Of a stretch of 64,000 bases of DNA, positions 1 through 64,000 are shown piece after piece. Positions within the stretch are counted from its first letter, which is position 1; each line of letters starts with the position of its first letter. The notes below the pieces were generated by a model that had not been told where the DNA came from, did no database searches, and saw only the letters and a program-made list of their open reading frames with translations. Source of the stretch: a virus. The DNA lies in IMG/VR virus record IMGVR_UViG_3300003653_000052, positions 1 to 64,000 of that record, one strand, 5' to 3'. A program made the translations under genes and the position numbers.

Positions 1-2
1 GT

Positions 3-131
3 GGTTCCACTGATGAAGATTGTTGGTATGATGAAGAGATGTTATATGGAGAAGATGCCAAAGAAGAACTTGATTACTATGAGTATAATGCAGAATTAAT
101 AAAACGTAATAAAAATTCACTTAAATCTTAA
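3..131 (+). CDS. 3' end of a CDS cut by the window edge; hypothetical acidic protein
   Basis: Frame 3 is open from the first bases to TAA at 129-131 (..DEDCWYDEEMLYGEDAKEELDYYEYNAELIKRNKNSLKS*). It is absent from the ORF track because no start lies in the window. Confidence 0.4.
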   Translation, partial: GSTDEDCWYDEEMLYGEDAKEELDYYEYNAELIKRNKNSLKS

Positions 132-136
132 ATCAA

Positions 137-391
137 ATGAACCTATACAAATTAACTCAAGCAATTAATACTGATTATGATACATATGACTCTTGTGTAG
201 TAGCTTCTGAAAGTGAGTCTGATGCAGTGACAATTAGACCTGATAGACGTAATAATCAAGATGATTGGGAAGTGTATGAATGGGCCAGTGTTTGGGCTGA
301 TTACTCTACTGAAGTTAAATGTAAATTAATTGGTCAGGCTATTGAGGGTACTGTTAGAGGAGTTATAATATATTCTTTTAATGCAGGATAG
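137..391 (+). CDS. hypothetical early protein (84 aa)
   Basis: ORF track. It tiles with neighbouring + strand ORFs. The start sits in the shared context CTTAAATCAAATG. Confidence 0.6.
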   Translation: MNLYKLTQAINTDYDTYDSCVVASESESDAVTIRPDRRNNQDDWEVYEWASVWADYSTEVKCKLIGQAIEGTVRGVIIYSFNAG

Positions 392-442
392 TCTTTAGTA
401 GAATAACAACCAAGGCCACCACCTGATAATCAAGTAGTTACA

Positions 443-451
443 AACCCATCA
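443..451 (+). promoter_or_regulatory. early-region motif AACCCATCA (candidate phage promoter core)
   Basis: It lies 24 nt upstream of ATG 467. It is one of six copies, all on the + strand and all upstream of early ORFs. Confidence 0.45.
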
Positions 452-466
452 TTAATATTAATAACA

Positions 467-670
467 ATGACAAAAGAACTTTTTACTCCAACAGTTAGAC
501 ATACAAGTATATTTAATTCTATGTCTGATAAAGAAAAAAATGCCGCAGCTACTTGTGTTCAGTATTTAGGTTATTATGGTTGTATTCAATTTTTAATGTC
601 TATTACTGGTGGTAATAAAACAGAAAAAATGGCAAAATATATAGCCGATATTGGTCTTTATATGGTATAA
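467..670 (+). CDS. hypothetical early protein (67 aa)
   Basis: ORF track. The AACCCATCA motif lies 24 nt upstream of the ATG. Confidence 0.6.
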   Translation: MTKELFTPTVRHTSIFNSMSDKEKNAAATCVQYLGYYGCIQFLMSITGGNKTEKMAKYIADIGLYMV

Positions 671-718
671 AAGAAAAAGAATAATTTTTAATAGTTGAGA
701 GGATAAATTACTCTCTAT

Positions 719-727
719 AATCCATCA
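719..727 (+). promoter_or_regulatory. early-region motif AATCCATCA
   Basis: It lies 24 nt upstream of GTG 743 and is preceded by the hairpin at 697-715. Confidence 0.45.
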
Positions 728-742
728 TTAAATCTTAAAGCC

Positions 743-946
743 GTGAAAATAAGTAAATTAGACCCTTTAACAGGAAAGATAAACACCTTAACTCTTGACA
801 TTACTCAAGAACAGTATGATAACTGGTTCTATGGTATGTTAATACAAAAAGCAATGCCTCATTTATCTGCTGATGATAGAGAATTCTTAATAACAGGTCT
901 TATGCCTGAAAGTTTTGATAAATTACATGATATTGAAGAACCTTAA
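743..946 (+). CDS. hypothetical early protein (67 aa, GTG start)
   Basis: ORF track. The start codon at 743 is GTG. The AATCCATCA motif lies 24 nt upstream. Confidence 0.55.
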   Translation: MKISKLDPLTGKINTLTLDITQEQYDNWFYGMLIQKAMPHLSADDREFLITGLMPESFDKLHDIEEP

Positions 947-968
947 TTAATACTAAAACTTAAATCAA

Positions 969-1319
969 ATGAATATATTACACTTAATTCAATTAAAAAC
1001 GTCTATTATTGAAAGTTTAAATTTGGTTAATTATCAAATTAGAAACTATAAAGATGGTTTCAGCTATATTACTTGTTTAAGAGTATATGGTAGTATCCAA
1101 TATGATTCACATACTAATGAACAAACTGTTCAGGAATTATGTAATGAATATACTGGAGATAATGGTATTGTTGATGTTTATACAACAAATCCAGACCATT
1201 GTATTGGAACATATGATGGAGAAGTTGTTGTATTGTCTGAACAGGAATTAAAAGACTTATCTAAAGATAATGTATCAATGTCCAGAGCTATATCCAATAT
1301 GTATGCATTGATGATTTAA
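969..1319 (+). CDS. hypothetical early protein (116 aa)
   Basis: ORF track. Start context is CTTAAATCAAATG, identical to that of the ORF at 137. Confidence 0.6.
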   Translation: MNILHLIQLKTSIIESLNLVNYQIRNYKDGFSYITCLRVYGSIQYDSHTNEQTVQELCNEYTGDNGIVDVYTTNPDHCIGTYDGEVVVLSEQELKDLSKDNVSMSRAISNMYALMI

Positions 1320-1345
1320 AATAGTGAGGGCTGAAATGTCCTCTT

Positions 1346-1354
1346 AACCCATCA
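1346..1354 (+). promoter_or_regulatory. early-region motif AACCCATCA
   Basis: It lies 26 nt upstream of ATG 1372 and is preceded by the hairpin at 1326-1343. Confidence 0.45.
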
Positions 1355-1371
1355 CTAAATCAAATTATACC

Positions 1372-1620
1372 ATGACAAAACAAGAATTAAGTACCCGTAA
1401 GGCTGAAATTGAATCTATAATCAACAGCCTTCCATACATCTCAACAGTAGATAGTGATGGAGAAACAAATGAAGATAAGTACCAGGAGAAACTGGAGCAA
1501 AATGAGTATAAGGATGAATTATATCATGAGTTAGATGGTATAGATAATCTTCTTACTTCAGAAGAACAGTATCTTGAGTACCAAATGATAAATGCTCAAA
1601 GAGATGCTCAAAACAATTGA
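1372..1620 (+). CDS. hypothetical acidic early protein (82 aa)
   Basis: ORF track. The AACCCATCA motif lies 26 nt upstream. Confidence 0.6.
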   Translation: MTKQELSTRKAEIESIINSLPYISTVDSDGETNEDKYQEKLEQNEYKDELYHELDGIDNLLTSEEQYLEYQMINAQRDAQNN

Positions 1621-1649
1621 ATTAATAATGAGGGTTGAAACACTCTCTT

Positions 1650-1658
1650 AACCTATCA
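1650..1658 (+). promoter_or_regulatory. early-region motif AACCTATCA
   Basis: It lies 13 nt upstream of ATG 1663 and is preceded by the hairpin at 1630-1647. Confidence 0.45.
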
Positions 1659-1662
1659 CACA

Positions 1663-2049
1663 ATGAAACCATACATATTAATAGATAGAGTTCCTGTTCC
1701 ATCTACTTACGAGAACAGTGAATGGCAGAACTGGAACAATGATCACAACAATAAGAGAGTAGCTCTTACGGAGTTACCAAATGACATAGCAGTATCAACC
1801 GTATTTCTAGGACTTGACCACTCATTTGATTATGAAGAAGGTCATATTCCAGTATTGTTTGAAACAATGATATTTGGTGGAGAACATGACCAATATCAGG
1901 TTAGATATTCCACTTGGGATGATGCATTAAATGGTCATCAATTTGCTGTCAATTTAGCTCAAGGTGTAGATAATCCTCCATATGAAGAGAATGCAAAGTT
2001 AGATGAAGCTATTGATGACCATGAACCAGAACCTTATTCTGGAGAATAA
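1663..2049 (+). CDS. hypothetical protein (128 aa)
   Basis: ORF track. The AACCTATCA motif lies 13 nt upstream. A 12-bp stem-loop follows the stop codon. Confidence 0.65.
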   Translation: MKPYILIDRVPVPSTYENSEWQNWNNDHNNKRVALTELPNDIAVSTVFLGLDHSFDYEEGHIPVLFETMIFGGEHDQYQVRYSTWDDALNGHQFAVNLAQGVDNPPYEENAKLDEAIDDHEPEPYSGE

Positions 2050-2058
2050 AGATACAGT

Positions 2059-2088
2059 GATGCTCCGGGGTTATATCCCTGGGGCATC
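2059..2088 (+). terminator. 12-bp stem-loop after the ORF at 1663-2049
   Basis: GATGCTCCGGGG-TTATAT-CCCTGGGGCATC (two G:U pairs) is followed by TTATAGTT, a weak U-tract. Confidence 0.5.
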
Positions 2089-2745
2089 TTATAGTTAGCG
2101 TGTAGCCATACTGTTTGGTTGCGCTTTCAAATACAAACATAGTAGGCCGTAGTTTCTGGGTGTTCCTCTTAGAGGTGCTAGCACACATTGGAGACAGTGG
2201 ATAACTCTATGGGTTACTGTACACATGACTTATACCTTAGAGTCATTATTTAGTGTAAGAATAGTTGCGGTATAATAAGTGTTAAGTAAGGCGAAAATCT
2301 GAGAACATATAAAGACCTGCAAAAGATGGGAAACCAATTGAAGCAATTATTTCTTGCGCTTTATTTAAATAATCAAAAGGTTAATTACTACACCCTATCA
2401 AGGGTCTTTAATGTATAGTATAATGCTTTGTGCCTTAGCATACATTATTAATGTTATTAGGGAATACGTAAGTATTTACCACGCTGAGCTTGCTCAAATA
2501 ACAAGTAGTAGTAATTAACTGATTGGTTGTTTATTTATTAATATTTGTATCAGCTAGGCTGTGTCCATTCAATTGGTATATATGAACGAGCCAGACAGTA
2601 TGGAAGTAATGTTACTGGTTTATGGAGTATGTGTTATTTTTATAAGGATAGACTCTAAATCTAGACTATGTATTAGATACAAGCTCAATTAGGCGTTATT
2701 CCAGTCAACGTGAACCCAGAAGCACCTTTAGAAAGTGTGGAGGGT
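2089..2745 (+). ncRNA. candidate large structured RNA (ORF-free, G+C-enriched island A)
   Basis: No ORF of 60 aa or more lies on either strand. Hand counts give 43-45% G+C in lines 2101 and 2161, against about 22% in coding lines. A 13-bp long-range helix pairs 2106-2118 with 2591-2603 (one G:U, valid only on the + strand). There are many local hairpins, including a GUAA tetraloop hairpin at 2462-2477. Confidence 0.4.
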
Positions 2746-2786
2746 TTACAGACTTAAAATTAATTATTAATCTAATAACAAATCAA

Positions 2787-3026
2787 ATGACAAAACAGGA
2801 AATAAATGAATTAGCTAATACAAGCTACCATTCAGACATTGTGCCAAGAAATGAAACAGATGCTTATATATCGGCATTTAATGCAGGGTATAAAGCCGCA
2901 CAAAAAATACTTACTGAAGAACAATTAAGATTTATATACGATACAGGTGTTCATGCAAATATTGGAGAGCTTAATCATGATGTTGAATTTAAAAGAGTTA
3001 TAAATTTTATTAATAAAACAAAATGA
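2787..3026 (+). CDS. hypothetical protein (79 aa)
   Basis: ORF track. Start context is AAATCAAATG. Confidence 0.6.
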   Translation: MTKQEINELANTSYHSDIVPRNETDAYISAFNAGYKAAQKILTEEQLRFIYDTGVHANIGELNHDVEFKRVINFINKTK

Positions 3027-3211
3027 AAACTATAGCACTATTACTAACGGTGTCTACATTTACAAGTTGTATTTCTAATAAGCATTGGTCTAATAGCATT
3101 AAAAATTCAGATAACTCTGAATATGTTATAGAATGTGGATTCAATTTAGATAAACCTGTAAATAAGATAACACAAAAAGAATTTAATTTAAGATATTTAG
3201 TCATTAACTAA
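3023..3211 (+). CDS. small secreted or lipoprotein-like protein (62 aa)
   Basis: The N-terminus MKTIALLLTVSTFTSC has a signal-peptide-like hydrophobic run ending in Cys16 (lipobox-like). ATGA overlap with the upstream ORF. Confidence 0.55.
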   Translation: MKTIALLLTVSTFTSCISNKHWSNSIKNSDNSEYVIECGFNLDKPVNKITQKEFNLRYLVIN

Positions 3212-3223
3212 TAATTAGAACAA

Positions 3224-3403
3224 ATGAAAACTTATACAAAAGAAGAAGTTATTGAATTAATTAAATCTGCTATTTATAGTGATATTTATTACAGAAATAT
3301 AATAAATGATAGTAGTGATGAAAATGATCCCCATTGGGATGATATGGGAGCAATAATTGAAGAAGAAAATTTTAACAAATGGATTGAAGAAAATTTAAAA
3401 TAA
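3224..3403 (+). CDS. small hypothetical protein (59 aa), below the ORF-track cutoff
   Basis: Hand translation ATG 3224 to TAA 3401-3403 gives MKTYTKEEVIELIKSAIYSDIYYRNIINDSSDENDPHWDDMGAIIEEENFNKWIEENLK. It fills the gap between flanking ORFs. Confidence 0.45.
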   Translation: MKTYTKEEVIELIKSAIYSDIYYRNIINDSSDENDPHWDDMGAIIEEENFNKWIEENLK

Positions 3404-3411
3404 ACCTATCA
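3403..3411 (+). promoter_or_regulatory. early-region motif AACCTATCA
   Basis: It lies 57 nt upstream of ATG 3460. Confidence 0.4.
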
Positions 3412-3459
3412 CAAATTAACCTAAAGCTTAGCAGTAATAAGGAACTGCAACCAAAACCA

Positions 3460-4380
3460 ATGAAAAATTCACTATCAAACACAGGTCTAAGCTTATCACA
3501 AGCACAGTCAATCTCTAATTTATGTTACCAAAGAGGTACTGAAATCAATAACAATTTATCTGGTATTAACAATGCTACCAGAACTGTAAGGATTGGTACA
3601 GAGACCTTTGAGGAAACTGTTGGTAAACCAATGCCAACCAATGTAATAGTATTGTTATTAGAGAAATCTCAATTACATGCTACTCAAGCATTCTTAATGA
3701 CTAACATCAAAGCAAAGGATGAGATGATTAAGAGTATTCAACAGAGGGAATTCTCTTCTGATATTCAGGCTCCTGTTAGAGAACTTTTTGTTCATGCTAA
3801 TTTAAAGTCTAAAGTAGATGAAACTTGGGGTTGGTCACAACTTTCAGTTGCAGAAACTTGTGAGTTTTTAGAACAAGAAGCATTTTCTGCTCACGTGGGT
3901 CAGTTTATCCATAAAGATTCAATTCTTGATAAATTAAGAAGGCAACTTCCTAACATCAAGTCTTTGGAATGGATAACTATTAAAGATGGAGAGAAGACTC
4001 CGTTGATAATAAAGACTCATCATACCTCCGATCAACTTCTTGATTTGCATGAAGAGTTAGCTACATTACATAGAGGATATGAAATGCGGGTTAACTACTT
4101 CAAAGCCAAGGTTAAGAATTTGGTGACTGATCAAAATGCTAAAATTGCAAAAGAAAATGCAATAGAGCAGGATGAAGTCAATGGTAAAAACCTTCTTATC
4201 AATGTAGCTTACGAGAAAGCTATGAAAGAAGTTGATGGCATTGTCAGAAAACTTGTCCATGAGTTTGAAGTTATTAAAGAGCAGGATATTAGAGCTACAG
4301 CAGCTTTAAGAATATCTGTTGACCCACGGTTTCAGGAAACCGTTAATAGGTATTTAGCTAACCTAGACAAAGATGCTTAA
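3460..4380 (+). CDS. hypothetical protein (306 aa); apparently monocistronic early unit
   Basis: ORF track. The AACCTATCA motif lies 57 nt upstream and a strong intrinsic terminator follows immediately downstream. Confidence 0.75.
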   Translation: MKNSLSNTGLSLSQAQSISNLCYQRGTEINNNLSGINNATRTVRIGTETFEETVGKPMPTNVIVLLLEKSQLHATQAFLMTNIKAKDEMIKSIQQREFSSDIQAPVRELFVHANLKSKVDETWGWSQLSVAETCEFLEQEAFSAHVGQFIHKDSILDKLRRQLPNIKSLEWITIKDGEKTPLIIKTHHTSDQLLDLHEELATLHRGYEMRVNYFKAKVKNLVTDQNAKIAKENAIEQDEVNGKNLLINVAYEKAMKEVDGIVRKLVHEFEVIKEQDIRATAALRISVDPRFQETVNRYLANLDKDA

Positions 4381-4393
4381 ATAAATTGAGGGT

Positions 4394-4436
4394 ACCAGAG
4401 AAGATAGTCACAAGATGATTCTTCTCTGGTTTTATG
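4394..4436 (+). terminator. intrinsic terminator
   Basis: ACCAGAGAAGA..TCTTCTCTGGT forms an 11-bp stem followed by TTT. Confidence 0.75.
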
Positions 4437-4516
4437 CTTAATAATAGAGTCTTAACTAAAATAAATAACTTTCATTTGGATATGAAAAATCAGGTTCTTC
4501 ATGAACCAAAAAACCG

Positions 4517-4690
4517 CTTTCTCTACAAATTATTAAAACTTTTGTGTTGGGCCTTGAGCACCAATGTAGTACAGTTAATCTATCCTAAAAGATAGAACTG
4601 GACATACACATACTTTTAGTATGATACACACAACAAGATTTAGTTATTGTCATTGCCTTTGAAGTAGAGAAAGGTCTTTGTTTTTGATTT
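4517..4690 (+). ncRNA. candidate small structured RNA (island B)
   Basis: A perfect 10-bp closing helix pairs CTTTCTCTAC (4517-4526) with GTAGAGAAAG (4664-4673). It encloses the hairpins CTATC-CTAAAA-GATAG and CATAC-TTTTA-GTATG. A T-rich tract (GTCTTTGTTTTTGATTTT) follows. Confidence 0.35.
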
Positions 4691-4744
4691 TAGTTTTATT
4701 TTTATCTATATACTTTATTATTAAGTGACCTTAATTTTATTATT

Positions 4745-4753
4745 AACCCATCA
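4745..4753 (+). promoter_or_regulatory. early-region motif AACCCATCA
   Basis: It lies 24 nt upstream of ATG 4769. Confidence 0.45.
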
Positions 4754-4768
4754 TTAAAACATATTCTT

Positions 4769-5194
4769 ATGGAAACTAAAACATGTACTAAATGTAATGA
4801 AGAAAAATTTATATTAGCTTTTCGTTCTTGGGGTGATAAAAGATGGCCAAATCATATTAATATTGATAAAGATTGTAAATCTTGTCGTTATTTAGAACAT
4901 AGACTTTGGATAAAGAATAATTCTGATAAATATTATCAAAGTGCAATAACAAACTATAATAAATATAAAAATCGTTATATACAATATCGGAAAAAATATA
5001 AAGAAAAATATCGTAATAAAAATAAAGAACTATTAAATGATCAATATATTATATATTTATTATTAAGTAATTCAACATTAATAGTAAAAGATATTTCATT
5101 AGAATTAATTGCACTTAAAAGAAAAGAATTATTAACCAAACAAAAAATCAAAAATTATGAAAAAGAAAGTATTAACTCCAAAGAAAATTGTTAA
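4769..5194 (+). CDS. Zn-ribbon (CxxC..CxxC) basic protein, possibly nucleic-acid binding
   Basis: CTKC at the N-terminus and CKSC about 30 aa later. The C-terminal half is K/R/Y/N-rich. The AACCCATCA motif lies 24 nt upstream. Confidence 0.6.
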   Translation: METKTCTKCNEEKFILAFRSWGDKRWPNHINIDKDCKSCRYLEHRLWIKNNSDKYYQSAITNYNKYKNRYIQYRKKYKEKYRNKNKELLNDQYIIYLLLSNSTLIVKDISLELIALKRKELLTKQKIKNYEKESINSKENC

Positions 5195-5396
5195 AACACA
5201 GACAATAAGTGATATTATTAATGTAACTATGGATATGGGTGATCAAATGATTAATAAATTTGAAGAAAATAAAGATTTTAAATTATTAACATTAGGATTA
5301 CATAGTTATAAAACAGCTATATCAGCAAGTAGAGCACAATTAGTTTATAAAAAACTAACAGGAAAACCAAATATTATACCTTTTCTTGAAAGATGA
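5157..5396 (+). CDS. hypothetical protein (79 aa)
   Basis: ORF track. It overlaps the upstream ORF by 38 nt and is followed by a strong terminator. Confidence 0.5.
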   Translation: MKKKVLTPKKIVKTQTISDIINVTMDMGDQMINKFEENKDFKLLTLGLHSYKTAISASRAQLVYKKLTGKPNIIPFLER

Positions 5397-5429
5397 TAAA
5401 AAACTATCTTTACATCAAATATTATAATG

Positions 5430-5470
5430 ACCCCAAATACACTAATAATTTATTAGTGATTGGGGTTTTT
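5430..5470 (+). terminator. intrinsic terminator
   Basis: ACCCCAA-ATA-CACTAATAA TT TTATTAGTG-A-TTGGGGT forms a long bulged stem followed by TTTT. Confidence 0.8.
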
Positions 5471-5519
5471 AGAAAATGGTTTAAGTTTAAACTGTTTAAA
5501 TACATTAATCTTTAAAATC

Positions 5520-5678
5520 ATGGCAATATTTGTATTACTAGTACTTTGTTTATATGTAATATTAGGATTTATGATTATCATTGCACATGATCATGAAAAT
5601 ACGGATTCTATTGTGGTAGGAACATTTATAATAACAACCGGTGCATTAGCAATTATATTTGAATGTTTAAAATTATAA
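5520..5678 (+). CDS. small two-TM membrane protein (52 aa)
   Basis: The track ORF starts at TTG 5460, which lies inside the terminator stem. The in-frame ATG at 5520 gives MAIFVLLVLCLYVILGFMIII..GTFIITTGALAIIFECLKL with two hydrophobic segments. Confidence 0.5.
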   Translation: MAIFVLLVLCLYVILGFMIIIAHDHENTDSIVVGTFIITTGALAIIFECLKL

Positions 5679-5681
5679 TTT

Positions 5682-5942
5682 ATGAGCTATTATATAGACA
5701 AAGACTCTAAAGGAGTAACATTACCTTCAATGAATAAATTTAATCATTTGATTAAAGATGGAGCAATTGAAGTAAAAGCAGGTTTTCAAGATAATCTATT
5801 ATGTATTATAATTAATCCAACTGTTGGAGATGTTGTAGTATATGTACGTGATAAAGATGAATATAAAGATATTGTGGATATGATTATTCACTATAAAATA
5901 TGGTTAATTCATCCTGAACTTATAAAATCATTATCTTTGTAA
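5682..5942 (+). CDS. hypothetical protein (86 aa)
   Basis: ORF track. Confidence 0.6.
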   Translation: MSYYIDKDSKGVTLPSMNKFNHLIKDGAIEVKAGFQDNLLCIIINPTVGDVVVYVRDKDEYKDIVDMIIHYKIWLIHPELIKSLSL

Positions 5943-5949
5943 ATAATAT

Positions 5950-6335
5950 GGGGCCAACGGGTAAGCACCTTAAGTCTAATTAATAATAAGCAAGTAGAGC
6001 ATTGTCTATTAATGTGAGCTCTTTAAAACTAGTAGATACAAGAATAATTGGCAACAATGATTCAAGCCTTGGACTCGTTCAAGATGTTAAATTTGCAATG
6101 TCTCACAATTTACTCTCTGGAGTATATGTAGGCAATCCAGTTGGAGAACTGGAGCTTGTATAACATAGCAAAACCTCAAAAAACTATCTCTGAGTTATCT
6201 GAGTGCAAAGGTTTGTTAAAACCTTAAAAGATCAAAATAAATTAAATATTCTGTTTGTAGAAGATAATACATTCAAACTTGTAGAAATTTGTTAATTAAC
6301 TTAGGGCAACGAGGGTTCAACTCCCTCTGGCTCCA
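5950..6335 (+). ncRNA. ssrA: tmRNA-like gene (transfer-messenger RNA), about 386 nt
   Basis: The 5' end GGGGCCA (5950-5956) pairs with TGGCTCC (6328-6334) as a 7-bp acceptor stem with G3:U70. The T arm is GAGGG-TTCAACT-CCCTC (6311-6327) and the discriminator is A6335. A long bulged P2 helix forms between GCACCTTAAGTCTAATTAA (5965-5983) and TTAATTAACTTAGGGC (6292-6307). An H-type pseudoknot pairs 5996-6000 with 6018-6022 and 6002-6008 with 6033-6041. It ends 8 nt before an open 37-codon frame (6050-6160, stop 6161-6163). Length and topology match bacterial tmRNA. Confidence 0.78.
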
Positions 6336-6339
6336 CTAA

Positions 6340-6362
6340 ATAACTGATAATTAATCAGTTAT
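6340..6362 (+). terminator. 9-bp hairpin immediately 3' of the tmRNA-like gene
   Basis: ATAACTGAT-AATTA-ATCAGTTAT. There is no U-tract, so it may be a processing or termination signal. Confidence 0.4.
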
Positions 6363-6850
6363 AACAATATTAGTAGATATGGATGAGTGAAATACATACC
6401 GAAAGGATAGTATTCAAAATCCTAAGTTTACTAATCTTATTAACCAGCCAGTTAGGTTAAGATGTGTAATTCATCTCTACAAATATATCCCGTAAGATAT
6501 GTTAGTAGCTGTTATAGACAGCATCATTATAATATAATCCAACGGAGGAATATACACTAATAGGATTGACTCCTAAATAGAAGGACACTCAAAAGGGATA
6601 AAGATAGCCAAAGTCTTAGAAAGGTCTTTATATTATAATTCTTACTATTATTCCCTACAATACCGGTTCCAAGAGAGGAGGATACACATGACGTGTTCTT
6701 GGAAAGCTGATTCCTCATACCAAAATCCAGGACTTCTAAAGAGTTCTATCTTATATGATATCTATGAGTAAAGTTTTGATAGCACTCAGCACTTAAGGCT
6801 GGGTGGAAAAACCACGGATTATATTTTTAACATATAAAATAAATAAACAA
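6363..6850 (+). ncRNA. candidate structured RNA or long structured leader (island C2, downstream of the tmRNA)
   Basis: The region is ORF-free. An 8-bp stem pairs 6667-6674 with 6697-6704 and has an inner ACAC/GTGT hairpin. GAGGA (6675-6679) is complementary to TCCTC (6712-6716), giving pseudoknot potential. An 8-bp hairpin lies at 6783-6805, with further 5-bp hairpins elsewhere. Confidence 0.3.
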
Positions 6851-7306
6851 ATGGCAGAGTCCTTTTCAGTAGAAATACAAAATAGTGAAGTTACTGAATT
6901 ACTTAAAAAAGTAATTCATTCACCCCATAATGAAATTATTACTAATATTATTATAGGTCATTTAAATAGTACATCACAAGGACTTTCTCAATTATTTAAA
7001 GCTTTAAATGGTATTGATAATAAAAGTAAATGGAAAGTAGGCATGAATGTGCTTGTAAAATGTAGTAATTTATATAATTCAAACATTAATATAGAACTAA
7101 TGACTGAAAAAGGAATGTTTCATCAAGGTTATATTAATGCTCATATAACAAATATTGATCCTTTTAATTATTCAAACATAGTGATTATTTATAATATCTT
7201 TAATAAAAAAGAAGAATTTGAACAATGTAATTATTCAGTTAATGAGCAATCAATCATAGAAGGAGAATGTTTTCCTGGAGAAACTGAAAGTGAAATACCT
7301 TTTTGA
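6851..7306 (+). CDS. hypothetical protein (151 aa)
   Basis: The track ORF starts at GTG 6803, inside an 8-bp hairpin (6783-6805). The in-frame ATG at 6851 is preferred. Confidence 0.6.
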   Translation: MAESFSVEIQNSEVTELLKKVIHSPHNEIITNIIIGHLNSTSQGLSQLFKALNGIDNKSKWKVGMNVLVKCSNLYNSNINIELMTEKGMFHQGYINAHITNIDPFNYSNIVIIYNIFNKKEEFEQCNYSVNEQSIIEGECFPGETESEIPF

Positions 7307-7347
7307 TAATTATTTTGCATTTGATGTATTTTTAACAGGTAAAAGAT

Positions 7348-7355
7348 TATATTTG
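7348..7355 (+). promoter_or_regulatory. possible -7 box TATATTTG
   Basis: It matches exactly in the 83-nt gap upstream of the ORF at 7390. Upstream TTTG elements lie at 7314-7317 and 7320-7323, but their spacing (24-30 nt) is longer than typical. Confidence 0.25.
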
Positions 7356-7389
7356 CATATGTTAAAAATTAATCTTATATCATTATATT

Positions 7390-7680
7390 GTGTTGTATCA
7401 ACTTTCTACAGGAAAAACTATAAATATTTCATTGGAACAGTTTCTTGATCTTACAGATGAAGATGAACAATATTTAGTAAGCCTTAATTATGGTGATACC
7501 ATTTTATCTCCTTTTTTTAAATCCTCACTTAGTAATACAACAGAAAGACCTGAAAGAGAAGATGATTCAATAGATTATATTGAAGATTTAGAAGAACTTT
7601 CAGAAGTACAACAAAGAACGTTATCTCTTGATGAAGAACCAGTAGAAATTCCAAACCCAGAAGATTTAGAATTAGAATAG
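7390..7680 (+). CDS. hypothetical acidic protein (96 aa, GTG start)
   Basis: ORF track. An 11-bp perfect hairpin lies downstream. Confidence 0.5.
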   Translation: MLYQLSTGKTINISLEQFLDLTDEDEQYLVSLNYGDTILSPFFKSSLSNTTERPEREDDSIDYIEDLEELSEVQQRTLSLDEEPVEIPNPEDLELE

Positions 7681-7714
7681 TCATAGTGTATTCCGGATAC
7701 ATTATTTTTAGATA

Positions 7715-7746
7715 ATACATGATAAAAAGGACTACTTATCATGTAT
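7715..7746 (+). terminator. 11-bp perfect hairpin after the ORF at 7390-7680
   Basis: ATACATGATAA-(10 nt)-TTATCATGTAT is followed by GTTTACTTT. Confidence 0.55.
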
Positions 7747-7799
7747 GTTTACTTTAGTAGTCTATCAAATCAAATTAATAACCAATAACCAAAAACAAA

Positions 7800-8285
7800 A
7801 TGGAAGATTTAACCAAAGTAACAGTATCTGCGGATGCTGTAGGAAATGTCATTGTCCAATCTATAAGTAATCCTGAATTTGGATACATTAGAGTTAGTCA
7901 AGACAGAACAATTTTTGATGATAATGGATTTATGTCTAAAAAACCAGTTAGTGCCTTAATTCATGGTACTGTATCTGATTTACAGTCATTAAATTGGAAA
8001 AAAGGTCAAGAATTAACAGGTAAAGTTGTAATTAAACAGTCTTTAGTAGCATTTAACAAGAAAAAGCCTGAAATTGATTACAAAGTTGCTGGTAAGACAG
8101 GAATTATATGTACAATAGGAGGATCTCCTATTTACTATAAAACAAACTATTCATCAAATGCGAATGTTGAAGATAGTTTACCTATTAAACATGATAATAC
8201 AGAAGCAATTATAGCAAAACTTGCTGAATTAAAAGTGTTAGAAGCAATTACAAGTAATTCTTCAACTGCTGATTTTACATTATAA
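7800..8285 (+). CDS. hypothetical protein (161 aa)
   Basis: ORF track. An A-rich AACCAATAACC leader lies upstream and an intrinsic terminator downstream. Confidence 0.7.
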   Translation: MEDLTKVTVSADAVGNVIVQSISNPEFGYIRVSQDRTIFDDNGFMSKKPVSALIHGTVSDLQSLNWKKGQELTGKVVIKQSLVAFNKKKPEIDYKVAGKTGIICTIGGSPIYYKTNYSSNANVEDSLPIKHDNTEAIIAKLAELKVLEAITSNSSTADFTL

Positions 8286-8297
8286 ATTAACTTTAAT

Positions 8298-8329
8298 AGG
8301 AGAGATGAATGATTGTCTCTCCTATTTTT
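8298..8329 (+). terminator. intrinsic terminator
   Basis: AGGAGAGA..TCTCTCCT is followed by ATTTTT. Confidence 0.7.
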
Positions 8330-8342
8330 AAACTAACTGGCC

Positions 8343-8882
8343 ATGGAAAAAAGTATTAACTTAGTATATAGCACACGGAATAGTTTGTTATATAAAGGAA
8401 AACTAAACAATTATCAATTAGAGGGTAATAAGTTTAATGATAAAAAGGTATCTAAAATTGAACAAGGACCGTATAACGAATATCAAAATCTATTATATAA
8501 TAGAGTGTTGTATGGATTATCAGTATTTTCTAAAGAAGAATTACAAGTAATGCATTGGGAAAAGAAAAAACGTATAACTAAAGTTAATCTTAGAACTAAA
8601 GCAATATTAAATATTTGGAAACAAGAAATTACTAATAAACTCTTTGATAAATTCTTTAAACCTAAATTCATAAATTCAAAAAGTGAATTTGGTAAAGAGT
8701 TTATAAACCTATATTCTAATGAAACGGATTCTGAAATAGAAATTAAGATTCCTTTTAAAACATTAGGTATATTTAAAAAAGACATCATCACAAAACTAAT
8801 TGTAGAAAGTTTATTACCAAAGAATTTTTATGAACTAAAACCCGTATATTATGGCTTACCCAGACTTCTCATTAAGAGTTAA
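8343..8882 (+). CDS. hypothetical basic protein (179 aa)
   Basis: ORF track. Confidence 0.65.
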   Translation: MEKSINLVYSTRNSLLYKGKLNNYQLEGNKFNDKKVSKIEQGPYNEYQNLLYNRVLYGLSVFSKEELQVMHWEKKKRITKVNLRTKAILNIWKQEITNKLFDKFFKPKFINSKSEFGKEFINLYSNETDSEIEIKIPFKTLGIFKKDIITKLIVESLLPKNFYELKPVYYGLPRLLIKS

Positions 8883-9027
8883 AAAATTTGGTGTTACTAT
8901 AGATTATAATTTATTAGGAAAAGTACTACTTGCAAAACAAGAGTTAATAAATTTTCCTATAATTAAAGATCCTACACAATACCGTGAAAGAAAATTATCA
9001 ATTATTAATACTATTTATCCTGATTGA
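8851..9027 (+). CDS. small hypothetical protein (58 aa), below the track cutoff
   Basis: Hand translation from ATG 8851 gives MAYPDFSLRVKKFGVTIDYNLLGKVLLAKQELINFPIIKDPTQYRERKLSIINTIYPD, with TGA at 9025-9027. It overlaps the upstream ORF by 32 nt. Confidence 0.35.
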   Translation: MAYPDFSLRVKKFGVTIDYNLLGKVLLAKQELINFPIIKDPTQYRERKLSIINTIYPD

Positions 9028-9130
9028 TAAATAGTAAAAAAAGAACAACTGTGATGGGTTGATCTCTGAAACATGGGTAGAGTTATTAATTTAACTTTAT
9101 TCATGCTTTTGGAGGTAATTTAAAAAAAAC

Positions 9131-9553
9131 ATGATAAATAAGAAAAAAATATGTAGTATTTGTAATACTCCACAATATATTTGGAAGTCTTCAGGTACGG
9201 GTGGGAAGAAGATATGTAAAGCTTGTTACCGGAGTTGCCACTTAGGTATCCAGAAACTAAAACCAATAGTTAAGCAGAAAAGAATCTCACCCAAATCTGA
9301 AAGAAGAATTATTCAAGATAAAAAATATACTAAACTTAGGAAACAACTTCTTGAAGAATTTCATGAATGTCAAGCTCAAATAGAAAATATATGTCAGGGA
9401 TATAGTACTACATGTCATCATAAACAAGGTAGAATAGGTAAATTATATACAGATTATTCTAAATTTTTAGCTTGTTGTATGCCGTGTCATTCTTATATTG
9501 AGATAAATCCTATATGGGCTAAAGAACAAGGTTTTTCACTAAATAGATTATAA
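9131..9553 (+). CDS. HNH-like nuclease with N-terminal Zn ribbon
   Basis: CSIC..CKAC at the N-terminus. The C-terminal TCHHKQGR..(x17)..CCMPCHSYIE resembles an HNH (His-Me finger) core. Confidence 0.5.
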   Translation: MINKKKICSICNTPQYIWKSSGTGGKKICKACYRSCHLGIQKLKPIVKQKRISPKSERRIIQDKKYTKLRKQLLEEFHECQAQIENICQGYSTTCHHKQGRIGKLYTDYSKFLACCMPCHSYIEINPIWAKEQGFSLNRL

Positions 9554-9560
9554 CTTAATT

Positions 9561-9773
9561 ATGATTTTAAATATAGCATATAGACCAAGAATTAAAAAAA
9601 AAGAAATTGATAGAGATAAATTAGCAAAACTTATAGAAGTTAGTGCTAATAATTCAATATTCTTTTCTAATCAAATACAAAAAACAATTAACATTGAAAA
9701 AAATGTTAAAACCGTAGGTAAAACATATTTTGACAGACTTAATACTAAACAATATGAAAGAAGTACTATTTAA
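9561..9773 (+). CDS. hypothetical protein (70 aa)
   Basis: ORF track. Confidence 0.45.
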   Translation: MILNIAYRPRIKKKEIDRDKLAKLIEVSANNSIFFSNQIQKTINIEKNVKTVGKTYFDRLNTKQYERSTI

Positions 9774-9936
9774 ATTTAAAACTGAAGAACAAGCATCTGA
9801 ATTTATGAGATGGTTTTCTGAATATGGACAACAAGAGTATATTAATGATGCTACAACAGGTATTATAGAAATAGATCAACTATGTCCTAATATAGAATGT
9901 GATTATGAAAACAACATAATAAACTTATACAAATGA
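9730..9936 (+). CDS. hypothetical protein (68 aa; the start could be the internal ATG at 9754)
   Basis: ORF track. It overlaps the upstream ORF. Confidence 0.5.
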   Translation: MTDLILNNMKEVLFKFKTEEQASEFMRWFSEYGQQEYINDATTGIIEIDQLCPNIECDYENNIINLYK

Positions 9937-10262
9937 GAGAGATAAAATTTAGATTTTGGAATTCTTTAGATTTAAAAATGATATCAGATGATGATTTAAA
10001 AAATCTTACTTTACAGACTATTAGAGAATCTGAAGGAGTATTGTTACAATTTACGGGTATAAAAGATAAAAACAATGTTGAGATTTATGAAGGAGATATT
10101 ATTAAATATACTCAACATCATTTTAATACACCAATGGTAAAAGAACATATTAAAGTAGTTGAATTTGACTATGATAAATGGACTATTTATACAAGTAATG
10201 CTGGAGAATCAAATGTTGAAGTAATAGGTAATATTTATCAAAATAGTGATTTAATAAAATAA
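9933..10262 (+). CDS. YopX-family protein
   Basis: MREIKFRFWN.., ..LLQFTGIKDKNNVEIYEGDII.. and ..VIGNIYQNSDLI follow the characteristic YopX pattern. Confidence 0.8.
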   Translation: MREIKFRFWNSLDLKMISDDDLKNLTLQTIRESEGVLLQFTGIKDKNNVEIYEGDIIKYTQHHFNTPMVKEHIKVVEFDYDKWTIYTSNAGESNVEVIGNIYQNSDLIK

Positions 10263-10299
10263 ATATGTAAAAAATATAGGTATTTTAATAAAATACTTA

Positions 10300-10307
10300 T
10301 ATTTTTG
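10300..10307 (+). promoter_or_regulatory. Bacteroidota-type -7 box TAnnTTTG (TATTTTTG)
   Basis: It matches the -7 consensus exactly and ends 4 nt before ATG 10312, implying a leaderless or near-leaderless mRNA. Confidence 0.4.
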
Positions 10308-10311
10308 TATT

Positions 10312-10899
10312 ATGGAAAATAGACTAACTTTTATAGAAAAAGCTCCTACTAGAAAGGAGAAATCAAGAGGAATATATCAATGTTCTTGTGGAAAAATTAA
10401 AGAAATAGATAATACTCTAGTAAAAAATAATATTGTTAAATCATGTGGGTGTCTTCAAAAAGAAAGAGCTAGTAATTCTTCTAAAACCCACGGTCTTTCT
10501 AAAACCCCTGAATATTATATTTGGAAAGCTATGATTCAAAGAATTACTAATTCTAATAATAAACAATATTTTAATTATGGAGGAAGAGGTCTTACTATTT
10601 CTGAAAAATGGAATGATTTTACAGTATTTATTAAGGATATGGGTAAAAGACCAGCTCCAAAATACTCTATTGAAAGAATTGATAATTCATTAGGATATTG
10701 TAAAGAAAATTGTAAATGGGCTACTATAATAGAACAATCCAATAATAGAAGAAATAATAGAATTCTTACATTAAATGGTAAATCTCAGAATTTATCTCAA
10801 TGGGCTATTGAATTAAGTATTGATCAAACAGTATTAAGAAGAAGATTAGCTTTAGGATGGAATGATATAGAAATGTTAACAACTAAATTATTAAAATAA
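10312..10899 (+). CDS. free-standing homing-endonuclease-like DNA-binding protein (Zn ribbon plus YGGRG / ERIDN..NCKWAT module plus C-terminal HTH-like tail)
   Basis: CSCG..(x19)..SCGCLQKE, then THGLS..YYIWKAM..YGGRGLTISEKW..FIKDMG..SIERIDNSLGYCKENCKWATIIEQSNN. This architecture recurs in phage HNH/AP2-type mobile genes. It has its own TAnnTTTG box ending 4 nt before the ATG. Confidence 0.55.
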   Translation: MENRLTFIEKAPTRKEKSRGIYQCSCGKIKEIDNTLVKNNIVKSCGCLQKERASNSSKTHGLSKTPEYYIWKAMIQRITNSNNKQYFNYGGRGLTISEKWNDFTVFIKDMGKRPAPKYSIERIDNSLGYCKENCKWATIIEQSNNRRNNRILTLNGKSQNLSQWAIELSIDQTVLRRRLALGWNDIEMLTTKLLK

Positions 10900-10901
10900 A
10901 T

Positions 10902-11984
10902 ATGGAATTTTCACAAACACTATTTAAATTAGATTCGCTTCAACGTGAGCGAATATTACATATATATACTATAGAAGGAGAATTAATACAAGAATCTGGA
11001 CTCATTAATGGTAATAAAGTAATACATAAAAAAATGTGTATTTCTAAAAATACAAATAAAAGTAACCAGACTACACCTCAAGAACAAGCTGTATTACAAG
11101 CTAAAAGTAAAATTGAAGAGAAATTAACAGAAGGATATTTTAGAACTATTGAAGAGGCTAAATCTATTAAAGTAGTAATGCCTATGTTAGCTCTGTCTTA
11201 TAATGATGAAAAGCATAAGATTAATTGGAAAGAATCTGTGTATGCATCTAGAAAGTTAGATGGTATGAGATGCCACATTGTAGTAGAAAATGGTACTATC
11301 AAACTTATGTCCAGGGCTGGTAAGGAAATCCTTACTATGGATCATATTAAAACCATACTATACAATATTGTTACTCCAACTACAAATTTTATATTAGACG
11401 GAGAATTATATGCTGATGGTTATAATTTTCAAGAGAATATGAGAATGATTAAGAAAGTTGGTCCAGATACTACAAAGATTGGATTTCATATTTATGATGT
11501 AGTAAGTGCTTTACCTTATAATGATAGATATGCTTTTGCAGAAAAAGTAGTTAATAAAATTAATTCTCCTAATATATTATTAGTATTAAGTGTACAGATA
11601 TATTCTGAAGATGGTTTAAAAACTTGTCATAAATATTTTATATCAGAAGGATATGAAGGTACTATGATAAGACACTCTAATATAGGATATGAAAGTAATA
11701 AACGTAGTAGCAGTCTATTGAAATATAAAGATTTTCAAGACATAGCACTTCCTATTATTGATATAACTCCTAATGATGCTAATCCATTACATGGTACTCC
11801 ATGGTTTGAATTAAATGGTAAAGGTTTTAAATCAGGATTAAAAATGTCTCATAGTGAAAGAGAAGATTTATTATTAAATAAAGAAAAACATATATCTCAA
11901 ATTGCTGAAATTAGATATTTTGAACTTACTGAAGATGGTGTTCCAAGATTTCCAGTAATGATAGGTTTTAGGGAGGACAAATGA
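10902..11984 (+). CDS. ATP-dependent DNA ligase
   Basis: Nucleotidyltransferase motifs are present: KLDGMR (motif I, KxDG), ILDGELY (III), EGTMIRH (IV), LLKYKDF (V). Confidence 0.9.
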   Translation: MEFSQTLFKLDSLQRERILHIYTIEGELIQESGLINGNKVIHKKMCISKNTNKSNQTTPQEQAVLQAKSKIEEKLTEGYFRTIEEAKSIKVVMPMLALSYNDEKHKINWKESVYASRKLDGMRCHIVVENGTIKLMSRAGKEILTMDHIKTILYNIVTPTTNFILDGELYADGYNFQENMRMIKKVGPDTTKIGFHIYDVVSALPYNDRYAFAEKVVNKINSPNILLVLSVQIYSEDGLKTCHKYFISEGYEGTMIRHSNIGYESNKRSSSLLKYKDFQDIALPIIDITPNDANPLHGTPWFELNGKGFKSGLKMSHSEREDLLLNKEKHISQIAEIRYFELTEDGVPRFPVMIGFREDK

Positions 11985-12196
11985 AGTGTATAATCAAAGC
12001 AATGAATGAAACTAAATACAAACCAAGAGCAAGATGGTGGGGATATGTTGATAATGGTGTAAGATATCTTTGCCGTTATCATCATGTTCTATGTATATTT
12101 AAAGATAAAAATAATATTAACGGTTATTGGGAAACAAAAACTGATAAAATAGGTGTTCTTTTTGCAATAGATTATTTTAAAAAACAAAACTTATAA
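11981..12196 (+). CDS. hypothetical protein (71 aa)
   Basis: ORF track. ATGA overlap with the ligase stop. Confidence 0.5.
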   Translation: MKCIIKAMNETKYKPRARWWGYVDNGVRYLCRYHHVLCIFKDKNNINGYWETKTDKIGVLFAIDYFKKQNL

Positions 12197-12205
12197 AGCA
12201 AGATT

Positions 12206-13288
12206 ATGGAAACTAAAGAAAAAATACAGGATCTTGCTTTACAAGCAATACTTCCTTACAAAAGAGCTGGTGTTAATATATCTATGGGAACAGGTAAAAC
12301 ACTATTAGGATTAAATCATATGGAAGATCATTATACAGATTATTGTAGATTTTTAGTAGTGGCTCCTAAAAAGTCAATATTTCAATCCTGGAAAGATGAT
12401 ATAGAAAAGTTTAATATGCAACATCTTCTACCTCATATTACATTTACCACTTACATATCTTTAAGTAAGCAAGATACAGATTATGATGTAGTATATTTAG
12501 ATGAAATGCATAATTTACTTGGTCATTATTCTACATGGTTAGAACTTTATAATGGTAATATATTAGGTTTAACAGGAACACCTCCAAAATCTAAACATTC
12601 TACTAAAAGTAAAATGATTAGTAAATATTGTCCAATAGTTTATACTTATAGTACTGATACAGCTATTGATGATGCTATTTTAAATGATTATGAGATTAAA
12701 ATTCACATGTTATCTTTATCTTCTGAAAAATCTATAAAGATGACTAAAGGAGATAAACAATGGTATACTTCTGAACAAGATACTTATGATTATTGGACTA
12801 GACGAATAGATGATGCATTAACTGGTAAAGAAGTGCAAATTACTAGATTAATGAGAATGAAAGCAATGATGGAATTTCCAAGTAAAGAATACTTAACTAA
12901 GGTATTAATGAATCAAATTCCTAGCAAATGTCTTATATTTGCTAATACAATTGAACAATCTTTAAAATTATGTTCTCACAGTTATAACAGTAAAGACGCA
13001 CTTTCTTTGGCAAATTTACAATTATTTAAAGAAGGAGTTATAAATCAACTTTCTTGTGTATTAATGCTTTCAGAAGGTGTAAATATTCCAGATTTAAAAG
13101 AATCTATAATATTACATTCTTATGGTGCTTCATCTCCTAAAGGACTTCAAAGATTAGGTCGTTGTTTAAGACTTAATCCAAAAGATAAAGCTATTATTAA
13201 TGTATTATGTTATAAAAATACTGTAGATGAGAAATGGTGTAAAGATTCTTTTAGTTCATTGGATCAGTCTAAAATAAAATATGTATAA
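12206..13288 (+). CDS. SF2 (DEAD/DEAH-like) helicase
   Basis: Motifs are MGTGKT (Walker A), LDEMHN (motif II), LTGTPP (III) and LQRLGRCLR (VI). Confidence 0.8.
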   Translation: METKEKIQDLALQAILPYKRAGVNISMGTGKTLLGLNHMEDHYTDYCRFLVVAPKKSIFQSWKDDIEKFNMQHLLPHITFTTYISLSKQDTDYDVVYLDEMHNLLGHYSTWLELYNGNILGLTGTPPKSKHSTKSKMISKYCPIVYTYSTDTAIDDAILNDYEIKIHMLSLSSEKSIKMTKGDKQWYTSEQDTYDYWTRRIDDALTGKEVQITRLMRMKAMMEFPSKEYLTKVLMNQIPSKCLIFANTIEQSLKLCSHSYNSKDALSLANLQLFKEGVINQLSCVLMLSEGVNIPDLKESIILHSYGASSPKGLQRLGRCLRLNPKDKAIINVLCYKNTVDEKWCKDSFSSLDQSKIKYV

Positions 13289-13569
13289 TGGGACAATTTA
13301 TAACAGAGAAAGAAATAGCAGAAGAGCATTTCTCTCAATTAACAGAACAACAACACTCACTTGTATTAATAAATGATGATTTTAATAGTTTTACTCATGT
13401 AATGAATTGTCTTATGACACATTGTGATCATACATTAGAACAAGCAGAACAAATTACTGTTTTAGTTCATCATAAAGGTAGATGTTCAATAAAACACGGA
13501 CCAATTAAGAAATTAACTCCTCTTAGTAATACTTTAAATTTTAACAAATTAACAACTATAATAGAATAA
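13288..13569 (+). CDS. clpS: ClpS-like Clp-protease adaptor homologue
   Basis: LVLINDDFNSFTHVMNCLMTHCDHTLEQAEQITVLVHHKGRCSIKHG follows the ClpS core pattern (vvL.NDd.n.f.fV...L......A......vH..G.a.v). The size (93 aa) is also ClpS-like. Confidence 0.7.
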   Translation: MGQFITEKEIAEEHFSQLTEQQHSLVLINDDFNSFTHVMNCLMTHCDHTLEQAEQITVLVHHKGRCSIKHGPIKKLTPLSNTLNFNKLTTIIE

Positions 13570-13697
13570 TGTCAGAGATTAAACCAAAAAGAAAAAGATG
13601 TATAAGACCTGTGTTTTCTACAAGAAAAATTATTAACATGGTATTAGAAGGTAAAATTCTTAAATATGTACCACCAATATTCACAATATGCCAGTAA
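13569..13697 (+). CDS. possible small basic ORF (42 aa)
   Basis: Hand translation gives MSEIKPKRKRCIRPVFSTRKIINMVLEGKILKYVPPIFTICQ. It bridges two track ORFs with overlaps at both ends. Confidence 0.3.
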   Translation: MSEIKPKRKRCIRPVFSTRKIINMVLEGKILKYVPPIFTICQ

Positions 13698-13966
13698 CAG
13701 CTTTATTACTTCCAGATGCTGGAGGTTCTACTAAAAAAATCAAATTTATTACTCAAGATTCTAAAGAACATTTATCAGTTGATATTTATTTATGTGATGA
13801 GAATTGGAAAGAAATGGGTAAACCAACAGAAGGTACTCATATTGATAATGAAGAAACTTATCATAGAATTCTTAGAGAAGAGGCTTCAAAACGAGATCAT
13901 TATGTATTAGAACATTCTACGAATCCTGAGTGGAACCCTGGACATGTTGCAGAAGAAGACAGATAA
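13688..13966 (+). CDS. hypothetical protein (92 aa)
   Basis: ORF track. Confidence 0.55.
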   Translation: MPVTALLLPDAGGSTKKIKFITQDSKEHLSVDIYLCDENWKEMGKPTEGTHIDNEETYHRILREEASKRDHYVLEHSTNPEWNPGHVAEEDR

Positions 13967-14028
13967 AAAATGTCCAATCAAATGGAGGTAAGAGCAACAG
14001 TATGATATAGTTTATACTGCCTCTTTAG

Positions 14029-14123
14029 GGGTAAGTGAGGGAATTGGCTAAACCTTATACCAGCACTGGTTAGTGGCAAACGAAAATAAGTCCATCTTAT
14101 AGGTTCAAATCCTATCTTATTCA
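14029..14123 (+). tRNA. tRNA-like gene or tRNA mimic, 95 nt, G3:U70 acceptor, anticodon domain not foldable by hand
   Basis: The acceptor GGGTAAG/CTTATTC forms 7 bp, with G2:U71 and G3:U70. T8-G9 follow. The D arm is AGGG-AATTGGCTAAA-CCTT. The T arm is ATAGG-TTCAAAT-CCTAT (14099-14115) and the discriminator is A14123. The 42 nt between the D and T arms gave no 5-bp/7-nt anticodon hairpin. Confidence 0.5.
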
Positions 14124-14478
14124 CAATAACAGACGTTGTCGTGTTATAATCTTATATTTTGTATAAAAAGTGAAGCTCATACTAATTAGAGTTTTTTAAT
14201 AGAGATGTTAATGAGTTTATACATTATATAAGTTGTTATGGAGTTAGAGGTTCCCATCTTATACATACCCTGTTAGTGGTGTATGTTTAAAGGATGTACA
14301 TATTTTATTTTTATTATTTTCTTTATTTTCTATCCTTCTAGAAAGGTTTAAAACACGTCCTTAGGAGCTGAGGGTATTCTTATCTGTTGCAATCAGATGT
14401 GAAACAAGAGTTAGATTATAAATCTAAGACCCCTACTAAAAATAAGAAAAAATGACTTCCAGGAATAGACTGGAATTT
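14124..14478 (+). ncRNA. ORF-free spacer between the two tRNA-like genes with several hairpins; possible RNA
   Basis: Hairpins include ATCTG-TTGCAAT-CAGAT (7-nt loop containing GCA), TTAGAT-TATAA-ATCTAA and ACATACC..GGTGTATGT. No canonical tRNA could be assembled. Confidence 0.25.
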
Positions 14479-14569
14479 GACAAGGTAACTCAGTTGGTTA
14501 GAGTATCTGATATTTGATCTAAAAGGACACTTAATCTTAAAGTCAGTGGTTCGAGTCCACTCCTTGTCA
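14479..14569 (+). tRNA. tRNA gene with canonical acceptor, D and T arms but an aberrant 40-nt anticodon/variable region (identity undetermined)
   Basis: The acceptor GACAAGG/CCTTGTC is a perfect 7 bp, followed by TA. The D arm is ACTC-AGTTGGTTA-GAGT. The T arm is AGTGG-TTCGAGT-CCACT and the discriminator is A. The middle region is about 17 nt longer than in a type-I tRNA. The best candidate stem, TCTGA/TCTAA, has 2 mismatches around loop TATTTGA. Confidence 0.7.
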
Positions 14570-14592
14570 CAAACTAAAATTTAAATAAAAAT

Positions 14593-14733
14593 ATGAATAA
14601 CAAAAAATCGTGGGAAGATATTTATAAAGAATATCATCTATTTAGAATGAAACCAGGAGGATATGATCCTATGGTATTAGAAGTTTGGTTAGAAAAGAAT
14701 TATAACCCACCAATAGAAAAAGTAAATAAATAA
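14593..14733 (+). CDS. small hypothetical protein (46 aa), below the track cutoff
   Basis: Hand translation gives MNNKKSWEDIYKEYHLFRMKPGGYDPMVLEVWLEKNYNPPIEKVNK, with TAA at 14731-14733. Confidence 0.4.
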   Translation: MNNKKSWEDIYKEYHLFRMKPGGYDPMVLEVWLEKNYNPPIEKVNK

Positions 14734-14817
14734 GCCCTTGATGTCCATTCATCCGGCAATGGGATTACTCCTACTTATTCTTTAAATTTTAATTAACCAC
14801 GTAAATATAATAAAAAA

Positions 14818-15039
14818 ATGAAAGTAAATCTTAAAAAAATATATCAGTATTCTGTATTAATAGATGTTTTAATAGGAGATCGTGAAGATAATAATTTTGT
14901 AAAGCATTTAAAAAACCTTAAAAGGTTACTTCAAGAAATAGAAACAGATTTATCATTATCTGGAGAATCTATTGTAGAATTAGATAAAGATAGATTAAAA
15001 TCTATTAAAGAAAGAAATAGTGTAATGATTTATAAATAA
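14818..15039 (+). CDS. hypothetical protein (73 aa)
   Basis: ORF track. Confidence 0.55.
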   Translation: MKVNLKKIYQYSVLIDVLIGDREDNNFVKHLKNLKRLLQEIETDLSLSGESIVELDKDRLKSIKERNSVMIYK

Positions 15040-15040
15040 A

Positions 15041-15262
15041 ATGATGAAAAAAATGATAACTAAAGAAGAAATGAACAGAATTGAAACTGTTTTTAAAGAA
15101 AGGTGCATAGCTTTAAATATAAAATTTGGAAGTAAAGCTTTTTATAAAGAACAATCTGCATTTTTTGTAGGTGCTATGATTGCTCTTGATAATATAGTTC
15201 CTTATTGGGCATTAATTATACCAACAGGTAGAGAAATAATTGAACCTTATAAACTAAAATAA
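15041..15262 (+). CDS. hypothetical protein (73 aa)
   Basis: ORF track. There is a 1-nt spacer to the upstream ORF. Confidence 0.55.
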   Translation: MMKKMITKEEMNRIETVFKERCIALNIKFGSKAFYKEQSAFFVGAMIALDNIVPYWALIIPTGREIIEPYKLK

Positions 15263-15263
15263 T

Positions 15264-15629
15264 ATGGCAAATCATGCAAATACTGAAATGTTTATTATAG
15301 TACATAACATTAAAGAAAAAATTCAAGTTATAAACTATATTAAAGAAGAAGTAGATTTAGATCAATTATATCCAGATAATGAAATAGATGAAACATATCC
15401 TTTACAAATAGAACTTAGTTTTATTACAATTTGGGGATTACCAAAAGAATTATTAAAAGAATTAACAATAAAATTTCCTAATATTTCTTGGAATTGTACA
15501 ACTTCTGAATCATCTCATTCTTATAAAGGATTAGCAGTATATTATTCTAAAGAAGAAAATTTATTAGAACCACCACAAATGCAAATTAATGAATCACATT
15601 TACGAATATGGAAAAACAATTATTTATAA
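15264..15629 (+). CDS. hypothetical protein (121 aa)
   Basis: ORF track. Confidence 0.6.
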   Translation: MANHANTEMFIIVHNIKEKIQVINYIKEEVDLDQLYPDNEIDETYPLQIELSFITIWGLPKELLKELTIKFPNISWNCTTSESSHSYKGLAVYYSKEENLLEPPQMQINESHLRIWKNNYL

Positions 15630-15707
15630 TAGACGGATATAAAATCTGGGCTTTAACTTATGAAGAGGCATATGACTCTTATCTTAGAATTTTAAAACTT
15701 TAAAAAT

Positions 15708-16121
15708 ATGGCACAAGAAAAAGCAATTTTCATAGGAAGTCTTGTAAAGAAAGAAGGTAAATTGGTATATTATAAAGACGGTTCTTCTAAAGACTATGAA
15801 AGATTTGTTAAAACTATAGAAGAAAATCAATTTGTAGATGTATTCTTTGAAGCATGTAAAGATGACGGGACATTAACCCAACTTGCAAAAGTTCATGTAT
15901 GCTTAAGAGAATTAGCTAAAGAAGTTGGACATAGTATTGTAGAACTTAAAATTATAATAAATCAAAGAGCAGGATTATCTTATATAGATGAGCATAAAAA
16001 ATCATGGTCAATCTGTAGTAAAGATGAGTTAAGTTTAGTAATACAAACTATTATTGAAATTGGGGATACTGTTGGTATTGATTTTAGAGATAATGCTCCA
16101 GTAAGACCTATACTTCCTTAG
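15708..16121 (+). CDS. hypothetical protein (137 aa)
   Basis: ORF track. Confidence 0.6.
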   Translation: MAQEKAIFIGSLVKKEGKLVYYKDGSSKDYERFVKTIEENQFVDVFFEACKDDGTLTQLAKVHVCLRELAKEVGHSIVELKIIINQRAGLSYIDEHKKSWSICSKDELSLVIQTIIEIGDTVGIDFRDNAPVRPILP

Positions 16122-16407
16122 TTGGTTCATCTGGTATATCCACTTCTACATCTTTAGTCAGCTTCTGTTCTTGTGCAGCCATTTCTATAGAAAATATAAG
16201 AGCTGTTAAACATATTATGTTTAATTCTTCTATATCAGAAGCAGGTTCGTTATTCTTAAATTTTTCAATAATAGCTTTGTATTTATCTTTTTCTAATGTT
16301 TCAACAAGACCTAATATTAACTGAGCAAGTGATTTGTAGAAAAATCCAGAAATTTTAATACTTATTTCTATATTTTCAGGAATTGTAGGGTAGATAACTT
16401 TAGCCAT
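16108..16407 (-). CDS. hypothetical protein (99 aa), leftward gene inside the rightward block
   Basis: It is the only ORF filling 16122-16441. It converges on the upstream gene and diverges from the UDG gene. Confidence 0.55.
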   Translation of the reverse strand: MAKVIYPTIPENIEISIKISGFFYKSLAQLILGLVETLEKDKYKAIIEKFKNNEPASDIEELNIICLTALIFSIEMAAQEQKLTKDVEVDIPDEPTKEV

Positions 16408-16441
16408 GGTTCAAAGATAAACAAATTTTTAAAATAACAAT

Positions 16442-17167
16442 ATGATTAAACTAACAAAAGATATTGATCTTGAGGATGTAAAAATGAAATTGTATAAAGG
16501 ACTTGAAGAATCAGGTTGGGCTCAAGTACTTAAGATGTTCTTACTTACTGATGCTTTTGATACCATATTAATACAGCTTTTGAATGAAGCCAAGTCTGGA
16601 GAAAGATTTACTCCAGAACTTAAATATGTATTTAGAGCATTTGAAGAATGTAATTATAAAGACCTTAAAGTAGTTATAATAGGTTCTGATCCCTATACTC
16701 AAATAAATCAGGCTACTGGAATTCCGTTTTCAGTTAAACAAGGAACCTATGTACCACCTGCTTTAAAGTTCATATTCAATGAAATACAAGATACAGTTTA
16801 TCCAGGACAAGAGTATTTATGGGATACAGATTTATCTAGATGGTCAAATCAAGGAGTTTTAATGATTAATTCAGCATTTACTACTCCAATAGGTAAAGTT
16901 GGTAAACATTATGAGCTATGGCATCCATTTATAGCTTATTTATTAGATATGTTAAAAACATATAACCCAAAATTAATTTATGTATTTATGGGGAAAACAG
17001 CTAAAGAATGGTCAGAACAAAGTGATGATAATGAAAATTTTGAATTCTTTTGTACACATCCTAGTTCAGCATCTTATACATTAAAAGAGAAATGGGATTC
17101 AGGAAACATATTTAATTTAATAAATTTTACTCTTAAATCAACATATAAATCAGAAATAATATGGTAA
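16442..17167 (+). CDS. ung: uracil-DNA glycosylase (family-1-like)
   Basis: VVIIGSDPY (compare GQDPYH), GVLMINSAFT (compare GVLLLN) and THPSSAS (compare HPSPLS) occur with the correct spacing. Confidence 0.85.
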   Translation: MIKLTKDIDLEDVKMKLYKGLEESGWAQVLKMFLLTDAFDTILIQLLNEAKSGERFTPELKYVFRAFEECNYKDLKVVIIGSDPYTQINQATGIPFSVKQGTYVPPALKFIFNEIQDTVYPGQEYLWDTDLSRWSNQGVLMINSAFTTPIGKVGKHYELWHPFIAYLLDMLKTYNPKLIYVFMGKTAKEWSEQSDDNENFEFFCTHPSSASYTLKEKWDSGNIFNLINFTLKSTYKSEIIW

Positions 17168-18789
17168 AACCAACAAAAGCAGTAAAATTACTTTGGGAAA
17201 GGAGAGTTAAAGAACTTACTACAAAGAGTATAATTGATAAAGATCAGGAAGATAGCTTATTAGAAATGATTAGATCTCCTGATATTGAGAACTTTACAAT
17301 AGTTGAGCAGGTTATTAAAGTTATGATTCGTAGTAAATTAGCAGAGGGTCTTAATGTAGGACAAGCTGATGCTTTAAATAAGATTATAGACTTTATAGAA
17401 AATCCTCAACATGATGCATTAGTTCTTAAAGGATATGCTGGTACTGGGAAAACGTTTCTTATTAAGAGAATCATAGAATACATAGCACAGACTGAAACCA
17501 CTAAAAAAATAGCAATTACAGCTCCTACTAATAAAGCAGTACAAGTATTATATAAATCATCTGCTAGTGCAGGAAAAGACCTTAATACTAATGTTTTTGA
17601 AGATATATTTGATGCTAAATCTAGATTGTCATATAGTACTATTCATAAATTATTAGGGTTAAAGCAGAAAATATCAAGTTCAGGAGAACAAATATTTGAA
17701 GCTGAAAAAAAAGATAGTAATATAAATTCATATCACTTCTTAATTGTTGATGAGGTATCAATGTTAGATGATTTTCTATGTAATGAGATAATGGAACATT
17801 CTAATAGGATGAGAATAATCTTCACTGGGGATCCTTGTCAGATTCCACCAGTTGGTAAGATGGATTGTATTCCATTTAGTAAAAACTCTAAATATAATTT
17901 TGAAAGAGTTGAGCTTACTGAAATCATGAGACAAAAGGGAGAACATCCTATAGTAGATTCATCATTTATAATACGTAATAATTTAAGTAAATCTCAACCA
18001 ATATCCTTATTATCCTCAAAAGTAAATGAAAATGGACATGGTATATTTCATATAGATAGCAAACCTGAAAATAAAGATGTAAATAGAGTTAGAATACTAT
18101 CTATATTAGAACAGTATTTTAAAACAGATGCTTTTAAGGAAGATACTGATTATATGAAAGTTATTGCTTGGAGAAATAAAACAGTTGAATATGTTAATAC
18201 TATGGTACGGGAAATTTTATATGGAATAAATCCTGATACTTATATTATTGGAGAAAAAATTGTAGTACGTACACCCATCTTTCATAAAGTAAAACATCCT
18301 AGTAATAAATATAAGGAATATTATAAAATTTTATTTAATAATTCTGATGAATTAGAAATAACTAGTGTTAACATTCAAAATAGACGATTTGATGAAGGTC
18401 ATTTTTATGGTCTGAATTTAAAAACATATGTAATAGGTGTATTATATGAAGATCCTATCACAGGAGATCATGAACACGAAACTATAACTATTATACATGA
18501 AGATAGTATTAATGATTACAATCAATTACTTAATAAAACTAAACAAAAAGCTATAATAAGCAGACAAGCTGTAAATTGGATTATGTATTATAATATTTTA
18601 AAATGGTCAGCAGATATTAGTTATAATTATGCTATATCAGCTCATAGATCACAAGGAAGTTCATATAAAAATGTATTACTTCTTGAAGATGATTTGGATA
18701 TGAATAAAAATATTGTAGAACGTAATAGAATAAAGTATACTTCTTATACCAGGGCTTCAGAATTATTATATATACTTAGAAAAAATTAA
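17161..18789 (+). CDS. SF1B Dda/RecD-like DNA helicase
   Basis: Motifs are GYAGTGKTF (Walker A), LIVDEVSML (Walker B), GDPCQIPPV (motif III) and SAHRSQGSSYKNVLL (motifs V/VI). Confidence 0.9.
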   Translation: MVKPTKAVKLLWERRVKELTTKSIIDKDQEDSLLEMIRSPDIENFTIVEQVIKVMIRSKLAEGLNVGQADALNKIIDFIENPQHDALVLKGYAGTGKTFLIKRIIEYIAQTETTKKIAITAPTNKAVQVLYKSSASAGKDLNTNVFEDIFDAKSRLSYSTIHKLLGLKQKISSSGEQIFEAEKKDSNINSYHFLIVDEVSMLDDFLCNEIMEHSNRMRIIFTGDPCQIPPVGKMDCIPFSKNSKYNFERVELTEIMRQKGEHPIVDSSFIIRNNLSKSQPISLLSSKVNENGHGIFHIDSKPENKDVNRVRILSILEQYFKTDAFKEDTDYMKVIAWRNKTVEYVNTMVREILYGINPDTYIIGEKIVVRTPIFHKVKHPSNKYKEYYKILFNNSDELEITSVNIQNRRFDEGHFYGLNLKTYVIGVLYEDPITGDHEHETITIIHEDSINDYNQLLNKTKQKAIISRQAVNWIMYYNILKWSADISYNYAISAHRSQGSSYKNVLLLEDDLDMNKNIVERNRIKYTSYTRASELLYILRKN

Positions 18790-19178
18790 AGTGCTAATAA
18801 TACAAGCATTATAACCCCAGTTGAGAGCCAACCAAGTTTAAGTATTTTGTTTTTTAAAGTAAGATCCTTGTTTTTAGATACTTGAATATCAAAGTCTTTT
18901 GTTTTACCAATAATAATAGTATCTTTTAAAGTAATTACTTTGTTTAGATTAAAAATTTCACTATCTTTATTGTCCAATTTAAGCAAAAGACTTTGGTTCT
19001 GTATCTCAGTATTAATTAATAAACTATCACATTCAGTAGCTCTAATCATTTTAGTAGCAATTTTCTGAAGTTCACCCCTATTATAACATTTTAAACTATC
19101 TTGAGCATTAGAAGTTGGCTCTAATAATAGAATCAAGCTCAGAACTAGAAGCAGTTTTAATAAATATGTATTTGTCAT
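18786..19178 (-). CDS. secreted or membrane-anchored protein (130 aa)
   Basis: The N-terminal signal-peptide-like run is MTNTYLLKLLLVLSLILLLEPTSNAQ. The C-terminal hydrophobic tail is GWLSTGVIMLVLLAL. Confidence 0.6.
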   Translation of the reverse strand: MTNTYLLKLLLVLSLILLLEPTSNAQDSLKCYNRGELQKIATKMIRATECDSLLINTEIQNQSLLLKLDNKDSEIFNLNKVITLKDTIIIGKTKDFDIQVSKNKDLTLKNKILKLGWLSTGVIMLVLLAL

Positions 19179-19416
19179 GATAAATTATTTTTATTTTACG
19201 TTTTTTCTTTTCAAGGATATAATATTCAATTGTAAGAGAATCATTTTGTATATGCAGAATATCATTGGCTTTTAATAAAATAGCTATACTATTTTTATAA
19301 GGTTTATCATCAAATGTTGTTATTATTTCTACTGGTTTTCTAAATATTAATATGGTACTTAATAATATAATTATTAATCCCATGAAAATTATAAGATATT
19401 GTTTTATTTTATTCAT
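19108..19416 (-). CDS. single-pass membrane protein (about 102 aa)
   Basis: The track ORF begins at 19449. The internal ATG at 19416 (MNKIKQYLIIFMGLIIILLSTILIF..) removes the overlap with the divergent gene. It overlaps the downstream leftward ORF by 71 nt. Confidence 0.5.
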   Translation of the reverse strand: MNKIKQYLIIFMGLIIILLSTILIFRKPVEIITTFDDKPYKNSIAILLKANDILHIQNDSLTIEYYILEKKKRKIKIIYHDKYIFIKTASSSELDSIIRANF

Positions 19417-19453
19417 ATAACAAATGTACACTAATTTAATTAAATACAATCGG

Positions 19454-19915
19454 ATGGATAAAGCAAATAGGAAAGAAGAACAAACTAAAAGAATTAATCA
19501 AATTAAGAGAGACTTTTTATTAGAATTTGGAATTGAATTATTTATATCTATGAAAGGTATTTCTAATGTTCTAAGATTAGAATTAGATGTACTTACAAAT
19601 ACGATTAATGATATAATTAATAAAGAATATCCTGGAGTATACCCAAACGGATTAAAAACTAAAAATCGTAAACACATTATTGTTAATTTCAGATACTGTT
19701 TTTATAAAATAGCTATTGATATGGGATATACACCTTCTATTCTTGAATTTTATTCAGGATTTGATAGATGTAGTGTATTACATGGATATGGTAGTATTAA
19801 TGATTTATTATTAACCAAACATCCATTAACACTTTATAACTTAAATACTATTTATAATGAACTCCAAGAAAGATTTGGGATTGATGCAGTTCTACGAACT
19901 GACCAACCTTTATAA
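19454..19915 (+). CDS. possible DnaA-C-terminal-like (HTH) replication initiation or DNA-binding protein
   Basis: ..RKHIIVNFRYCFYKIAIDMGYTPSILEFYSGFDRCSVLHGYGSINDLL.. resembles the DnaA domain IV pattern. The start was moved to ATG 19454. Confidence 0.4.
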   Translation: MDKANRKEEQTKRINQIKRDFLLEFGIELFISMKGISNVLRLELDVLTNTINDIINKEYPGVYPNGLKTKNRKHIIVNFRYCFYKIAIDMGYTPSILEFYSGFDRCSVLHGYGSINDLLLTKHPLTLYNLNTIYNELQERFGIDAVLRTDQPL

Positions 19916-20468
19916 AATAACCCCAAACCAATTTTATTTACTTTACTCATTGAGAGAGGGTGTACAAACAGCATATATTAATATTCATGCTGAATTAAGA
20001 ATATTAATAGCATCAGAATTAGTAATGAATGATCATAATATAACTCAAAAGGGTCATGATTTAATATCAGAAGTAGAATCATATTTTAAAATTCAAAAGA
20101 AAAAGACTTCAACTACTATTATGGGAGATGGCTTTATTGAAAATTTAGCTAAATATAATCTACTGTTTCCAAAGATAAAACTACCTAGTGGTAAGTTGGC
20201 CAGAGCATCAGAAACTAATCTAGAAACTAATTTTAAATGGTTTTTTGAAAAACATAAGTATTCATGGGATACTATATTTAAAGCTACTGCTGCTTATGTA
20301 GATGAATATGAGAGAAAGAGTTGGAATTATATGAGAACATCTATGTATTTCATAAAGAAACAAGAGAGTGACAAGAGTATTACTTCAGATTTAGCTGATC
20401 ATTGTGCTATGATTGAATCAGGAGGTACTATAGAAGAACCTAATTATTTTAAAGTTAAAGTTATATAA
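19857..20468 (+). CDS. hypothetical replication-module protein (203 aa)
   Basis: ORF track. It lies between the DnaA-C-like and DnaB-like genes. Confidence 0.55.
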   Translation: MNSKKDLGLMQFYELTNLYKITPNQFYLLYSLREGVQTAYINIHAELRILIASELVMNDHNITQKGHDLISEVESYFKIQKKKTSTTIMGDGFIENLAKYNLLFPKIKLPSGKLARASETNLETNFKWFFEKHKYSWDTIFKATAAYVDEYERKSWNYMRTSMYFIKKQESDKSITSDLADHCAMIESGGTIEEPNYFKVKVI

Positions 20469-20471
20469 AAT

Positions 20472-21512
20472 ATGATAGAAATAACTAAAAGCTATCCGTG
20501 GAAAGATCAAAAAAAAGGATTTTCAGAAGCATTAGGTTACATACAAGGTAGACGTGACGGTACTATTAATAGTATAAAAACTCCTTGGATTAAATTTAAT
20601 GATGCTACTATCAATGGTTTAGAGTGGAATACAATTAATATTATTTGTGGCCGTCCTGGTTCTCTAAAAACACTTGTTAAATCTCAAATTATAAAATCTG
20701 CTTTTATTCTTAATCCTATAGAAGTATTCAGAGTATTAGAATTTCAACTTGAAATGACAGCTAGAACATCTGCTGTAAGAGAATTTTCTAGTGTAGTTAA
20801 TAAAAGTTATAAGCAATTATGTAGTGCTAATGAGAAACTAAGTCAAGAAGATATTAATAACTGTTATCAATATGCTATAACAAGAAAACATATTCCAATT
20901 GATGTGGTTGAAATAGCTCCTACAGTAGTTGAATTTGAATTAATTATAGATAAATATATGGAATTATATCATTTTTATAGTGATGTAAAACATATAAATA
21001 AAGATACTAAAGAAGAAAGTTTTATATCTACTAAATATTATACAAAAACCATAATAACTTTAGATCATACTATATTAATAAAAAAAGGAATTGGTGAAAA
21101 AGATAAACAAGATACTTTACATAAATTAGGTGAATGTTTAACAAAACTTAAAAAGAAATATCCTGTGATTTTTATTATATTAAGTCAACTTAATAGAAAT
21201 ATAGATAATCCTGATAGATGTGAAGAAGGTAAATATGGAAATCTAATAAATGAAGCGGATGTATTTGGTAGTGATGCTATGTTAATGCATGCTGATTTTC
21301 TAATAGCATTAGATCGTCCTTCTAAAAGAAAAATTAGAATATATGGTCCAGATAGATATATCATAGAAGATGATAGTATAATAGCCATGAGTTTTCTAAA
21401 ATGTAGAAATGGAGAACCAGTAATGAGTTTTTTTAAAGCTGTATTTGAAAAGATGGAAATAATTGAAATAGCACCTCCACCTCAACAACAACGTAGAATA
21501 TCAACAATTTAA
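20472..21512 (+). CDS. DnaB-like replicative helicase (RecA-fold domain)
   Basis: Motifs are CGRPGSLKT (Walker A), ITLDHTILI (Walker B-like) and ILSQLNRNID (compare the SQLSR motif H3). Confidence 0.8.
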   Translation: MIEITKSYPWKDQKKGFSEALGYIQGRRDGTINSIKTPWIKFNDATINGLEWNTINIICGRPGSLKTLVKSQIIKSAFILNPIEVFRVLEFQLEMTARTSAVREFSSVVNKSYKQLCSANEKLSQEDINNCYQYAITRKHIPIDVVEIAPTVVEFELIIDKYMELYHFYSDVKHINKDTKEESFISTKYYTKTIITLDHTILIKKGIGEKDKQDTLHKLGECLTKLKKKYPVIFIILSQLNRNIDNPDRCEEGKYGNLINEADVFGSDAMLMHADFLIALDRPSKRKIRIYGPDRYIIEDDSIIAMSFLKCRNGEPVMSFFKAVFEKMEIIEIAPPPQQQRRISTI

Positions 21513-21521
21513 TTAACAATC

Positions 21522-22100
21522 ATGGAAGAAGTAAAGAAAGACAGAAGAGTAGAACAAGAAAAGCGTAGACTTATTCATCAGCATACATTTGATGCATTAG
21601 GAATTCCTAAAGCAACTTTTATGTCAAAGATGGTGTTTATTCCTTCAAAAATAGGATTAACAGAAAGACATATAGGTATATTTCCTAGTGAACTTAAAAC
21701 TAAAGAAGATGTTTATATTGAATTTGGAGATATAAACTGTGCTCCTGAAAAAGTTGATGGATATCCATTAGCAGGATTAGTTAGATGGAGATATAATCCT
21801 AATTATAATGAAGAATATCCATTAGCAGAACCCGAAATCGGGAGTAGATCAAGATTTTTTATACCAATAACAGAATTAATACCTGTTATAAAATCTGTAA
21901 AATTAAGAACAGTCACAACTCCGGAGAAAAAAGAAGTAGAAAGAGAAAGTACATCTAATGAATTAGCAAGTGTACCACCAGATGAGGTAGATCCTCTTAC
22001 CAAGGAAATGACTATACGGGATTATGCAGCTATTCATATGAGAAAACCATGCTCAAAGAAAGCTTGGTTAAACATTTTAATAACTAAATGGAATGACTAA
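21522..22100 (+). CDS. hypothetical protein (192 aa)
   Basis: ORF track. Confidence 0.6.
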   Translation: MEEVKKDRRVEQEKRRLIHQHTFDALGIPKATFMSKMVFIPSKIGLTERHIGIFPSELKTKEDVYIEFGDINCAPEKVDGYPLAGLVRWRYNPNYNEEYPLAEPEIGSRSRFFIPITELIPVIKSVKLRTVTTPEKKEVERESTSNELASVPPDEVDPLTKEMTIRDYAAIHMRKPCSKKAWLNILITKWND

Positions 22101-22905
22101 AAAAGAAGTAAGTAGTGTAGCAGAAATGCCTAAAAAGTTTGAATTACCAATGCAAATTGTTAAGGCAAGTCATAAAAGTCCTAAAAATATCATTATTTTT
22201 AGTAAACCAAAGTGTGGTAAAACAGCTCTTATAGCACAGTTACCAGGATTTTTAATTTTAGATTTAGAAAAGGGATCAGACTATGTAGATGCTTTAAAAG
22301 TACAAGCTAATAATATAGATGAAATTAAGAAAATAGGTACTGCAATTAAAGATGCTGGATATCCATATAAGGGTGTTGCTATAGATAGCATAACTGCATT
22401 AGAAGAAATGTGTATTCCATATGCAGAAATAATCTATTCAAGAACTTCTATGGGTAAGAATTGGTTTAAAGCTAATGCTGATAATACAGGGTATGCTGAA
22501 GATTCTGGTAAAAAGATATATGGAAATATCTTAAATATGCCACAAGGTGGTGGTTATCAGTATTTAAGAGAAGCTTTTAGTAAAATGATTGAGTATATTA
22601 AGACATGGGCACCAAGAATTATTCTTGTAGGACACGTTAAAGATACAATGCTTGAAAAGAATGGTAAAGAGTTTAGTTCATTAGAACTTGATCTTACAGG
22701 TAAAATCAAGAGAATCACAGCAAGTCAGTCTGATGCTATAGGATATATGTTCAGAAAAGGTGAACAAAATATCTTAAGTTTTAAGACTACAGATGAAATT
22801 TCATGTGGTGCAAGACAAGAGCACTTAAGAAATGCAGAAATTGTGATATCAGAAATCATTGATGGAAAGCTAGTTACCTATTGGGAACGTATTTATGTTG
22901 ATTAA
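22093..22905 (+). CDS. AAA_24 / Sak4-like RecA-fold ATPase
   Basis: Motifs are IIIFSKPKCGKT (P-loop) and VAIDSITALEE (Walker B). Size and position next to an SSB-like gene are typical of this family. Confidence 0.7.
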   Translation: MTKKEVSSVAEMPKKFELPMQIVKASHKSPKNIIIFSKPKCGKTALIAQLPGFLILDLEKGSDYVDALKVQANNIDEIKKIGTAIKDAGYPYKGVAIDSITALEEMCIPYAEIIYSRTSMGKNWFKANADNTGYAEDSGKKIYGNILNMPQGGGYQYLREAFSKMIEYIKTWAPRIILVGHVKDTMLEKNGKEFSSLELDLTGKIKRITASQSDAIGYMFRKGEQNILSFKTTDEISCGARQEHLRNAEIVISEIIDGKLVTYWERIYVD

Positions 22906-22968
22906 TAGCATAATATTTTGTATCTTCACAACCCTTTCAAATAAATTATTAACTAATAAAAACAAAAC

Positions 22969-23667
22969 ATGTCAGAAAAATTAAGTACACAAAACATCCC
23001 TGCATCAGGTGGTGGAGTTTCTAAAACATTAAGACCAGGTAATCATTCCTGTGTAGTCAATTCTATTGAATTAAAACCATTTACTTTTAGAGAAGGAGCA
23101 TATGATATTATATTACATATGGTAGGTCCTGATATGGGTTCAGATTTTCAAGGATTCTTTATTGATAAAACCAATGAAAGTCTTGGTCTTCATAAAGGCC
23201 AAGTTGGTAGAGTAAAAGCTGGTGAATGGGCTTTCAGTGATGGTGAGACTAAAAGTAAAGTTAAAATTAGTAGAGATACTGAAATTTTAAAGTGGTTAAA
23301 TAGTTTTTGTGAAGCTATTGGTAAAAAAGAGTGGTTAAATGCACAAGATAATAAGCATGAAAATATTGAATCTATGGTAAACACCTTTATATTAGATGCT
23401 CCTTTTAAAGGATTACTAATTAACTTCTGTATTGCTGGTAAGGAATATGAAAGTAAAGGTTATATGCAACATGATTTATTTTTACCTAAATTCACTAAAG
23501 CAGGTGTTCCATTTGAATTAGCAGGAGTAGTTAAAAGTAAACTAGTTGTATTTAATGAGGCAACTCATATTGTAAAGAAAAAAGTTACAGTAGTTGCTAA
23601 CTTTACCCCAGGTGAAGAAGGTGTTTCTGTTGGAGGTGTTATTACAAATAATGACTTTGAATTGTAG
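22969..23667 (+). CDS. hypothetical protein; possibly ssDNA-binding (DUF669-like) by position only
   Basis: It follows the AAA_24 ATPase, as in many phage recombination modules, and has a strong terminator downstream. No motif was recognised. Confidence 0.4.
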   Translation: MSEKLSTQNIPASGGGVSKTLRPGNHSCVVNSIELKPFTFREGAYDIILHMVGPDMGSDFQGFFIDKTNESLGLHKGQVGRVKAGEWAFSDGETKSKVKISRDTEILKWLNSFCEAIGKKEWLNAQDNKHENIESMVNTFILDAPFKGLLINFCIAGKEYESKGYMQHDLFLPKFTKAGVPFELAGVVKSKLVVFNEATHIVKKKVTVVANFTPGEEGVSVGGVITNNDFEL

Positions 23668-23683
23668 TAATTAACAAATTATA

Positions 23684-23719
23684 AAAGAGAGGATAACATA
23701 ATAATTATCCTCTCTTTTT
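23684..23719 (+). terminator. intrinsic terminator
   Basis: AAAGAGAGGATAA-(8 nt)-TTATCCTCTCTTT is followed by TTATTT. Confidence 0.8.
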
Positions 23720-23736
23720 ATTTAATAATATGAATT

Positions 23737-24726
23737 ATGATAAGTACAAAATCACTTGTATCTAATTTAGATCAAATACCAAAAGAGTGGGCATTTGAAT
23801 TCTATTTAAAACTTAAAGAAAAGTTAACCGGCCAAGATGTTAAAATAAAATCTGTATTTAACAATAATGATAAAGTTCCTTCATTATGTGTATACTTTGC
23901 TAAAGCAACAAATAGATATAAATTTAAAGATTTTTCTACTGATATATCTGGTGACGGTTTAGCATTAGTTCATCATTTATTCAAATTATCTAGTAGAGGA
24001 GAAGCTGCTTATAAACTAATTGAAGATTACAATCAATTTATGTTAACTGCTACTGAAGATTATTCTTTACGTGAGTTTAAAGTTCATCAAAAGTATAAAG
24101 TAACTACTTTTGAAATTAGACCTTGGACAACTCTTGATGAAAAATATTGGACACAATTTCATATAGGTTCAAAAGAGTTAGAAGTATATAATGTTCGTCC
24201 TTTAGAGCATTATATAATGGAAAAGGAAGAAGACTATGATATGAAAGTATTAAAAATCCGAGGTTCATATATATATGGGTATTTTAGAAAAGATGGTACC
24301 TTATATAAAATATATCAACCTTATGTAAAAGATAGTAAATTCATTAAAGTTAAAGACTATATTCAAGGAAGTGATCAACTTACATTGAAAGTACCATATC
24401 TTATAATAGGAAGTTCATTAAAAGATATTATGGCATTTAATAAAATGAAGTTTAAAAATGCAGAATGTATAGCTCCAGACAGTGAAAACACACTTATTCA
24501 AGAAGCTTATATGATGGCTTATAAGCTTAAATATAAAGCTATTATTACTTTGTTTGACAATGATGAACCAGGTATAAGAGCTATGCAAAAATATAAAGAT
24601 AAATATGATTTACCTTTTGTACACTTACCATTATCTAAAGATTTTTCAGATTCAGTACGTGATTTAGGAGTTAAACATGTAAGAGAAATAGTCACACCAT
24701 TATTGAAAGGAGTACTAAATGTATAA
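23737..24726 (+). CDS. DNA primase (Toprim domain)
   Basis: LIIGSSLKDIMAF and LFDNDEPGIRA (DxD) form a Toprim signature. The gene sits in the replication module. Confidence 0.7.
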   Translation: MISTKSLVSNLDQIPKEWAFEFYLKLKEKLTGQDVKIKSVFNNNDKVPSLCVYFAKATNRYKFKDFSTDISGDGLALVHHLFKLSSRGEAAYKLIEDYNQFMLTATEDYSLREFKVHQKYKVTTFEIRPWTTLDEKYWTQFHIGSKELEVYNVRPLEHYIMEKEEDYDMKVLKIRGSYIYGYFRKDGTLYKIYQPYVKDSKFIKVKDYIQGSDQLTLKVPYLIIGSSLKDIMAFNKMKFKNAECIAPDSENTLIQEAYMMAYKLKYKAIITLFDNDEPGIRAMQKYKDKYDLPFVHLPLSKDFSDSVRDLGVKHVREIVTPLLKGVLNV

Positions 24727-24889
24727 AATAAGTGGAGAATTACTTAAAGAATGTAAAAAAGAATTAAGAGATTATCAGAAATTTTTAAATCTAAAAGCAA
24801 AAAAATTAAAATTACCACCACTTTTAAAAAAAGGACTTTTACATGGTGTTGATAATGTACTTAAAAAATTGGAGGAATATAATCTATGA
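24719..24889 (+). CDS. small hypothetical protein (56 aa), below the track cutoff
   Basis: Hand translation gives MYKISGELLKECKKELRDYQKFLNLKAKKLKLPPLLKKGLLHGVDNVLKKLEEYNL. ATGA overlap with the next ORF. Confidence 0.4.
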   Translation: MYKISGELLKECKKELRDYQKFLNLKAKKLKLPPLLKKGLLHGVDNVLKKLEEYNL

Positions 24890-25311
24890 GTTGGATGTAT
24901 CAAAGAATAGATTTTCAAGATCAGGATATTCCAAATGGAGCCGTAGGTTTTATATACATAATGACTGCTATAATAAATGGAAATTCTGTATCTTATATTG
25001 GTAAAAAGAACTTTTATTCAAATAAAAAGAAACCTTTAGGTAAGAAGAAAGCACCTACTGATAAAAGAAAGAAAACATACACCAGAGTAAGTAAACTAGC
25101 ATATCATAATTATTATAGTAGTAATGATATACTAAAACAAGCTCATAAAGATGGTATTAGTATTAAAAGAGATATCATTAAAATCTGTTATAGTAAAACA
25201 GAATTAACCTATCATGAAGTCAAACAGCAATTTTTATATGAAGTTTTAGAACATGACTATTACTTAAATGGTAATATTTTAGGACGTTGGTTCCGAGGAA
25301 AACTTAAATGA
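24886..25311 (+). CDS. GIY-YIG-like (Seg-type) endonuclease homologue
   Basis: GAVGFIYIMTAIINGNSVSYIGKK resembles the GIY-(x10-11)-YIG motif. A basic linker follows. Confidence 0.5.
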   Translation: MSWMYQRIDFQDQDIPNGAVGFIYIMTAIINGNSVSYIGKKNFYSNKKKPLGKKKAPTDKRKKTYTRVSKLAYHNYYSSNDILKQAHKDGISIKRDIIKICYSKTELTYHEVKQQFLYEVLEHDYYLNGNILGRWFRGKLK

Positions 25312-25342
25312 AAATATATTAGGATATTATTATAATATTTTA

Positions 25343-25350
25343 TATATTTG
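25343..25350 (+). promoter_or_regulatory. Bacteroidota-type -7 box TAnnTTTG (TATATTTG)
   Basis: It matches exactly and ends 4 nt before ATG 25355. The geometry is the same as at 10300. Confidence 0.4.
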
Positions 25351-25354
25351 CTAT

Positions 25355-26245
25355 ATGAGAAAACAAACAGGAACCTATAAAACATACTTTGATATGTTAA
25401 AAGATTTACCTAAAATTGGTAGATTAAAAATATTAAAATTATCACATAAAAATAAATGGGGAGCTTATTACTTATTTTGTAAATGTGATTGTGGAAATAT
25501 AAAAAGTATTGATTTTACATCGTTAAATCAAAAGAAAACTAATTCTTGTGGTTGTTTACAAAAAGAAAAGGTAAAAAATACTGGTATAAATAATAAAAAA
25601 TATTTTATAAATCAAAATACATTAGTAGATAATAATAGTACAGCTTATATTTCTGGTATTCTTGCTGCTGATGGTTGTAATGAAGGAACTGGTATTTCTA
25701 TTTCTTTAGCTATAAAAGATAAAGAAATTGTAGAATTTATAAAATTTTATTTTGAATATTCTGGTTCATTATTTATACGTAAAAAAGGAATTAATGAATC
25801 TGATCAAATAAGATTATTTATTTCAGATAAAAAATTAATAGAATTTTTTAGAAGTAGGGGAATTGTAAAAAGAAAAAGTAATATTTACCGTGTTTCAAAA
25901 ATTTACAAATATAATAAGCATTTTTGGAGAGGAATAATAGATGGTGATGGTTGTATATTTAATTATAAATATAAATATAGTTTTTATGGATTTACATTGT
26001 GTGGTACAAAAAATACTATAGAAAATTTTAAAAAATATTGTGAATCTATTATAAAAACATCTATAAAAGTAAATATTTATACCATAAATAGTAAATCTAA
26101 TAGTTATTCAATACATCTTATAGGAGCTAGATATTTAAAAATATTAGATGAATTATATTCAGATTTATCTACTAATTTATATTTAAAAAGAAAATATGAA
26201 AAATATTTAGAAATAAAAGAAACATATAAACAAAATATTAAATAA
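25355..26245 (+). CDS. LAGLIDADG homing endonuclease with N-terminal Zn ribbon
   Basis: Two LAGLIDADG-type motifs are present (YISGILAADGC and FWRGIIDGDGC). The N-terminal CKCDCG..(x19)..SCGCLQKE parallels the ORF at 10312. It has its own TATATTTG box ending 4 nt before the ATG. Confidence 0.75.
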   Translation: MRKQTGTYKTYFDMLKDLPKIGRLKILKLSHKNKWGAYYLFCKCDCGNIKSIDFTSLNQKKTNSCGCLQKEKVKNTGINNKKYFINQNTLVDNNSTAYISGILAADGCNEGTGISISLAIKDKEIVEFIKFYFEYSGSLFIRKKGINESDQIRLFISDKKLIEFFRSRGIVKRKSNIYRVSKIYKYNKHFWRGIIDGDGCIFNYKYKYSFYGFTLCGTKNTIENFKKYCESIIKTSIKVNIYTINSKSNSYSIHLIGARYLKILDELYSDLSTNLYLKRKYEKYLEIKETYKQNIK

Positions 26246-26247
26246 AA

Positions 26248-26685
26248 ATGAAAAAAAAAGAAAAAGAAAAAGAAATAATAATATCTTCAACAGTTCCTTT
26301 AGATAGTGGTTTTACTCATGTTCTTTTTAATTTAGCTAGTCAAGGTTATTCACATATTAGAGCTGAATATTCTGGTGGAGGAGATGATGGTGCTATAGAT
26401 AATATAGTGTTAATTGAAAGAGGTGGTATATTAGAAGTAAGAGATGGTTTTGTAGAAGAATCTTCTGATCTCACAACAAATGAAATAGAATCAAATCTTA
26501 AAGAGGTTATAGAACATAAAATATATGATTATATTCTTAAAGATGCTTCTGATTGGGTTAATAATGATGGAGGTGGTGGTACAGTATATATTTCAACAGA
26601 AGATTATAAATATCATTGTAATCATTATTATAATATAATGACTCAAGTAGATGAAACATTAACAGGAGTATTAGGAGATAAATAA
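26248..26685 (+). CDS. hypothetical protein (145 aa) with two G/D-rich loops
   Basis: ORF track. It contains SGGGDDGAIDN and NNDGGGGTVY. Confidence 0.6.
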   Translation: MKKKEKEKEIIISSTVPLDSGFTHVLFNLASQGYSHIRAEYSGGGDDGAIDNIVLIERGGILEVRDGFVEESSDLTTNEIESNLKEVIEHKIYDYILKDASDWVNNDGGGGTVYISTEDYKYHCNHYYNIMTQVDETLTGVLGDK

Positions 26686-27033
26686 ATGGCACATCCAATA
26701 ATACATAGTAAATCTAGTGCCAAGAAATTTGGTGGTAGGCCTGATGAATATATAGGTATTCATGAATGGTTTGATGAAACTAAGGCTTGGATAGGACATT
26801 CTAACCATAGAGTATTTAGACATCACTCTGAAGGTATATTTGAAATGGAAAAGATATTTGGTAAATCATTTATTAATTCTGAAGATAAAGTAGTATATAC
26901 CAGATATATAGGAGAGCAACACGTTAAAGAAGATTGTAATGGATATATTCCATCAGCTTCAGAATGGATAAAAATGTTTCAATCAAAGGAAATACCCTTA
27001 TGGGCAATTAAAACACTTAAAATAGAAGATTAA
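26686..27033 (+). CDS. hypothetical conserved phage protein (115 aa)
   Basis: ORF track. It is His-rich: HSKSSAKKFGG..IHEWFDE..HSNHRVFRHHSEG. Confidence 0.6.
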   Translation: MAHPIIHSKSSAKKFGGRPDEYIGIHEWFDETKAWIGHSNHRVFRHHSEGIFEMEKIFGKSFINSEDKVVYTRYIGEQHVKEDCNGYIPSASEWIKMFQSKEIPLWAIKTLKIED

Positions 27034-27035
27034 AT

Positions 27036-27398
27036 ATGAAATTAGTAGATAAAACATTATATCATTGGTATAGTGAAGTGTATAAAAATTATAAATCAAA
27101 ATCAGTACAAATTTCATTAGACTTTAACTTTTATAAATCAATTGCTATTGATATTGATTTTATTAGAAAATATGATAATATAGGTATGGTTAGTATTGAT
27201 TTTTTAGGTCTTTTTATTTTTCATCTATATAAAGATGAAAATTGTGACCATGCTGGTTTAACATTTCAACTTAATATATTAGGTTTAGATTTTGAATATA
27301 ATAATAGAGACGTGAGACACTGGGATGATGATTTCAGAAATTTTGAATATTGTGATATTGAAGAATTAAATAAAAAATATTATGAGAGAACTAAATAA
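27036..27398 (+). CDS. hypothetical protein (120 aa)
   Basis: ORF track. Confidence 0.55.
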   Translation: MKLVDKTLYHWYSEVYKNYKSKSVQISLDFNFYKSIAIDIDFIRKYDNIGMVSIDFLGLFIFHLYKDENCDHAGLTFQLNILGLDFEYNNRDVRHWDDDFRNFEYCDIEELNKKYYERTK

Positions 27399-27585
27399 TA
27401 AACAAGTTTTAAATACTAAATATAATATTATAGAAGATATTATTGATACTACATCTAATAGTATACAAATACATTTAAAAGATAAGAAAACACATCTTGA
27501 TAAAGAAACAGGTAATTCATTAGGTACAGATTGTTATCAATGGTTTACAGAAAAAGAATTTTATACTAAATTTAAAGTAATTTAA
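27382..27585 (+). CDS. hypothetical protein (67 aa)
   Basis: ORF track. Confidence 0.5.
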   Translation: MRELNNKQVLNTKYNIIEDIIDTTSNSIQIHLKDKKTHLDKETGNSLGTDCYQWFTEKEFYTKFKVI

Positions 27586-27586
27586 T

Positions 27587-27997
27587 ATGCCTTGTAAAAC
27601 GGACTGTATAATCGGAGAATTAACTCCTTATGATGGAGGTCATAAGGAATATGAAAATAACTCATTATATAAAAATTTATTTGATTTATATAAGGGATTA
27701 TTATATCAAAGAGCAGATGAATCTGACTTTTTTAGAACAATAAAAAATGAACATGAAACAAAAGTTTGTTTATATCGTAATATAATAATAAATAATAATT
27801 TACAATCTCAATTGGGTATTATAGAAGGACAACAATTATATAATGAACAATTAGAACATAGATTAGAAGATAAAAAGAAAAAAATAAGTAAATTATGTGA
27901 TCAATTATTAACCGCAAATACATATCTAGAAAATCATTTAGAAATGGCTTTTTATAAAATTGAAAAAGAAAATATATTAAACCAATTAATGGAATAG
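27587..27997 (+). CDS. hypothetical protein (136 aa)
   Basis: ORF track. Confidence 0.55.
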   Translation: MPCKTDCIIGELTPYDGGHKEYENNSLYKNLFDLYKGLLYQRADESDFFRTIKNEHETKVCLYRNIIINNNLQSQLGIIEGQQLYNEQLEHRLEDKKKKISKLCDQLLTANTYLENHLEMAFYKIEKENILNQLME

Positions 27998-28125
27998 GTA
28001 AATATTATCCAGAATTATTAAAACTTGCTAGATCATGCAGAGAAGAAGATAATTATGATAAATTACTTCAAGATAAAAATAATAAAAAATTTACTAGAAA
28101 ACAAGTATTTATTCTGTTAGATAAA

Positions 28126-28308
28126 ATGTGGATGAATGTATCTGATAGAAGCAAAATGGAATCTTTTCATGGTTATTGTAGACTTCTTGAAGATGATATG
28201 GAAGAAATGCAAAATCCTACAAAATGGGAAGTTGAATTAGAAGTAAATAATATCACAGGACAATTAGAAATTACAGAGGGGTATGTTAATATAATCAAAT
28301 TATTATGA
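28126..28308 (+). CDS. hypothetical protein; the true 5' end is probably upstream of the annotated ATG
   Basis: The frame stays open for 54 codons upstream (27964-28125) with no ATG. See findings. Confidence 0.45.
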   Translation: MWMNVSDRSKMESFHGYCRLLEDDMEEMQNPTKWEVELEVNNITGQLEITEGYVNIIKLL

Positions 28309-28724
28309 CAGAAACAATTAAGTTAACAGAAAAAACATTTGATAATGTAATGTCAATGTTAAATTCACCAGATAAAGAAAATGTAGTCTTAGGATTAAGT
28401 TGTATTGAAGAACTGAATATTAAAACAGGTCTTGTATACTTATTATTAATGAAAAAATTAGGAAATGTTACAGATGAATTATGGAGAGAAAATGCTCCTA
28501 AAAAATTAAAATATTTAAAAGGTATGGGAGTAGAAGGAACACTTACTTATAAAAAGGTATTAGACTTACTCCGTGAAAGAAAAGTACCTATTAAAGATAT
28601 ACAGTTCTTTCTAAATAAATTTGCATTATATCTTCATCAATCAGTTAGAGAAGATTATGCAATAATAGATGCAATTGATATTCAAATAAAACTTAAATTA
28701 CATGACACAGTTACTAATGAATAA
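28305..28724 (+). CDS. hypothetical protein (139 aa)
   Basis: ORF track. ATGA overlap upstream. Confidence 0.6.
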   Translation: MTETIKLTEKTFDNVMSMLNSPDKENVVLGLSCIEELNIKTGLVYLLLMKKLGNVTDELWRENAPKKLKYLKGMGVEGTLTYKKVLDLLRERKVPIKDIQFFLNKFALYLHQSVREDYAIIDAIDIQIKLKLHDTVTNE

Positions 28725-29934
28725 AATTTCTAGAGAGGACTCTTTATCAAAAGCTAGTAAAACACTGCTTCTTAAAGAACCTTTTTATGGTATGTTTCTA
28801 ATAATGTTGCATAAGATTTGGGATAAGAGAGTTCCTACAGCAGGAGTGGGGTTAAACGGAATTAATTATCAACTTGTAATTAATGAAGGTTTTTGGAATA
28901 GTTTAAATGAAAAACAACATGTTCAACTTACAAAACATGAACTTTTACATATTGGATTTTTTCATATTACAGAATTTAGTCATCTTACAGATCGTGAGTT
29001 ATCTAATATTGCTCAGGATCTTGAAATAAACCAATATCTTATAAGAGATGAAATGCCTCCTGGTGGATTGCACATTGAACAATTTCCAGAACTTAATTTA
29101 GAACCTAAACAAGGATGTGTTTATTATTATGATAAATTACAACAAGGTAAAAAAGATGGTAATTGTCCTAACTTAAATGCAATGTTAAAAGCTATTGCTG
29201 ATGGAGAAGGAGAATGTACAATTTCAATACCTGGTGATGGTACAGATACTATTAAAATTCCACAACATGATTGGGAGGAATTTGAAAAATTAGATGAAGC
29301 AACTCAAAGATTAATTCAGAAACAAACTGAACATATTCTTAAAGAACTTGCTGAACAAACTAAAAAATCTTGTGGTAATATTCCTGGAGAATTTAAGGAT
29401 ATATTAGATAGGATTAATACTGTTGAGCCACCTAAATTTGATTGGAAAGGATATCTTAGAAGATATGTTGGTTCTACAGGTAAAACCTTTACTAAATTAA
29501 CTAGAAGAAAATCCTCTAAATATATTGAAGGCAATCCTGGTTTAAGAGTATTATGTCACAAACATATACTATTAGCTTTAGATACATCTGGTTCAGTATC
29601 AAAATCAGAGCTTAAAGAATTTTTAGGTGAAATGAATCATATTTATAAAACTAAATGTAAAATTACAGTAATACAAGCTGATACTGCTATAAGTAATATA
29701 GCAGTTTTTAATCCTAAAATAGATTATAGTATTTTTGGTAGAGGTGGTACAGATTTTACACCAGCATGTGATTATTATAATAAACATTATAAACAGTTTT
29801 CATGTATGATTTATATGACAGACGGAGAAGCATCTGCTCCACAAAACCCAATGAAAGGAAAGATATTATGGGTACTATCTTCCGCTTCAGCAGAATGTAC
29901 TCATTTACCCGGTCACACAATTAAATTAAATTAA
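28717..29934 (+). CDS. DUF2201-type putative metallopeptidase plus VWA domain protein
   Basis: HELLHIGFFH (HExxH) lies in the N-terminal half and LALDTSGS (MIDAS DxSxS) in the C-terminal half. An alternative start is at 28702. Confidence 0.85.
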   Translation: MNKISREDSLSKASKTLLLKEPFYGMFLIMLHKIWDKRVPTAGVGLNGINYQLVINEGFWNSLNEKQHVQLTKHELLHIGFFHITEFSHLTDRELSNIAQDLEINQYLIRDEMPPGGLHIEQFPELNLEPKQGCVYYYDKLQQGKKDGNCPNLNAMLKAIADGEGECTISIPGDGTDTIKIPQHDWEEFEKLDEATQRLIQKQTEHILKELAEQTKKSCGNIPGEFKDILDRINTVEPPKFDWKGYLRRYVGSTGKTFTKLTRRKSSKYIEGNPGLRVLCHKHILLALDTSGSVSKSELKEFLGEMNHIYKTKCKITVIQADTAISNIAVFNPKIDYSIFGRGGTDFTPACDYYNKHYKQFSCMIYMTDGEASAPQNPMKGKILWVLSSASAECTHLPGHTIKLN

Positions 29935-29942
29935 TAATAAAT

Positions 29943-31262
29943 ATGGACATAGTAAATCTTAATATTAAAGAAGCTAAAAGTGTAGTTGAATACTTCATTA
30001 ACAATAATTTATATCTTGAGAGTATAAATAAAAAGCCATTGGCTCTTAATTTACAAGGTCCTGCTGGAATTGGTAAGACTAGTTTAATTAAACAAATAGC
30101 TAAAGAATTAGATATGCATATTGTATGTTTAAATCTTGCTCAATTTGATGAATTAGGAGAACTTACAGGTTTTCCAGTAAAACAGTATCAACTATGTAAA
30201 GAAGGTACTCCTTCTGCAGGAGTTCCTATATATGAAACTAAAGTAATAACAAAACAAGTTCTTGAAAATGGTAAAATGGTAATTAAAGAATTATCAGAAA
30301 CAGTTCAAGTTGGAATTACAGCTAGTGCTTCTATTGCAGAAGATTCTTGTTTATGGATAGATGAAGTAGCTGTTAATGAATATATCAAACAAGGATATAT
30401 ATTTACAGGTAATAAAAGAATGGCCATAGCAGCTCCTGAGTTTATAGCTGGAATAGAAAAGCCAATATTGTTCTTTATGGATGATTTTTCAAGAGCACAG
30501 ACTAGGTTTTTACAAGCAACAATGCAATTAATTCAAGATTATGCTTATGCATCTTGGAAATTACCTAAAGGTTCTACTATCCTACTTTCTACAAATCCTG
30601 ATTCAGGAACCTATGCTGTAGAAAGTTTTGATGATGCCATGAAGTCTAGATTTATGACTATTAACATTAAACAAGATGTACCAAGTTGGGGTGAATGGGC
30701 TGAAAAAGATATTCTAGATACTAGATTGATTAATTTTCTTTTACTTAATCCTGAATTAGCTGATAATAAAGATGAAAGTATTAACCTTAGAAGTTTTACT
30801 AATTTCTTTAATTCTATATCTAGTATGCCTGATTTCTCTGCTCAATTACCTTTAATACAGATGTTAGGAGAAGGCTCAATAGGTTCTGAAGCAACAGTTA
30901 TGTTTACTATGTTCATTAATAATAAATTAGATAAATTAATTACTCCAACAAAAATCTTATTTGATAATAATGAAGCACAAGTAATGAGAGAACTTAGTGA
31001 TTGTATTGGTACAGGTAATAATTATAGAGCTGATATTGCAAGTATACTTGTAACAAGAATTATTAATGTGGCTATTAATTTTGCTGAACATAATTCTATT
31101 GAACAAAAAACTATTGACAGATTAATTACGTTAACTACAACACCAAATACATTAACTAATGATCTTAAATACATATTAATTAAAAAGATAATTAATGGTA
31201 ATAAACAGAAATTCGCTAGGTTATTAACTAATGCTGATGTAGTAAAAATTGCAGTAAAATAA
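29943..31262 (+). CDS. MoxR-like AAA+ ATPase
   Basis: Motifs are LQGPAGIGKTS (Walker A) and FFMDDFSRA (Walker B). It is paired with the upstream VWA protein, as in MoxR-VWA systems. Confidence 0.85.
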   Translation: MDIVNLNIKEAKSVVEYFINNNLYLESINKKPLALNLQGPAGIGKTSLIKQIAKELDMHIVCLNLAQFDELGELTGFPVKQYQLCKEGTPSAGVPIYETKVITKQVLENGKMVIKELSETVQVGITASASIAEDSCLWIDEVAVNEYIKQGYIFTGNKRMAIAAPEFIAGIEKPILFFMDDFSRAQTRFLQATMQLIQDYAYASWKLPKGSTILLSTNPDSGTYAVESFDDAMKSRFMTINIKQDVPSWGEWAEKDILDTRLINFLLLNPELADNKDESINLRSFTNFFNSISSMPDFSAQLPLIQMLGEGSIGSEATVMFTMFINNKLDKLITPTKILFDNNEAQVMRELSDCIGTGNNYRADIASILVTRIINVAINFAEHNSIEQKTIDRLITLTTTPNTLTNDLKYILIKKIINGNKQKFARLLTNADVVKIAVK

Positions 31263-31265
31263 TAT

Positions 31266-31293
31266 AAAGGAGAAGATTATATCTTCTCCTTTT
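31266..31293 (+). terminator. intrinsic terminator
   Basis: AAAGGAGAAGAT-TAT-ATCTTCTCCTTT. Confidence 0.75.
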
Positions 31294-31305
31294 AATATAA
31301 AAAAT

Positions 31306-32703
31306 ATGTTATCAGATTATACAAAAAATATAAAAATTATACATATAGATACCGATACCGGAATTTTAAAATGGAAAATAGTTTATAATACTAATATAGA
31401 GTATAATGACCGTTCAGATGAAATTACAAAATTAGAAGAATCATTAATCACTACTAATAGAACCCCTGGTTCTGGAGATAAAATGTATTTTCTAAATGGT
31501 GTAATTGTTCCAAGATTTAAATTAAAAGCATTTCATAAAAATAAAGATACAACATTAGTAAAATATATTGAATCAGCTAATATAGTTGTTGTGGGTAAAA
31601 GTACTATTAATAACTTTTTTGAACATTCTACTACATATACAGTTAATATACGAAAAATTGAAAATTATTTATATACATGGTTATTAACAAATCATGATAG
31701 ACATAATAATTATGATTTTTTAGATGATGAATGGGCATTAAAATTATTAGATGAAATTAAAATAATTGATGAAGATCTTTTAGTTGGATATAATTATAAA
31801 TATAAAGCATATTTAGAAAAACTTAAAATCAATTTAGAAGATTATAACTTTACTAATGTTATTTTATCTCAAGAACAATATATAGCTCTTGAAAAAATAA
31901 TGAATTTAAAATGTGATATTATTAAGGAAGAGATTATTCTTAAAGAATTAAATAGTACTCTTACTATGGATAAAACTATGTATGAGTCTATTAAAAATTT
32001 AATGGATAGTAAAGATAATGATAATCTAAAGTTAGCTATGGAAATGATGGCTAATTGTGATTATGATACTTCTTCTTTATATTTATTATTACTTTTAAAA
32101 GAGTATGATTATAAAATAGCTCGTAATAGTACTAAACATCATGTTAATTTTAAAGCGATGTTACATTATTTTGATTATACACCCACTTCAAATTTTACTA
32201 TAGACATTGATGGAATTATTACTAAATTAAAAGATAGAAAAATACCAATTATAAATTTTATAGATGTTCTTACACCATTAATACTTGCTGATTTTAAAGA
32301 TGATTCTGTTCATTATAAAGCAGCATCAGTTATATTACTTGATGAAGAAGGTAATGATATTATTTTAGAACAAAATATAGAAAATATATGGATTGAAAAA
32401 ATAGTAAAGGAAGATATAATAGAAGAAATAATTATACCAGAAGGTATTATTGAAATAGAAAGTTGTATTAAAGATATAATATTATCATATAAAGAGTTAG
32501 ATAACGTTATCTACGATGAATTAGGAGAAGTATTTTTATTTTGTAAAATTAATGAAGTAACAACATATAGAGATATTATTTTTGATGTTAAGCATGGTGG
32601 TAGAAATCCAGATGATTTACTTCAAATAATTGAATTTCTAGAAAATGAAAATTATCATGAACAAGTTACAGTATTAACCCAATGTTATTTAGATATAATA
32701 TGA
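31306..32703 (+). CDS. hypothetical protein (465 aa)
   Basis: ORF track. Confidence 0.65.
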   Translation: MLSDYTKNIKIIHIDTDTGILKWKIVYNTNIEYNDRSDEITKLEESLITTNRTPGSGDKMYFLNGVIVPRFKLKAFHKNKDTTLVKYIESANIVVVGKSTINNFFEHSTTYTVNIRKIENYLYTWLLTNHDRHNNYDFLDDEWALKLLDEIKIIDEDLLVGYNYKYKAYLEKLKINLEDYNFTNVILSQEQYIALEKIMNLKCDIIKEEIILKELNSTLTMDKTMYESIKNLMDSKDNDNLKLAMEMMANCDYDTSSLYLLLLLKEYDYKIARNSTKHHVNFKAMLHYFDYTPTSNFTIDIDGIITKLKDRKIPIINFIDVLTPLILADFKDDSVHYKAASVILLDEEGNDIILEQNIENIWIEKIVKEDIIEEIIIPEGIIEIESCIKDIILSYKELDNVIYDELGEVFLFCKINEVTTYRDIIFDVKHGGRNPDDLLQIIEFLENENYHEQVTVLTQCYLDII

Positions 32704-33497
32704 TTATAGGAATAAATGGAAAAATAGGCAGTGGAAAAGATACAGTAGGATTAATTATTTTATTTTTAACAGATGAAATACCAAAAGCAAATCTTAACTC
32801 ATTTAAAGAATGGTTAAAAATTGGATTTTATGCATCTCCTTGGCAAATAAAGAAATTTGCTGGAAAATTGAAAGAAATAGTATGTTTACTTACAGGTTGT
32901 ACGTTAGAGCAGCTAGAATCTCAAGAATTTAAAGATTCTAAATTAGAAAAAGAGTGGGATTATGTATTAAATGAAAATAATGAACCTGTTAATATTTTAA
33001 GATATAAAGATAATGATACTTTTAAACTAACTCCTAATCAGTTTATACAAAATTATACTTATAGACAATTATTACAATTTATAGGTACTCAATCTATGAG
33101 AAATATAATACATGAAGATTGTTGGGTTAATGCTTTATTTAATGATTATGAGATTAAATACATTAATCAAGCACAAGGTATAAAAGTTCGTGCTAGTGAT
33201 TATGAATATTATGAAGCAGGGTTAGATTCTAAAGAAGAAATTGTTACTAAACATGAACCTAATTGGATTATTACTGATTTAAGGTTTCCTAATGAATTTC
33301 AAGCTATTAAAGATAGAAAAGGTATTACTATTAGAGTTAATAGATATAATAGTAATAAAGATCTTGATTTCGATTCACATGAATCAGAAAATGCATTAGA
33401 TAATGTTGTATCTGATTATATTATTGATAATAATGGTACCATTGAGCAATTAATTGAACGAGTTAAACAAATTCTTAAACTAGAAAAACTAATATGA
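32700..33497 (+). CDS. deoxynucleoside monophosphate kinase-like P-loop kinase
   Basis: It contains MIIGINGKIGSGKDT (P-loop) and ITDLRFPNEFQAIK. The start was moved to ATG 32700, which forms an ATGA overlap. Confidence 0.8.
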   Translation: MIIGINGKIGSGKDTVGLIILFLTDEIPKANLNSFKEWLKIGFYASPWQIKKFAGKLKEIVCLLTGCTLEQLESQEFKDSKLEKEWDYVLNENNEPVNILRYKDNDTFKLTPNQFIQNYTYRQLLQFIGTQSMRNIIHEDCWVNALFNDYEIKYINQAQGIKVRASDYEYYEAGLDSKEEIVTKHEPNWIITDLRFPNEFQAIKDRKGITIRVNRYNSNKDLDFDSHESENALDNVVSDYIIDNNGTIEQLIERVKQILKLEKLI

Positions 33498-34492
33498 AAG
33501 AAAGATCAGAAGAAGACAAACATTTAGAAGCAGAATTTTATGCTAAAAAGTTTTACTTATCTTATAGTGGATTAAGTAAGTTGATGACATCTCCAACAGA
33601 GTTTTATAGACACTATATACTCAATCAAAGAGATAACCTGGACTCAGAAGGTATAAACATGGGTAAAGCTATTCACTGTCTATTATTAGATAGAGAAATG
33701 TTTGACAATCAGTTTGTAGTATCATCATCAAATATACCTACAGAAAATACAAAAGTAATAGTAGATAGAGTATATGCACAAGTTCAAGAGACTCCTGGTA
33801 TATTAGATGATTATCAAATTGAAATTTTAGGATTTCTTACAGAAATTAACTTACATCAATCACTTAAAACAGATGCCCAAAGAATAGATAAAATTATTAA
33901 TCAACAATCAAAAGATTATTTTGAATACTTGAAATTAGCAAAAGGAAAGACTATCATAGACCTGGAAACCTATGATAACTGTATTCTTGCAGTAGAAAGT
34001 ATTGAATCTAATGACCACCTCAACAGTCTGTTAGGACTAAATGAAAGTAACCCGGAGAACGTGATATACAATGAGTATATGTTAAAGATTGAAGCAGATG
34101 ATTATCCTTTTGGATTACATGGAATTCTTGATAATATTAAAGTAGAGAAAGCTACAAAAACTATCTATATTAATGATTTAAAAAGAACAGGTAAATCCTT
34201 AGTGCATTTTGAAGAAAGTGTAGAAAAGTATAATTATGGAATTCAAGCTGCAATGTATATGACTCTTGTGAAAGAGAATTTTAAGGAAATAATCACTGAC
34301 GGTTGGGATGTAAGATTTAATTTTATTGTTGTAGATAAATTTAATCAAAGTTATGCTTTTGGGGTAAGCCATAGGACTATGAAAGATTGGACATGTTTAT
34401 TAGAAGAAAAATTAAAAGAAGTTAAATATCACTATCTAAATCATGATTATCAGTTACCTTATGCTTTTGCCATAGGAAAAGTAACACTTTAA
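33494..34492 (+). CDS. PD-(D/E)XK (Cas4/RecB-like) nuclease
   Basis: It contains GILDNIKVE.., ..IYINDLKRTGK (D..D/ExK) and YGIQAAMY (QxxxY). Confidence 0.75.
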   Translation: MKERSEEDKHLEAEFYAKKFYLSYSGLSKLMTSPTEFYRHYILNQRDNLDSEGINMGKAIHCLLLDREMFDNQFVVSSSNIPTENTKVIVDRVYAQVQETPGILDDYQIEILGFLTEINLHQSLKTDAQRIDKIINQQSKDYFEYLKLAKGKTIIDLETYDNCILAVESIESNDHLNSLLGLNESNPENVIYNEYMLKIEADDYPFGLHGILDNIKVEKATKTIYINDLKRTGKSLVHFEESVEKYNYGIQAAMYMTLVKENFKEIITDGWDVRFNFIVVDKFNQSYAFGVSHRTMKDWTCLLEEKLKEVKYHYLNHDYQLPYAFAIGKVTL

Positions 34493-34505
34493 TCCTGTAA
34501 AATGT

Positions 34506-35090
34506 ATGGCTATTAAATCTTTATTTAGAGATTATGTTCAGAAGAGTAGGTTATTTTTATATCCTACTCTGGGTATTGAACGAGGGGGTAGTGTTACTCC
34601 CATAGAAACATATGTTTCTTGGGAAGGACATTACGAAATAACAGATTGTAAACTAATCTGTCTTTATCATCTACGTGATGATACTGAATTTATACATTTT
34701 GAGAGAACCAAGTTAATTGGTAATCCAAAATATCATGATTTTAAACAAGTAATAGATAACAAAGGAATTTATGTTTTTGATTTCAGTACTGAGAAAGAAA
34801 ATTGGGATAACTTTATTGTTGGACATTATTCAAAATTAACAGACACTCATAAGAGGAAAATTCAATCATTTTTTGGTAATTCAGGTAGTAATTATGCTTA
34901 TATAGAGAGTTATCTCTATCCAGAGAAATATTATGCCCTATATGCTGAAATACTAGCGGAGAAAGGAGATAGAAGGAGTATGGAAGGTCATTTAAGGTAT
35001 GCAAATGAACTTTGTGATAAACCTGTATGGGCTTTAGAACATCTTGAAATCACAATAAAAGATTTGGAAATGAAGAAAGAAATGAGTTAA
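34506..35090 (+). CDS. hypothetical protein (194 aa)
   Basis: ORF track. Confidence 0.6.
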   Translation: MAIKSLFRDYVQKSRLFLYPTLGIERGGSVTPIETYVSWEGHYEITDCKLICLYHLRDDTEFIHFERTKLIGNPKYHDFKQVIDNKGIYVFDFSTEKENWDNFIVGHYSKLTDTHKRKIQSFFGNSGSNYAYIESYLYPEKYYALYAEILAEKGDRRSMEGHLRYANELCDKPVWALEHLEITIKDLEMKKEMS

Positions 35091-35091
35091 T

Positions 35092-35541
35092 TTGCATAAT
35101 AAACCAATAATTAAAGATATGACAACAAATTCTCCAGAAGCTACAATGCTTCTTATCTCCAGTACATGGGATAGCAAAAAAACATTTAAACTAATGCCTA
35201 TTAAACCAGGTCTTTTTGTAGAAGGTATATTTGACCTTGATCACAAAATATTAGTAATGATAACCACAGTTAAGAAGGATACCTTTCATATGGTACCTCA
35301 TCTTAATGTAGATGGTGATCCAACAAAGTCTTCTAAAGGACCAAGACCAAATGGAAAAACATATCAAGAAGAACGGAGACAGCTTGAAACATTTCAAGAA
35401 TACTACATTACGGAGAAAGCAGAAATAGAAACATTTATTAAAATGGTAGCATTAAACAGTGATTCTTTTGATTATAAACAATATACTGAAAAGTCAAACT
35501 TAATCATTGAACCAGAGAAAAAAACTCTGATATCAATTTAG
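35092..35541 (+). CDS. hypothetical protein (149 aa; TTG start, or ATG at 35119)
   Basis: ORF track. A terminator lies downstream. Confidence 0.55.
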   Translation: MHNKPIIKDMTTNSPEATMLLISSTWDSKKTFKLMPIKPGLFVEGIFDLDHKILVMITTVKKDTFHMVPHLNVDGDPTKSSKGPRPNGKTYQEERRQLETFQEYYITEKAEIETFIKMVALNSDSFDYKQYTEKSNLIIEPEKKTLISI

Positions 35542-35565
35542 TAAATTAATAAAACCATGGCAGAG

Positions 35566-35596
35566 AAAGAGGGGGTAACTACTCCCTCTTTTTATT
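35566..35596 (+). terminator. intrinsic terminator
   Basis: AAAGAGGG-(10 nt)-CCCTCTTT is followed by TTATTT. Confidence 0.7.
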
Positions 35597-35639
35597 TCTA
35601 TAGTTACCAAGAGTAATCAGCTACTTAAAATATTGATAA

Positions 35640-37577
35640 ATGAATAGAGGAAAAACTAATTGGGTGATGGATTATGAGACACTGGCTAATTGTACAGTTC
35701 TCTGTGTAGAAGATTGGAAAACAGAAGAAATTAAAACTTTTATAGTACATGAATTACATAATGATATCAAAGAGTTAATACAATTTTTACAAGAAAATAG
35801 AGAATATCAAGAATATCATGTATCTTATAATGGAATTGGATTTGATGCTCAAATAAGTCAGTATATACTCAAATATGTTCATACACTTATTACTTTATCT
35901 CCAAATGAATTTGCTAAAACTATTTATGCAAAAGCTCAAGACATTATAGGAAGACAAAACAGGAGAGAATTCCAGGAATTTCCTGAATGGAGAATACAAA
36001 TACCACAAATTGATGTATTTAAACTAAATCATTGGGATAATCCAGCAAAAATGTCTGGATTAAAATGGATACAGTATAGTATGGATTGGTATAATTTACA
36101 AGAAATGCCAATACATCATACTACTGAAATCACAACTCAAGATGAAATTGATATAATAGTTGATTATTGCAGAAATGATGTAAAATCAACTAAAAAAATC
36201 ATGCATTTATGCAAAGATCAAATTAATCTCAGAAAAACAATAGGAAATAAATATGATATGCCTTGTTATAACTTCTCAAATACTAAAATTGGTAGTGAAT
36301 TATTACTAAAATTATATTGTGAAAGAACAGGTAAAGATCCAAGGATAATTAAAAAGACAGGAACAATTAGGAATCAAATTATTATGAAAGACATAGTATT
36401 TCCTTATATTTCCTTTAAAACAGAAGTATTTCAACAATTTTTAGAAAAAGTTAAAAGTACAGTGATTAAGAACACTAAAGGTGGATTTAAACACTCGGTA
36501 AAATTCAAAGGATATAATTTTGATTTTGGTACTGGTGGAATTCATCAATGTATAAAATCAGGTATTTATGAGGTTGATGATGAGTTTGTAATAAAAGATC
36601 TTGATGTAGCATCTCTATATCCAAGTATTGCTATTGTAAATAAGATGTTTCCAGCTCATTTGGGAGTAGATTTCTATAATGTATACAAAGAAGATGTTGT
36701 AGATGTTAGACTAGCTGAAAAGGCCAAGAAAGCACTAGGAGATAAAGCTATTGTTGAAGGATTTAAGGAGGCTGCTAATGCAACTTATGGTAATAGTAAT
36801 AGTCATCATTCCTGGTTATATGATCCTCAATATACAATGCAAACAACAATTAACGGTCAATTAATGATAGTTATGTTGGTTGAAGAATTAATGTTAGAAC
36901 TAAATGATGCCGTGTTACTTCAGGTAAATACAGATGGTGCTAGTATAAAATTAAAAGCTACTGATGTACCAAGATATCATGAAATATGTAGTGCATGGGA
37001 AGCAAAAACTCAATTATTACTTGAATTTGTAGACTATAAGAAGATGTTTATTTGGGATGTAAATAATTACATAGGACTTTATACTAATGGTAAGACTAAA
37101 TGTAAAGGAAGGTTTGAATGGGAAGATTTACAAAATAATAAACCAAGTCATCTTCATAAAAATAAGAGTCATCTCATAATTCCTAAAGCAATTTATAATT
37201 ATTTTATTAATGATATTCTTCCTGAACAGTATCTACAAGATAATCAAAACATCTTTGATTATTGTGCAGGTGCCAAAACCAAAGGAGGTTGGGAATTTAT
37301 TATGAAATGCATTGTTGACAAAGAATATTGTGAAGTACCATTACAAAAAACTATCAGATATTATATCTCAAATACAGGATGTAAAATTGTAAAGAAAAGT
37401 AAAGACGGAAGAGAAATTCAAACAGAGGCAAAACATTGGGTACAAACATTATTTAATCAATATGAAGTTCATTTTTGGCTTGATTATAATATTAATGAAA
37501 AATACTATTTAGATGCTATCTATAAAGAGATAGCTAATATATGTCCATTAAAAACACAATTATCATTAGAAATATGA
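35640..37577 (+). CDS. family-B DNA polymerase with 3'-5' exonuclease
   Basis: Exo I is VMDYET, Exo II is YNGIGFDAQ and Exo III is YCRNDVKS. Motif A is DVASLYPS, motif B is KEAANATYGN and motif C is QVNTDGA. Confidence 0.95.
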   Translation: MNRGKTNWVMDYETLANCTVLCVEDWKTEEIKTFIVHELHNDIKELIQFLQENREYQEYHVSYNGIGFDAQISQYILKYVHTLITLSPNEFAKTIYAKAQDIIGRQNRREFQEFPEWRIQIPQIDVFKLNHWDNPAKMSGLKWIQYSMDWYNLQEMPIHHTTEITTQDEIDIIVDYCRNDVKSTKKIMHLCKDQINLRKTIGNKYDMPCYNFSNTKIGSELLLKLYCERTGKDPRIIKKTGTIRNQIIMKDIVFPYISFKTEVFQQFLEKVKSTVIKNTKGGFKHSVKFKGYNFDFGTGGIHQCIKSGIYEVDDEFVIKDLDVASLYPSIAIVNKMFPAHLGVDFYNVYKEDVVDVRLAEKAKKALGDKAIVEGFKEAANATYGNSNSHHSWLYDPQYTMQTTINGQLMIVMLVEELMLELNDAVLLQVNTDGASIKLKATDVPRYHEICSAWEAKTQLLLEFVDYKKMFIWDVNNYIGLYTNGKTKCKGRFEWEDLQNNKPSHLHKNKSHLIIPKAIYNYFINDILPEQYLQDNQNIFDYCAGAKTKGGWEFIMKCIVDKEYCEVPLQKTIRYYISNTGCKIVKKSKDGREIQTEAKHWVQTLFNQYEVHFWLDYNINEKYYLDAIYKEIANICPLKTQLSLEI

Positions 37578-37765
37578 AAAAATACACAATAGAGGAGTTT
37601 AAAAGTTATCTTTTATCTCAAAATACGTTATCCAATATATATCTTAATCTTAATGAAGTTAATATGGATAAACTAATTAATAAAAAAGTTATAAATGTTA
37701 ATCAAATTACTCTTGAACAAATGATTAATGATGTAGAAACCAATAAAACTAAATCAGATGAATGA
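37574..37765 (+). CDS. hypothetical protein (63 aa)
   Basis: The track ORF was trimmed to ATG 37574, which forms an ATGA overlap with the polymerase stop. Confidence 0.5.
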   Translation: MKKYTIEEFKSYLLSQNTLSNIYLNLNEVNMDKLINKKVINVNQITLEQMINDVETNKTKSDE

Positions 37766-38366
37766 TACGTATGAATTAAAATCAGGAAACATATTACAAA
37801 TAATACCAGATGAATCCGGAGAAAGCCCTCGTGAGTGGGATAATGTAGGAATAATGGCTGCTTTTCATAAAAGATATACTCTTGGAGATAAAAATCTTAA
37901 TTTCTCAGATAAAGACTTTGATGGTTGGGAAGAAATGGGAGATCATATTATTAAAAATGAAGATGCTATAGCAATACTTGGATTATATCTTTATGATCAC
38001 GGGGGAATTACAATGAGTACTGGTTCTTTTAGTGATAGATGGGATTCTGGTCAAGTAGGATTTATATATACTACTCAAGAAATATTAACTAAAAACGGTA
38101 TATCTCAAGGTACTTCAGATGGTCTATTAGATGATGAATCTGAAGTAGACTATACTAAAAGAGTTACTGACTATCTTGAAAGTGAAGTAAAAACATATTC
38201 ACAATATCTTGAAGGAGATATATATGGATTTAAAGTTATTAAAAGAGAAAAATGTGATTTAGGAGAAGAACATGAGATAGAATTAGATTCTTGTTGGGGC
38301 TTCTATGGTTCTGATCCAAAAACTAATGGTATGATGGATCATATAAATGAAGAACTTTTAAACTAA
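37758..38366 (+). CDS. hypothetical protein (202 aa)
   Basis: ORF track. Confidence 0.6.
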   Translation: MNDTYELKSGNILQIIPDESGESPREWDNVGIMAAFHKRYTLGDKNLNFSDKDFDGWEEMGDHIIKNEDAIAILGLYLYDHGGITMSTGSFSDRWDSGQVGFIYTTQEILTKNGISQGTSDGLLDDESEVDYTKRVTDYLESEVKTYSQYLEGDIYGFKVIKREKCDLGEEHEIELDSCWGFYGSDPKTNGMMDHINEELLN

Positions 38367-38376
38367 AAATCAAAAG

Positions 38377-39150
38377 ATGAAAAGAGTAGTTAGTCATGAA
38401 AAAGTAATAGAACTATGGTATAATCAAACACAAGATAATGCTAGAACTTCTAATGGTTGTTTTTATTTTGAAAAAGATACTATTTATAGTTTTGGTTCTC
38501 ATTTTCCTATAGCAAAACATGTTGAGTTTAAAGGTAAGAAAGCTGTTTTATTTACTAAAGCTAAATGGGGATCAAGAACATCTAAGCATATTAGTTGGAT
38601 TAGTAATATTATTGGTTTTAATGATTATGTTTTAGATTGTTATGATTTAGATTCTAATAATCATAAAACCAGATTAAAAAGTTATCTTAATGATGTAGAA
38701 GCTATACTTGAAGATTTATTAAAGTGTAGAAAAGTTGAAAATAGAATTTATAAGTTAATTAGTTATAATCAACAAGTTAATCATTATTGTGAATTCTATG
38801 AACTTGATATAAAAAAAGAAAATAAAAAATTATATGATATACTTAATTTTAAAGATAAAGAATTGAAAAAAAGATGTTTTGATTATATTAGTAGTAAATC
38901 TATAAAATGGTGGAAAGAACAAACTCCAGAAAGTCGTAATATTGTAAAAACATTAGTATTTCCTGATGAAATTAACAGATTATTTAAAAAGGAATTGATA
39001 TCTACTACAGAAAAAGATAGTTTACTATCTATGATAAAATCTAATGATGTTGAAAATTTAACATTAGCAATTATATTAATAGAACAATTAAATAAAACAT
39101 GGAAATCAAAACGTACAGTGCAGCAGCAAAAAGAACTATGTCTGACTTAG
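38377..39150 (+). CDS. hypothetical protein (257 aa)
   Basis: ORF track. Confidence 0.6.
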   Translation: MKRVVSHEKVIELWYNQTQDNARTSNGCFYFEKDTIYSFGSHFPIAKHVEFKGKKAVLFTKAKWGSRTSKHISWISNIIGFNDYVLDCYDLDSNNHKTRLKSYLNDVEAILEDLLKCRKVENRIYKLISYNQQVNHYCEFYELDIKKENKKLYDILNFKDKELKKRCFDYISSKSIKWWKEQTPESRNIVKTLVFPDEINRLFKKELISTTEKDSLLSMIKSNDVENLTLAIILIEQLNKTWKSKRTVQQQKELCLT

Positions 39151-39512
39151 GTACCTTACAACTTAATAATCTACATATGATATTAGGTTTGGGTACTGAA
39201 GTAGGAGAATTAGCTGATGTATTCAAGAAAGAACTTGCATACAAGAATTCTCTTGATTTAGTAAATATAAAAGAAGAAGTTGGGGATATCATGTGGTATC
39301 TTGTAAACTTCTGTTCATTAAACAATATAGATTTAGAAGAATGTCTAGGAATTAACATTGCTAAATTATATGCACGGTTTCCTAGTAAATTCTCTGAAGA
39401 AAAAGCTATGATAAGAAATCTCCAGGAGGAACGTAGGATTCTGGAGTCTGGAGGATTTGAGAGTATCTCTGTAAATCCATTTCCTACCACAACACTAAAT
39501 ATAATTAAATAG
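39099..39512 (+). CDS. mazG: MazG-like nucleoside triphosphate pyrophosphohydrolase
   Basis: LGTEVGELADVFKKE and EEVGDIMWYL form the MazG EExxE/D metal-binding helices. Confidence 0.8.
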   Translation: MEIKTYSAAAKRTMSDLGTLQLNNLHMILGLGTEVGELADVFKKELAYKNSLDLVNIKEEVGDIMWYLVNFCSLNNIDLEECLGINIAKLYARFPSKFSEEKAMIRNLQEERRILESGGFESISVNPFPTTTLNIIK

Positions 39513-39514
39513 TT

Positions 39515-39835
39515 ATGAATATTAATGATACAATATATTGTTTATCTGGATATAGTCTTATGATAGGAACTGTTTTATCTATAGGTAAAAAGAATGTAAA
39601 AGTTAAATTTAAAGCTCAACATTTTCTAATAGAACATATAAAATATATTCCATTTGATAAAATAGCTGAAGAAAATGAAAAAATATGTATTGTATGGGAA
39701 AAATGGAAAGGAAAAAATGGTAGAGGTGGTTATAGACTTGAAAAAATAGCATATAAAGAACAGTTAATAATAGCAAAAGAGTACCCATATCAAAAATTAA
39801 TTTGGGAAGATTCTTGTAATATAATCCTTAAATAA
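39515..39835 (+). CDS. hypothetical protein (106 aa)
   Basis: ORF track. Confidence 0.55.
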   Translation: MNINDTIYCLSGYSLMIGTVLSIGKKNVKVKFKAQHFLIEHIKYIPFDKIAEENEKICIVWEKWKGKNGRGGYRLEKIAYKEQLIIAKEYPYQKLIWEDSCNIILK

Positions 39836-40114
39836 ATGAATTATCTAATACCTCCTTTTCATAAGGGTAATGGTCTTGATGGTGAAGAACTTATTCTATT
39901 TATGACAGAATTAGTACTACAATATGATATTATTATAACTCAAAATACTGATTTACATGTAATAAGTGTAGAACATATTAATGAAGGAGATTTTATAGAA
40001 GAATATTATATTGTAACAACGAAAGTCATTCATTATATGTTTAATGACACATTTACTATTAAAGATTATAATGATTTACAAGTATATAGGGTTATCGCAT
40101 CCATTTTAAAATAA
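39836..40114 (+). CDS. hypothetical protein (92 aa)
   Basis: ORF track. Confidence 0.55.
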   Translation: MNYLIPPFHKGNGLDGEELILFMTELVLQYDIIITQNTDLHVISVEHINEGDFIEEYYIVTTKVIHYMFNDTFTIKDYNDLQVYRVIASILK

Positions 40115-40145
40115 ACCAATAAATAAACCAATAAATAAATAAACA
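40111..40145 (+). repeat. tandem 12-nt repeat (ATAAACCAATAA x2) plus ATAAATAAACA leader
   Basis: Read directly. The 3' 21 nt are nearly identical to 40539-40559, upstream of the ORF at 40561. Confidence 0.8.
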
Positions 40146-40358
40146 ATGAAAAAAGCAGTATTATTTCAGTATACCATATTATGGCATCCAACTGAAAAAC
40201 AAGCTAAAGATGATGATAAAAAATCTTTAGTAATTAGTGAAGTAAAAACCATATTATCTGAAAACCAAGGTTCAGCAGCTATGGCTGCAGCTATGCAAAT
40301 TTCTACAGAATATAAAGATCAGTTAGATCAAATAGAAATTGTAATGCGTCCTTTTTAA
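40146..40358 (+). CDS. hypothetical protein (70 aa)
   Basis: ORF track. It is preceded by the repeated leader ATAAACCAATAAATAAATAAA. Confidence 0.55.
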   Translation: MKKAVLFQYTILWHPTEKQAKDDDKKSLVISEVKTILSENQGSAAMAAAMQISTEYKDQLDQIEIVMRPF

Positions 40359-40537
40359 ATGCCCATGAAGACATAGGACGATTACCGTACCCACCTAATA
40401 CAACTAATATTAGACCTTATAATCATGGTAATACAATGAATAACCTTACTACAAGTCAATTCGGTATTCATGGGCAAAGTTTCTTAACTAATACTTCAAC
40501 AAGTTATAATGCAAGTACAATATTAACACCAATAATA

Positions 40538-40560
40538 AATAAACCAATAAATAAATAAAT
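40538..40560 (+). repeat. second copy of the leader ATAAACCAATAAATAAATAAA
   Basis: Read directly. It lies immediately upstream of ATG 40561. Confidence 0.8.
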
Positions 40561-40803
40561 ATGAAAACAGTAACATTAAAAAAGAGTGAATTAGCCAAGC
40601 AAAAAGGTCTTGGTAATGATTATGACACTATTGCAAAGTCATATGGTATTAAAGCTGCTGAAGTTAAATCAGCAATGATGTTCTTTGGATTAAGTAAAGC
40701 TAAACCTAAAGCTAAAAAAGAAGGAGAGTATGAAATAGTACTTGTAGATGATGTAACAGTTAATAACACTCCAGTAGAAAGTCCTGCTGAAATGTCGTTG
40801 TAA
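40561..40803 (+). CDS. hypothetical basic protein (80 aa)
   Basis: ORF track. It has the same leader as the ORF at 40146 and is followed by the bidirectional terminator. Confidence 0.55.
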   Translation: MKTVTLKKSELAKQKGLGNDYDTIAKSYGIKAAEVKSAMMFFGLSKAKPKAKKEGEYEIVLVDDVTVNNTPVESPAEMSL

Positions 40804-40810
40804 TTAAGTA

Positions 40811-40856
40811 AAAACAAAGAAACCAGTATGCATTTTGCATACTGGTTTTTTTTCTT
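40811..40856. terminator. bidirectional intrinsic terminator at the convergence of the rightward and leftward blocks
   Basis: AAACCAGTATGCA-TTT-TGCATACTGGTTT forms a 13-bp stem. It is flanked by an A-rich run on the left and an 8-T run on the right. Confidence 0.85.
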
Positions 40857-40874
40857 TTTCCCACATCTTTTTTG

Positions 40875-43800
40875 TTAATGTCTATTACTAAATATTTGAT
40901 CCATTGTATTTAATGTAGACTGGTAACTACTTAATCCAGGCACCATTTTATAAAATGATTGTGCTGTTTTAGAGCCTCCTTCATGTCTTCCTCTTTTATA
41001 AATATCTGATTGAGGATCATCCAAATAATTCCACATATTACCAACTAGTTTATGACCATCTCTAATTGTTTTGTACAAAGGAATAGGGTCTTTAGTAATT
41101 GCCGTAATAGAATTAAAACTATAAAAGAAAGTCATATCTTGATATAACCTAGTTAATGTATTTATTGTCATATTCATTTCTTTATCTGGAGGTTCTTTAC
41201 CTGCTAATGCAGCTAATGTCATTAATATTAAGGACATATATATAATATACTGTAACTCTCTTATATTAACTCTCATATTTTGAATATCTAAATCTGTTAA
41301 TCCTAGTTTTTTAAGATCTTTTTCATATTTTTCTTCACATAATTCAGATAATGACTTCATTCCTAATTGACTAAATCCGGGAATATTTGCTATTTTAGTA
41401 AGTAATGTAAGCATTGTTCCTCCTGCTAATGAACCCATACCTTTCCAAAATCCATTTTCTTCAGTATATGCTTGTCCAACATCTCTCCATGTGGTATATC
41501 TACCTTTAAATTGACCTTCAATTTCAGCACCAAATCTTTGATGAATTGCCCTAGGCAACCAAGTTCTAAACATCATAAGAACTCTTCCCGACACTGTAGA
41601 TTTTATACCCATAGTGCTTTGATAATCTCCTTGTGTTTGTTTTCTAATTTCTCTAACTCTATCTTTTATTTTTTTAATGTATAGAGGATCTAATTCACCA
41701 TACTTTTCTGTATTAAAGTTAAAATCATCATCAAATGCGTCCCATAAATTATCACCATTTAAAAATGCAGGTCTTTCATATTTCATTTTAGCAATTAATA
41801 ATTGACTTGCAAGAATATATTCTCCAGAGGTTTGCCAAGTTAACCCAAACTTTGCAATTTTACTAGTATACGTTTGACTATCTTCTATAAAACTCTCTTC
41901 AGAGATTCCCATAACTTCATTGGCTTTTTTAATCTTTTTAGCTACACTGGTTGGAATTTTACCTAAAGTAGTATAATTAAGAGCTGAATTACCAAGAATT
42001 CTTAAAGCTTGATATAATTCTTTATCTGTAAAATCAATTTTTCTAGCAGCATGTAAAAAATTATTTTCTAAACCAATTGTTAAATTGACAATAGCTGATA
42101 ATGGTTTTAAAAACATTAAATTAATTCTAGTATAATCTATTATTGCATCAATTACTTTTACTCCTGATAATTTATATAATATAGGTTCTTCTGGAATAGG
42201 TAATCCTTTTTGAATAGCCTCTGCTCTTAATATTTCCCATTTTCTATACTGTATTTTAAGTTGAGTGGCTTCTTTTTCAGTAGGAGGATTGCTTTCTGCA
42301 TCTAATCTTCTTTTACCATATAATTCAGATAAAATATTATATAACGCTAAATCTTTAGCGTTAGTTAATCCACCTTCAATTACAGATGGATCTCCCATAT
42401 TATGTATAGTTATACCTTTATTAACTCTAATAGCCTTTTGTTTATCTAATAGTCCTTTTAACAACCAAATATCAGGTTCTATTTCACTTTTATGTTCATA
42501 TGCTGTAGCTAATTGATAAAAATCTTTAATTAAATCTAATGGATTAGTATATCGTCTTTCTTTTTGTAATTCACCTATTTCTTTAGGATATACTTTTTCT
42601 TTAGGATTACCTTTTTCATCTGTTGCTTTTCCAGAATATCCACTTATATCTTGTTGTGTAATAGCTTTTCTAAATGTACTATTCATCCAATTCCCCATAC
42701 CTTCCCATGTTCTCTTTAATATAGTTGTATCTTCTTTATTAAAGTCAAATAATATACTATTTAGTACTTTATCAAATGAATTTAAATCCACTAACATTCT
42801 ATGAGGAATTTTTTTCATACCGTTTGTAATTGTATTAACTACAAATTTATATAAATCATCATCTTTAATTTTATTAAATTCAGGATTTATAAATTCTGCT
42901 TTTGGTGATTGATTAAGATATCTATACCAAAAGTTATTACCTTGAGTTTGAACTCCTGTATTTGCATAAGCTAATCCCAAATAAGGTGAATTTGAGTTTT
43001 CCCAATGTCTAATATAAGCTTCATCATCAGGACTTAAAAGTTCATCTTCATTTACCATAGCAAGACGTTCTTTTAATGAATCTAATCTTGCATTATATAT
43101 AGCTTCTCCTTCAGCAGTTAATGTATAGTTGTTTCTATCCATATACCATCTATCTCTATGATTGTACATCATTCTTCTATTATAAGCACTCTTAGTAGTA
43201 TTTGGCTTAAAGGTAGATTCAAGATATGTGCTTACTTTTGTTAACATAAGTTTTTCTTCGTCAAAATAAGAACCTTTGGTTTCAGTTATTAATCTTCCTG
43301 AAGCATCTAAAAACTTTTTAATAGCATCTTTATCTTTATATTTTGCACTAATTGCATCAAATTCTTTATTAAAAATAAACATTGCATCATTTGTCTTTCT
43401 TCTAGTTGTTTCAAATCTACTATCCATTAATCTTAATATAGGAATGATTGTAGTATCCATACCTAAAAATAGAAGTGTAGTTTTACTAATGTCTTTTACA
43501 GCAGCATTCATTCTTTCAAAGGTCATAGGTATTCCTTCTTCTACTGATTGATTTTCAATATTAGTACTTTGTCCTATCTTCCATTTTTCTAATAATATTA
43601 AACTTTCCGTTCTAGTATGTTGTAACTTTTTTCTATATTCAGCATCAAGCATATTTTTATCTATTGCTTCATCTAAAATTACAATTCTGTTTAATGTAGC
43701 TTCAATAAAAATTAATTCTCTACCTGAAAATTTAGATTTATTTAATATGCTATTTACTTCTTTTAGATCTCTTAAAGCAACATTAATAATATTATTATAT

Positions 43801-44102
43801 GACACTTCTTTTTGAAGTGCTTCTATAGATCTTTTAATTGTTTCTATATTGGCCCAGATAACATCTTTTTTAATAGTATCTTTTTCACCTATTAATTCTA
43901 GTTTTCTATTTTTTAATGATAAAATTTGTTTTTGATGAAGTGCTATTAACTTCTCATCTATTTTTTCTTCCTCCTCATAAAGATTAAGAGGATTTTCTTC
44001 AGTTATACCTTCATTAATTACATAAGAAGCTCTCTCTTCAGATACTTTTTCTGAATATTCTTCAAGTTCTTCATGACTTATTGGACAATTAATATCGCTC
44101 AT
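40875..44102 (-). CDS. large virion-associated (cargo-type) protein, 1075 aa, function unknown
   Basis: It is an uninterrupted 3.2-kb ORF and the last gene of the leftward giant-gene block. It has hydrophobic segments near the C-terminus (..YIIYMSLILMTLAALAG..). Confidence 0.8.
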   Translation of the reverse strand: MSDINCPISHEELEEYSEKVSEERASYVINEGITEENPLNLYEEEEKIDEKLIALHQKQILSLKNRKLELIGEKDTIKKDVIWANIETIKRSIEALQKEVSYNNIINVALRDLKEVNSILNKSKFSGRELIFIEATLNRIVILDEAIDKNMLDAEYRKKLQHTRTESLILLEKWKIGQSTNIENQSVEEGIPMTFERMNAAVKDISKTTLLFLGMDTTIIPILRLMDSRFETTRRKTNDAMFIFNKEFDAISAKYKDKDAIKKFLDASGRLITETKGSYFDEEKLMLTKVSTYLESTFKPNTTKSAYNRRMMYNHRDRWYMDRNNYTLTAEGEAIYNARLDSLKERLAMVNEDELLSPDDEAYIRHWENSNSPYLGLAYANTGVQTQGNNFWYRYLNQSPKAEFINPEFNKIKDDDLYKFVVNTITNGMKKIPHRMLVDLNSFDKVLNSILFDFNKEDTTILKRTWEGMGNWMNSTFRKAITQQDISGYSGKATDEKGNPKEKVYPKEIGELQKERRYTNPLDLIKDFYQLATAYEHKSEIEPDIWLLKGLLDKQKAIRVNKGITIHNMGDPSVIEGGLTNAKDLALYNILSELYGKRRLDAESNPPTEKEATQLKIQYRKWEILRAEAIQKGLPIPEEPILYKLSGVKVIDAIIDYTRINLMFLKPLSAIVNLTIGLENNFLHAARKIDFTDKELYQALRILGNSALNYTTLGKIPTSVAKKIKKANEVMGISEESFIEDSQTYTSKIAKFGLTWQTSGEYILASQLLIAKMKYERPAFLNGDNLWDAFDDDFNFNTEKYGELDPLYIKKIKDRVREIRKQTQGDYQSTMGIKSTVSGRVLMMFRTWLPRAIHQRFGAEIEGQFKGRYTTWRDVGQAYTEENGFWKGMGSLAGGTMLTLLTKIANIPGFSQLGMKSLSELCEEKYEKDLKKLGLTDLDIQNMRVNIRELQYIIYMSLILMTLAALAGKEPPDKEMNMTINTLTRLYQDMTFFYSFNSITAITKDPIPLYKTIRDGHKLVGNMWNYLDDPQSDIYKRGRHEGGSKTAQSFYKMVPGLSSYQSTLNTMDQIFSNRH

Positions 44103-44103
44103 A

Positions 44104-44601
44104 TTAACATAGTTTTTTTAGTAATTCATTAAAATCAGATATAGTTCTTGATGTGTTTAATTCTTCTTGTAATAACCCTTTTTCTAATCCTGTAAAACTA
44201 CTCATTATTATACCATTTTTAATACTATCATATGTTTTTTGTAAATTTGGAATAAGAGTAGTTGTTTGTTCTATAATAGTATTAATTTGAGAATCAGGTA
44301 TAAACTTTTCTTGAAATTCATCAACAAATTCTCTATTAACTACAGCAAAATCAGCGGCAAATGTATTTGCACCTTTATGACTATAAACATTAAGAGGACC
44401 AGTATGAGATAATCTTACAACATTAATATCAAAAAATAATCCTGGATTAGTAACTCCATGTTTAGATCTTGCTAAATCAGAATATAGTTGATTTAGAGTA
44501 TTAAATCTAACTAAATCTTCAATCCTGGTTGTACCATTCTTTAATACACCTTTTTTCCAAAGGTCTTTGAATCCTAAATCTATTACACTACACGTTGCCA
44601 T
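44104..44601 (-). CDS. hypothetical protein (165 aa)
   Basis: ORF track. It is separated by 1-3 nt from both giant neighbours. Confidence 0.65.
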   Translation of the reverse strand: MATCSVIDLGFKDLWKKGVLKNGTTRIEDLVRFNTLNQLYSDLARSKHGVTNPGLFFDINVVRLSHTGPLNVYSHKGANTFAADFAVVNREFVDEFQEKFIPDSQINTIIEQTTTLIPNLQKTYDSIKNGIIMSSFTGLEKGLLQEELNTSRTISDFNELLKKLC

Positions 44602-44604
44602 ATT

Positions 44605-47600
44605 TTAACATTTAAAAGGGTCATTACTATTTTCTAAAGTAGCTAGAGTTTTCTTATATACATCTCTAATTGCTTGTTTACCTATTTCAGTGGTATTACT
44701 ACTAGTACCTATACCAGCAAAGTTTTTAGTAAGAATAGGTGTATCTATTTTAATAAAATCATTTTCTTTCCATGTATACCAGCCTATATCATATTTATTT
44801 TTTATTTGATTAAATACATAAACAGGTTTATTTTCATTTATAGCCATTTGAACAGCACCACTAGTACCTCCATTAACTTGAGGTATTAATGCTATTTTAG
44901 TTACAGAACCTCCACTTAATGTTATGTTATCTCCTTTTGCAACTAAACTACCTATTGCAAATATAGCATCTGCATTTTTAACTTGAGCCCAATTTCTTAT
45001 TTTTTTACTATTTCTTGTTGTATGAGTAGGTTCTATTCGTCCCATTTGTCTTTCAGCAAGTGTTATTTTAAGTTGACCTTCTCCTACTTTGTTAGTAGAA
45101 GGTTTACCATTTCTATCTACACTACCTTCAGCAGCAGTTGCTACAGGTCCAACATCTTTTGTAGCATCTATGGGAGTTACTCCTTTATTTTGTAATCTTT
45201 TATCTGATACTGCTCCATCAGAAGGTAATAAATAATGTTTATGATTTATAAACTCAAAATCATTACCTATTAAATCCCATTCTGCATCATATCCTTGTGC
45301 TCCTCCTGAATGATTTATATAATCTTTTATATTATTAATTGTTGCGGTAGATACAGATTGTTCATCTATTTTTAAAAAAGCATCATTAAGAGCTTTGATA
45401 AACCAATTTTTACCTCCTGTTTCCCAAACAGTATTTTGTTTAGTTGGTTGATGAGTAGATGATAATATCCAAGCAGATCCTCCTACTTTATTTATTTCTT
45501 CAACAAGTCTAGGATGTTGTTTTAATTTTTCTTTAATAATTTGAACCATTAAATTATAAGTATTATTAGGCCCATCATCTTTAGTAGCTGTATTTTTAAG
45601 AGCTTGATAAGCAGCTTCAGCATCTTTATAAAATTTACTTTTAAAATCAACAGGATATGAATTTGATATATTACCTTTTGATTTAGCTAATTCAGTTGGA
45701 TTAGTAAGTGCTGCTCCTAATCCTTTAGCATTACTTGATATTTCAATACCATTAATTACTGTTGTTAGAACTGATGTGGTTTTACTTCTATTATTAATCA
45801 TTTCAAGTAATACATCAGCATGAGAAAAATAAGGATATGGTTTATAATAAAGTAATGTTTTACCATCTAAATTTCCAGAATTAATCTCTTTTAATATCCA
45901 ATTTCTTCTTTCTTGTTGAATATCTTGATGAGCAGTACCATTTAACCAATTTCTATAAGCTTCTGTAGCTTCTTTTACAGTAGGTACAATAATTAATCCG
46001 TCAACTAATCTACTAATAACTTTCCCATCTACTACTTTATCTTTTGGTGTACTCCATTGATTACCAAAATAATGAAACTCAGTTGCTTTAGTTAATTTCA
46101 TAATTCCTGCAGGTCTCATTGTCCAAATACCCTTAGCTGCAAAATAAGCTTCTTTAGCTGCTGCATAAGTTGAATAATTAATGACTTTAGCTGCAGGTGT
46201 AGGTACGATAGTAAGTTGAGGTTGTACTTCAAATACTGTATTTCCTTTTACTTTTTTAATTTCAGCATACATTTTATCACCAAATACAACATTTATTGGA
46301 ATTAATCTTCCTCCAAATGCATTGGCTAATTCATTTAAGCTATTTTTGTTTAAATTAGTATCTGAGTTATAGGGTATTATAAATCTTTTGTTTGGGTTAG
46401 CTCTAGCAACGGTATAAAGTTCTTGTATATTAGTTCCAAGTTCTACATAATTTAAAGGTTGTCCTGGTTTTTCAACAGTAATTAGTCCATATCCAGTACC
46501 TTTAGTTCCAACCATTAACCCAGTCTTTCCAGCTATTGCAAAATCACCTACTTTATTGTCAACTACATCTTTACTTAAATTTAGATTCCAGTTTCTATAA
46601 TTATCAGTAGTATTAGCATAAGCTAATGCTGCCATTCCTTGACCATGAAAACCTGCTCTATTTGCACCAAATACCATGACATCATTTTTACCAAACATAT
46701 CTTGAGATAAGTTTCCTGTAAAAGCAACTTTATTGTTAACAGTAGAAACAGGTTCAACATTCTTTTTAGTTAATTTAATATTATCTAATGTTTCAGTTCC
46801 CATAACTTTTCTTAATGTTAATACTGTTCTATAATTATCAGTTTTAACCATTTTATCAGCATGGCCTAATCCTGTAAATGCTTTATTAACAGTTAGTGTT
46901 GGAAATCCTTGAGGCATTGGTAAATCATTAGTTTCTTTATCAAAAACTATTTCATGCATTACATTTCTATTGTTTCCTGAAAATATAAGTATAGCTCCAT
47001 TATTTAAAATATATTCTGATTTAACAGTTCCTTTAAATGATTTAGGTAAAACATCTTTTACATAATCTATAATTTTTGTATCTCCTGTTTTTTCAGCATA
47101 TTTTAAAATATTAGAAGGTGTTATTTGTCCATAAGTAATTTTCTCTTTTAGGTTTTTAGTAACTAAATTTAAAGCAATTCTATATGGAGTTACATTACTA
47201 TCTGTTAAATTAAATTCATTACTGTCTTGTAATTCATAAGTAATAAATTTCATAGGTCTTCCTAATGAAATAGTAATAATTGGAGATTTATTAGTTTCTG
47301 TATTATCTTGATGTATTATTAAACTTCCATTATCTTCTTTATCATATACAGAGTTATAACTTGCTTCATATTCTGAAGCATCAATACCTTTAGTTGCTAA
47401 TAATTGAATGATATTTGAAGGTATATTTGGTAGTATTTTTCCATTTCTATCAATATTAGTATAGCCATATAAAGGAAATCCTCCAATTTGATTCATAGAT
47501 TCTCCTTTAACCCATCTATCTTTCATAGCTTGAGTAATAGATTTACCATTTAATTGTTTACCTACTACAAATCCTTTTTTAGTTTCAATAGACATTGTAT

Positions 47601-50600
47601 CATTTAATCTTACCCATCTGTGCCCAAAATCCCAAGATATTGAACCTTTAGTTTGTTTGTAAGAAGTTTCAGCAATTAAACCTTTAAAGCTATTTACTAA
47701 ATCAATACTTGTTTTTAAATCTATAGCATTTTCAATTATAATTAATCCATCTTCATTTTTAATAATCTTTTCATTAAGCATAGGTTGAGATGTAACAAGT
47801 GTAGTAACTTGTTTAATCATTTGTAAACCTGTTTTAAGATCTACATTAGAAATATATACTTCTCCTGATTCTAAATCTATTAAATCATATGTATCAGTAA
47901 GATTTAATATCCATTTAGCTGATTGAGGAGCTTTCTCACGTTTACTTGTTTGAGGATTATAGAATTCTTTAAATGTTGTTTTAGAAGTGAAAAACTCTTT
48001 AGGTAATTTACCTTCAGATTTAGTTAAATAACTTTTAAAAGCAGCAAGATCTTCAGAATTAATTATTTTTATTGTAATAATAGATTCTGGTAATATATAA
48101 TCAGGGTTTACAAATCCAAATTCTTTAAGTAATCTTTTATTTAAATGTTCTAAAACAAGTTTATCAGTAATATTATGACCATATCCTTTTTCATCAAATA
48201 TTAATGCAATACCTGATATTAAATCAAACACCATATTTTTAACACTTTCATCAATATCATTAATAGAATCTACTTTTATTTTAAAACCAGTATCTAAAAA
48301 ATCATCACCACTAGTAATGAAACGTGCTTTACCTAAATATATATCTGATATTATTTGTTTTTCATTTTCTGCAATATTTACTGTATTGAGAGTATAAATT
48401 CCTTCAATTGCAGTAGGGGTTATTCTATCAAATTCTTTATCACTAGTTATTATGTTTTCTCTAATAATCTCTTCTCCAGCCTTTTTAAGCTCTAAAACAT
48501 CTGTAGTAGAAAGATAGTTAATACCATTAATTCTTTGATTTAATTTTTTATTAGCTACAAGATTGTTTCTTAAAAATAAATTAAAAACAACCTCTAATAT
48601 ATCTTTATTCAAATTATGAGTTATTTTTTCAATAGCATCATTCATTATTAATGATTGAGCAGAACCTACAGGAAATATACTTGGATATGCAAATTGATGT
48701 TTATTCATACCACCTTGTAGAAAAGCATAAATAGAAAACTTTCTAAATAATTCAGATAATCTTTCATTATCTTCTCTGGCTTCTAAAGTATCTCCCATTA
48801 TTTTTTTAACAGAAGAATCAGATAATTTAGCAAGATCATCTGCATATTGTTCAGTGCTCTCTGGAGTTAAATCTCCTGAATCTTTTAAAGTAATATTTAC
48901 AAGACCTGATGCAAACTTATTTTTATTATTTGTATCATTTAAAGTATCTGAATAATAACTTGGTTGTAATTGTTGTATTATACCATATTTTGCTGAAAGA
49001 TTGTGTTTTTCTGAAAGATTATATTTATTAATAAGTGACATTAAAGTAGTAGCATAAGATGCAATACCAGACTGTTGATTATTAAAAAACATTGTTTTAA
49101 TATTATAAGAATTTTCTAAAGCTCTAGTTTTTAGATAATCTTCATAAATTAGTTCAGGAGTTCTTCCATCTTTTTTTTCTAATTTACTTGTAAAATAATA
49201 TGTTTTAGTAAACTCCTCCATAGGAGTAAGTGATCTTAATAATTCACGTTCTATAACAAAATCATAATAAGCTTTAGCACCTGCTAATTTACTTGTATAA
49301 TTATTAGGTAAATAAAATACATCTGAGGTAAGTGTTGATAATCCTTTTTTACGGTAAGATGTATCTCCAATAGCACTTAAAGTATAATCATTGTTTTTAA
49401 ATTCTTTTCTTAATATATTTTCATTAATATAAATAGCATCTGATTTAACTTCAACAGCATTTTTTCCCGTAGTAATATAAATTACAGGAGTACCCTTATA
49501 CATTTTGGATTTTCCTATTGAAAATGATTTAAGATTATTTACAAATAAATAATTCATTAAAGCATTTTTAAATCTTTTTGGAAAAGAATCTTTATCAAAT
49601 CCTGTTCTATCTCTAATAGTATTAATTTTTTTATAATCATTTAGAGTATCATAAATAAATTCATTTAAAAGATTATTATTTCTTAATGTAAACAATCTAC
49701 TGAATAAATCTTGTGCAAGTTCTGTTACTTTAAAAGCACGTATAGCACTTTCGTCAGTGATATACTTTATAATCTTAACCGGCATTTTAGTACTTGCAGT
49801 TACTTCATCAAGTCTTAATTGTCTAGAAAATACATCAAATAAATCCCCAGATTTAGTAGTATCAAAACTTGTTACTTTTCTTGGTTCATCAAAATTTGTA
49901 GCTAATTCTTCAATATATAAATAATGTAAAAAACCATTAATAGCATCTTTATCTTTAATACTATCTGAAAGTTTAGATTTAGCTATCTTTTCTAATTCTT
50001 TTGTAGTAAATATTCTATCTCCATGTTCTTTATTTAAATTTTCAGCAATAGCCACAGTGTCTCTCATATCCATAATGGTACCTGCTTTTTTAACCATTTC
50101 ATATATAGAGGTTCTTGCATTGGCTTTGGCAAATTCAGGACTACTATCTTGTTTCTTTAATCTATTTAACAATCCTTTATTAATCTTCATATTTTTAATA
50201 TATGCTCTTATTATAGGATTATTTACATAATAAATGACATCTTTTATAGGTACTCCTGATTCTAATAAAAATAAGATAATAGGAGTTACCTCTTTATTAC
50301 CTTGTATAAAAGCAATCCAAGCATCTTTTTCAGAATCTACATAACCATTCATTAATTGAGAAATGATTTCTGAAATTTCATGTTCATTATTTGAGTCATA
50401 TAAATTTGATAGAGATATTACTTTACGTTCTATACCATTTTCATCTAATATGATTATTCTATTGTGTTTTAATAATAATTTTGTAGGAACATTAATTATA
50501 ACATCTGTTTTCTTTTGAACACCTTCTTCATCTGGTACCATTCTTTTACTTATAAAAGGTACTTCAAAAGGTATATAAGCTCCAGCACTATTATAAACAA

Positions 50601-53600
50601 TATTACCTTTATTACCCAAAGCCGCAATACCTAATGCTTCTTTACTAACAAAGTTATCTGTGTGTTTCTTAAGATTAAACCCATATTCAAGATTACGTGT
50701 AGGACTTACTCCTTTTAAAGTAGGAGTTCCGTTTTTTCTTTTTGAAGACTTATAATCATAATCCTGAACATGTTTTTCCATATCATATGCTATGGGCTTA
50801 GTTTTATGAGTATCATTAGGAGTTAATAATCTTATGGCATTTTCAGGTAATTCAAGAATACTGATTATATCATTAATCAATGAGTTTTCTATAGCTTTGA
50901 TGAAGTTTCTTCTATGATCTTTTAATGCTGCATATTCTTTATTTAATTTTTTAAGTTCAGGATAATCTTTTAAATAATCTTTTTTTTCATCGTGTTTTTC
51001 ATTTAATGCTGTCTCAATTTCACTAAGTATTTTTGAATTTTCTTTAATATTATTAAATGCTGTAAGCATATCTCCTTTAGATAACATAGTAGGAACAGTT
51101 TTAAAATCATTAATGATTTTTACTATTTCTTTATTATCCCTAGAAGTCATAATTACATTTAACCCAGCATAAACTTTACTTACAGCGTTTTTATTTACAA
51201 TAAATGATTGTATATCACTTATATCTTGAGATAATACATCTTTTATATTAGTTTTTTGTATACCTAATGCTACAATTATCTTTCCCTTATCTGCTTTTTC
51301 TGAATAAAAACTATTTATTAAATCTTTAACTTTATCTCCTACAATACCTTCTTTAGTTAGTATTTTAGTTATTTTACTTTCTATTAGTTTTATTTCATTA
51401 TTTAATTCTTCTCTTGTTGCATATTTATCTGAAAACCATTCTCCTGTTTTACTAATTGTAGGCATATAAGTAGTTAACTTATCTACGTCAAAGTCAGTAC
51501 CAGATTTGGCTACAATTTCAGCAGGTAAGATTATAATATTACCTGCAATTGTGGGTAGAAATTCAGCTATTATAGCAAATTCCATAGAATTATGACCTTG
51601 AACAGGAATACGTACACCAGTTAATCTTAATTTTTTTCTATTATCTCCAATATTTAACCATTCTTCATCTCTAATTAATTGATTGAGTCTAGCTAAACTT
51701 CTATCAGTATTAAGAACATCTATAGTTTTTTTAGGATCTTTAGGATCTATAATTGTATCATATTGAGCAATTTCAATACCTTTAGTATCAAGAAGATTAT
51801 AAAGATTTAAAAAACTTCCTTGCATTGCAATTTTTACTTGACATCCAATTGTGACCTTAATACCATCAATGTCAGCAGTATAAAAATCTAAATCTCCATC
51901 ACCATATTTTTCTAATTCAGCATCAATGTTCTTAAACTTTAATGTACTGGATACAGAAACTTCAACTAAAGGTTCACCATTAACTAGTTGTTTAAGAATT
52001 TTGTTATTAAGAACAGCCATTAATTTCTGTTCAAATTTATCAGCAATAGGAGAACCACTAAGATCTCTCATTAATCCCCCTTGTCCATTATTCTCAATAT
52101 ATTCTAATTCATGTTTTGTTAACCCTTGTTTTTCTAATTCGTCATGTACAAACTGAATTAAACTACTTAAATTATCTTCAGGACCTTCATAATGTCCTGT
52201 TTTAGCATTCCAACTCCATCCAGTAATACTTGTTATTAAATCATGTTTTTTTATCTGAATTAATTTAGAAACTCTATCTTCATATGTTCTTACTAATTTA
52301 AAGAAAGGAGAGATGGCCATTTGTTCAGCTTCTGTTAATGCTTCCCAAGCAAGTGTTCTTTTTACACCAGATATATCTTTTGTTATAAAATCAATTGGAA
52401 TACCATTTTCAATTAATCCAGCAGATAATAAAGTACGTAATTGAGTAGACATAGCGGCATGTCCTTTAAACTCACTATTAATTTCTGTTTGATTTTTTAA
52501 ATAATCAACATAAATTGTATTTTTTGTTAATTGAACATTTGGTTTCATTTTACCAGTTTGTTCATCAAATACATCATCTGCTATTTGTTTATTATTATTT
52601 GTTATAGAAGATAATTTAGAACCAGATGAGTATGTAGCATATTGTACACTCTGTTTCATCATAGTTTCATGTAATTCTTCTAAAGGAGTTCCTTCTATTA
52701 CAGAAGGAATTAATGGAAATAATGCAAATTTATGACCAGATGTTATTGGTAATAACCCGAGTGCTGTTTTAAGATTACCTGCATATTGTAATTTATAAAC
52801 CGGAAAGAATTCAACTATATCTTCTGTTAAGATGGGTTCTTTTCTTACAATTTTTTGATAAATTCTTTCTTGATGATCACTCCAAGATCCTTCTAAGTCT
52901 TTTAATCTTCTATAAGCATCTAATGAAATATAACCTTGACCATCTGTTACAGTAGGATTTTCATAAGGATCCATCATTAAGTCTAATTCTGTAGATAACT
53001 CATTATCTTTTTTACCCTTTTTTATAAGATGTTTTTTAAAAAGTTCTCTTAACTTTTTATTTACATGAGCTCTTGGTGTTTTATAATCTTTAATAATAGC
53101 TGTATTAAAAGTGCCATTAAACAAATCATCAATACCTGTAAGTTGTTTTGTAAGTGCTGTTCCTAATATATTAGCATTATCTCTAGCTGCCCGATCTGTT
53201 GGAAACATAATACCACTTGATTGAAATAAAGAATATCTTTTAGTAGCTTCATCTTTAAAATGGTCATAAGTATGTAATTCACCATTATGTAATAAAGTGA
53301 TTTCATAATTATTTATCCAACTATTATAAGTAAAGGAAGCTAATGCAGCATTATTTAATCTTTCTACATATGCTGGTTCTTTCAATAATGATATATCTCC
53401 TTTTATTGATTTTACAATATTTTCACGTATTCCTGGAGCTGTATAACCATATTGAGATATTAAAACTTCTTTATATTCATTATTTAAAGTAGTAAAATAA
53501 TGTTTTAGTTCTGTTTTAATTTTTCCTAATAATACTTCACCTTTTGTAGTACTATTAAGTAAATCTAATAAAGTTTTATTTTTATTAGCATTATATTTGT

Positions 53601-56600
53601 TTAGTTGTTCTGTAGTTATTCCATTTGGTGCATAAGGATATATTCCATTTTCTAATTCTTTAGCAATATGTAATAGTTCCTTTTTAGTTGTTTCTTCAAG
53701 AACATCATCAAATACTACAAATTTTCCTACAATATCACCTATAAAGTTACCTTTCTTATCTAATTGACTAAATCCTTTATAGTTATCATATACGTCTTTG
53801 TTTTGATTATACTTATAAATTCTTTCTACTTCTGATTGAATATAAGGTAATAATATAGTAAATGCTTTTTCAAATCCTCTATGATTTCCTTCTTCGTCAG
53901 CTATAAATTCATCAGTTCCTACATATAAATGATTAAAACTTTTATTTTTTCCATCATAAGTTTTTATATTACTTAATTTGGTAGCATAATGTGTACTTTT
54001 TCCACCAGTTACAGGATGAATGACTACACCATCTAATAATAACATGTTATAATCACTAATAAATTTATCCATAGTATCCATAGCTGCTTGAGATGACCCT
54101 TCATCTTTGGAGTCATTTCCATTACGAACAATATAAGAGGTACCCGGAACATTTATTATATTTATACTAGTTTTTGTATGTTTACCATCTACTTTTGAAA
54201 ATAATGTATTTAATAATACAGAAGACTTAGCTGATGGATTATTAAAATGACTTAAATATGACATATAAGACCATTGACTATCTTCATTTGAGAAATCTTC
54301 AATATTAGTTGCTTCTTGTAGTGCATATGCATGTTTAGAGACTGTGGATTGTAATGCCATTTCATCTCTCTTTTCTCCATCTGGAGTAATTCTACTTGTA
54401 CTTGAATATTTATCAGAATGATCAGATTCAAGTCTGGCTAATTTATTTATAAAAGCACCGTGTTCTTCAATTTTAGTATTTAAGTAAGTTGTATTATTAT
54501 TACTGTCAATTACTTCTTCTAAACCATGATTTATTTTTGAAAAAAACTCAATAGGATCTATTATTTTAATAATAATTGGTGTTTTATCATCACTTTCTAT
54601 TAAATTTTTATTATTTAATAATCCTATAGCATTTGCTAATACGTTTATACTATTGATAATACTATCATCAATATTTATACTAGATACCGTTTCGGTATTT
54701 AATGTAAGATTAAGACCTATAGCATTTAAAAATTGTATATGATCATCAGTAGTATTTTTAACTGTATATGATATATGTGTTTTCTTATTTTTAATAGTTT
54801 CTTGTCTAATTAAAAACTTTTGTCTAATAGCATCAAGATGTAAATAATTTTCATTTTCAGATGTCTGTAATATATAAGGGCTTTCTTTAGTTTCAGCCAT
54901 CTTAAATTCTGATTGCCAATTAGATTTAACTTTATGAAAATCACCACCAGCTCTACCTGTTGTGGTAGTAACAATTGATGATATTACTTTACCATATTCA
55001 TTAGTTTCAACCTTATTTGTTATAGTATGGGAAATTAATTCTTGTTTTGTTTTACTAAATACTTTTACCATTTTAGACCATAAACGTCTTTGTTCAACAT
55101 TTCCTGAAGTAGGATGACCTAATCTAGCTAGTAATTGTTTAAATAAAATATTATGATTAACAACAGCTTCTTTTTCTATTTTATTATATAAAGTACTCAT
55201 ATAAGGAGTACTATTTAATCTTCTTATTAAAGCATTCTTAGTCATTGTATAATTTACTAGCATTGGAAAACCTAATGAATTTAATTCGTAAATTCCATCA
55301 CTAGTTTGTTGCAATAAGCTTTTGATTACATAAACCACTTGGTTATCAGCATCTTCATATGGATCTTTTGCATTAGGTCCTTTATCACCATAACCTGCTG
55401 AACTATTTTTAAATATATCTGCTGGATTACCATCAATATCTAATTCATCTTCTTTATTTGAAATTCTTAATAAATCATTAAAATCACTATTGATAAGATG
55501 ATATCCTACAACACCACTGTTATTTTCTTTTTGAGAAAAATTATCAACTGAATTTTGTATATTTCCAAAATTAGCTATAGTCCAGGCTAATATTTCAACA
55601 TTATGATCAAGAGTAGCTTTATCATCTGCTGATAATTTTGTGTTTTTTTGCTCCTCTATTAATTCAAGATGTCTTTTTTTTATTCTTCTTTCTACTTCTT
55701 CATAGATCTTTATTTTATTGGCATTAATAGTAAGTCCTCTTATTGTAAATAAAGCTCCATTTTCAGTTATTATTTTAGACATTAAAGCATCAATACTTTC
55801 TTTTACAAGTTTAGTATCAGTATGATTTAATCCATCATTTACATCAGCAATAGTTAACATACCAGCGTTTGCTATAGAGAATGATACATTTTCTACAGAA
55901 GGGGCATAATTATTTATATCTCCTACATAAAGAGCTTTGTACATCTCCTGTACGGATTTTATTGATTGTAAACCACTAACAGCATCTTGAATAGTAACTC
56001 CTTTGAAAATACTATTAATAAATTCCCATATTCTTTTAAATATAGATTTAGTAACTCCTTTTAAATTTTTAGCATCTCCTTTATTTATAGCAAAATCTCT
56101 AAATCCTTCAGCCAAATACTCTTCTAATTCTCTTTTAGTAGCTTTAGAAAATTCTCTATCTACTAATAAGGGTACTACATTTCCATTCTCATCTAATCCT
56201 CTACTGATAACTTTAAAGGTTCCTTTTAATTTAGAAGTTTCTTCATATAATTTATTTTTTTCTTCTTTAGTTAAGAATAGTTGACTAAATCCATGCCATG
56301 CTTCGTGATATATATGAGTGTCATCTGAACCATTAAATAATTTAATACCAGCCACTGACCAAGTAGCAAATGCTGTTGAATTAACTATATTTCTTAGTCT
56401 TTCTAATGAAATTGCCAATTCACCATTAATCTTAATTGTTGATAATGGACTATTAATCCACCATTTATCAGCAATTTTTTGTTGTTCTGGTGTTGTTTTT
56501 CTATCAATTAGTTTATTTAATTCAAGATTTAAAAAATTATTAGGTTCATCTATTATTGTATTTAATTTTGCAGCATTTTCTATTATTTTATCTTCTTCAA

Positions 56601-58272
56601 CTTTTGTTATTACAGGAGAATGATGCAAATAAAAATAACCATTTAAAGCTACTATTTTACCTTCATCATTAGGTACGGCATTAAGTTTAGTATACTTATA
56701 TACTAAATCAGTAAATTTTTTAGTTTCTTTTGTAACAATTCCATTAAGATCAACTGTAATATGAGTATAATCTGTATTTTTAATATGATCAGCACTAATA
56801 TTAAAGAATAAACGACTATTTAATAAAAGATTTAATACATCTTCTGATGTTGATTTACTTAATGTAATTGTTTTACCTCTTACTTCTAACATTAATTCTC
56901 CTCTAAGATCATAGATACTAACATGAGCTGAATCTTTAGCACTTTTTTTCATCTGAAGATATACCCTCAAATAATTAATTTTATCTTGATTAGTTAAATT
57001 TTTAGCAGAGGTCATTAATACATTAACTACTTGCTCTATATCATTACTAAAGTTATCGAGAGGTAGTGCTTCAATAATTATGTGCTTATCAACACCATCA
57101 ATTCTTATAGTTGTTTTACCAGATTTTGGATAAGAAATTTTTTGAAGAGCATCTTCTTGATTTTCAAATTTAAATTTTGATGTATTTGGATAACCACCTT
57201 TACCAGTACCTGGTTCATTTACATAACCGGTGCTTCCTCCAGTAAAATCAAGTAAAGTATTTCTTTTGGGATCCATTCTATAATAAGAAAGAATAGAATC
57301 CATATTTGCTTTTTCAAAATCTCTTTTATTTTCTAATTGTTCTTTATCATTAGCAATTTCAATATCAATTTGTTCTTTTGTAAGTTTTGTCTTTTCTAAG
57401 TTTTCTCTTCTTGTAGCTAAAGTTTCTTTAATAAAAATATTAATATCTGTTATAGTTCTTTCTCCAGGCATTAAAAATGAATAATAAATTGCTTGTCCTT
57501 TATCATTAATATTACCATCTTTATCAAAAAAATAAGGAATACCATTATTATCTGTAATTAATAAAACCATGTTTCGTTCATCTCTAGGATGTTCTAAATC
57601 AGCTATATTATCAGGTAATTGAGTTTCATTTATTAATTTAAGTTTAAATCCTTTTTTAAATGAATATACTAATTCTGAACTTGATGATAATCCATCATGA
57701 CGTAATTGAGTAATTAAATTGGCACGTATATCAATAGCTAATTGTCTAATAGGTTTTATGATACCTGTATATTTACCAGCTACTATTTTCGTATCACTTC
57801 CTGTAGATCTTTGTATACTAGATGCTATAGCAGAATTTCTCTCTACTATGTTTATAAGATCGTCACCAGTAATAATAGGGAGAATATTAGAACCAGATGT
57901 TGGTAATCCTTGTAAGGCATTGTCTATTTCTTCTTGATCAATTTTTTTAGGAATTATATAATCTAAAGCATTTTGAGAATCTGCAGCAAAGGATTTTGCT
58001 AAATGTCTTATTTCTATATTATGTTCTGTAGTAAATAATTCATTTGTTTCTTCCCAATTTAATCCTTCAATAGTTATCATATGCCTTGGTATAATAAGTA
58101 TATAAGCCAATGCAAGATCTGGATCTTTAGTTTTATCTAAAATGGTATCATAAATATCTTTAATATATAATTTTATATCAAGAGGTTCTTTAGATTTAGC
58201 AATATCAAATAAATCAGAAGCAATTTTTTTATAAAATTGTAAATGTTGTTCTTTAGTTAGTACACAGTTCAT
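44605..58272 (-). CDS. giant polyvalent virion protein (4555 aa) with a crAss-type two-barrel RNA polymerase core, an HExxH metallopeptidase and C-terminal AlkB/SLOG/DUF4326/NADAR-like modules
   Basis: It is a single 13.7-kb ORF. GVRIPVQGHNSMEF..(x27)..GTDFDVDK parallels the beta-prime R.P..H..S ... NADFDGD catalytic loop found in single-polypeptide DPBB RNAPs. The other modules are listed as separate sub-features. Confidence 0.9.
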   Translation of the reverse strand: MNCVLTKEQHLQFYKKIASDLFDIAKSKEPLDIKLYIKDIYDTILDKTKDPDLALAYILIIPRHMITIEGLNWEETNELFTTEHNIEIRHLAKSFAADSQNALDYIIPKKIDQEEIDNALQGLPTSGSNILPIITGDDLINIVERNSAIASSIQRSTGSDTKIVAGKYTGIIKPIRQLAIDIRANLITQLRHDGLSSSSELVYSFKKGFKLKLINETQLPDNIADLEHPRDERNMVLLITDNNGIPYFFDKDGNINDKGQAIYYSFLMPGERTITDINIFIKETLATRRENLEKTKLTKEQIDIEIANDKEQLENKRDFEKANMDSILSYYRMDPKRNTLLDFTGGSTGYVNEPGTGKGGYPNTSKFKFENQEDALQKISYPKSGKTTIRIDGVDKHIIIEALPLDNFSNDIEQVVNVLMTSAKNLTNQDKINYLRVYLQMKKSAKDSAHVSIYDLRGELMLEVRGKTITLSKSTSEDVLNLLLNSRLFFNISADHIKNTDYTHITVDLNGIVTKETKKFTDLVYKYTKLNAVPNDEGKIVALNGYFYLHHSPVITKVEEDKIIENAAKLNTIIDEPNNFLNLELNKLIDRKTTPEQQKIADKWWINSPLSTIKINGELAISLERLRNIVNSTAFATWSVAGIKLFNGSDDTHIYHEAWHGFSQLFLTKEEKNKLYEETSKLKGTFKVISRGLDENGNVVPLLVDREFSKATKRELEEYLAEGFRDFAINKGDAKNLKGVTKSIFKRIWEFINSIFKGVTIQDAVSGLQSIKSVQEMYKALYVGDINNYAPSVENVSFSIANAGMLTIADVNDGLNHTDTKLVKESIDALMSKIITENGALFTIRGLTINANKIKIYEEVERRIKKRHLELIEEQKNTKLSADDKATLDHNVEILAWTIANFGNIQNSVDNFSQKENNSGVVGYHLINSDFNDLLRISNKEDELDIDGNPADIFKNSSAGYGDKGPNAKDPYEDADNQVVYVIKSLLQQTSDGIYELNSLGFPMLVNYTMTKNALIRRLNSTPYMSTLYNKIEKEAVVNHNILFKQLLARLGHPTSGNVEQRRLWSKMVKVFSKTKQELISHTITNKVETNEYGKVISSIVTTTTGRAGGDFHKVKSNWQSEFKMAETKESPYILQTSENENYLHLDAIRQKFLIRQETIKNKKTHISYTVKNTTDDHIQFLNAIGLNLTLNTETVSSINIDDSIINSINVLANAIGLLNNKNLIESDDKTPIIIKIIDPIEFFSKINHGLEEVIDSNNNTTYLNTKIEEHGAFINKLARLESDHSDKYSSTSRITPDGEKRDEMALQSTVSKHAYALQEATNIEDFSNEDSQWSYMSYLSHFNNPSAKSSVLLNTLFSKVDGKHTKTSINIINVPGTSYIVRNGNDSKDEGSSQAAMDTMDKFISDYNMLLLDGVVIHPVTGGKSTHYATKLSNIKTYDGKNKSFNHLYVGTDEFIADEEGNHRGFEKAFTILLPYIQSEVERIYKYNQNKDVYDNYKGFSQLDKKGNFIGDIVGKFVVFDDVLEETTKKELLHIAKELENGIYPYAPNGITTEQLNKYNANKNKTLLDLLNSTTKGEVLLGKIKTELKHYFTTLNNEYKEVLISQYGYTAPGIRENIVKSIKGDISLLKEPAYVERLNNAALASFTYNSWINNYEITLLHNGELHTYDHFKDEATKRYSLFQSSGIMFPTDRAARDNANILGTALTKQLTGIDDLFNGTFNTAIIKDYKTPRAHVNKKLRELFKKHLIKKGKKDNELSTELDLMMDPYENPTVTDGQGYISLDAYRRLKDLEGSWSDHQERIYQKIVRKEPILTEDIVEFFPVYKLQYAGNLKTALGLLPITSGHKFALFPLIPSVIEGTPLEELHETMMKQSVQYATYSSGSKLSSITNNNKQIADDVFDEQTGKMKPNVQLTKNTIYVDYLKNQTEINSEFKGHAAMSTQLRTLLSAGLIENGIPIDFITKDISGVKRTLAWEALTEAEQMAISPFFKLVRTYEDRVSKLIQIKKHDLITSITGWSWNAKTGHYEGPEDNLSSLIQFVHDELEKQGLTKHELEYIENNGQGGLMRDLSGSPIADKFEQKLMAVLNNKILKQLVNGEPLVEVSVSSTLKFKNIDAELEKYGDGDLDFYTADIDGIKVTIGCQVKIAMQGSFLNLYNLLDTKGIEIAQYDTIIDPKDPKKTIDVLNTDRSLARLNQLIRDEEWLNIGDNRKKLRLTGVRIPVQGHNSMEFAIIAEFLPTIAGNIIILPAEIVAKSGTDFDVDKLTTYMPTISKTGEWFSDKYATREELNNEIKLIESKITKILTKEGIVGDKVKDLINSFYSEKADKGKIIVALGIQKTNIKDVLSQDISDIQSFIVNKNAVSKVYAGLNVIMTSRDNKEIVKIINDFKTVPTMLSKGDMLTAFNNIKENSKILSEIETALNEKHDEKKDYLKDYPELKKLNKEYAALKDHRRNFIKAIENSLINDIISILELPENAIRLLTPNDTHKTKPIAYDMEKHVQDYDYKSSKRKNGTPTLKGVSPTRNLEYGFNLKKHTDNFVSKEALGIAALGNKGNIVYNSAGAYIPFEVPFISKRMVPDEEGVQKKTDVIINVPTKLLLKHNRIIILDENGIERKVISLSNLYDSNNEHEISEIISQLMNGYVDSEKDAWIAFIQGNKEVTPIILFLLESGVPIKDVIYYVNNPIIRAYIKNMKINKGLLNRLKKQDSSPEFAKANARTSIYEMVKKAGTIMDMRDTVAIAENLNKEHGDRIFTTKELEKIAKSKLSDSIKDKDAINGFLHYLYIEELATNFDEPRKVTSFDTTKSGDLFDVFSRQLRLDEVTASTKMPVKIIKYITDESAIRAFKVTELAQDLFSRLFTLRNNNLLNEFIYDTLNDYKKINTIRDRTGFDKDSFPKRFKNALMNYLFVNNLKSFSIGKSKMYKGTPVIYITTGKNAVEVKSDAIYINENILRKEFKNNDYTLSAIGDTSYRKKGLSTLTSDVFYLPNNYTSKLAGAKAYYDFVIERELLRSLTPMEEFTKTYYFTSKLEKKDGRTPELIYEDYLKTRALENSYNIKTMFFNNQQSGIASYATTLMSLINKYNLSEKHNLSAKYGIIQQLQPSYYSDTLNDTNNKNKFASGLVNITLKDSGDLTPESTEQYADDLAKLSDSSVKKIMGDTLEAREDNERLSELFRKFSIYAFLQGGMNKHQFAYPSIFPVGSAQSLIMNDAIEKITHNLNKDILEVVFNLFLRNNLVANKKLNQRINGINYLSTTDVLELKKAGEEIIRENIITSDKEFDRITPTAIEGIYTLNTVNIAENEKQIISDIYLGKARFITSGDDFLDTGFKIKVDSINDIDESVKNMVFDLISGIALIFDEKGYGHNITDKLVLEHLNKRLLKEFGFVNPDYILPESIITIKIINSEDLAAFKSYLTKSEGKLPKEFFTSKTTFKEFYNPQTSKREKAPQSAKWILNLTDTYDLIDLESGEVYISNVDLKTGLQMIKQVTTLVTSQPMLNEKIIKNEDGLIIIENAIDLKTSIDLVNSFKGLIAETSYKQTKGSISWDFGHRWVRLNDTMSIETKKGFVVGKQLNGKSITQAMKDRWVKGESMNQIGGFPLYGYTNIDRNGKILPNIPSNIIQLLATKGIDASEYEASYNSVYDKEDNGSLIIHQDNTETNKSPIITISLGRPMKFITYELQDSNEFNLTDSNVTPYRIALNLVTKNLKEKITYGQITPSNILKYAEKTGDTKIIDYVKDVLPKSFKGTVKSEYILNNGAILIFSGNNRNVMHEIVFDKETNDLPMPQGFPTLTVNKAFTGLGHADKMVKTDNYRTVLTLRKVMGTETLDNIKLTKKNVEPVSTVNNKVAFTGNLSQDMFGKNDVMVFGANRAGFHGQGMAALAYANTTDNYRNWNLNLSKDVVDNKVGDFAIAGKTGLMVGTKGTGYGLITVEKPGQPLNYVELGTNIQELYTVARANPNKRFIIPYNSDTNLNKNSLNELANAFGGRLIPINVVFGDKMYAEIKKVKGNTVFEVQPQLTIVPTPAAKVINYSTYAAAKEAYFAAKGIWTMRPAGIMKLTKATEFHYFGNQWSTPKDKVVDGKVISRLVDGLIIVPTVKEATEAYRNWLNGTAHQDIQQERRNWILKEINSGNLDGKTLLYYKPYPYFSHADVLLEMINNRSKTTSVLTTVINGIEISSNAKGLGAALTNPTELAKSKGNISNSYPVDFKSKFYKDAEAAYQALKNTATKDDGPNNTYNLMVQIIKEKLKQHPRLVEEINKVGGSAWILSSTHQPTKQNTVWETGGKNWFIKALNDAFLKIDEQSVSTATINNIKDYINHSGGAQGYDAEWDLIGNDFEFINHKHYLLPSDGAVSDKRLQNKGVTPIDATKDVGPVATAAEGSVDRNGKPSTNKVGEGQLKITLAERQMGRIEPTHTTRNSKKIRNWAQVKNADAIFAIGSLVAKGDNITLSGGSVTKIALIPQVNGGTSGAVQMAINENKPVYVFNQIKNKYDIGWYTWKENDFIKIDTPILTKNFAGIGTSSNTTEIGKQAIRDVYKKTLATLENSNDPFKC
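44608..45339 (-). other. C-terminal SLOG/DprA-like Rossmann domain (aa about 4312-4555)
   Basis: It contains HSGGAQGYDAEW.., ..ADAIFAIG.. and ..VNGGTSGAVQMAINENKPVYVFNQ (compare SGGA.G.D..w ... GGT......A...gkPv.v). Confidence 0.45.
45367..45759 (-). other. NADAR (YbiA/DUF1768)-like domain (aa about 4172-4302)
   Basis: The segments SYPVDFKSKFYKDAEAAYQALK.., ..IIKEKLKQHPRLVEEI.., ..ILSSTHQ.. and ..VWETGGKNWFIKALNDAF are collinear with YbiA FSNF..PI.VDG..W.TSEHYFQA.K .. AL.AKF.QH..L .. LVEHT..D..WG.GG.G.N.LG.LLM. Confidence 0.5.
45787..46134 (-). other. DUF4326-like domain (aa about 4047-4162)
   Basis: It contains YFGNQWS.., ..ATEAYRNWLNG.. and ..LLYYKPYPYFSHADVLLEMI (compare GNPF..Y..WL..C.C.P..CHADVL, with Ser in place of the last Cys). 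Confidence 0.55.
46243..46728 (-). other. A1S_2505-like / SLOG-type Rossmann domain (aa about 3849-4010)
   Basis: VMVFGANRAGFHGQGMAALA..GYGLITVE..ANPNKRFIIPY follows the pattern VFGSN.AG.HG.GAA...G.SYAIPT...P...F of this phage-associated family. Confidence 0.6.
46804..47646 (-). other. AlkB-like 2OG-Fe(II) dioxygenase domain (aa about 3543-3823)
   Basis: LIIHQDNTETNKSPIITISLGRPMKF matches the HxD motif (compare AlkB LHQDKDE..PIVSVSLG). ILIFSGNNRNVMHEIV supplies the second His. NYRTVLTLRKV matches RxxxxxR. There is a long insert between the two halves. Confidence 0.8.
51481..51612 (-). other. RNAP catalytic DPBB segment (R2221 .. D2260-F-D-V-D2264)
   Basis: The codons were checked by hand: 51610-51612 encodes R and 51481-51495 encodes DFDVD. 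Confidence 0.8.
56293..56307 (-). other. HExxH zinc-metallopeptidase motif (HEAWH, aa 656-660 of the 4555-aa protein)
   Basis: IYHEAWHGFSQLF is followed about 60 aa later by EEYLAEGFRDF. This is the layout of zincin-like peptidase modules in phage polyvalent proteins. Confidence 0.6.
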
Positions 58273-58273
58273 A

Positions 58274-61200
58274 TTATTTACATCCTAAATTGTTAAAAAA
58301 ATCTTTATTTATGTCATTATTAGATTGGTTCTTAGCTTCATCATTGGCTTTTTGTAAATCTTCTTTAGAAACTACTTCTAAAGCAGTATTAACAATATCT
58401 TTAACTTGCTCTTTAATTTCTTCAGAAATTTCAATTGGTTTTGGCATTGCTTCTCTAGTTATTTTCTCAATTTCTGAAATATTTATATTAGTTTTTTTAG
58501 TCTTTAAAGGACTAAGAATACCTACTGTAGTTATTGATTTATCATCTACAATTTTTGTTTTATTGATTGTAAATGTAGGATAAAAAACCCCATCTATTAC
58601 AATTTTATAACCTTTTGTTTTTGCAGATTTTAGATTTTCTGGAGTTATTACAGTCCATAATTCTGATTGTCTGTTACTAATGGCAGTATTAATTAAAGTA
58701 TCTATTTCAATAGACTCTCCCGTTGTATTCTTCAGTGCCTCATCCCCTGATTTATCAAGTTCATCAAAGGTTTTTGATTCTTTTATATTATTTAATTCTT
58801 TATTGATATCAACCTCAGATAACATTTTTTCTAATCCTTTTTCTATTGCTTCTTTTTCAGTATCTCCTTTTGCTATTGGAATTCCTGGGTTAGTAGTTGT
58901 AAGAAGAACAAAAAAGTATTCTTTTCCTTTTTTATATACAAAAAACTGATTTCCTTCAGCTTCAATAAGATTTCCTTTTAAAGGACCTTGTGGAAAATCA
59001 AATTCAAGATCTCTTAATATAGTATATGGGGGAACTTTAAAAACAATTTCTTTTTCACTTGTTTTTTCACTTATTTTTTCTAAAGCATCTAATTCTTTTA
59101 ATTCTAATTCATATATAGCATTAATTTCTGAAACGGGTCTTTTATAATAATAAAAACTACTCCTATCTAATTTTGGATTAAAACTTAATATTGGTCCATT
59201 ATTAATAGTATATTCAAGACTTCTACCATATTTATCTTTTCTTGATATTATTTTGTATTTATTTCCATCTTTATCTAATAGAGTATCACCAATGTTACCA
59301 GAAGCTAATCTTACTTCATTTGTTTTTAATGCCCATTTCCATCTATCAAATATATCAGCTCTTTTGGCGGCATTAGACATAGCAGCTTTTTGTATTGGGG
59401 GTTTACCTATAGCATCTAATTCAGCATCATATTTATTATTAATAGTTTCTCTTAATCTCCAATCACTTGGGTACTTTGAAGGATCTGCTTGATCTCCTAT
59501 GTGTTCAATAGTACCATCACTATTATATATAATAGCCTCTTTTATTTCTATATCAGTACCTTTAATGCCTTCTCCCCATGTTATAGAAGCTAATGATTTA
59601 TCTCTTCTTTTTTCTATATCGGCTTTTTGAGCATTTATATCATCTTCATTAGTTGATTTATTTAATAATTTTGTTAATTCTTCATCATATTTAGCATTAA
59701 TAGCATCATATTTATCAATAAATGCTACAGCTCGTTTATCACTTCTTTCGGCTATAGCATCAACACTTTTTTTATTTAAAGCAATTTCTCCAAGTTCTTT
59801 TACTAATTCTTCATCTCTTCTTCTCTGAAGATTATCTATTTGAATATTTATATCATCTTTATCACCTGGTACAGAAGTAATGATCGGTATAGATTTAGCA
59901 ATTATATTATTTATATCAGATGTTTTATTAACAAATATATTATTTTCTCTATCAGAAAGTTTTTTCTTATTTTTAACTTTATCAGCAATATTATTTAATC
60001 TTTCATCTGATACTATACCATTATCAAGAAAATCATTATATTCAGTATCACTTATACTATCTAATACAGTTTCAACTACTTTTTTTACTTTTTTAGCTCT
60101 TGGTTTTCTTGGTTTTACTACTTTAGTAACAACTGTAGTTATAGTTTCTACGGGTACTTTTTCTTCTTCAATAGGCTCAATAGGTTCTACAACCTCATCT
60201 TCTTTAACAAACTCAATCATACCTGTTAAATATCTAATTTGTCTTTGATATTTAATTAAACTATCTTTTAATTCACTAAGTTTTTTATTCTCTTTATTAA
60301 CTGCTTTTTCAACTATATCTCCATGTTCAAAAGCTTCTGATACCATATCTTCTAATGCTGTGTGTATTTTATTTAATTCAGCATAATCAAGTAACATTGC
60401 CTTACCTGGTTTATTAAGCACACCTTTTTTATCAAATTTTAATAACTGAGCTAATTTATCATTCTTTTTAATATTAGTAAAATAAGGATGTTCTGATTCA
60501 AACTTACTAAATAGTTTAAATCTATCAGAAATAATATTAGCCAAATCTCTTAGTATATCAAGAGAAGAATTAATTAATTCTTTTAATTTATTAATTAATG
60601 TTTGAATAGTAGATACTTTTTTCTCAAGTTTTGCCTTTTTATCTATAACTTCTTTTAATCTTAAATTAGGATTAGCTAAAATCATATCAGTATAATACTG
60701 AATAGCATTTAGTAAATCATCTCGTAATACCTCTAATTTATCAATATTATCTCTAATTTCTTTAATATTAGTTTTAATTGTATCAGAAACACTAAACAAA
60801 TTTGTATAATCTGATTGAACTTGTGTAAGTCTTTCTTTATTATGATTTAAATTACCTACTCCTGAATCAATGTCTTTTTGTATAGACGCAATATCTTCAC
60901 TAACAATACCTATTATTGATTGTAAATTATTTGTAGCTATTTGTAATTCTCTATTTAAACTATTTAAGGTTTTCTTATTATCTTTAATATTTTGATTAAT
61001 AGTTTCTAATTCATCTTCTTGTTTTAATACTAATCCTTCAGGTGTGGTTGGATATTTCTCAATTTCTTTTTCCTCTTCTTCTTCTATATTAATTACCGGA
61101 ATTATTCCTGGGATAATTATAGGAACAATTTTAGTTTTTTTAATAAGTTTAGTACTAATATAACCCGTTAATGGAGTACCTTTTTTATTAGCTTCTTTTA

Positions 61201-64000
61201 AAGCTGATTTTTCACGTTCTTGAATTATAGTTTTAGCATCATCTGTTTTTCCTCTAATTAAAGATTCATCTTGTTGTTGATAAATTAAATCAGCATCTTT
61301 AATAAAATACGTAGATCCTGTAAGTACAGTTTTACCTGCTGTAGTTAAGTCTTTAATTTTAGTACTAACTCCATCATAAACTTTTTTCCATAATCCCGGA
61401 TGATATTTTGTAATTCCAGTGAATCTGTGTATTGTATCTTGAGGATTTTCCTTTTCAAATATAATAAATTCAGGAAGTTGTATTAGAATTTCAGCAATAA
61501 GTAATTGATCAGCATCTTCATAAAATTCTTTATTATCATCTTGAGAAATCCACCATGTTTTACCTGCTCCTGGAGTAGCATATATTAATTGACCTTTTTC
61601 TATTAGAGGAACTTCTGAGGTTTCTGTAGATGCTGGGGTTATAGGATTAGTTGCTTGAATAGCTTTAATTATATCATTCCATACAAGAGTTGCTTCAATG
61701 AATTTTGGATCTATTTCATCAGTAATTTCTACTAATTCAGATTTAACAACAACTATAAATGATTTAGCCGGTTCTATTACTTGATTTTTAGATAATGCAT
61801 ATTCTACATAATTAGTATATCTATCTGTTAATACTACCCCTGTTCTTTTATATAATTCGTTTACAGCATTATTTAATTGTACATTATTAGCAAATTTTTT
61901 AAGATTAGCATCTATAAAATCCTTTCTGTTTTTAACTATTTCTTTATGTATATCAACTAAATTTCTTTGTAAATTTAAAAATCCTTTTGGATTATTAATA
62001 ACATTTATACTCTTAACTAAAGAGGCTCTTTCATCTTTTAATGTATAATTATCTTTAATAAGTCCTAATGCATGATTTAATTCATCATCAAATACTATGT
62101 CATCAGTAGTTCCTGCAATATGATTAATATAATTTTTAAAAGCTTTTTTTAAAGGTGCATCATATTCTGGTTTTTGATCTACCCCTAATGTTTCAAACCT
62201 AAGAGAAAGCTCAGTTAAAAAAGATAACCTATCTTCTTTTTCTTTGGCTATTTTTTTACCTTCTGGAGTAGTGGTATCAGTATTTTTAATATCAACTTTT
62301 AAAGAATTAGTAGTAATACTCATTTGTTCTCTGCTCATTAAAACAAATAGATCTTGTGAACTAACATTTTTAATAGGATTTCTTTTAGTAATTAAAACAT
62401 CTCCTAAATCTTTAATACGTTTGTTATGATTAATAAATTCTGTTCTTGCAAATACAAGATTTTTTTTAGCTCCTTCCCATGCTTCATATGCAATTTCTTG
62501 AGCTATTCTTTCTTCTGAACCTTTTTCATATCTAAATGGATCATAAGGATTAGGATAACTGGAAGACACATCATTATAATTTTCTTGAATTGATTTAGCT
62601 CTTGTTATAACTTCGTCTATCATAGATAATGCTTTTACACCATCTTTAACATGAAATGCTTCAGCAGCTTGTTCTGGAGTAAAGTCTTTAAATGTCTTAA
62701 ACTTATCTAACATTATATCAAGTTTACCAGTACTTAATGCTGTATATAAATGTTCAAATTTAGATGTGGATTTAGCATCTTCAGCTTCTTTTCTATTGTT
62801 TTCTTGATTGGCATTATGAAAATCTTTTTGTAAAACCCCTTGATTTATTGCATTTATTATATCAGGAGCAAGATAATTCCCTGTGTTATGATAAAATTCA
62901 TTGAGTATAGTTGCTGTATTAACAAGTTGTTCATCTCTTTGAGTTTGATATGCAATATGATCTTTTTTATTTATAGTATTATTTAATATAGTTTGTCCAG
63001 CCCACATTGGAGCAGACATAAAAGGATGTGCCATAGCTCCCATTACAAATCCACCAGCAAATGTCTCTGCACCTTGAGCACTAAATTGATCTTTTACACC
63101 ATTCATAAAATGACCCATATAACCTTCATAAGCACCTCTATCAGGATTATTATAAGTAGACAATGCATGTGCTTTAGCTCCAGAACTAATTGCTTCTTGT
63201 ATGTTCTCTTGAACACCTTCTGCTGAATTTAGTTTTAAATAATTATATCCAAATTTACCCCAAGCTTTAGGTTGTGTAATACCTGCTGCAATCTTTTGAG
63301 CAGTTCCTGCTAATCCTGCTTTAACAGCAGTAAATCCAATATCTTTTTTAAATAAAAGGTCATCAACTAAATTACTCATACCTTTTTTAGCAGTTTTTTC
63401 AAAAGGAGCAAACATAGTTTCATACATAAACTTATTACTCCACATAATAGCCGGTAAATTCCATAATGCTGTTGTATTAGCTTTATCTCTAGCAATATTT
63501 TCTATTTTAGCTAACTCTTCTCCTGTTGGTTCTGCTCCATTGTTTTTATCTCTGAATACCTGAATTAGATCTTTAGTAACATCTAAATGTACCATACCTC
63601 CTTCTAATTGAGCTTCTGATACAGCAGTTTTTATCATAACAACATCTTTTGCAAATTCTCCAAAGTTTTTAGACCATCTTGCAAATTCATTAATTTTTCC
63701 TAATTTAGTAGCAGATAAAGCATTAGCTCCACTAAGAATATCTTTACCTACTTCCCAAGTACGTTCTAAAGGATTTATAATAGATCCTGTTTTAGCTAAT
63801 ACTTGTCCTACTTTATTAGTATCAAAGAAAGTTTTAAGAGCACTTATTTTAGGAACTTCTTTTACGGCTCCTAATATTTCAGATGCTTGAGCAATCTTAG
63901 TTCCTGCTCTAGCAAATACTCCAGGTAATCCCATACCTCTTGTTACAGCAGTTACTACAGCCATTTCAGCTAATATATCTACACCTATACCAATTGTATA
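58274..64000 (-). CDS. giant virion-associated protein, more than 1896 aa, 5' end outside the window
   Basis: The track ORF starts at ATG 63964, but the frame stays open to position 64000 (..YTIGIGVDILAE-MAVV..). It has a P-loop (TPGAGKTW), long coiled-coil-like stretches and a K/R-rich tract (KPRKPRAKKVKK). Confidence 0.85.
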   Translation of the reverse strand, partial: YTIGIGVDILAEMAVVTAVTRGMGLPGVFARAGTKIAQASEILGAVKEVPKISALKTFFDTNKVGQVLAKTGSIINPLERTWEVGKDILSGANALSATKLGKINEFARWSKNFGEFAKDVVMIKTAVSEAQLEGGMVHLDVTKDLIQVFRDKNNGAEPTGEELAKIENIARDKANTTALWNLPAIMWSNKFMYETMFAPFEKTAKKGMSNLVDDLLFKKDIGFTAVKAGLAGTAQKIAAGITQPKAWGKFGYNYLKLNSAEGVQENIQEAISSGAKAHALSTYNNPDRGAYEGYMGHFMNGVKDQFSAQGAETFAGGFVMGAMAHPFMSAPMWAGQTILNNTINKKDHIAYQTQRDEQLVNTATILNEFYHNTGNYLAPDIINAINQGVLQKDFHNANQENNRKEAEDAKSTSKFEHLYTALSTGKLDIMLDKFKTFKDFTPEQAAEAFHVKDGVKALSMIDEVITRAKSIQENYNDVSSSYPNPYDPFRYEKGSEERIAQEIAYEAWEGAKKNLVFARTEFINHNKRIKDLGDVLITKRNPIKNVSSQDLFVLMSREQMSITTNSLKVDIKNTDTTTPEGKKIAKEKEDRLSFLTELSLRFETLGVDQKPEYDAPLKKAFKNYINHIAGTTDDIVFDDELNHALGLIKDNYTLKDERASLVKSINVINNPKGFLNLQRNLVDIHKEIVKNRKDFIDANLKKFANNVQLNNAVNELYKRTGVVLTDRYTNYVEYALSKNQVIEPAKSFIVVVKSELVEITDEIDPKFIEATLVWNDIIKAIQATNPITPASTETSEVPLIEKGQLIYATPGAGKTWWISQDDNKEFYEDADQLLIAEILIQLPEFIIFEKENPQDTIHRFTGITKYHPGLWKKVYDGVSTKIKDLTTAGKTVLTGSTYFIKDADLIYQQQDESLIRGKTDDAKTIIQEREKSALKEANKKGTPLTGYISTKLIKKTKIVPIIIPGIIPVINIEEEEEKEIEKYPTTPEGLVLKQEDELETINQNIKDNKKTLNSLNRELQIATNNLQSIIGIVSEDIASIQKDIDSGVGNLNHNKERLTQVQSDYTNLFSVSDTIKTNIKEIRDNIDKLEVLRDDLLNAIQYYTDMILANPNLRLKEVIDKKAKLEKKVSTIQTLINKLKELINSSLDILRDLANIISDRFKLFSKFESEHPYFTNIKKNDKLAQLLKFDKKGVLNKPGKAMLLDYAELNKIHTALEDMVSEAFEHGDIVEKAVNKENKKLSELKDSLIKYQRQIRYLTGMIEFVKEDEVVEPIEPIEEEKVPVETITTVVTKVVKPRKPRAKKVKKVVETVLDSISDTEYNDFLDNGIVSDERLNNIADKVKNKKKLSDRENNIFVNKTSDINNIIAKSIPIITSVPGDKDDINIQIDNLQRRRDEELVKELGEIALNKKSVDAIAERSDKRAVAFIDKYDAINAKYDEELTKLLNKSTNEDDINAQKADIEKRRDKSLASITWGEGIKGTDIEIKEAIIYNSDGTIEHIGDQADPSKYPSDWRLRETINNKYDAELDAIGKPPIQKAAMSNAAKRADIFDRWKWALKTNEVRLASGNIGDTLLDKDGNKYKIISRKDKYGRSLEYTINNGPILSFNPKLDRSSFYYYKRPVSEINAIYELELKELDALEKISEKTSEKEIVFKVPPYTILRDLEFDFPQGPLKGNLIEAEGNQFFVYKKGKEYFFVLLTTTNPGIPIAKGDTEKEAIEKGLEKMLSEVDINKELNNIKESKTFDELDKSGDEALKNTTGESIEIDTLINTAISNRQSELWTVITPENLKSAKTKGYKIVIDGVFYPTFTINKTKIVDDKSITTVGILSPLKTKKTNINISEIEKITREAMPKPIEISEEIKEQVKDIVNTALEVVSKEDLQKANDEAKNQSNNDINKDFFNNLGCK
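61556..61570 (-). other. Walker-A P-loop (GAGKT, about aa 798-802 of the more-than-1896-aa protein)
   Basis: LIYATPGAGKTWWISQDD was checked codon by codon. It heads a roughly 150-aa kinase-sized segment. Confidence 0.5.

Follow-up and report, generated by a model that had tools for sequence, protein, structure and literature searches.

A single open reading frame (ORF) of 13.7 kb, located in the window (the 64,000 nucleotides at positions 1 to 64,000 of the IMG/VR virus record IMGVR_UViG_3300003653_000052), raises the question of what kind of protein it encodes and which of its parts are unusual. The original prediction described it as a fusion of a crAss-type RNA polymerase (RNAP) with an HExxH peptidase and five putative nucleic-acid- or nucleotide-modifying modules. 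According to the analysis presented here, the gene probably encodes a virion-packaged, host-injected DNA-dependent RNAP of an uncultured crAss-like phage, the tail of which would serve as a counter-defence and repair kit.

Verification of the open reading frame

44605-58272, minus strand: whole ORF, 4555 aa, 514 kDa, three cysteines in all

The RNAP gene forms one unbroken ORF running from 58272 to 44605 on the minus strand with an ATG start codon, and no overlapping rival ORF of more than 101 aa was found for it. For a random run of 4555 stop-free codons in this AT-rich sequence (stop probability 0.095 per codon), the chance is ~1e-197. GC and GC3 are alike in the body and the tail of the ORF (GC3 0.04-0.12 throughout), and the codon-usage distance between body and tail (0.129) compares with a slightly smaller one between the two halves of the body (0.086). 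Composition and codon usage are thus uniform along the ORF and give no sign of an assembly chimera. A search for the exact 4555-aa protein in public assemblies did not find it; only a 6-kb contig carrying the DNA polymerase was recovered (JGI 3300003654).

It is extremely improbable that the ORF is an artefact resulting from a chimeric assembly or the false joining of separate genes. Such an origin would fit the contig of one relative, L001, where the homologous region is present as three ORFs in three frames, and the homologue of phage cr108_1, which is split after DxDxD. Against it, besides the even composition and the negligible chance of a spurious ORF of this length, the body is contained in one ORF in 135 of the 151 scored sequences (150 representatives and this protein) and in all complete IMG/VR loci. 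Furthermore, P0030, the closest relative, can be aligned collinearly along aa 1-3502 and once more along the last module. The predicted single polypeptide is therefore a real ORF, and the module boundaries proposed for it all lie near the positions found with profiles.

The RNA polymerase body

48373-55482, minus strand: rest of the family-wide body, aa 931-3300, homologue of the crAss-type virion RNAP
50194-52989, minus strand: core, aa 1762-2693, aligned to phi14:2 gp66 947-1659 by hhalign
51478-51612, minus strand: catalytic loop, aa 2221-2265, RIPVQGHNS...KSGTDFDVDK
50923-51375, minus strand: variable insert, aa ~2300-2450, located after the catalytic barrel and before the bridge-helix region

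The family profile of the whole body matched phi14:2 gp66 in three collinear blocks (E 5.6e-47) and the crAss phage cr108_1 (E 5.5e-104). With hhalign, the core was aligned to gp66 over 703 columns (probability 98.6%, E 8.3e-16), covering the gp66 landmarks connector, DFDID barrel, bridge helix and trigger loop. In the PDB, a profile of the catalytic region had a single match, 6vr4_A "DNA-dependent RNA polymerase" (E 6.7e-11). A set of 14 sequences was needed for this result, as no RNAP was recovered from the PDB by single-sequence and two-sequence profile searches. The region around aa 2200-2300, named beforehand as the place where a profile search could contradict the prediction, thus leads to the crAss-like RNAP structure 6VR4, and the assignment of the middle part as a homologue of the crAss-type two-barrel RNAP is upheld by all three lines of comparison.

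The motifs R2221-I-P, H2227-N-S and D2260-F-D-V-D are present as predicted, but the spacing from HNS to D2260 is 30 residues and not 27. All 151 sequences have R-I-P, K2256, G2258 and D2264, and 150 of them have D2260, D2262 and K2265. About a third of the relatives share the variable insert. Sequence comparison shows aa ~930-3300 to be a homologue of phi14:2 gp66 in which the catalytic loop has kept all its residues, and the alignment to 6VR4 indicates that the core would adopt the two-barrel fold.

Size and relatives of the family

56593-58272, minus strand: N-terminal region, aa 1-560, no assigned function
47653-48372, minus strand: end of the family body and a conserved segment of ~100 aa (aa 3387-3487), together aa 3301-3540

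Word-indexed searches with the core and with aa 3500-4050 gave one match each and had suggested an orphan lineage; this was overturned by an exhaustive HMMER scan, in which 2372 representative relatives could be identified. Among the complete relatives, the median length is 3543 aa and the longest chain has 5338 aa. The protein is therefore a member of a large environmental family with polymerases made as one chain of 3300-5300 aa. The body (aa ~560-3300) is found family-wide, including an invariant HExxH...EExxAExFR block. The N-terminal region has BLAST matches in ~40 of 150 relatives and is matched in 147 sequences of a local set of 179 by iterative HMM search; it has no match in Pfam, PHROG or NCBIfam. 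The segment aa 3387-3487 forms the extreme C-terminus in the relatives P0032 and P0113, and the closest relative P0030 is devoid of aa ~3503-4314.

With 4555 aa versus 2180 aa for phi14:2 gp66 (ratio 2.09), the estimate of roughly twice the size of the structurally characterised virion RNAP was right. Contrary to the original prediction, neither its great size nor the N-terminal ~560 aa nor the HExxH block marks the protein as a special fusion; all three are the norm in this large family. Among the features of the 4555-aa protein, only the five-module tail is distinctive.

The HExxH region

55483-56550, minus strand: HExxH region, aa 575-930, putative metal-binding or gluzincin-like domain
56293-56307, minus strand: HEAWH motif, aa 656-660
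56098-56124, minus strand: EExxAExFR helix, aa 717-725, candidate third metal ligand

The HExxH region is present family-wide, and 136 of 136 relatives have H656, E657 and H660. The EExxAExFR motif is invariant in a diverse set of 15 sequences, with E717, E718 and E722 on a predicted helix. The structure model is mostly helical with one beta-hairpin. No match to any peptidase was found in Pfam, PHROG or NCBIfam, the sequence-profile search of the PDB gave chance matches only, and Foldseek matched no peptidase fold (best E 0.15, model pLDDT 68). Of the predicted HExxH peptidase, the HEAWH motif was confirmed and found to be invariant, with a distal Glu-rich helix in addition; a peptidase profile or fold was not recovered. 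A likeness of the HExxH...EExxAExFR arrangement to anthrax lethal factor or MtfA was not supported by the PDB profile and Foldseek searches. Homology to the HExxH of phi14:2 gp65 was not detected either.

Most likely, the domain binds a metal. Once ejected, it may cleave the giant chain itself or a partner, which is the least secure step of the proposed explanation. It is quite possible that the block is not a protease at all. It would then be a metal site with a structural or regulatory role, or a non-proteolytic hydrolase, and would hold the polymerase inactive or keep it folded for packaging, comparable to the HExxH-bearing C1 subdomain in the C-terminal domain of the N4 virion RNAP or the cleft-blocking element of gp66. 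The failure of every search to recover a peptidase family or fold agrees with this, as do the mostly helical model lacking the usual zincin beta-sheet, the function of gp66 as an RNAP without such a block, and the N4 enzyme, in which a conserved HExxH subdomain with no assigned role lies inside the autoinhibitory C-terminal domain. However, the arrangement of HExxH and, ~56 residues on, an invariant Glu-rich helix corresponds to the classical ligand pattern of gluzincins. In zincins, the Glu of HExxH acts as the general base, so the invariance of E657 (136/136) argues for catalysis over mere metal binding.

Gene block, cysteine depletion and predicted packaging

58274-63964, minus strand: upstream giant gene, 1896 aa, one cysteine, in the position of phi14:2 g067
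40875-44601, minus strand: two downstream genes (165 aa and 1075 aa) at the end of the block, which converges on the replication module

The stop codon of the upstream giant gene lies 1 nt from the RNAP start, and the two downstream genes together weakly resemble phi14:2 gp65, the "RNAP-associated protein". As in phi14:2 and eight IMG/VR genomes, three giant genes converge on the replication module. Cysteine accounts for 0.10% of residues in the four minus-strand proteins versus 1.35% in the replication proteins (13-fold, p 8.5e-23), and phi14:2 gp65, gp66 and gp67 show the same low level. The tail contains one cysteine in 1255 aa. This depletion resembles that of proven virion proteins and therefore supports delivery of the whole molecule. 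From earlier work, phi14:2 gp66 is known to be a virion component that is delivered into the cell, and in crAss001 three RNAP-associated proteins are packaged in the capsid as cargo and have to unfold in part on leaving it.

We infer packaging and co-delivery from homology, synteny and cysteine depletion; proteolytic processing and the enzyme activities of the tail are likewise predicted. The giant RNAP would be packed into the capsid as cargo together with the neighbouring giant proteins and threaded, partly unfolded, through the phage tail ahead of or with the DNA. Such a passage would explain the near absence of cysteine. After entry, the RNAP would refold and transcribe the early genes. 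It is very improbable that the protein is a non-virion polymerase made during infection, with a tail acting late. Phages such as P23-45 and N4 are described as encoding both virion and non-virion RNAPs, but the gene studied here is part of the giant-gene block, the products of which are virion cargo in phi14:2 and crAss001, the cysteine depletion is as extreme as in proven virion proteins and 13-fold relative to replication proteins of the same genome, and no second RNAP gene was seen within the 64-kb window.

The crAss-like placement was derived solely from the RNAP block, since the window does not include the capsid, portal and terminase genes. As a taxonomic marker, the DNA polymerase was uninformative (≤34% identity to many unrelated phages).

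Modules of the C-terminal tail

The tail (aa ~3300-4555, ~1250 residues) carries five modules:

46783-47652, minus strand: AlkB-like Fe(II)/2-oxoglutarate dioxygenase, aa ~3541-3830 (PF13532)
46228-46740, minus strand: A1S_2505-family domain, aa 3845-4015, with an insertion of ~20 aa (NF049995, phrog_2072)
45769-46215, minus strand: DUF4326-like domain, aa 4020-4168, weak assignment (PF14216)
45358-45771, minus strand: shortened NADAR-like domain, aa 4168-4305
44608-45357, minus strand: DprA-like (SLOG-type) Rossmannoid domain, aa 4306-4555 (phrog_768)

The prediction of an AlkB-like module was confirmed by a match to Pfam PF13532 over aa ~3596-3821, with 33.4 bits on a tile (cut-off 31.2) and 27.9 bits with the whole protein as query. 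All catalytic residues are present (H3654-x-D3656, H3773 and R3815-x5-R3821), comprising the iron triad HxD...H and the 2-oxoglutarate motif Rx5R. The NCBIfam equivalog for orthologues of E. coli AlkB scored 21.2 bits versus a cut-off of 231; judged by these profiles, the module is a member of the superfamily and not an AlkB orthologue.

The A1S_2505 label was borne out by matches to NCBIfam NF049995 (E 3.5e-11, best stretch aa ~3916-3998) and phrog_2072 (E 4.5e-12). With 43.3 bits, the module falls just under the NF049995 cut-off of 45 because of the ~20-aa insertion; its family relative reaches 116 bits (E 9e-34). For the DUF4326-like domain, the match to Pfam PF14216 over aa ~4069-4157 is below the threshold (14 bits, cut-off 25, E 0.085) but recurs, as weak matches were obtained for 6 of 14 relatives (best 0.027). 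The R, G-N-P, W and S-H-A motifs are invariant within its own family. This part of the structure model is poor (pLDDT <60) and unusable, so the label was retained only as a weak assignment.

The NADAR-like module is 55-83% identical to its counterparts in many unrelated multidomain proteins. It is ~25 residues short of the canonical domain, and on its own, the module of the 4555-aa protein gave no Pfam NADAR match. With hhalign it was aligned to YbiA (84.8%, E 6.6e-6), one of 15 module relatives matches Pfam NADAR (PF08719, E 5e-4), and Foldseek found a NADAR-annotated viral protein (probability 0.97, E 0.024). In the PDB profile search, YbiA (2b3w) appeared with E 0.28. This moderate but specific support favours a shortened NADAR domain for aa 4168-4305, as had been predicted.

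The terminal module, predicted to be SLOG-like, is a DprA-like Rossmannoid domain of the SLOG type according to phrog_768 (E 1.3e-3; 7 of 9 relatives match, best 6.9e-13) and a tblastn search that found crAss "DprA-like" genes (E 8e-18). It is also terminal in P0030 and occurs inside the N4-like virion RNAP of Pylas. Membership in the cpYpsA subfamily was rejected (hhalign probability 0.8%).

Sequence-profile searches of the PDB with the NADAR, DUF4326 and terminal SLOG modules gave no significant match, and the model of the whole three-module tail gave generic Rossmann-like matches only in Foldseek versus PDB (E ≥ 0.04). For the tail alignments, module-specific and collinear sequence sets were used, since mixed fragments piled onto the NADAR module in MAFFT.

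Shuffling and proposed function of the tail

Among 150 relatives, 123 have no tail module and 27 have one or two at varying positions, 25 of these only one; none has AlkB or more than two tail modules. The same modules were found in helicase-, HD- and methyltransferase-containing proteins. The theme of polyvalent proteins invoked in the original prediction is thus reflected in the shuffling of these modules, and on the basis of these comparisons the tail is a lineage-specific string of five independently shuffled modules with putative enzyme activities.

It has been proposed that viruses use fusions of SLOG, DUF4326 and NADAR to process ADP-ribose derivatives and that such systems are often packaged in the virion (PMC9503650); NADAR reverses the guanine ADP-ribosylation by DarT1 (PMC11543638). 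The tail would enter before the expression of any phage gene, and would therefore be a kit for counter-defence and repair that is ready on arrival. AlkB would strip alkyl lesions from single-stranded DNA or RNA. The cassette of A1S_2505, DUF4326-like, NADAR and DprA-like SLOG modules would free modified DNA bases of ADP-ribose (DarT-type defence) and/or break down immune signals derived from ADP-ribose.

Alternatively, the tail might aid the polymerase's own work, which is rather unlikely. The DprA-like domain would then hold the single-stranded template or load the enzyme onto incoming DNA, and AlkB, NADAR, DUF4326 and A1S_2505 would handle phage transcripts or nucleotides, e.g., NAD-capped or damaged RNA and by-products of RNA repair. 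DprA-family domains bind single-stranded DNA, in line with such a role; this module is also the one kept in P0030, and it lies directly before the polymerase domain in the unrelated virion RNAP of Pylas. The 2022 survey (PMC9503650) noted that NADAR is associated with RNA repair and that SLOG is fused to enzymes acting on nucleic acids. However, most relatives lack the modules and nearly all carriers have a single one, so the modules are dispensable for transcription. Moreover, the NADAR module is shuffled among polymerase-free proteins containing helicase, RelA/SpoT-HD or DUF7831 domains, and the anti-DarT activity of NADAR has been demonstrated.

In an extended version of the counter-defence reading, which we consider decidedly unlikely, the tail would work in cis on the template: NADAR, DUF4326, SLOG and AlkB would de-modify the DNA ahead of or behind the tracking RNAP, and the HExxH domain would then cut the chain. 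If true, this would be a phage-delivered, transcription-coupled de-modification removing ADP-ribose and alkyl groups, and the cut after ejection would free or activate parts. Such "self-escorting" virion polymerases would make up a new functional class, at which crAss-type and N4-type enzymes would have arrived independently.

Significance

The 4555-aa protein is a true relative of the crAss-like injected RNAP, and its unusual part consists of AlkB and four modules that are thought to act against ADP-ribose-based immunity. Both the ADP-ribosylation of phage DNA by DarT and alarm signals derived from ADP-ribose take effect within minutes after infection. Enzymes joined to the first protein to enter would outpace any counter-measure that depends on gene expression. 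Together with this protein, the 2372-member family offers a natural series with zero, one, two or five modules in which pre-made counter-defence could be tested.

For annotation, it follows that in environmental crAss-like phages a single-chain polymerase of 3300-5300 aa with an invariant HExxH domain is the rule and the crystallised 2180-aa gp66 the short form, which corrects a likely trap. Furthermore, cysteine depletion is common to proven virion cargo, the whole family, an N4-type virion RNAP and the multidomain proteins that share the modules, and could be a cheap sequence signature of injected phage proteins.

Comparison with known systems

Homology to phi14:2 gp66 (PDB 6VR4) extends over gp66 ~171-1730, including the DFDxD barrel, the connector, the bridge helix and the trigger-loop region, and both genes occupy the same slot in a giant virion gene block with the same cysteine depletion. 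In contrast, gp66 has 2180 aa, lacks the HExxH block, the ~560-aa N-terminal region and the enzymatic tail, and is just ~23-29% identical in the best blocks. In cr108_1 (Steigviridae; gp_22606 and gp_22607), a YHE.FH...EE.LAE.F block is likewise fused upstream of the RNAP body (HExxH block E 1.1e-16, body E 5.5e-104), whereas ~1460 aa precede this block, the gene is split directly after DxDxD, and no AlkB, NADAR or SLOG tail was detected in the matched parts.

The virion RNAPs of N4-like phages (N4 gp50; Klebsiella phage Pylas gp65) are also giant injected polymerases of 3500-3800 aa. That of N4 has its own conserved HExxH subdomain, and Pylas gp65 has the same DprA-like module (E 6e-50) and zero cysteine. 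However, their fold is the T7-like single-subunit fold and not the two-barrel one, and the family body profile gave no match to them. The virion RNAP of Thermus phage P23-45 (5002 aa; bioRxiv 10.1101/2022.12.01.518664), compared by description only, is a two-barrel enzyme within a giant multifunctional virion polypeptide, but is described as fused to the tail tape-measure protein and not to counter-defence enzymes.

Polyvalent proteins (Iyer et al., 2017, PMC5512222) similarly combine several unrelated, shuffled enzyme domains per chain that are presumed to be co-delivered with DNA; here, unlike in those proteins, the scaffold is the two-barrel virion RNAP itself, and crAss, NADAR, DUF4326, AlkB and SLOG are not mentioned in that survey. 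The viral SLOG/DUF4326/NADAR/Macro architectures (Iyer et al., 2022, PMC9503650) fuse the same domain set, which is predicted to counter ADP-ribose-based immunity early in infection. These systems are described as typically standalone or small fusions, mostly from myoviruses and jumbo phages, whereas here the cassette and AlkB form the C-terminus of a 514-kDa polymerase.

ORF integrity and gene neighbourhood

The 4555-aa protein is encoded by a single ATG-initiated ORF of 4555 codons (positions 44605-58272, minus strand), and no overlapping ORF longer than 101 aa was found across this region in the other five frames. At the G + C content of the window (27%), a stop is expected about once per ten codons and the probability of an ORF of 4555 codons is around 1e-197, which confirms the uninterrupted 13.7-kb ORF of the original prediction. 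G + C content, third-position G + C and codon usage stay uniform along the whole chain, tail included; the fusion of polymerase and tail is therefore no assembly chimera. No exact record of the protein itself was found in public assemblies; the 6-kb contig SLW08_100413 (JGI 3300003654, L007) encodes the DNA polymerase of the window exactly. The gene neighbourhood is organized as follows.

1-39150, plus strand: replication module with DNA polymerase, ligase, primase, several helicases, exonuclease and ATPase
3460-39150, plus strand: ORFs used for the comparison of composition
40875-63964, minus strand: giant block of four tightly abutting genes encoding 1896, 4555, 165 and 1075 aa, converging on the replication module

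The same layout is found in Cellulophaga phage phi14:2, where g067, g066 (RNA polymerase, RNAP) and g065 converge on the replication genes and mass spectrometry identified all three products in virions. Weak matches link the 165-aa and 1075-aa proteins to the N- and C-terminal ends of gp65, the "RNAP-associated protein" (E 3e-4 and 4e-4); the gp65 homologue seems, from these alignments, to be divided into two ORFs at 40875-44601. The stop of the upstream giant gene lies 1 nt from the ATG of the 4555-aa ORF (58270-58276), and the downstream gene begins 3 nt past its stop (44601-44607). Such nearly spacerless genes suggest one operon with coupled translation.

A tRNA-Lys (anticodon ttt) was called by ARAGORN at 14479-14570. 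With 92 nt versus the usual ~75 nt, the call may contain an intron or be false.

RNA polymerase core

Single-sequence searches with the 4555-aa protein were nearly blind. HMMER was run exhaustively with a core profile of two sequences and yielded 2372 representative proteins (938 with E <= 1e-30), the best 150 of which were used for a family profile. This profile matched crAss phage cr108_1 (Steigviridae) with E 5.5e-104, the match running on into the next ORF, and gp66, the virion RNAP of phi14:2, with E 5.6e-47 in three collinear blocks including DFDID 1361 and the trigger-loop region. It gave no match in gp65, gp67 or the N4-like virion RNAP of Klebsiella phage Pylas. By hhalign, aa 1762-2693 were aligned to gp66 947-1659 (98.6% probability, E 8.3e-16), a region that comprises the connector, catalytic barrel, bridge helix and trigger loop according to published landmarks.

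The catalytic motifs are RIPVQGHNS from aa 2221 and DFDVD from aa 2260. R2221-I-P, K2256, G2258 and D2264 are invariant in all 151 aligned family sequences, while D2260, D2262 and K2265 are conserved in 150 of them. A 14-sequence profile of aa 2085-2300 was compared with the whole PDB and had a sole match, 6vr4_A ("DNA-dependent RNA polymerase", E 6.7e-11), with an alignment extending across R-I-P...DFD-x-DK. Since this profile recovers 6vr4_A alone, the RNAP signature predicted near aa 2200-2300 holds, and the middle of the protein is, on sequence homology, assigned as a crAss-type RNAP homologue. The predicted motif positions (HEAWH 656, RIP 2221, DFDVD 2260) were correct, but 30 residues, not 27, lie between HNS and D2260.

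HExxH block

All 136 relatives compared retain H656, E657 and H660 of the HEAWH motif at aa 656, and Y655, F662, Q664 and Y676 are nearly invariant. A diverse 15-sequence alignment revealed a second invariant block, E717-E-x-x-A-E-x-F-R725. In an AlphaFold model (pLDDT 68), both blocks are located on helices, with a helix and a beta-hairpin in between; as aligned and modelled, this arrangement corresponds to the gluzincin ligand pattern. Searches of Pfam, PHROGs, NCBIfam, PDB sequence profiles and Foldseek returned no peptidase family or fold. The predicted motif stands, and the name "peptidase" is unproven. A metal-dependent hydrolytic function is likely; self-processing of the giant chain is only possible.

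The block is not special to the 4555-aa protein. It is likewise fused upstream of the polymerase in cr108_1 (E 1.1e-16), but is lacking in gp66 of phi14:2. No relation between it and the HExxH of phi14:2 gp65 was detectable. The unrelated N4 virion RNAP also has a conserved HExxH subdomain.

Size and architecture across the RNAP family

The original prediction put the size at roughly twice that of the structurally characterised crAss-like virion RNAP. In the 135 sequences that have a complete body, the one described here included, the median length is 3543 aa (interquartile range 3428-3833, maximum 5338), so that giant size is the norm of the family and the 4555-aa protein, fifth in total length, is not an outlier. 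Its pre-body region has 561 aa versus a family median of 708 aa, and its post-body tail, the fourth longest, has 1256 aa versus a median of 229 aa. BLAST coverage of aa ~600-3250 is common to 130-148 of the 150 relatives; aa 1-550 are covered in about 40 and aa 3500-4555 in 0-9. Eight viral contigs from IMG/VR, the longest of 129 kb, carry the same block of three giant genes, with fused RNAP genes of 3420-4409 aa.

Split genes, found in the relative contig L001 and in cr108_1, are exceptions. In L001 (2-12527), the only relative from the word-indexed search, the homologous region apparently consists of three genes in three frames, which may be a true split or result from frameshift errors; the third gene encodes the end of the RNAP body, a DprA-like module, an SF1 helicase and an AlkB-type domain. 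The cr108_1 homologue ends just after DxDxD and resumes 290 nt on in another frame (L002 10404-10695). The break may reflect an intron or some other recoding event, as described for RNAP genes of crAss-like phages.

A conserved segment of ~100 aa (aa 3387-3487, window 47812-48114) is internal here and forms the extreme C-terminus of the family members P0032 and P0113; both of its flanks can thus accept accessory modules. The segment may serve in packaging or docking.

Tail modules

Five modules were delimited in the tail, all encoded on the minus strand.

aa ~3541-3830, minus strand: AlkB; PF13532, 33.4 bits on the tile against a curated cut-off of 31.2, E 7e-8
aa 3845-4015, minus strand: A1S_2505; NCBIfam NF049995 E 3.5e-11, phrog_2072 E 4.5e-12
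aa 4020-4168, minus strand: DUF4326-like; DUF4326 E 0.085, weak matches in 6 of 14 relatives
aa 4168-4305 (window 45358-45771), minus strand: NADAR-like; hhalign to E. coli YbiA 84.8%, E 6.6e-6
aa 4306-4555, minus strand: terminal DprA-like module; phrog_768 "DprA-like" in 7 of 9 relatives, best E 6.9e-13

The predicted AlkB-like dioxygenase was borne out by its score above the cut-off and by a complete iron triad and Rx5R (H3654-x-D3656, H3773, R3815-x5-R3821). The module lies a long way from NCBIfam's equivalog for E. coli AlkB. The A1S_2505 label was upheld by NCBIfam, where a family relative reaches NF049995 with E 9e-34. For the DUF4326-like part, the match is weak and below the threshold level, and the structure model is unusable. 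The NADAR-like module aligns to YbiA in the E-x-x-[YF]-Q-x-x-K and K-[LF]-x-Q-H helices and in the H...W-x-x-GG loop, and lacks ~25 residues. One of its relatives reaches Pfam NADAR (5e-4), and its model (pLDDT 74-94) matches a "NADAR domain-containing protein" in BFVD with a probability of 0.97. With the terminal module, tblastn retrieved crAss-phage "DprA-like" genes (E 8e-18). cpYpsA was tested as its family and rejected.

Distribution and mobility of the modules

Tail modules other than AlkB occur in 27 of the 150 RNAP-family representatives (25 with one, two with two), a few being located near the N-terminus; AlkB occurs in none of the 150. The 4555-aa protein has the richest combination among these closest representatives. 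P0030, the relative closest to it (50% identity over aa 582-3502), passes from the body directly to the DprA-like module, so AlkB, A1S_2505, DUF4326 and NADAR (aa ~3503-4314) are extra here.

The NADAR module is 55-83% identical to copies in metagenomic proteins with SF1 helicase, RelA/SpoT-HD, DUF7831 or cpYpsA, and a DNA methyltransferase is fused to a further copy of the AlkB piece. Judged from these matches, the tail modules are mobile parts. The NADAR identity of up to 83% across otherwise unrelated proteins, versus 25-50% for the polymerase body among relatives, suggests that this module is very strongly constrained or was transferred recently. The methyltransferase fusion is P0179 (347 aa, JGI metagenome), with a 53%-identical partial AlkB-like copy and an N6/N4 DNA methyltransferase domain, an odd pairing of a demethylase-type fold with a methylase.

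Cysteine depletion as a hint of delivery

Only 3 cysteines are present in the 4555 residues, and the 1255-aa tail has one, its final residue. The four minus-strand proteins contain 0.10% Cys, versus 1.35% for 26 ORFs on the plus strand of the window (p 8.5e-23, Fisher test). Across the RNAP family the median is 0.057%; phi14:2 gp65, gp66 and gp67, verified in virions by proteomics, have 0.06-0.09%, and the Pylas virion RNAP has no Cys in 3819 aa. An average of 0.26% was obtained for the multidomain proteins that share modules with the tail, and ~1.6-1.7% for P0179, with its methyltransferase domain, and the cyanobacterial P0028. The cargo proteins of crAss001 must unfold in part to traverse the tail, as published. 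A chain without disulphide-forming residues would suit such a partly unfolded exit route, for body and tail alike. The depletion is an independent hint of delivery for the 4555-aa protein and may prove to mark injected phage proteins in general.

Comparison with known systems

Homology, gene context and composition together give good support for an injected crAss-type polymerase with a polyvalent enzymatic tail. The predicted fusion of an RNAP core to enzymatic modules is retained. Viral fusions of SLOG, DUF4326, NADAR and Macro were predicted to process ADP-ribose derivatives in a 2022 survey (PMC9503650), which describes such proteins as often packaged in virions but "typically standalone". 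NADARs reverse the DarT1 ADP-ribosylation of guanine, and orphan phage copies serve counter-defence (PMC11543638). No link between crAss-type polymerases and NADAR was found in the literature searched, and mentions of these tail domains are absent from the 2017 polyvalent-protein paper (PMC5512222). What is new, on domain assignments, is the fusion of this known viral cassette and an AlkB-type dioxygenase to a virion RNAP of predicted two-barrel fold. The virion RNAP of Pylas (L003 9334-20793), with an unrelated polymerase fold, carries the same DprA-like SLOG module at aa 982-1161 (E 6e-50), which appears to have been gained independently by two kinds of injected polymerase.
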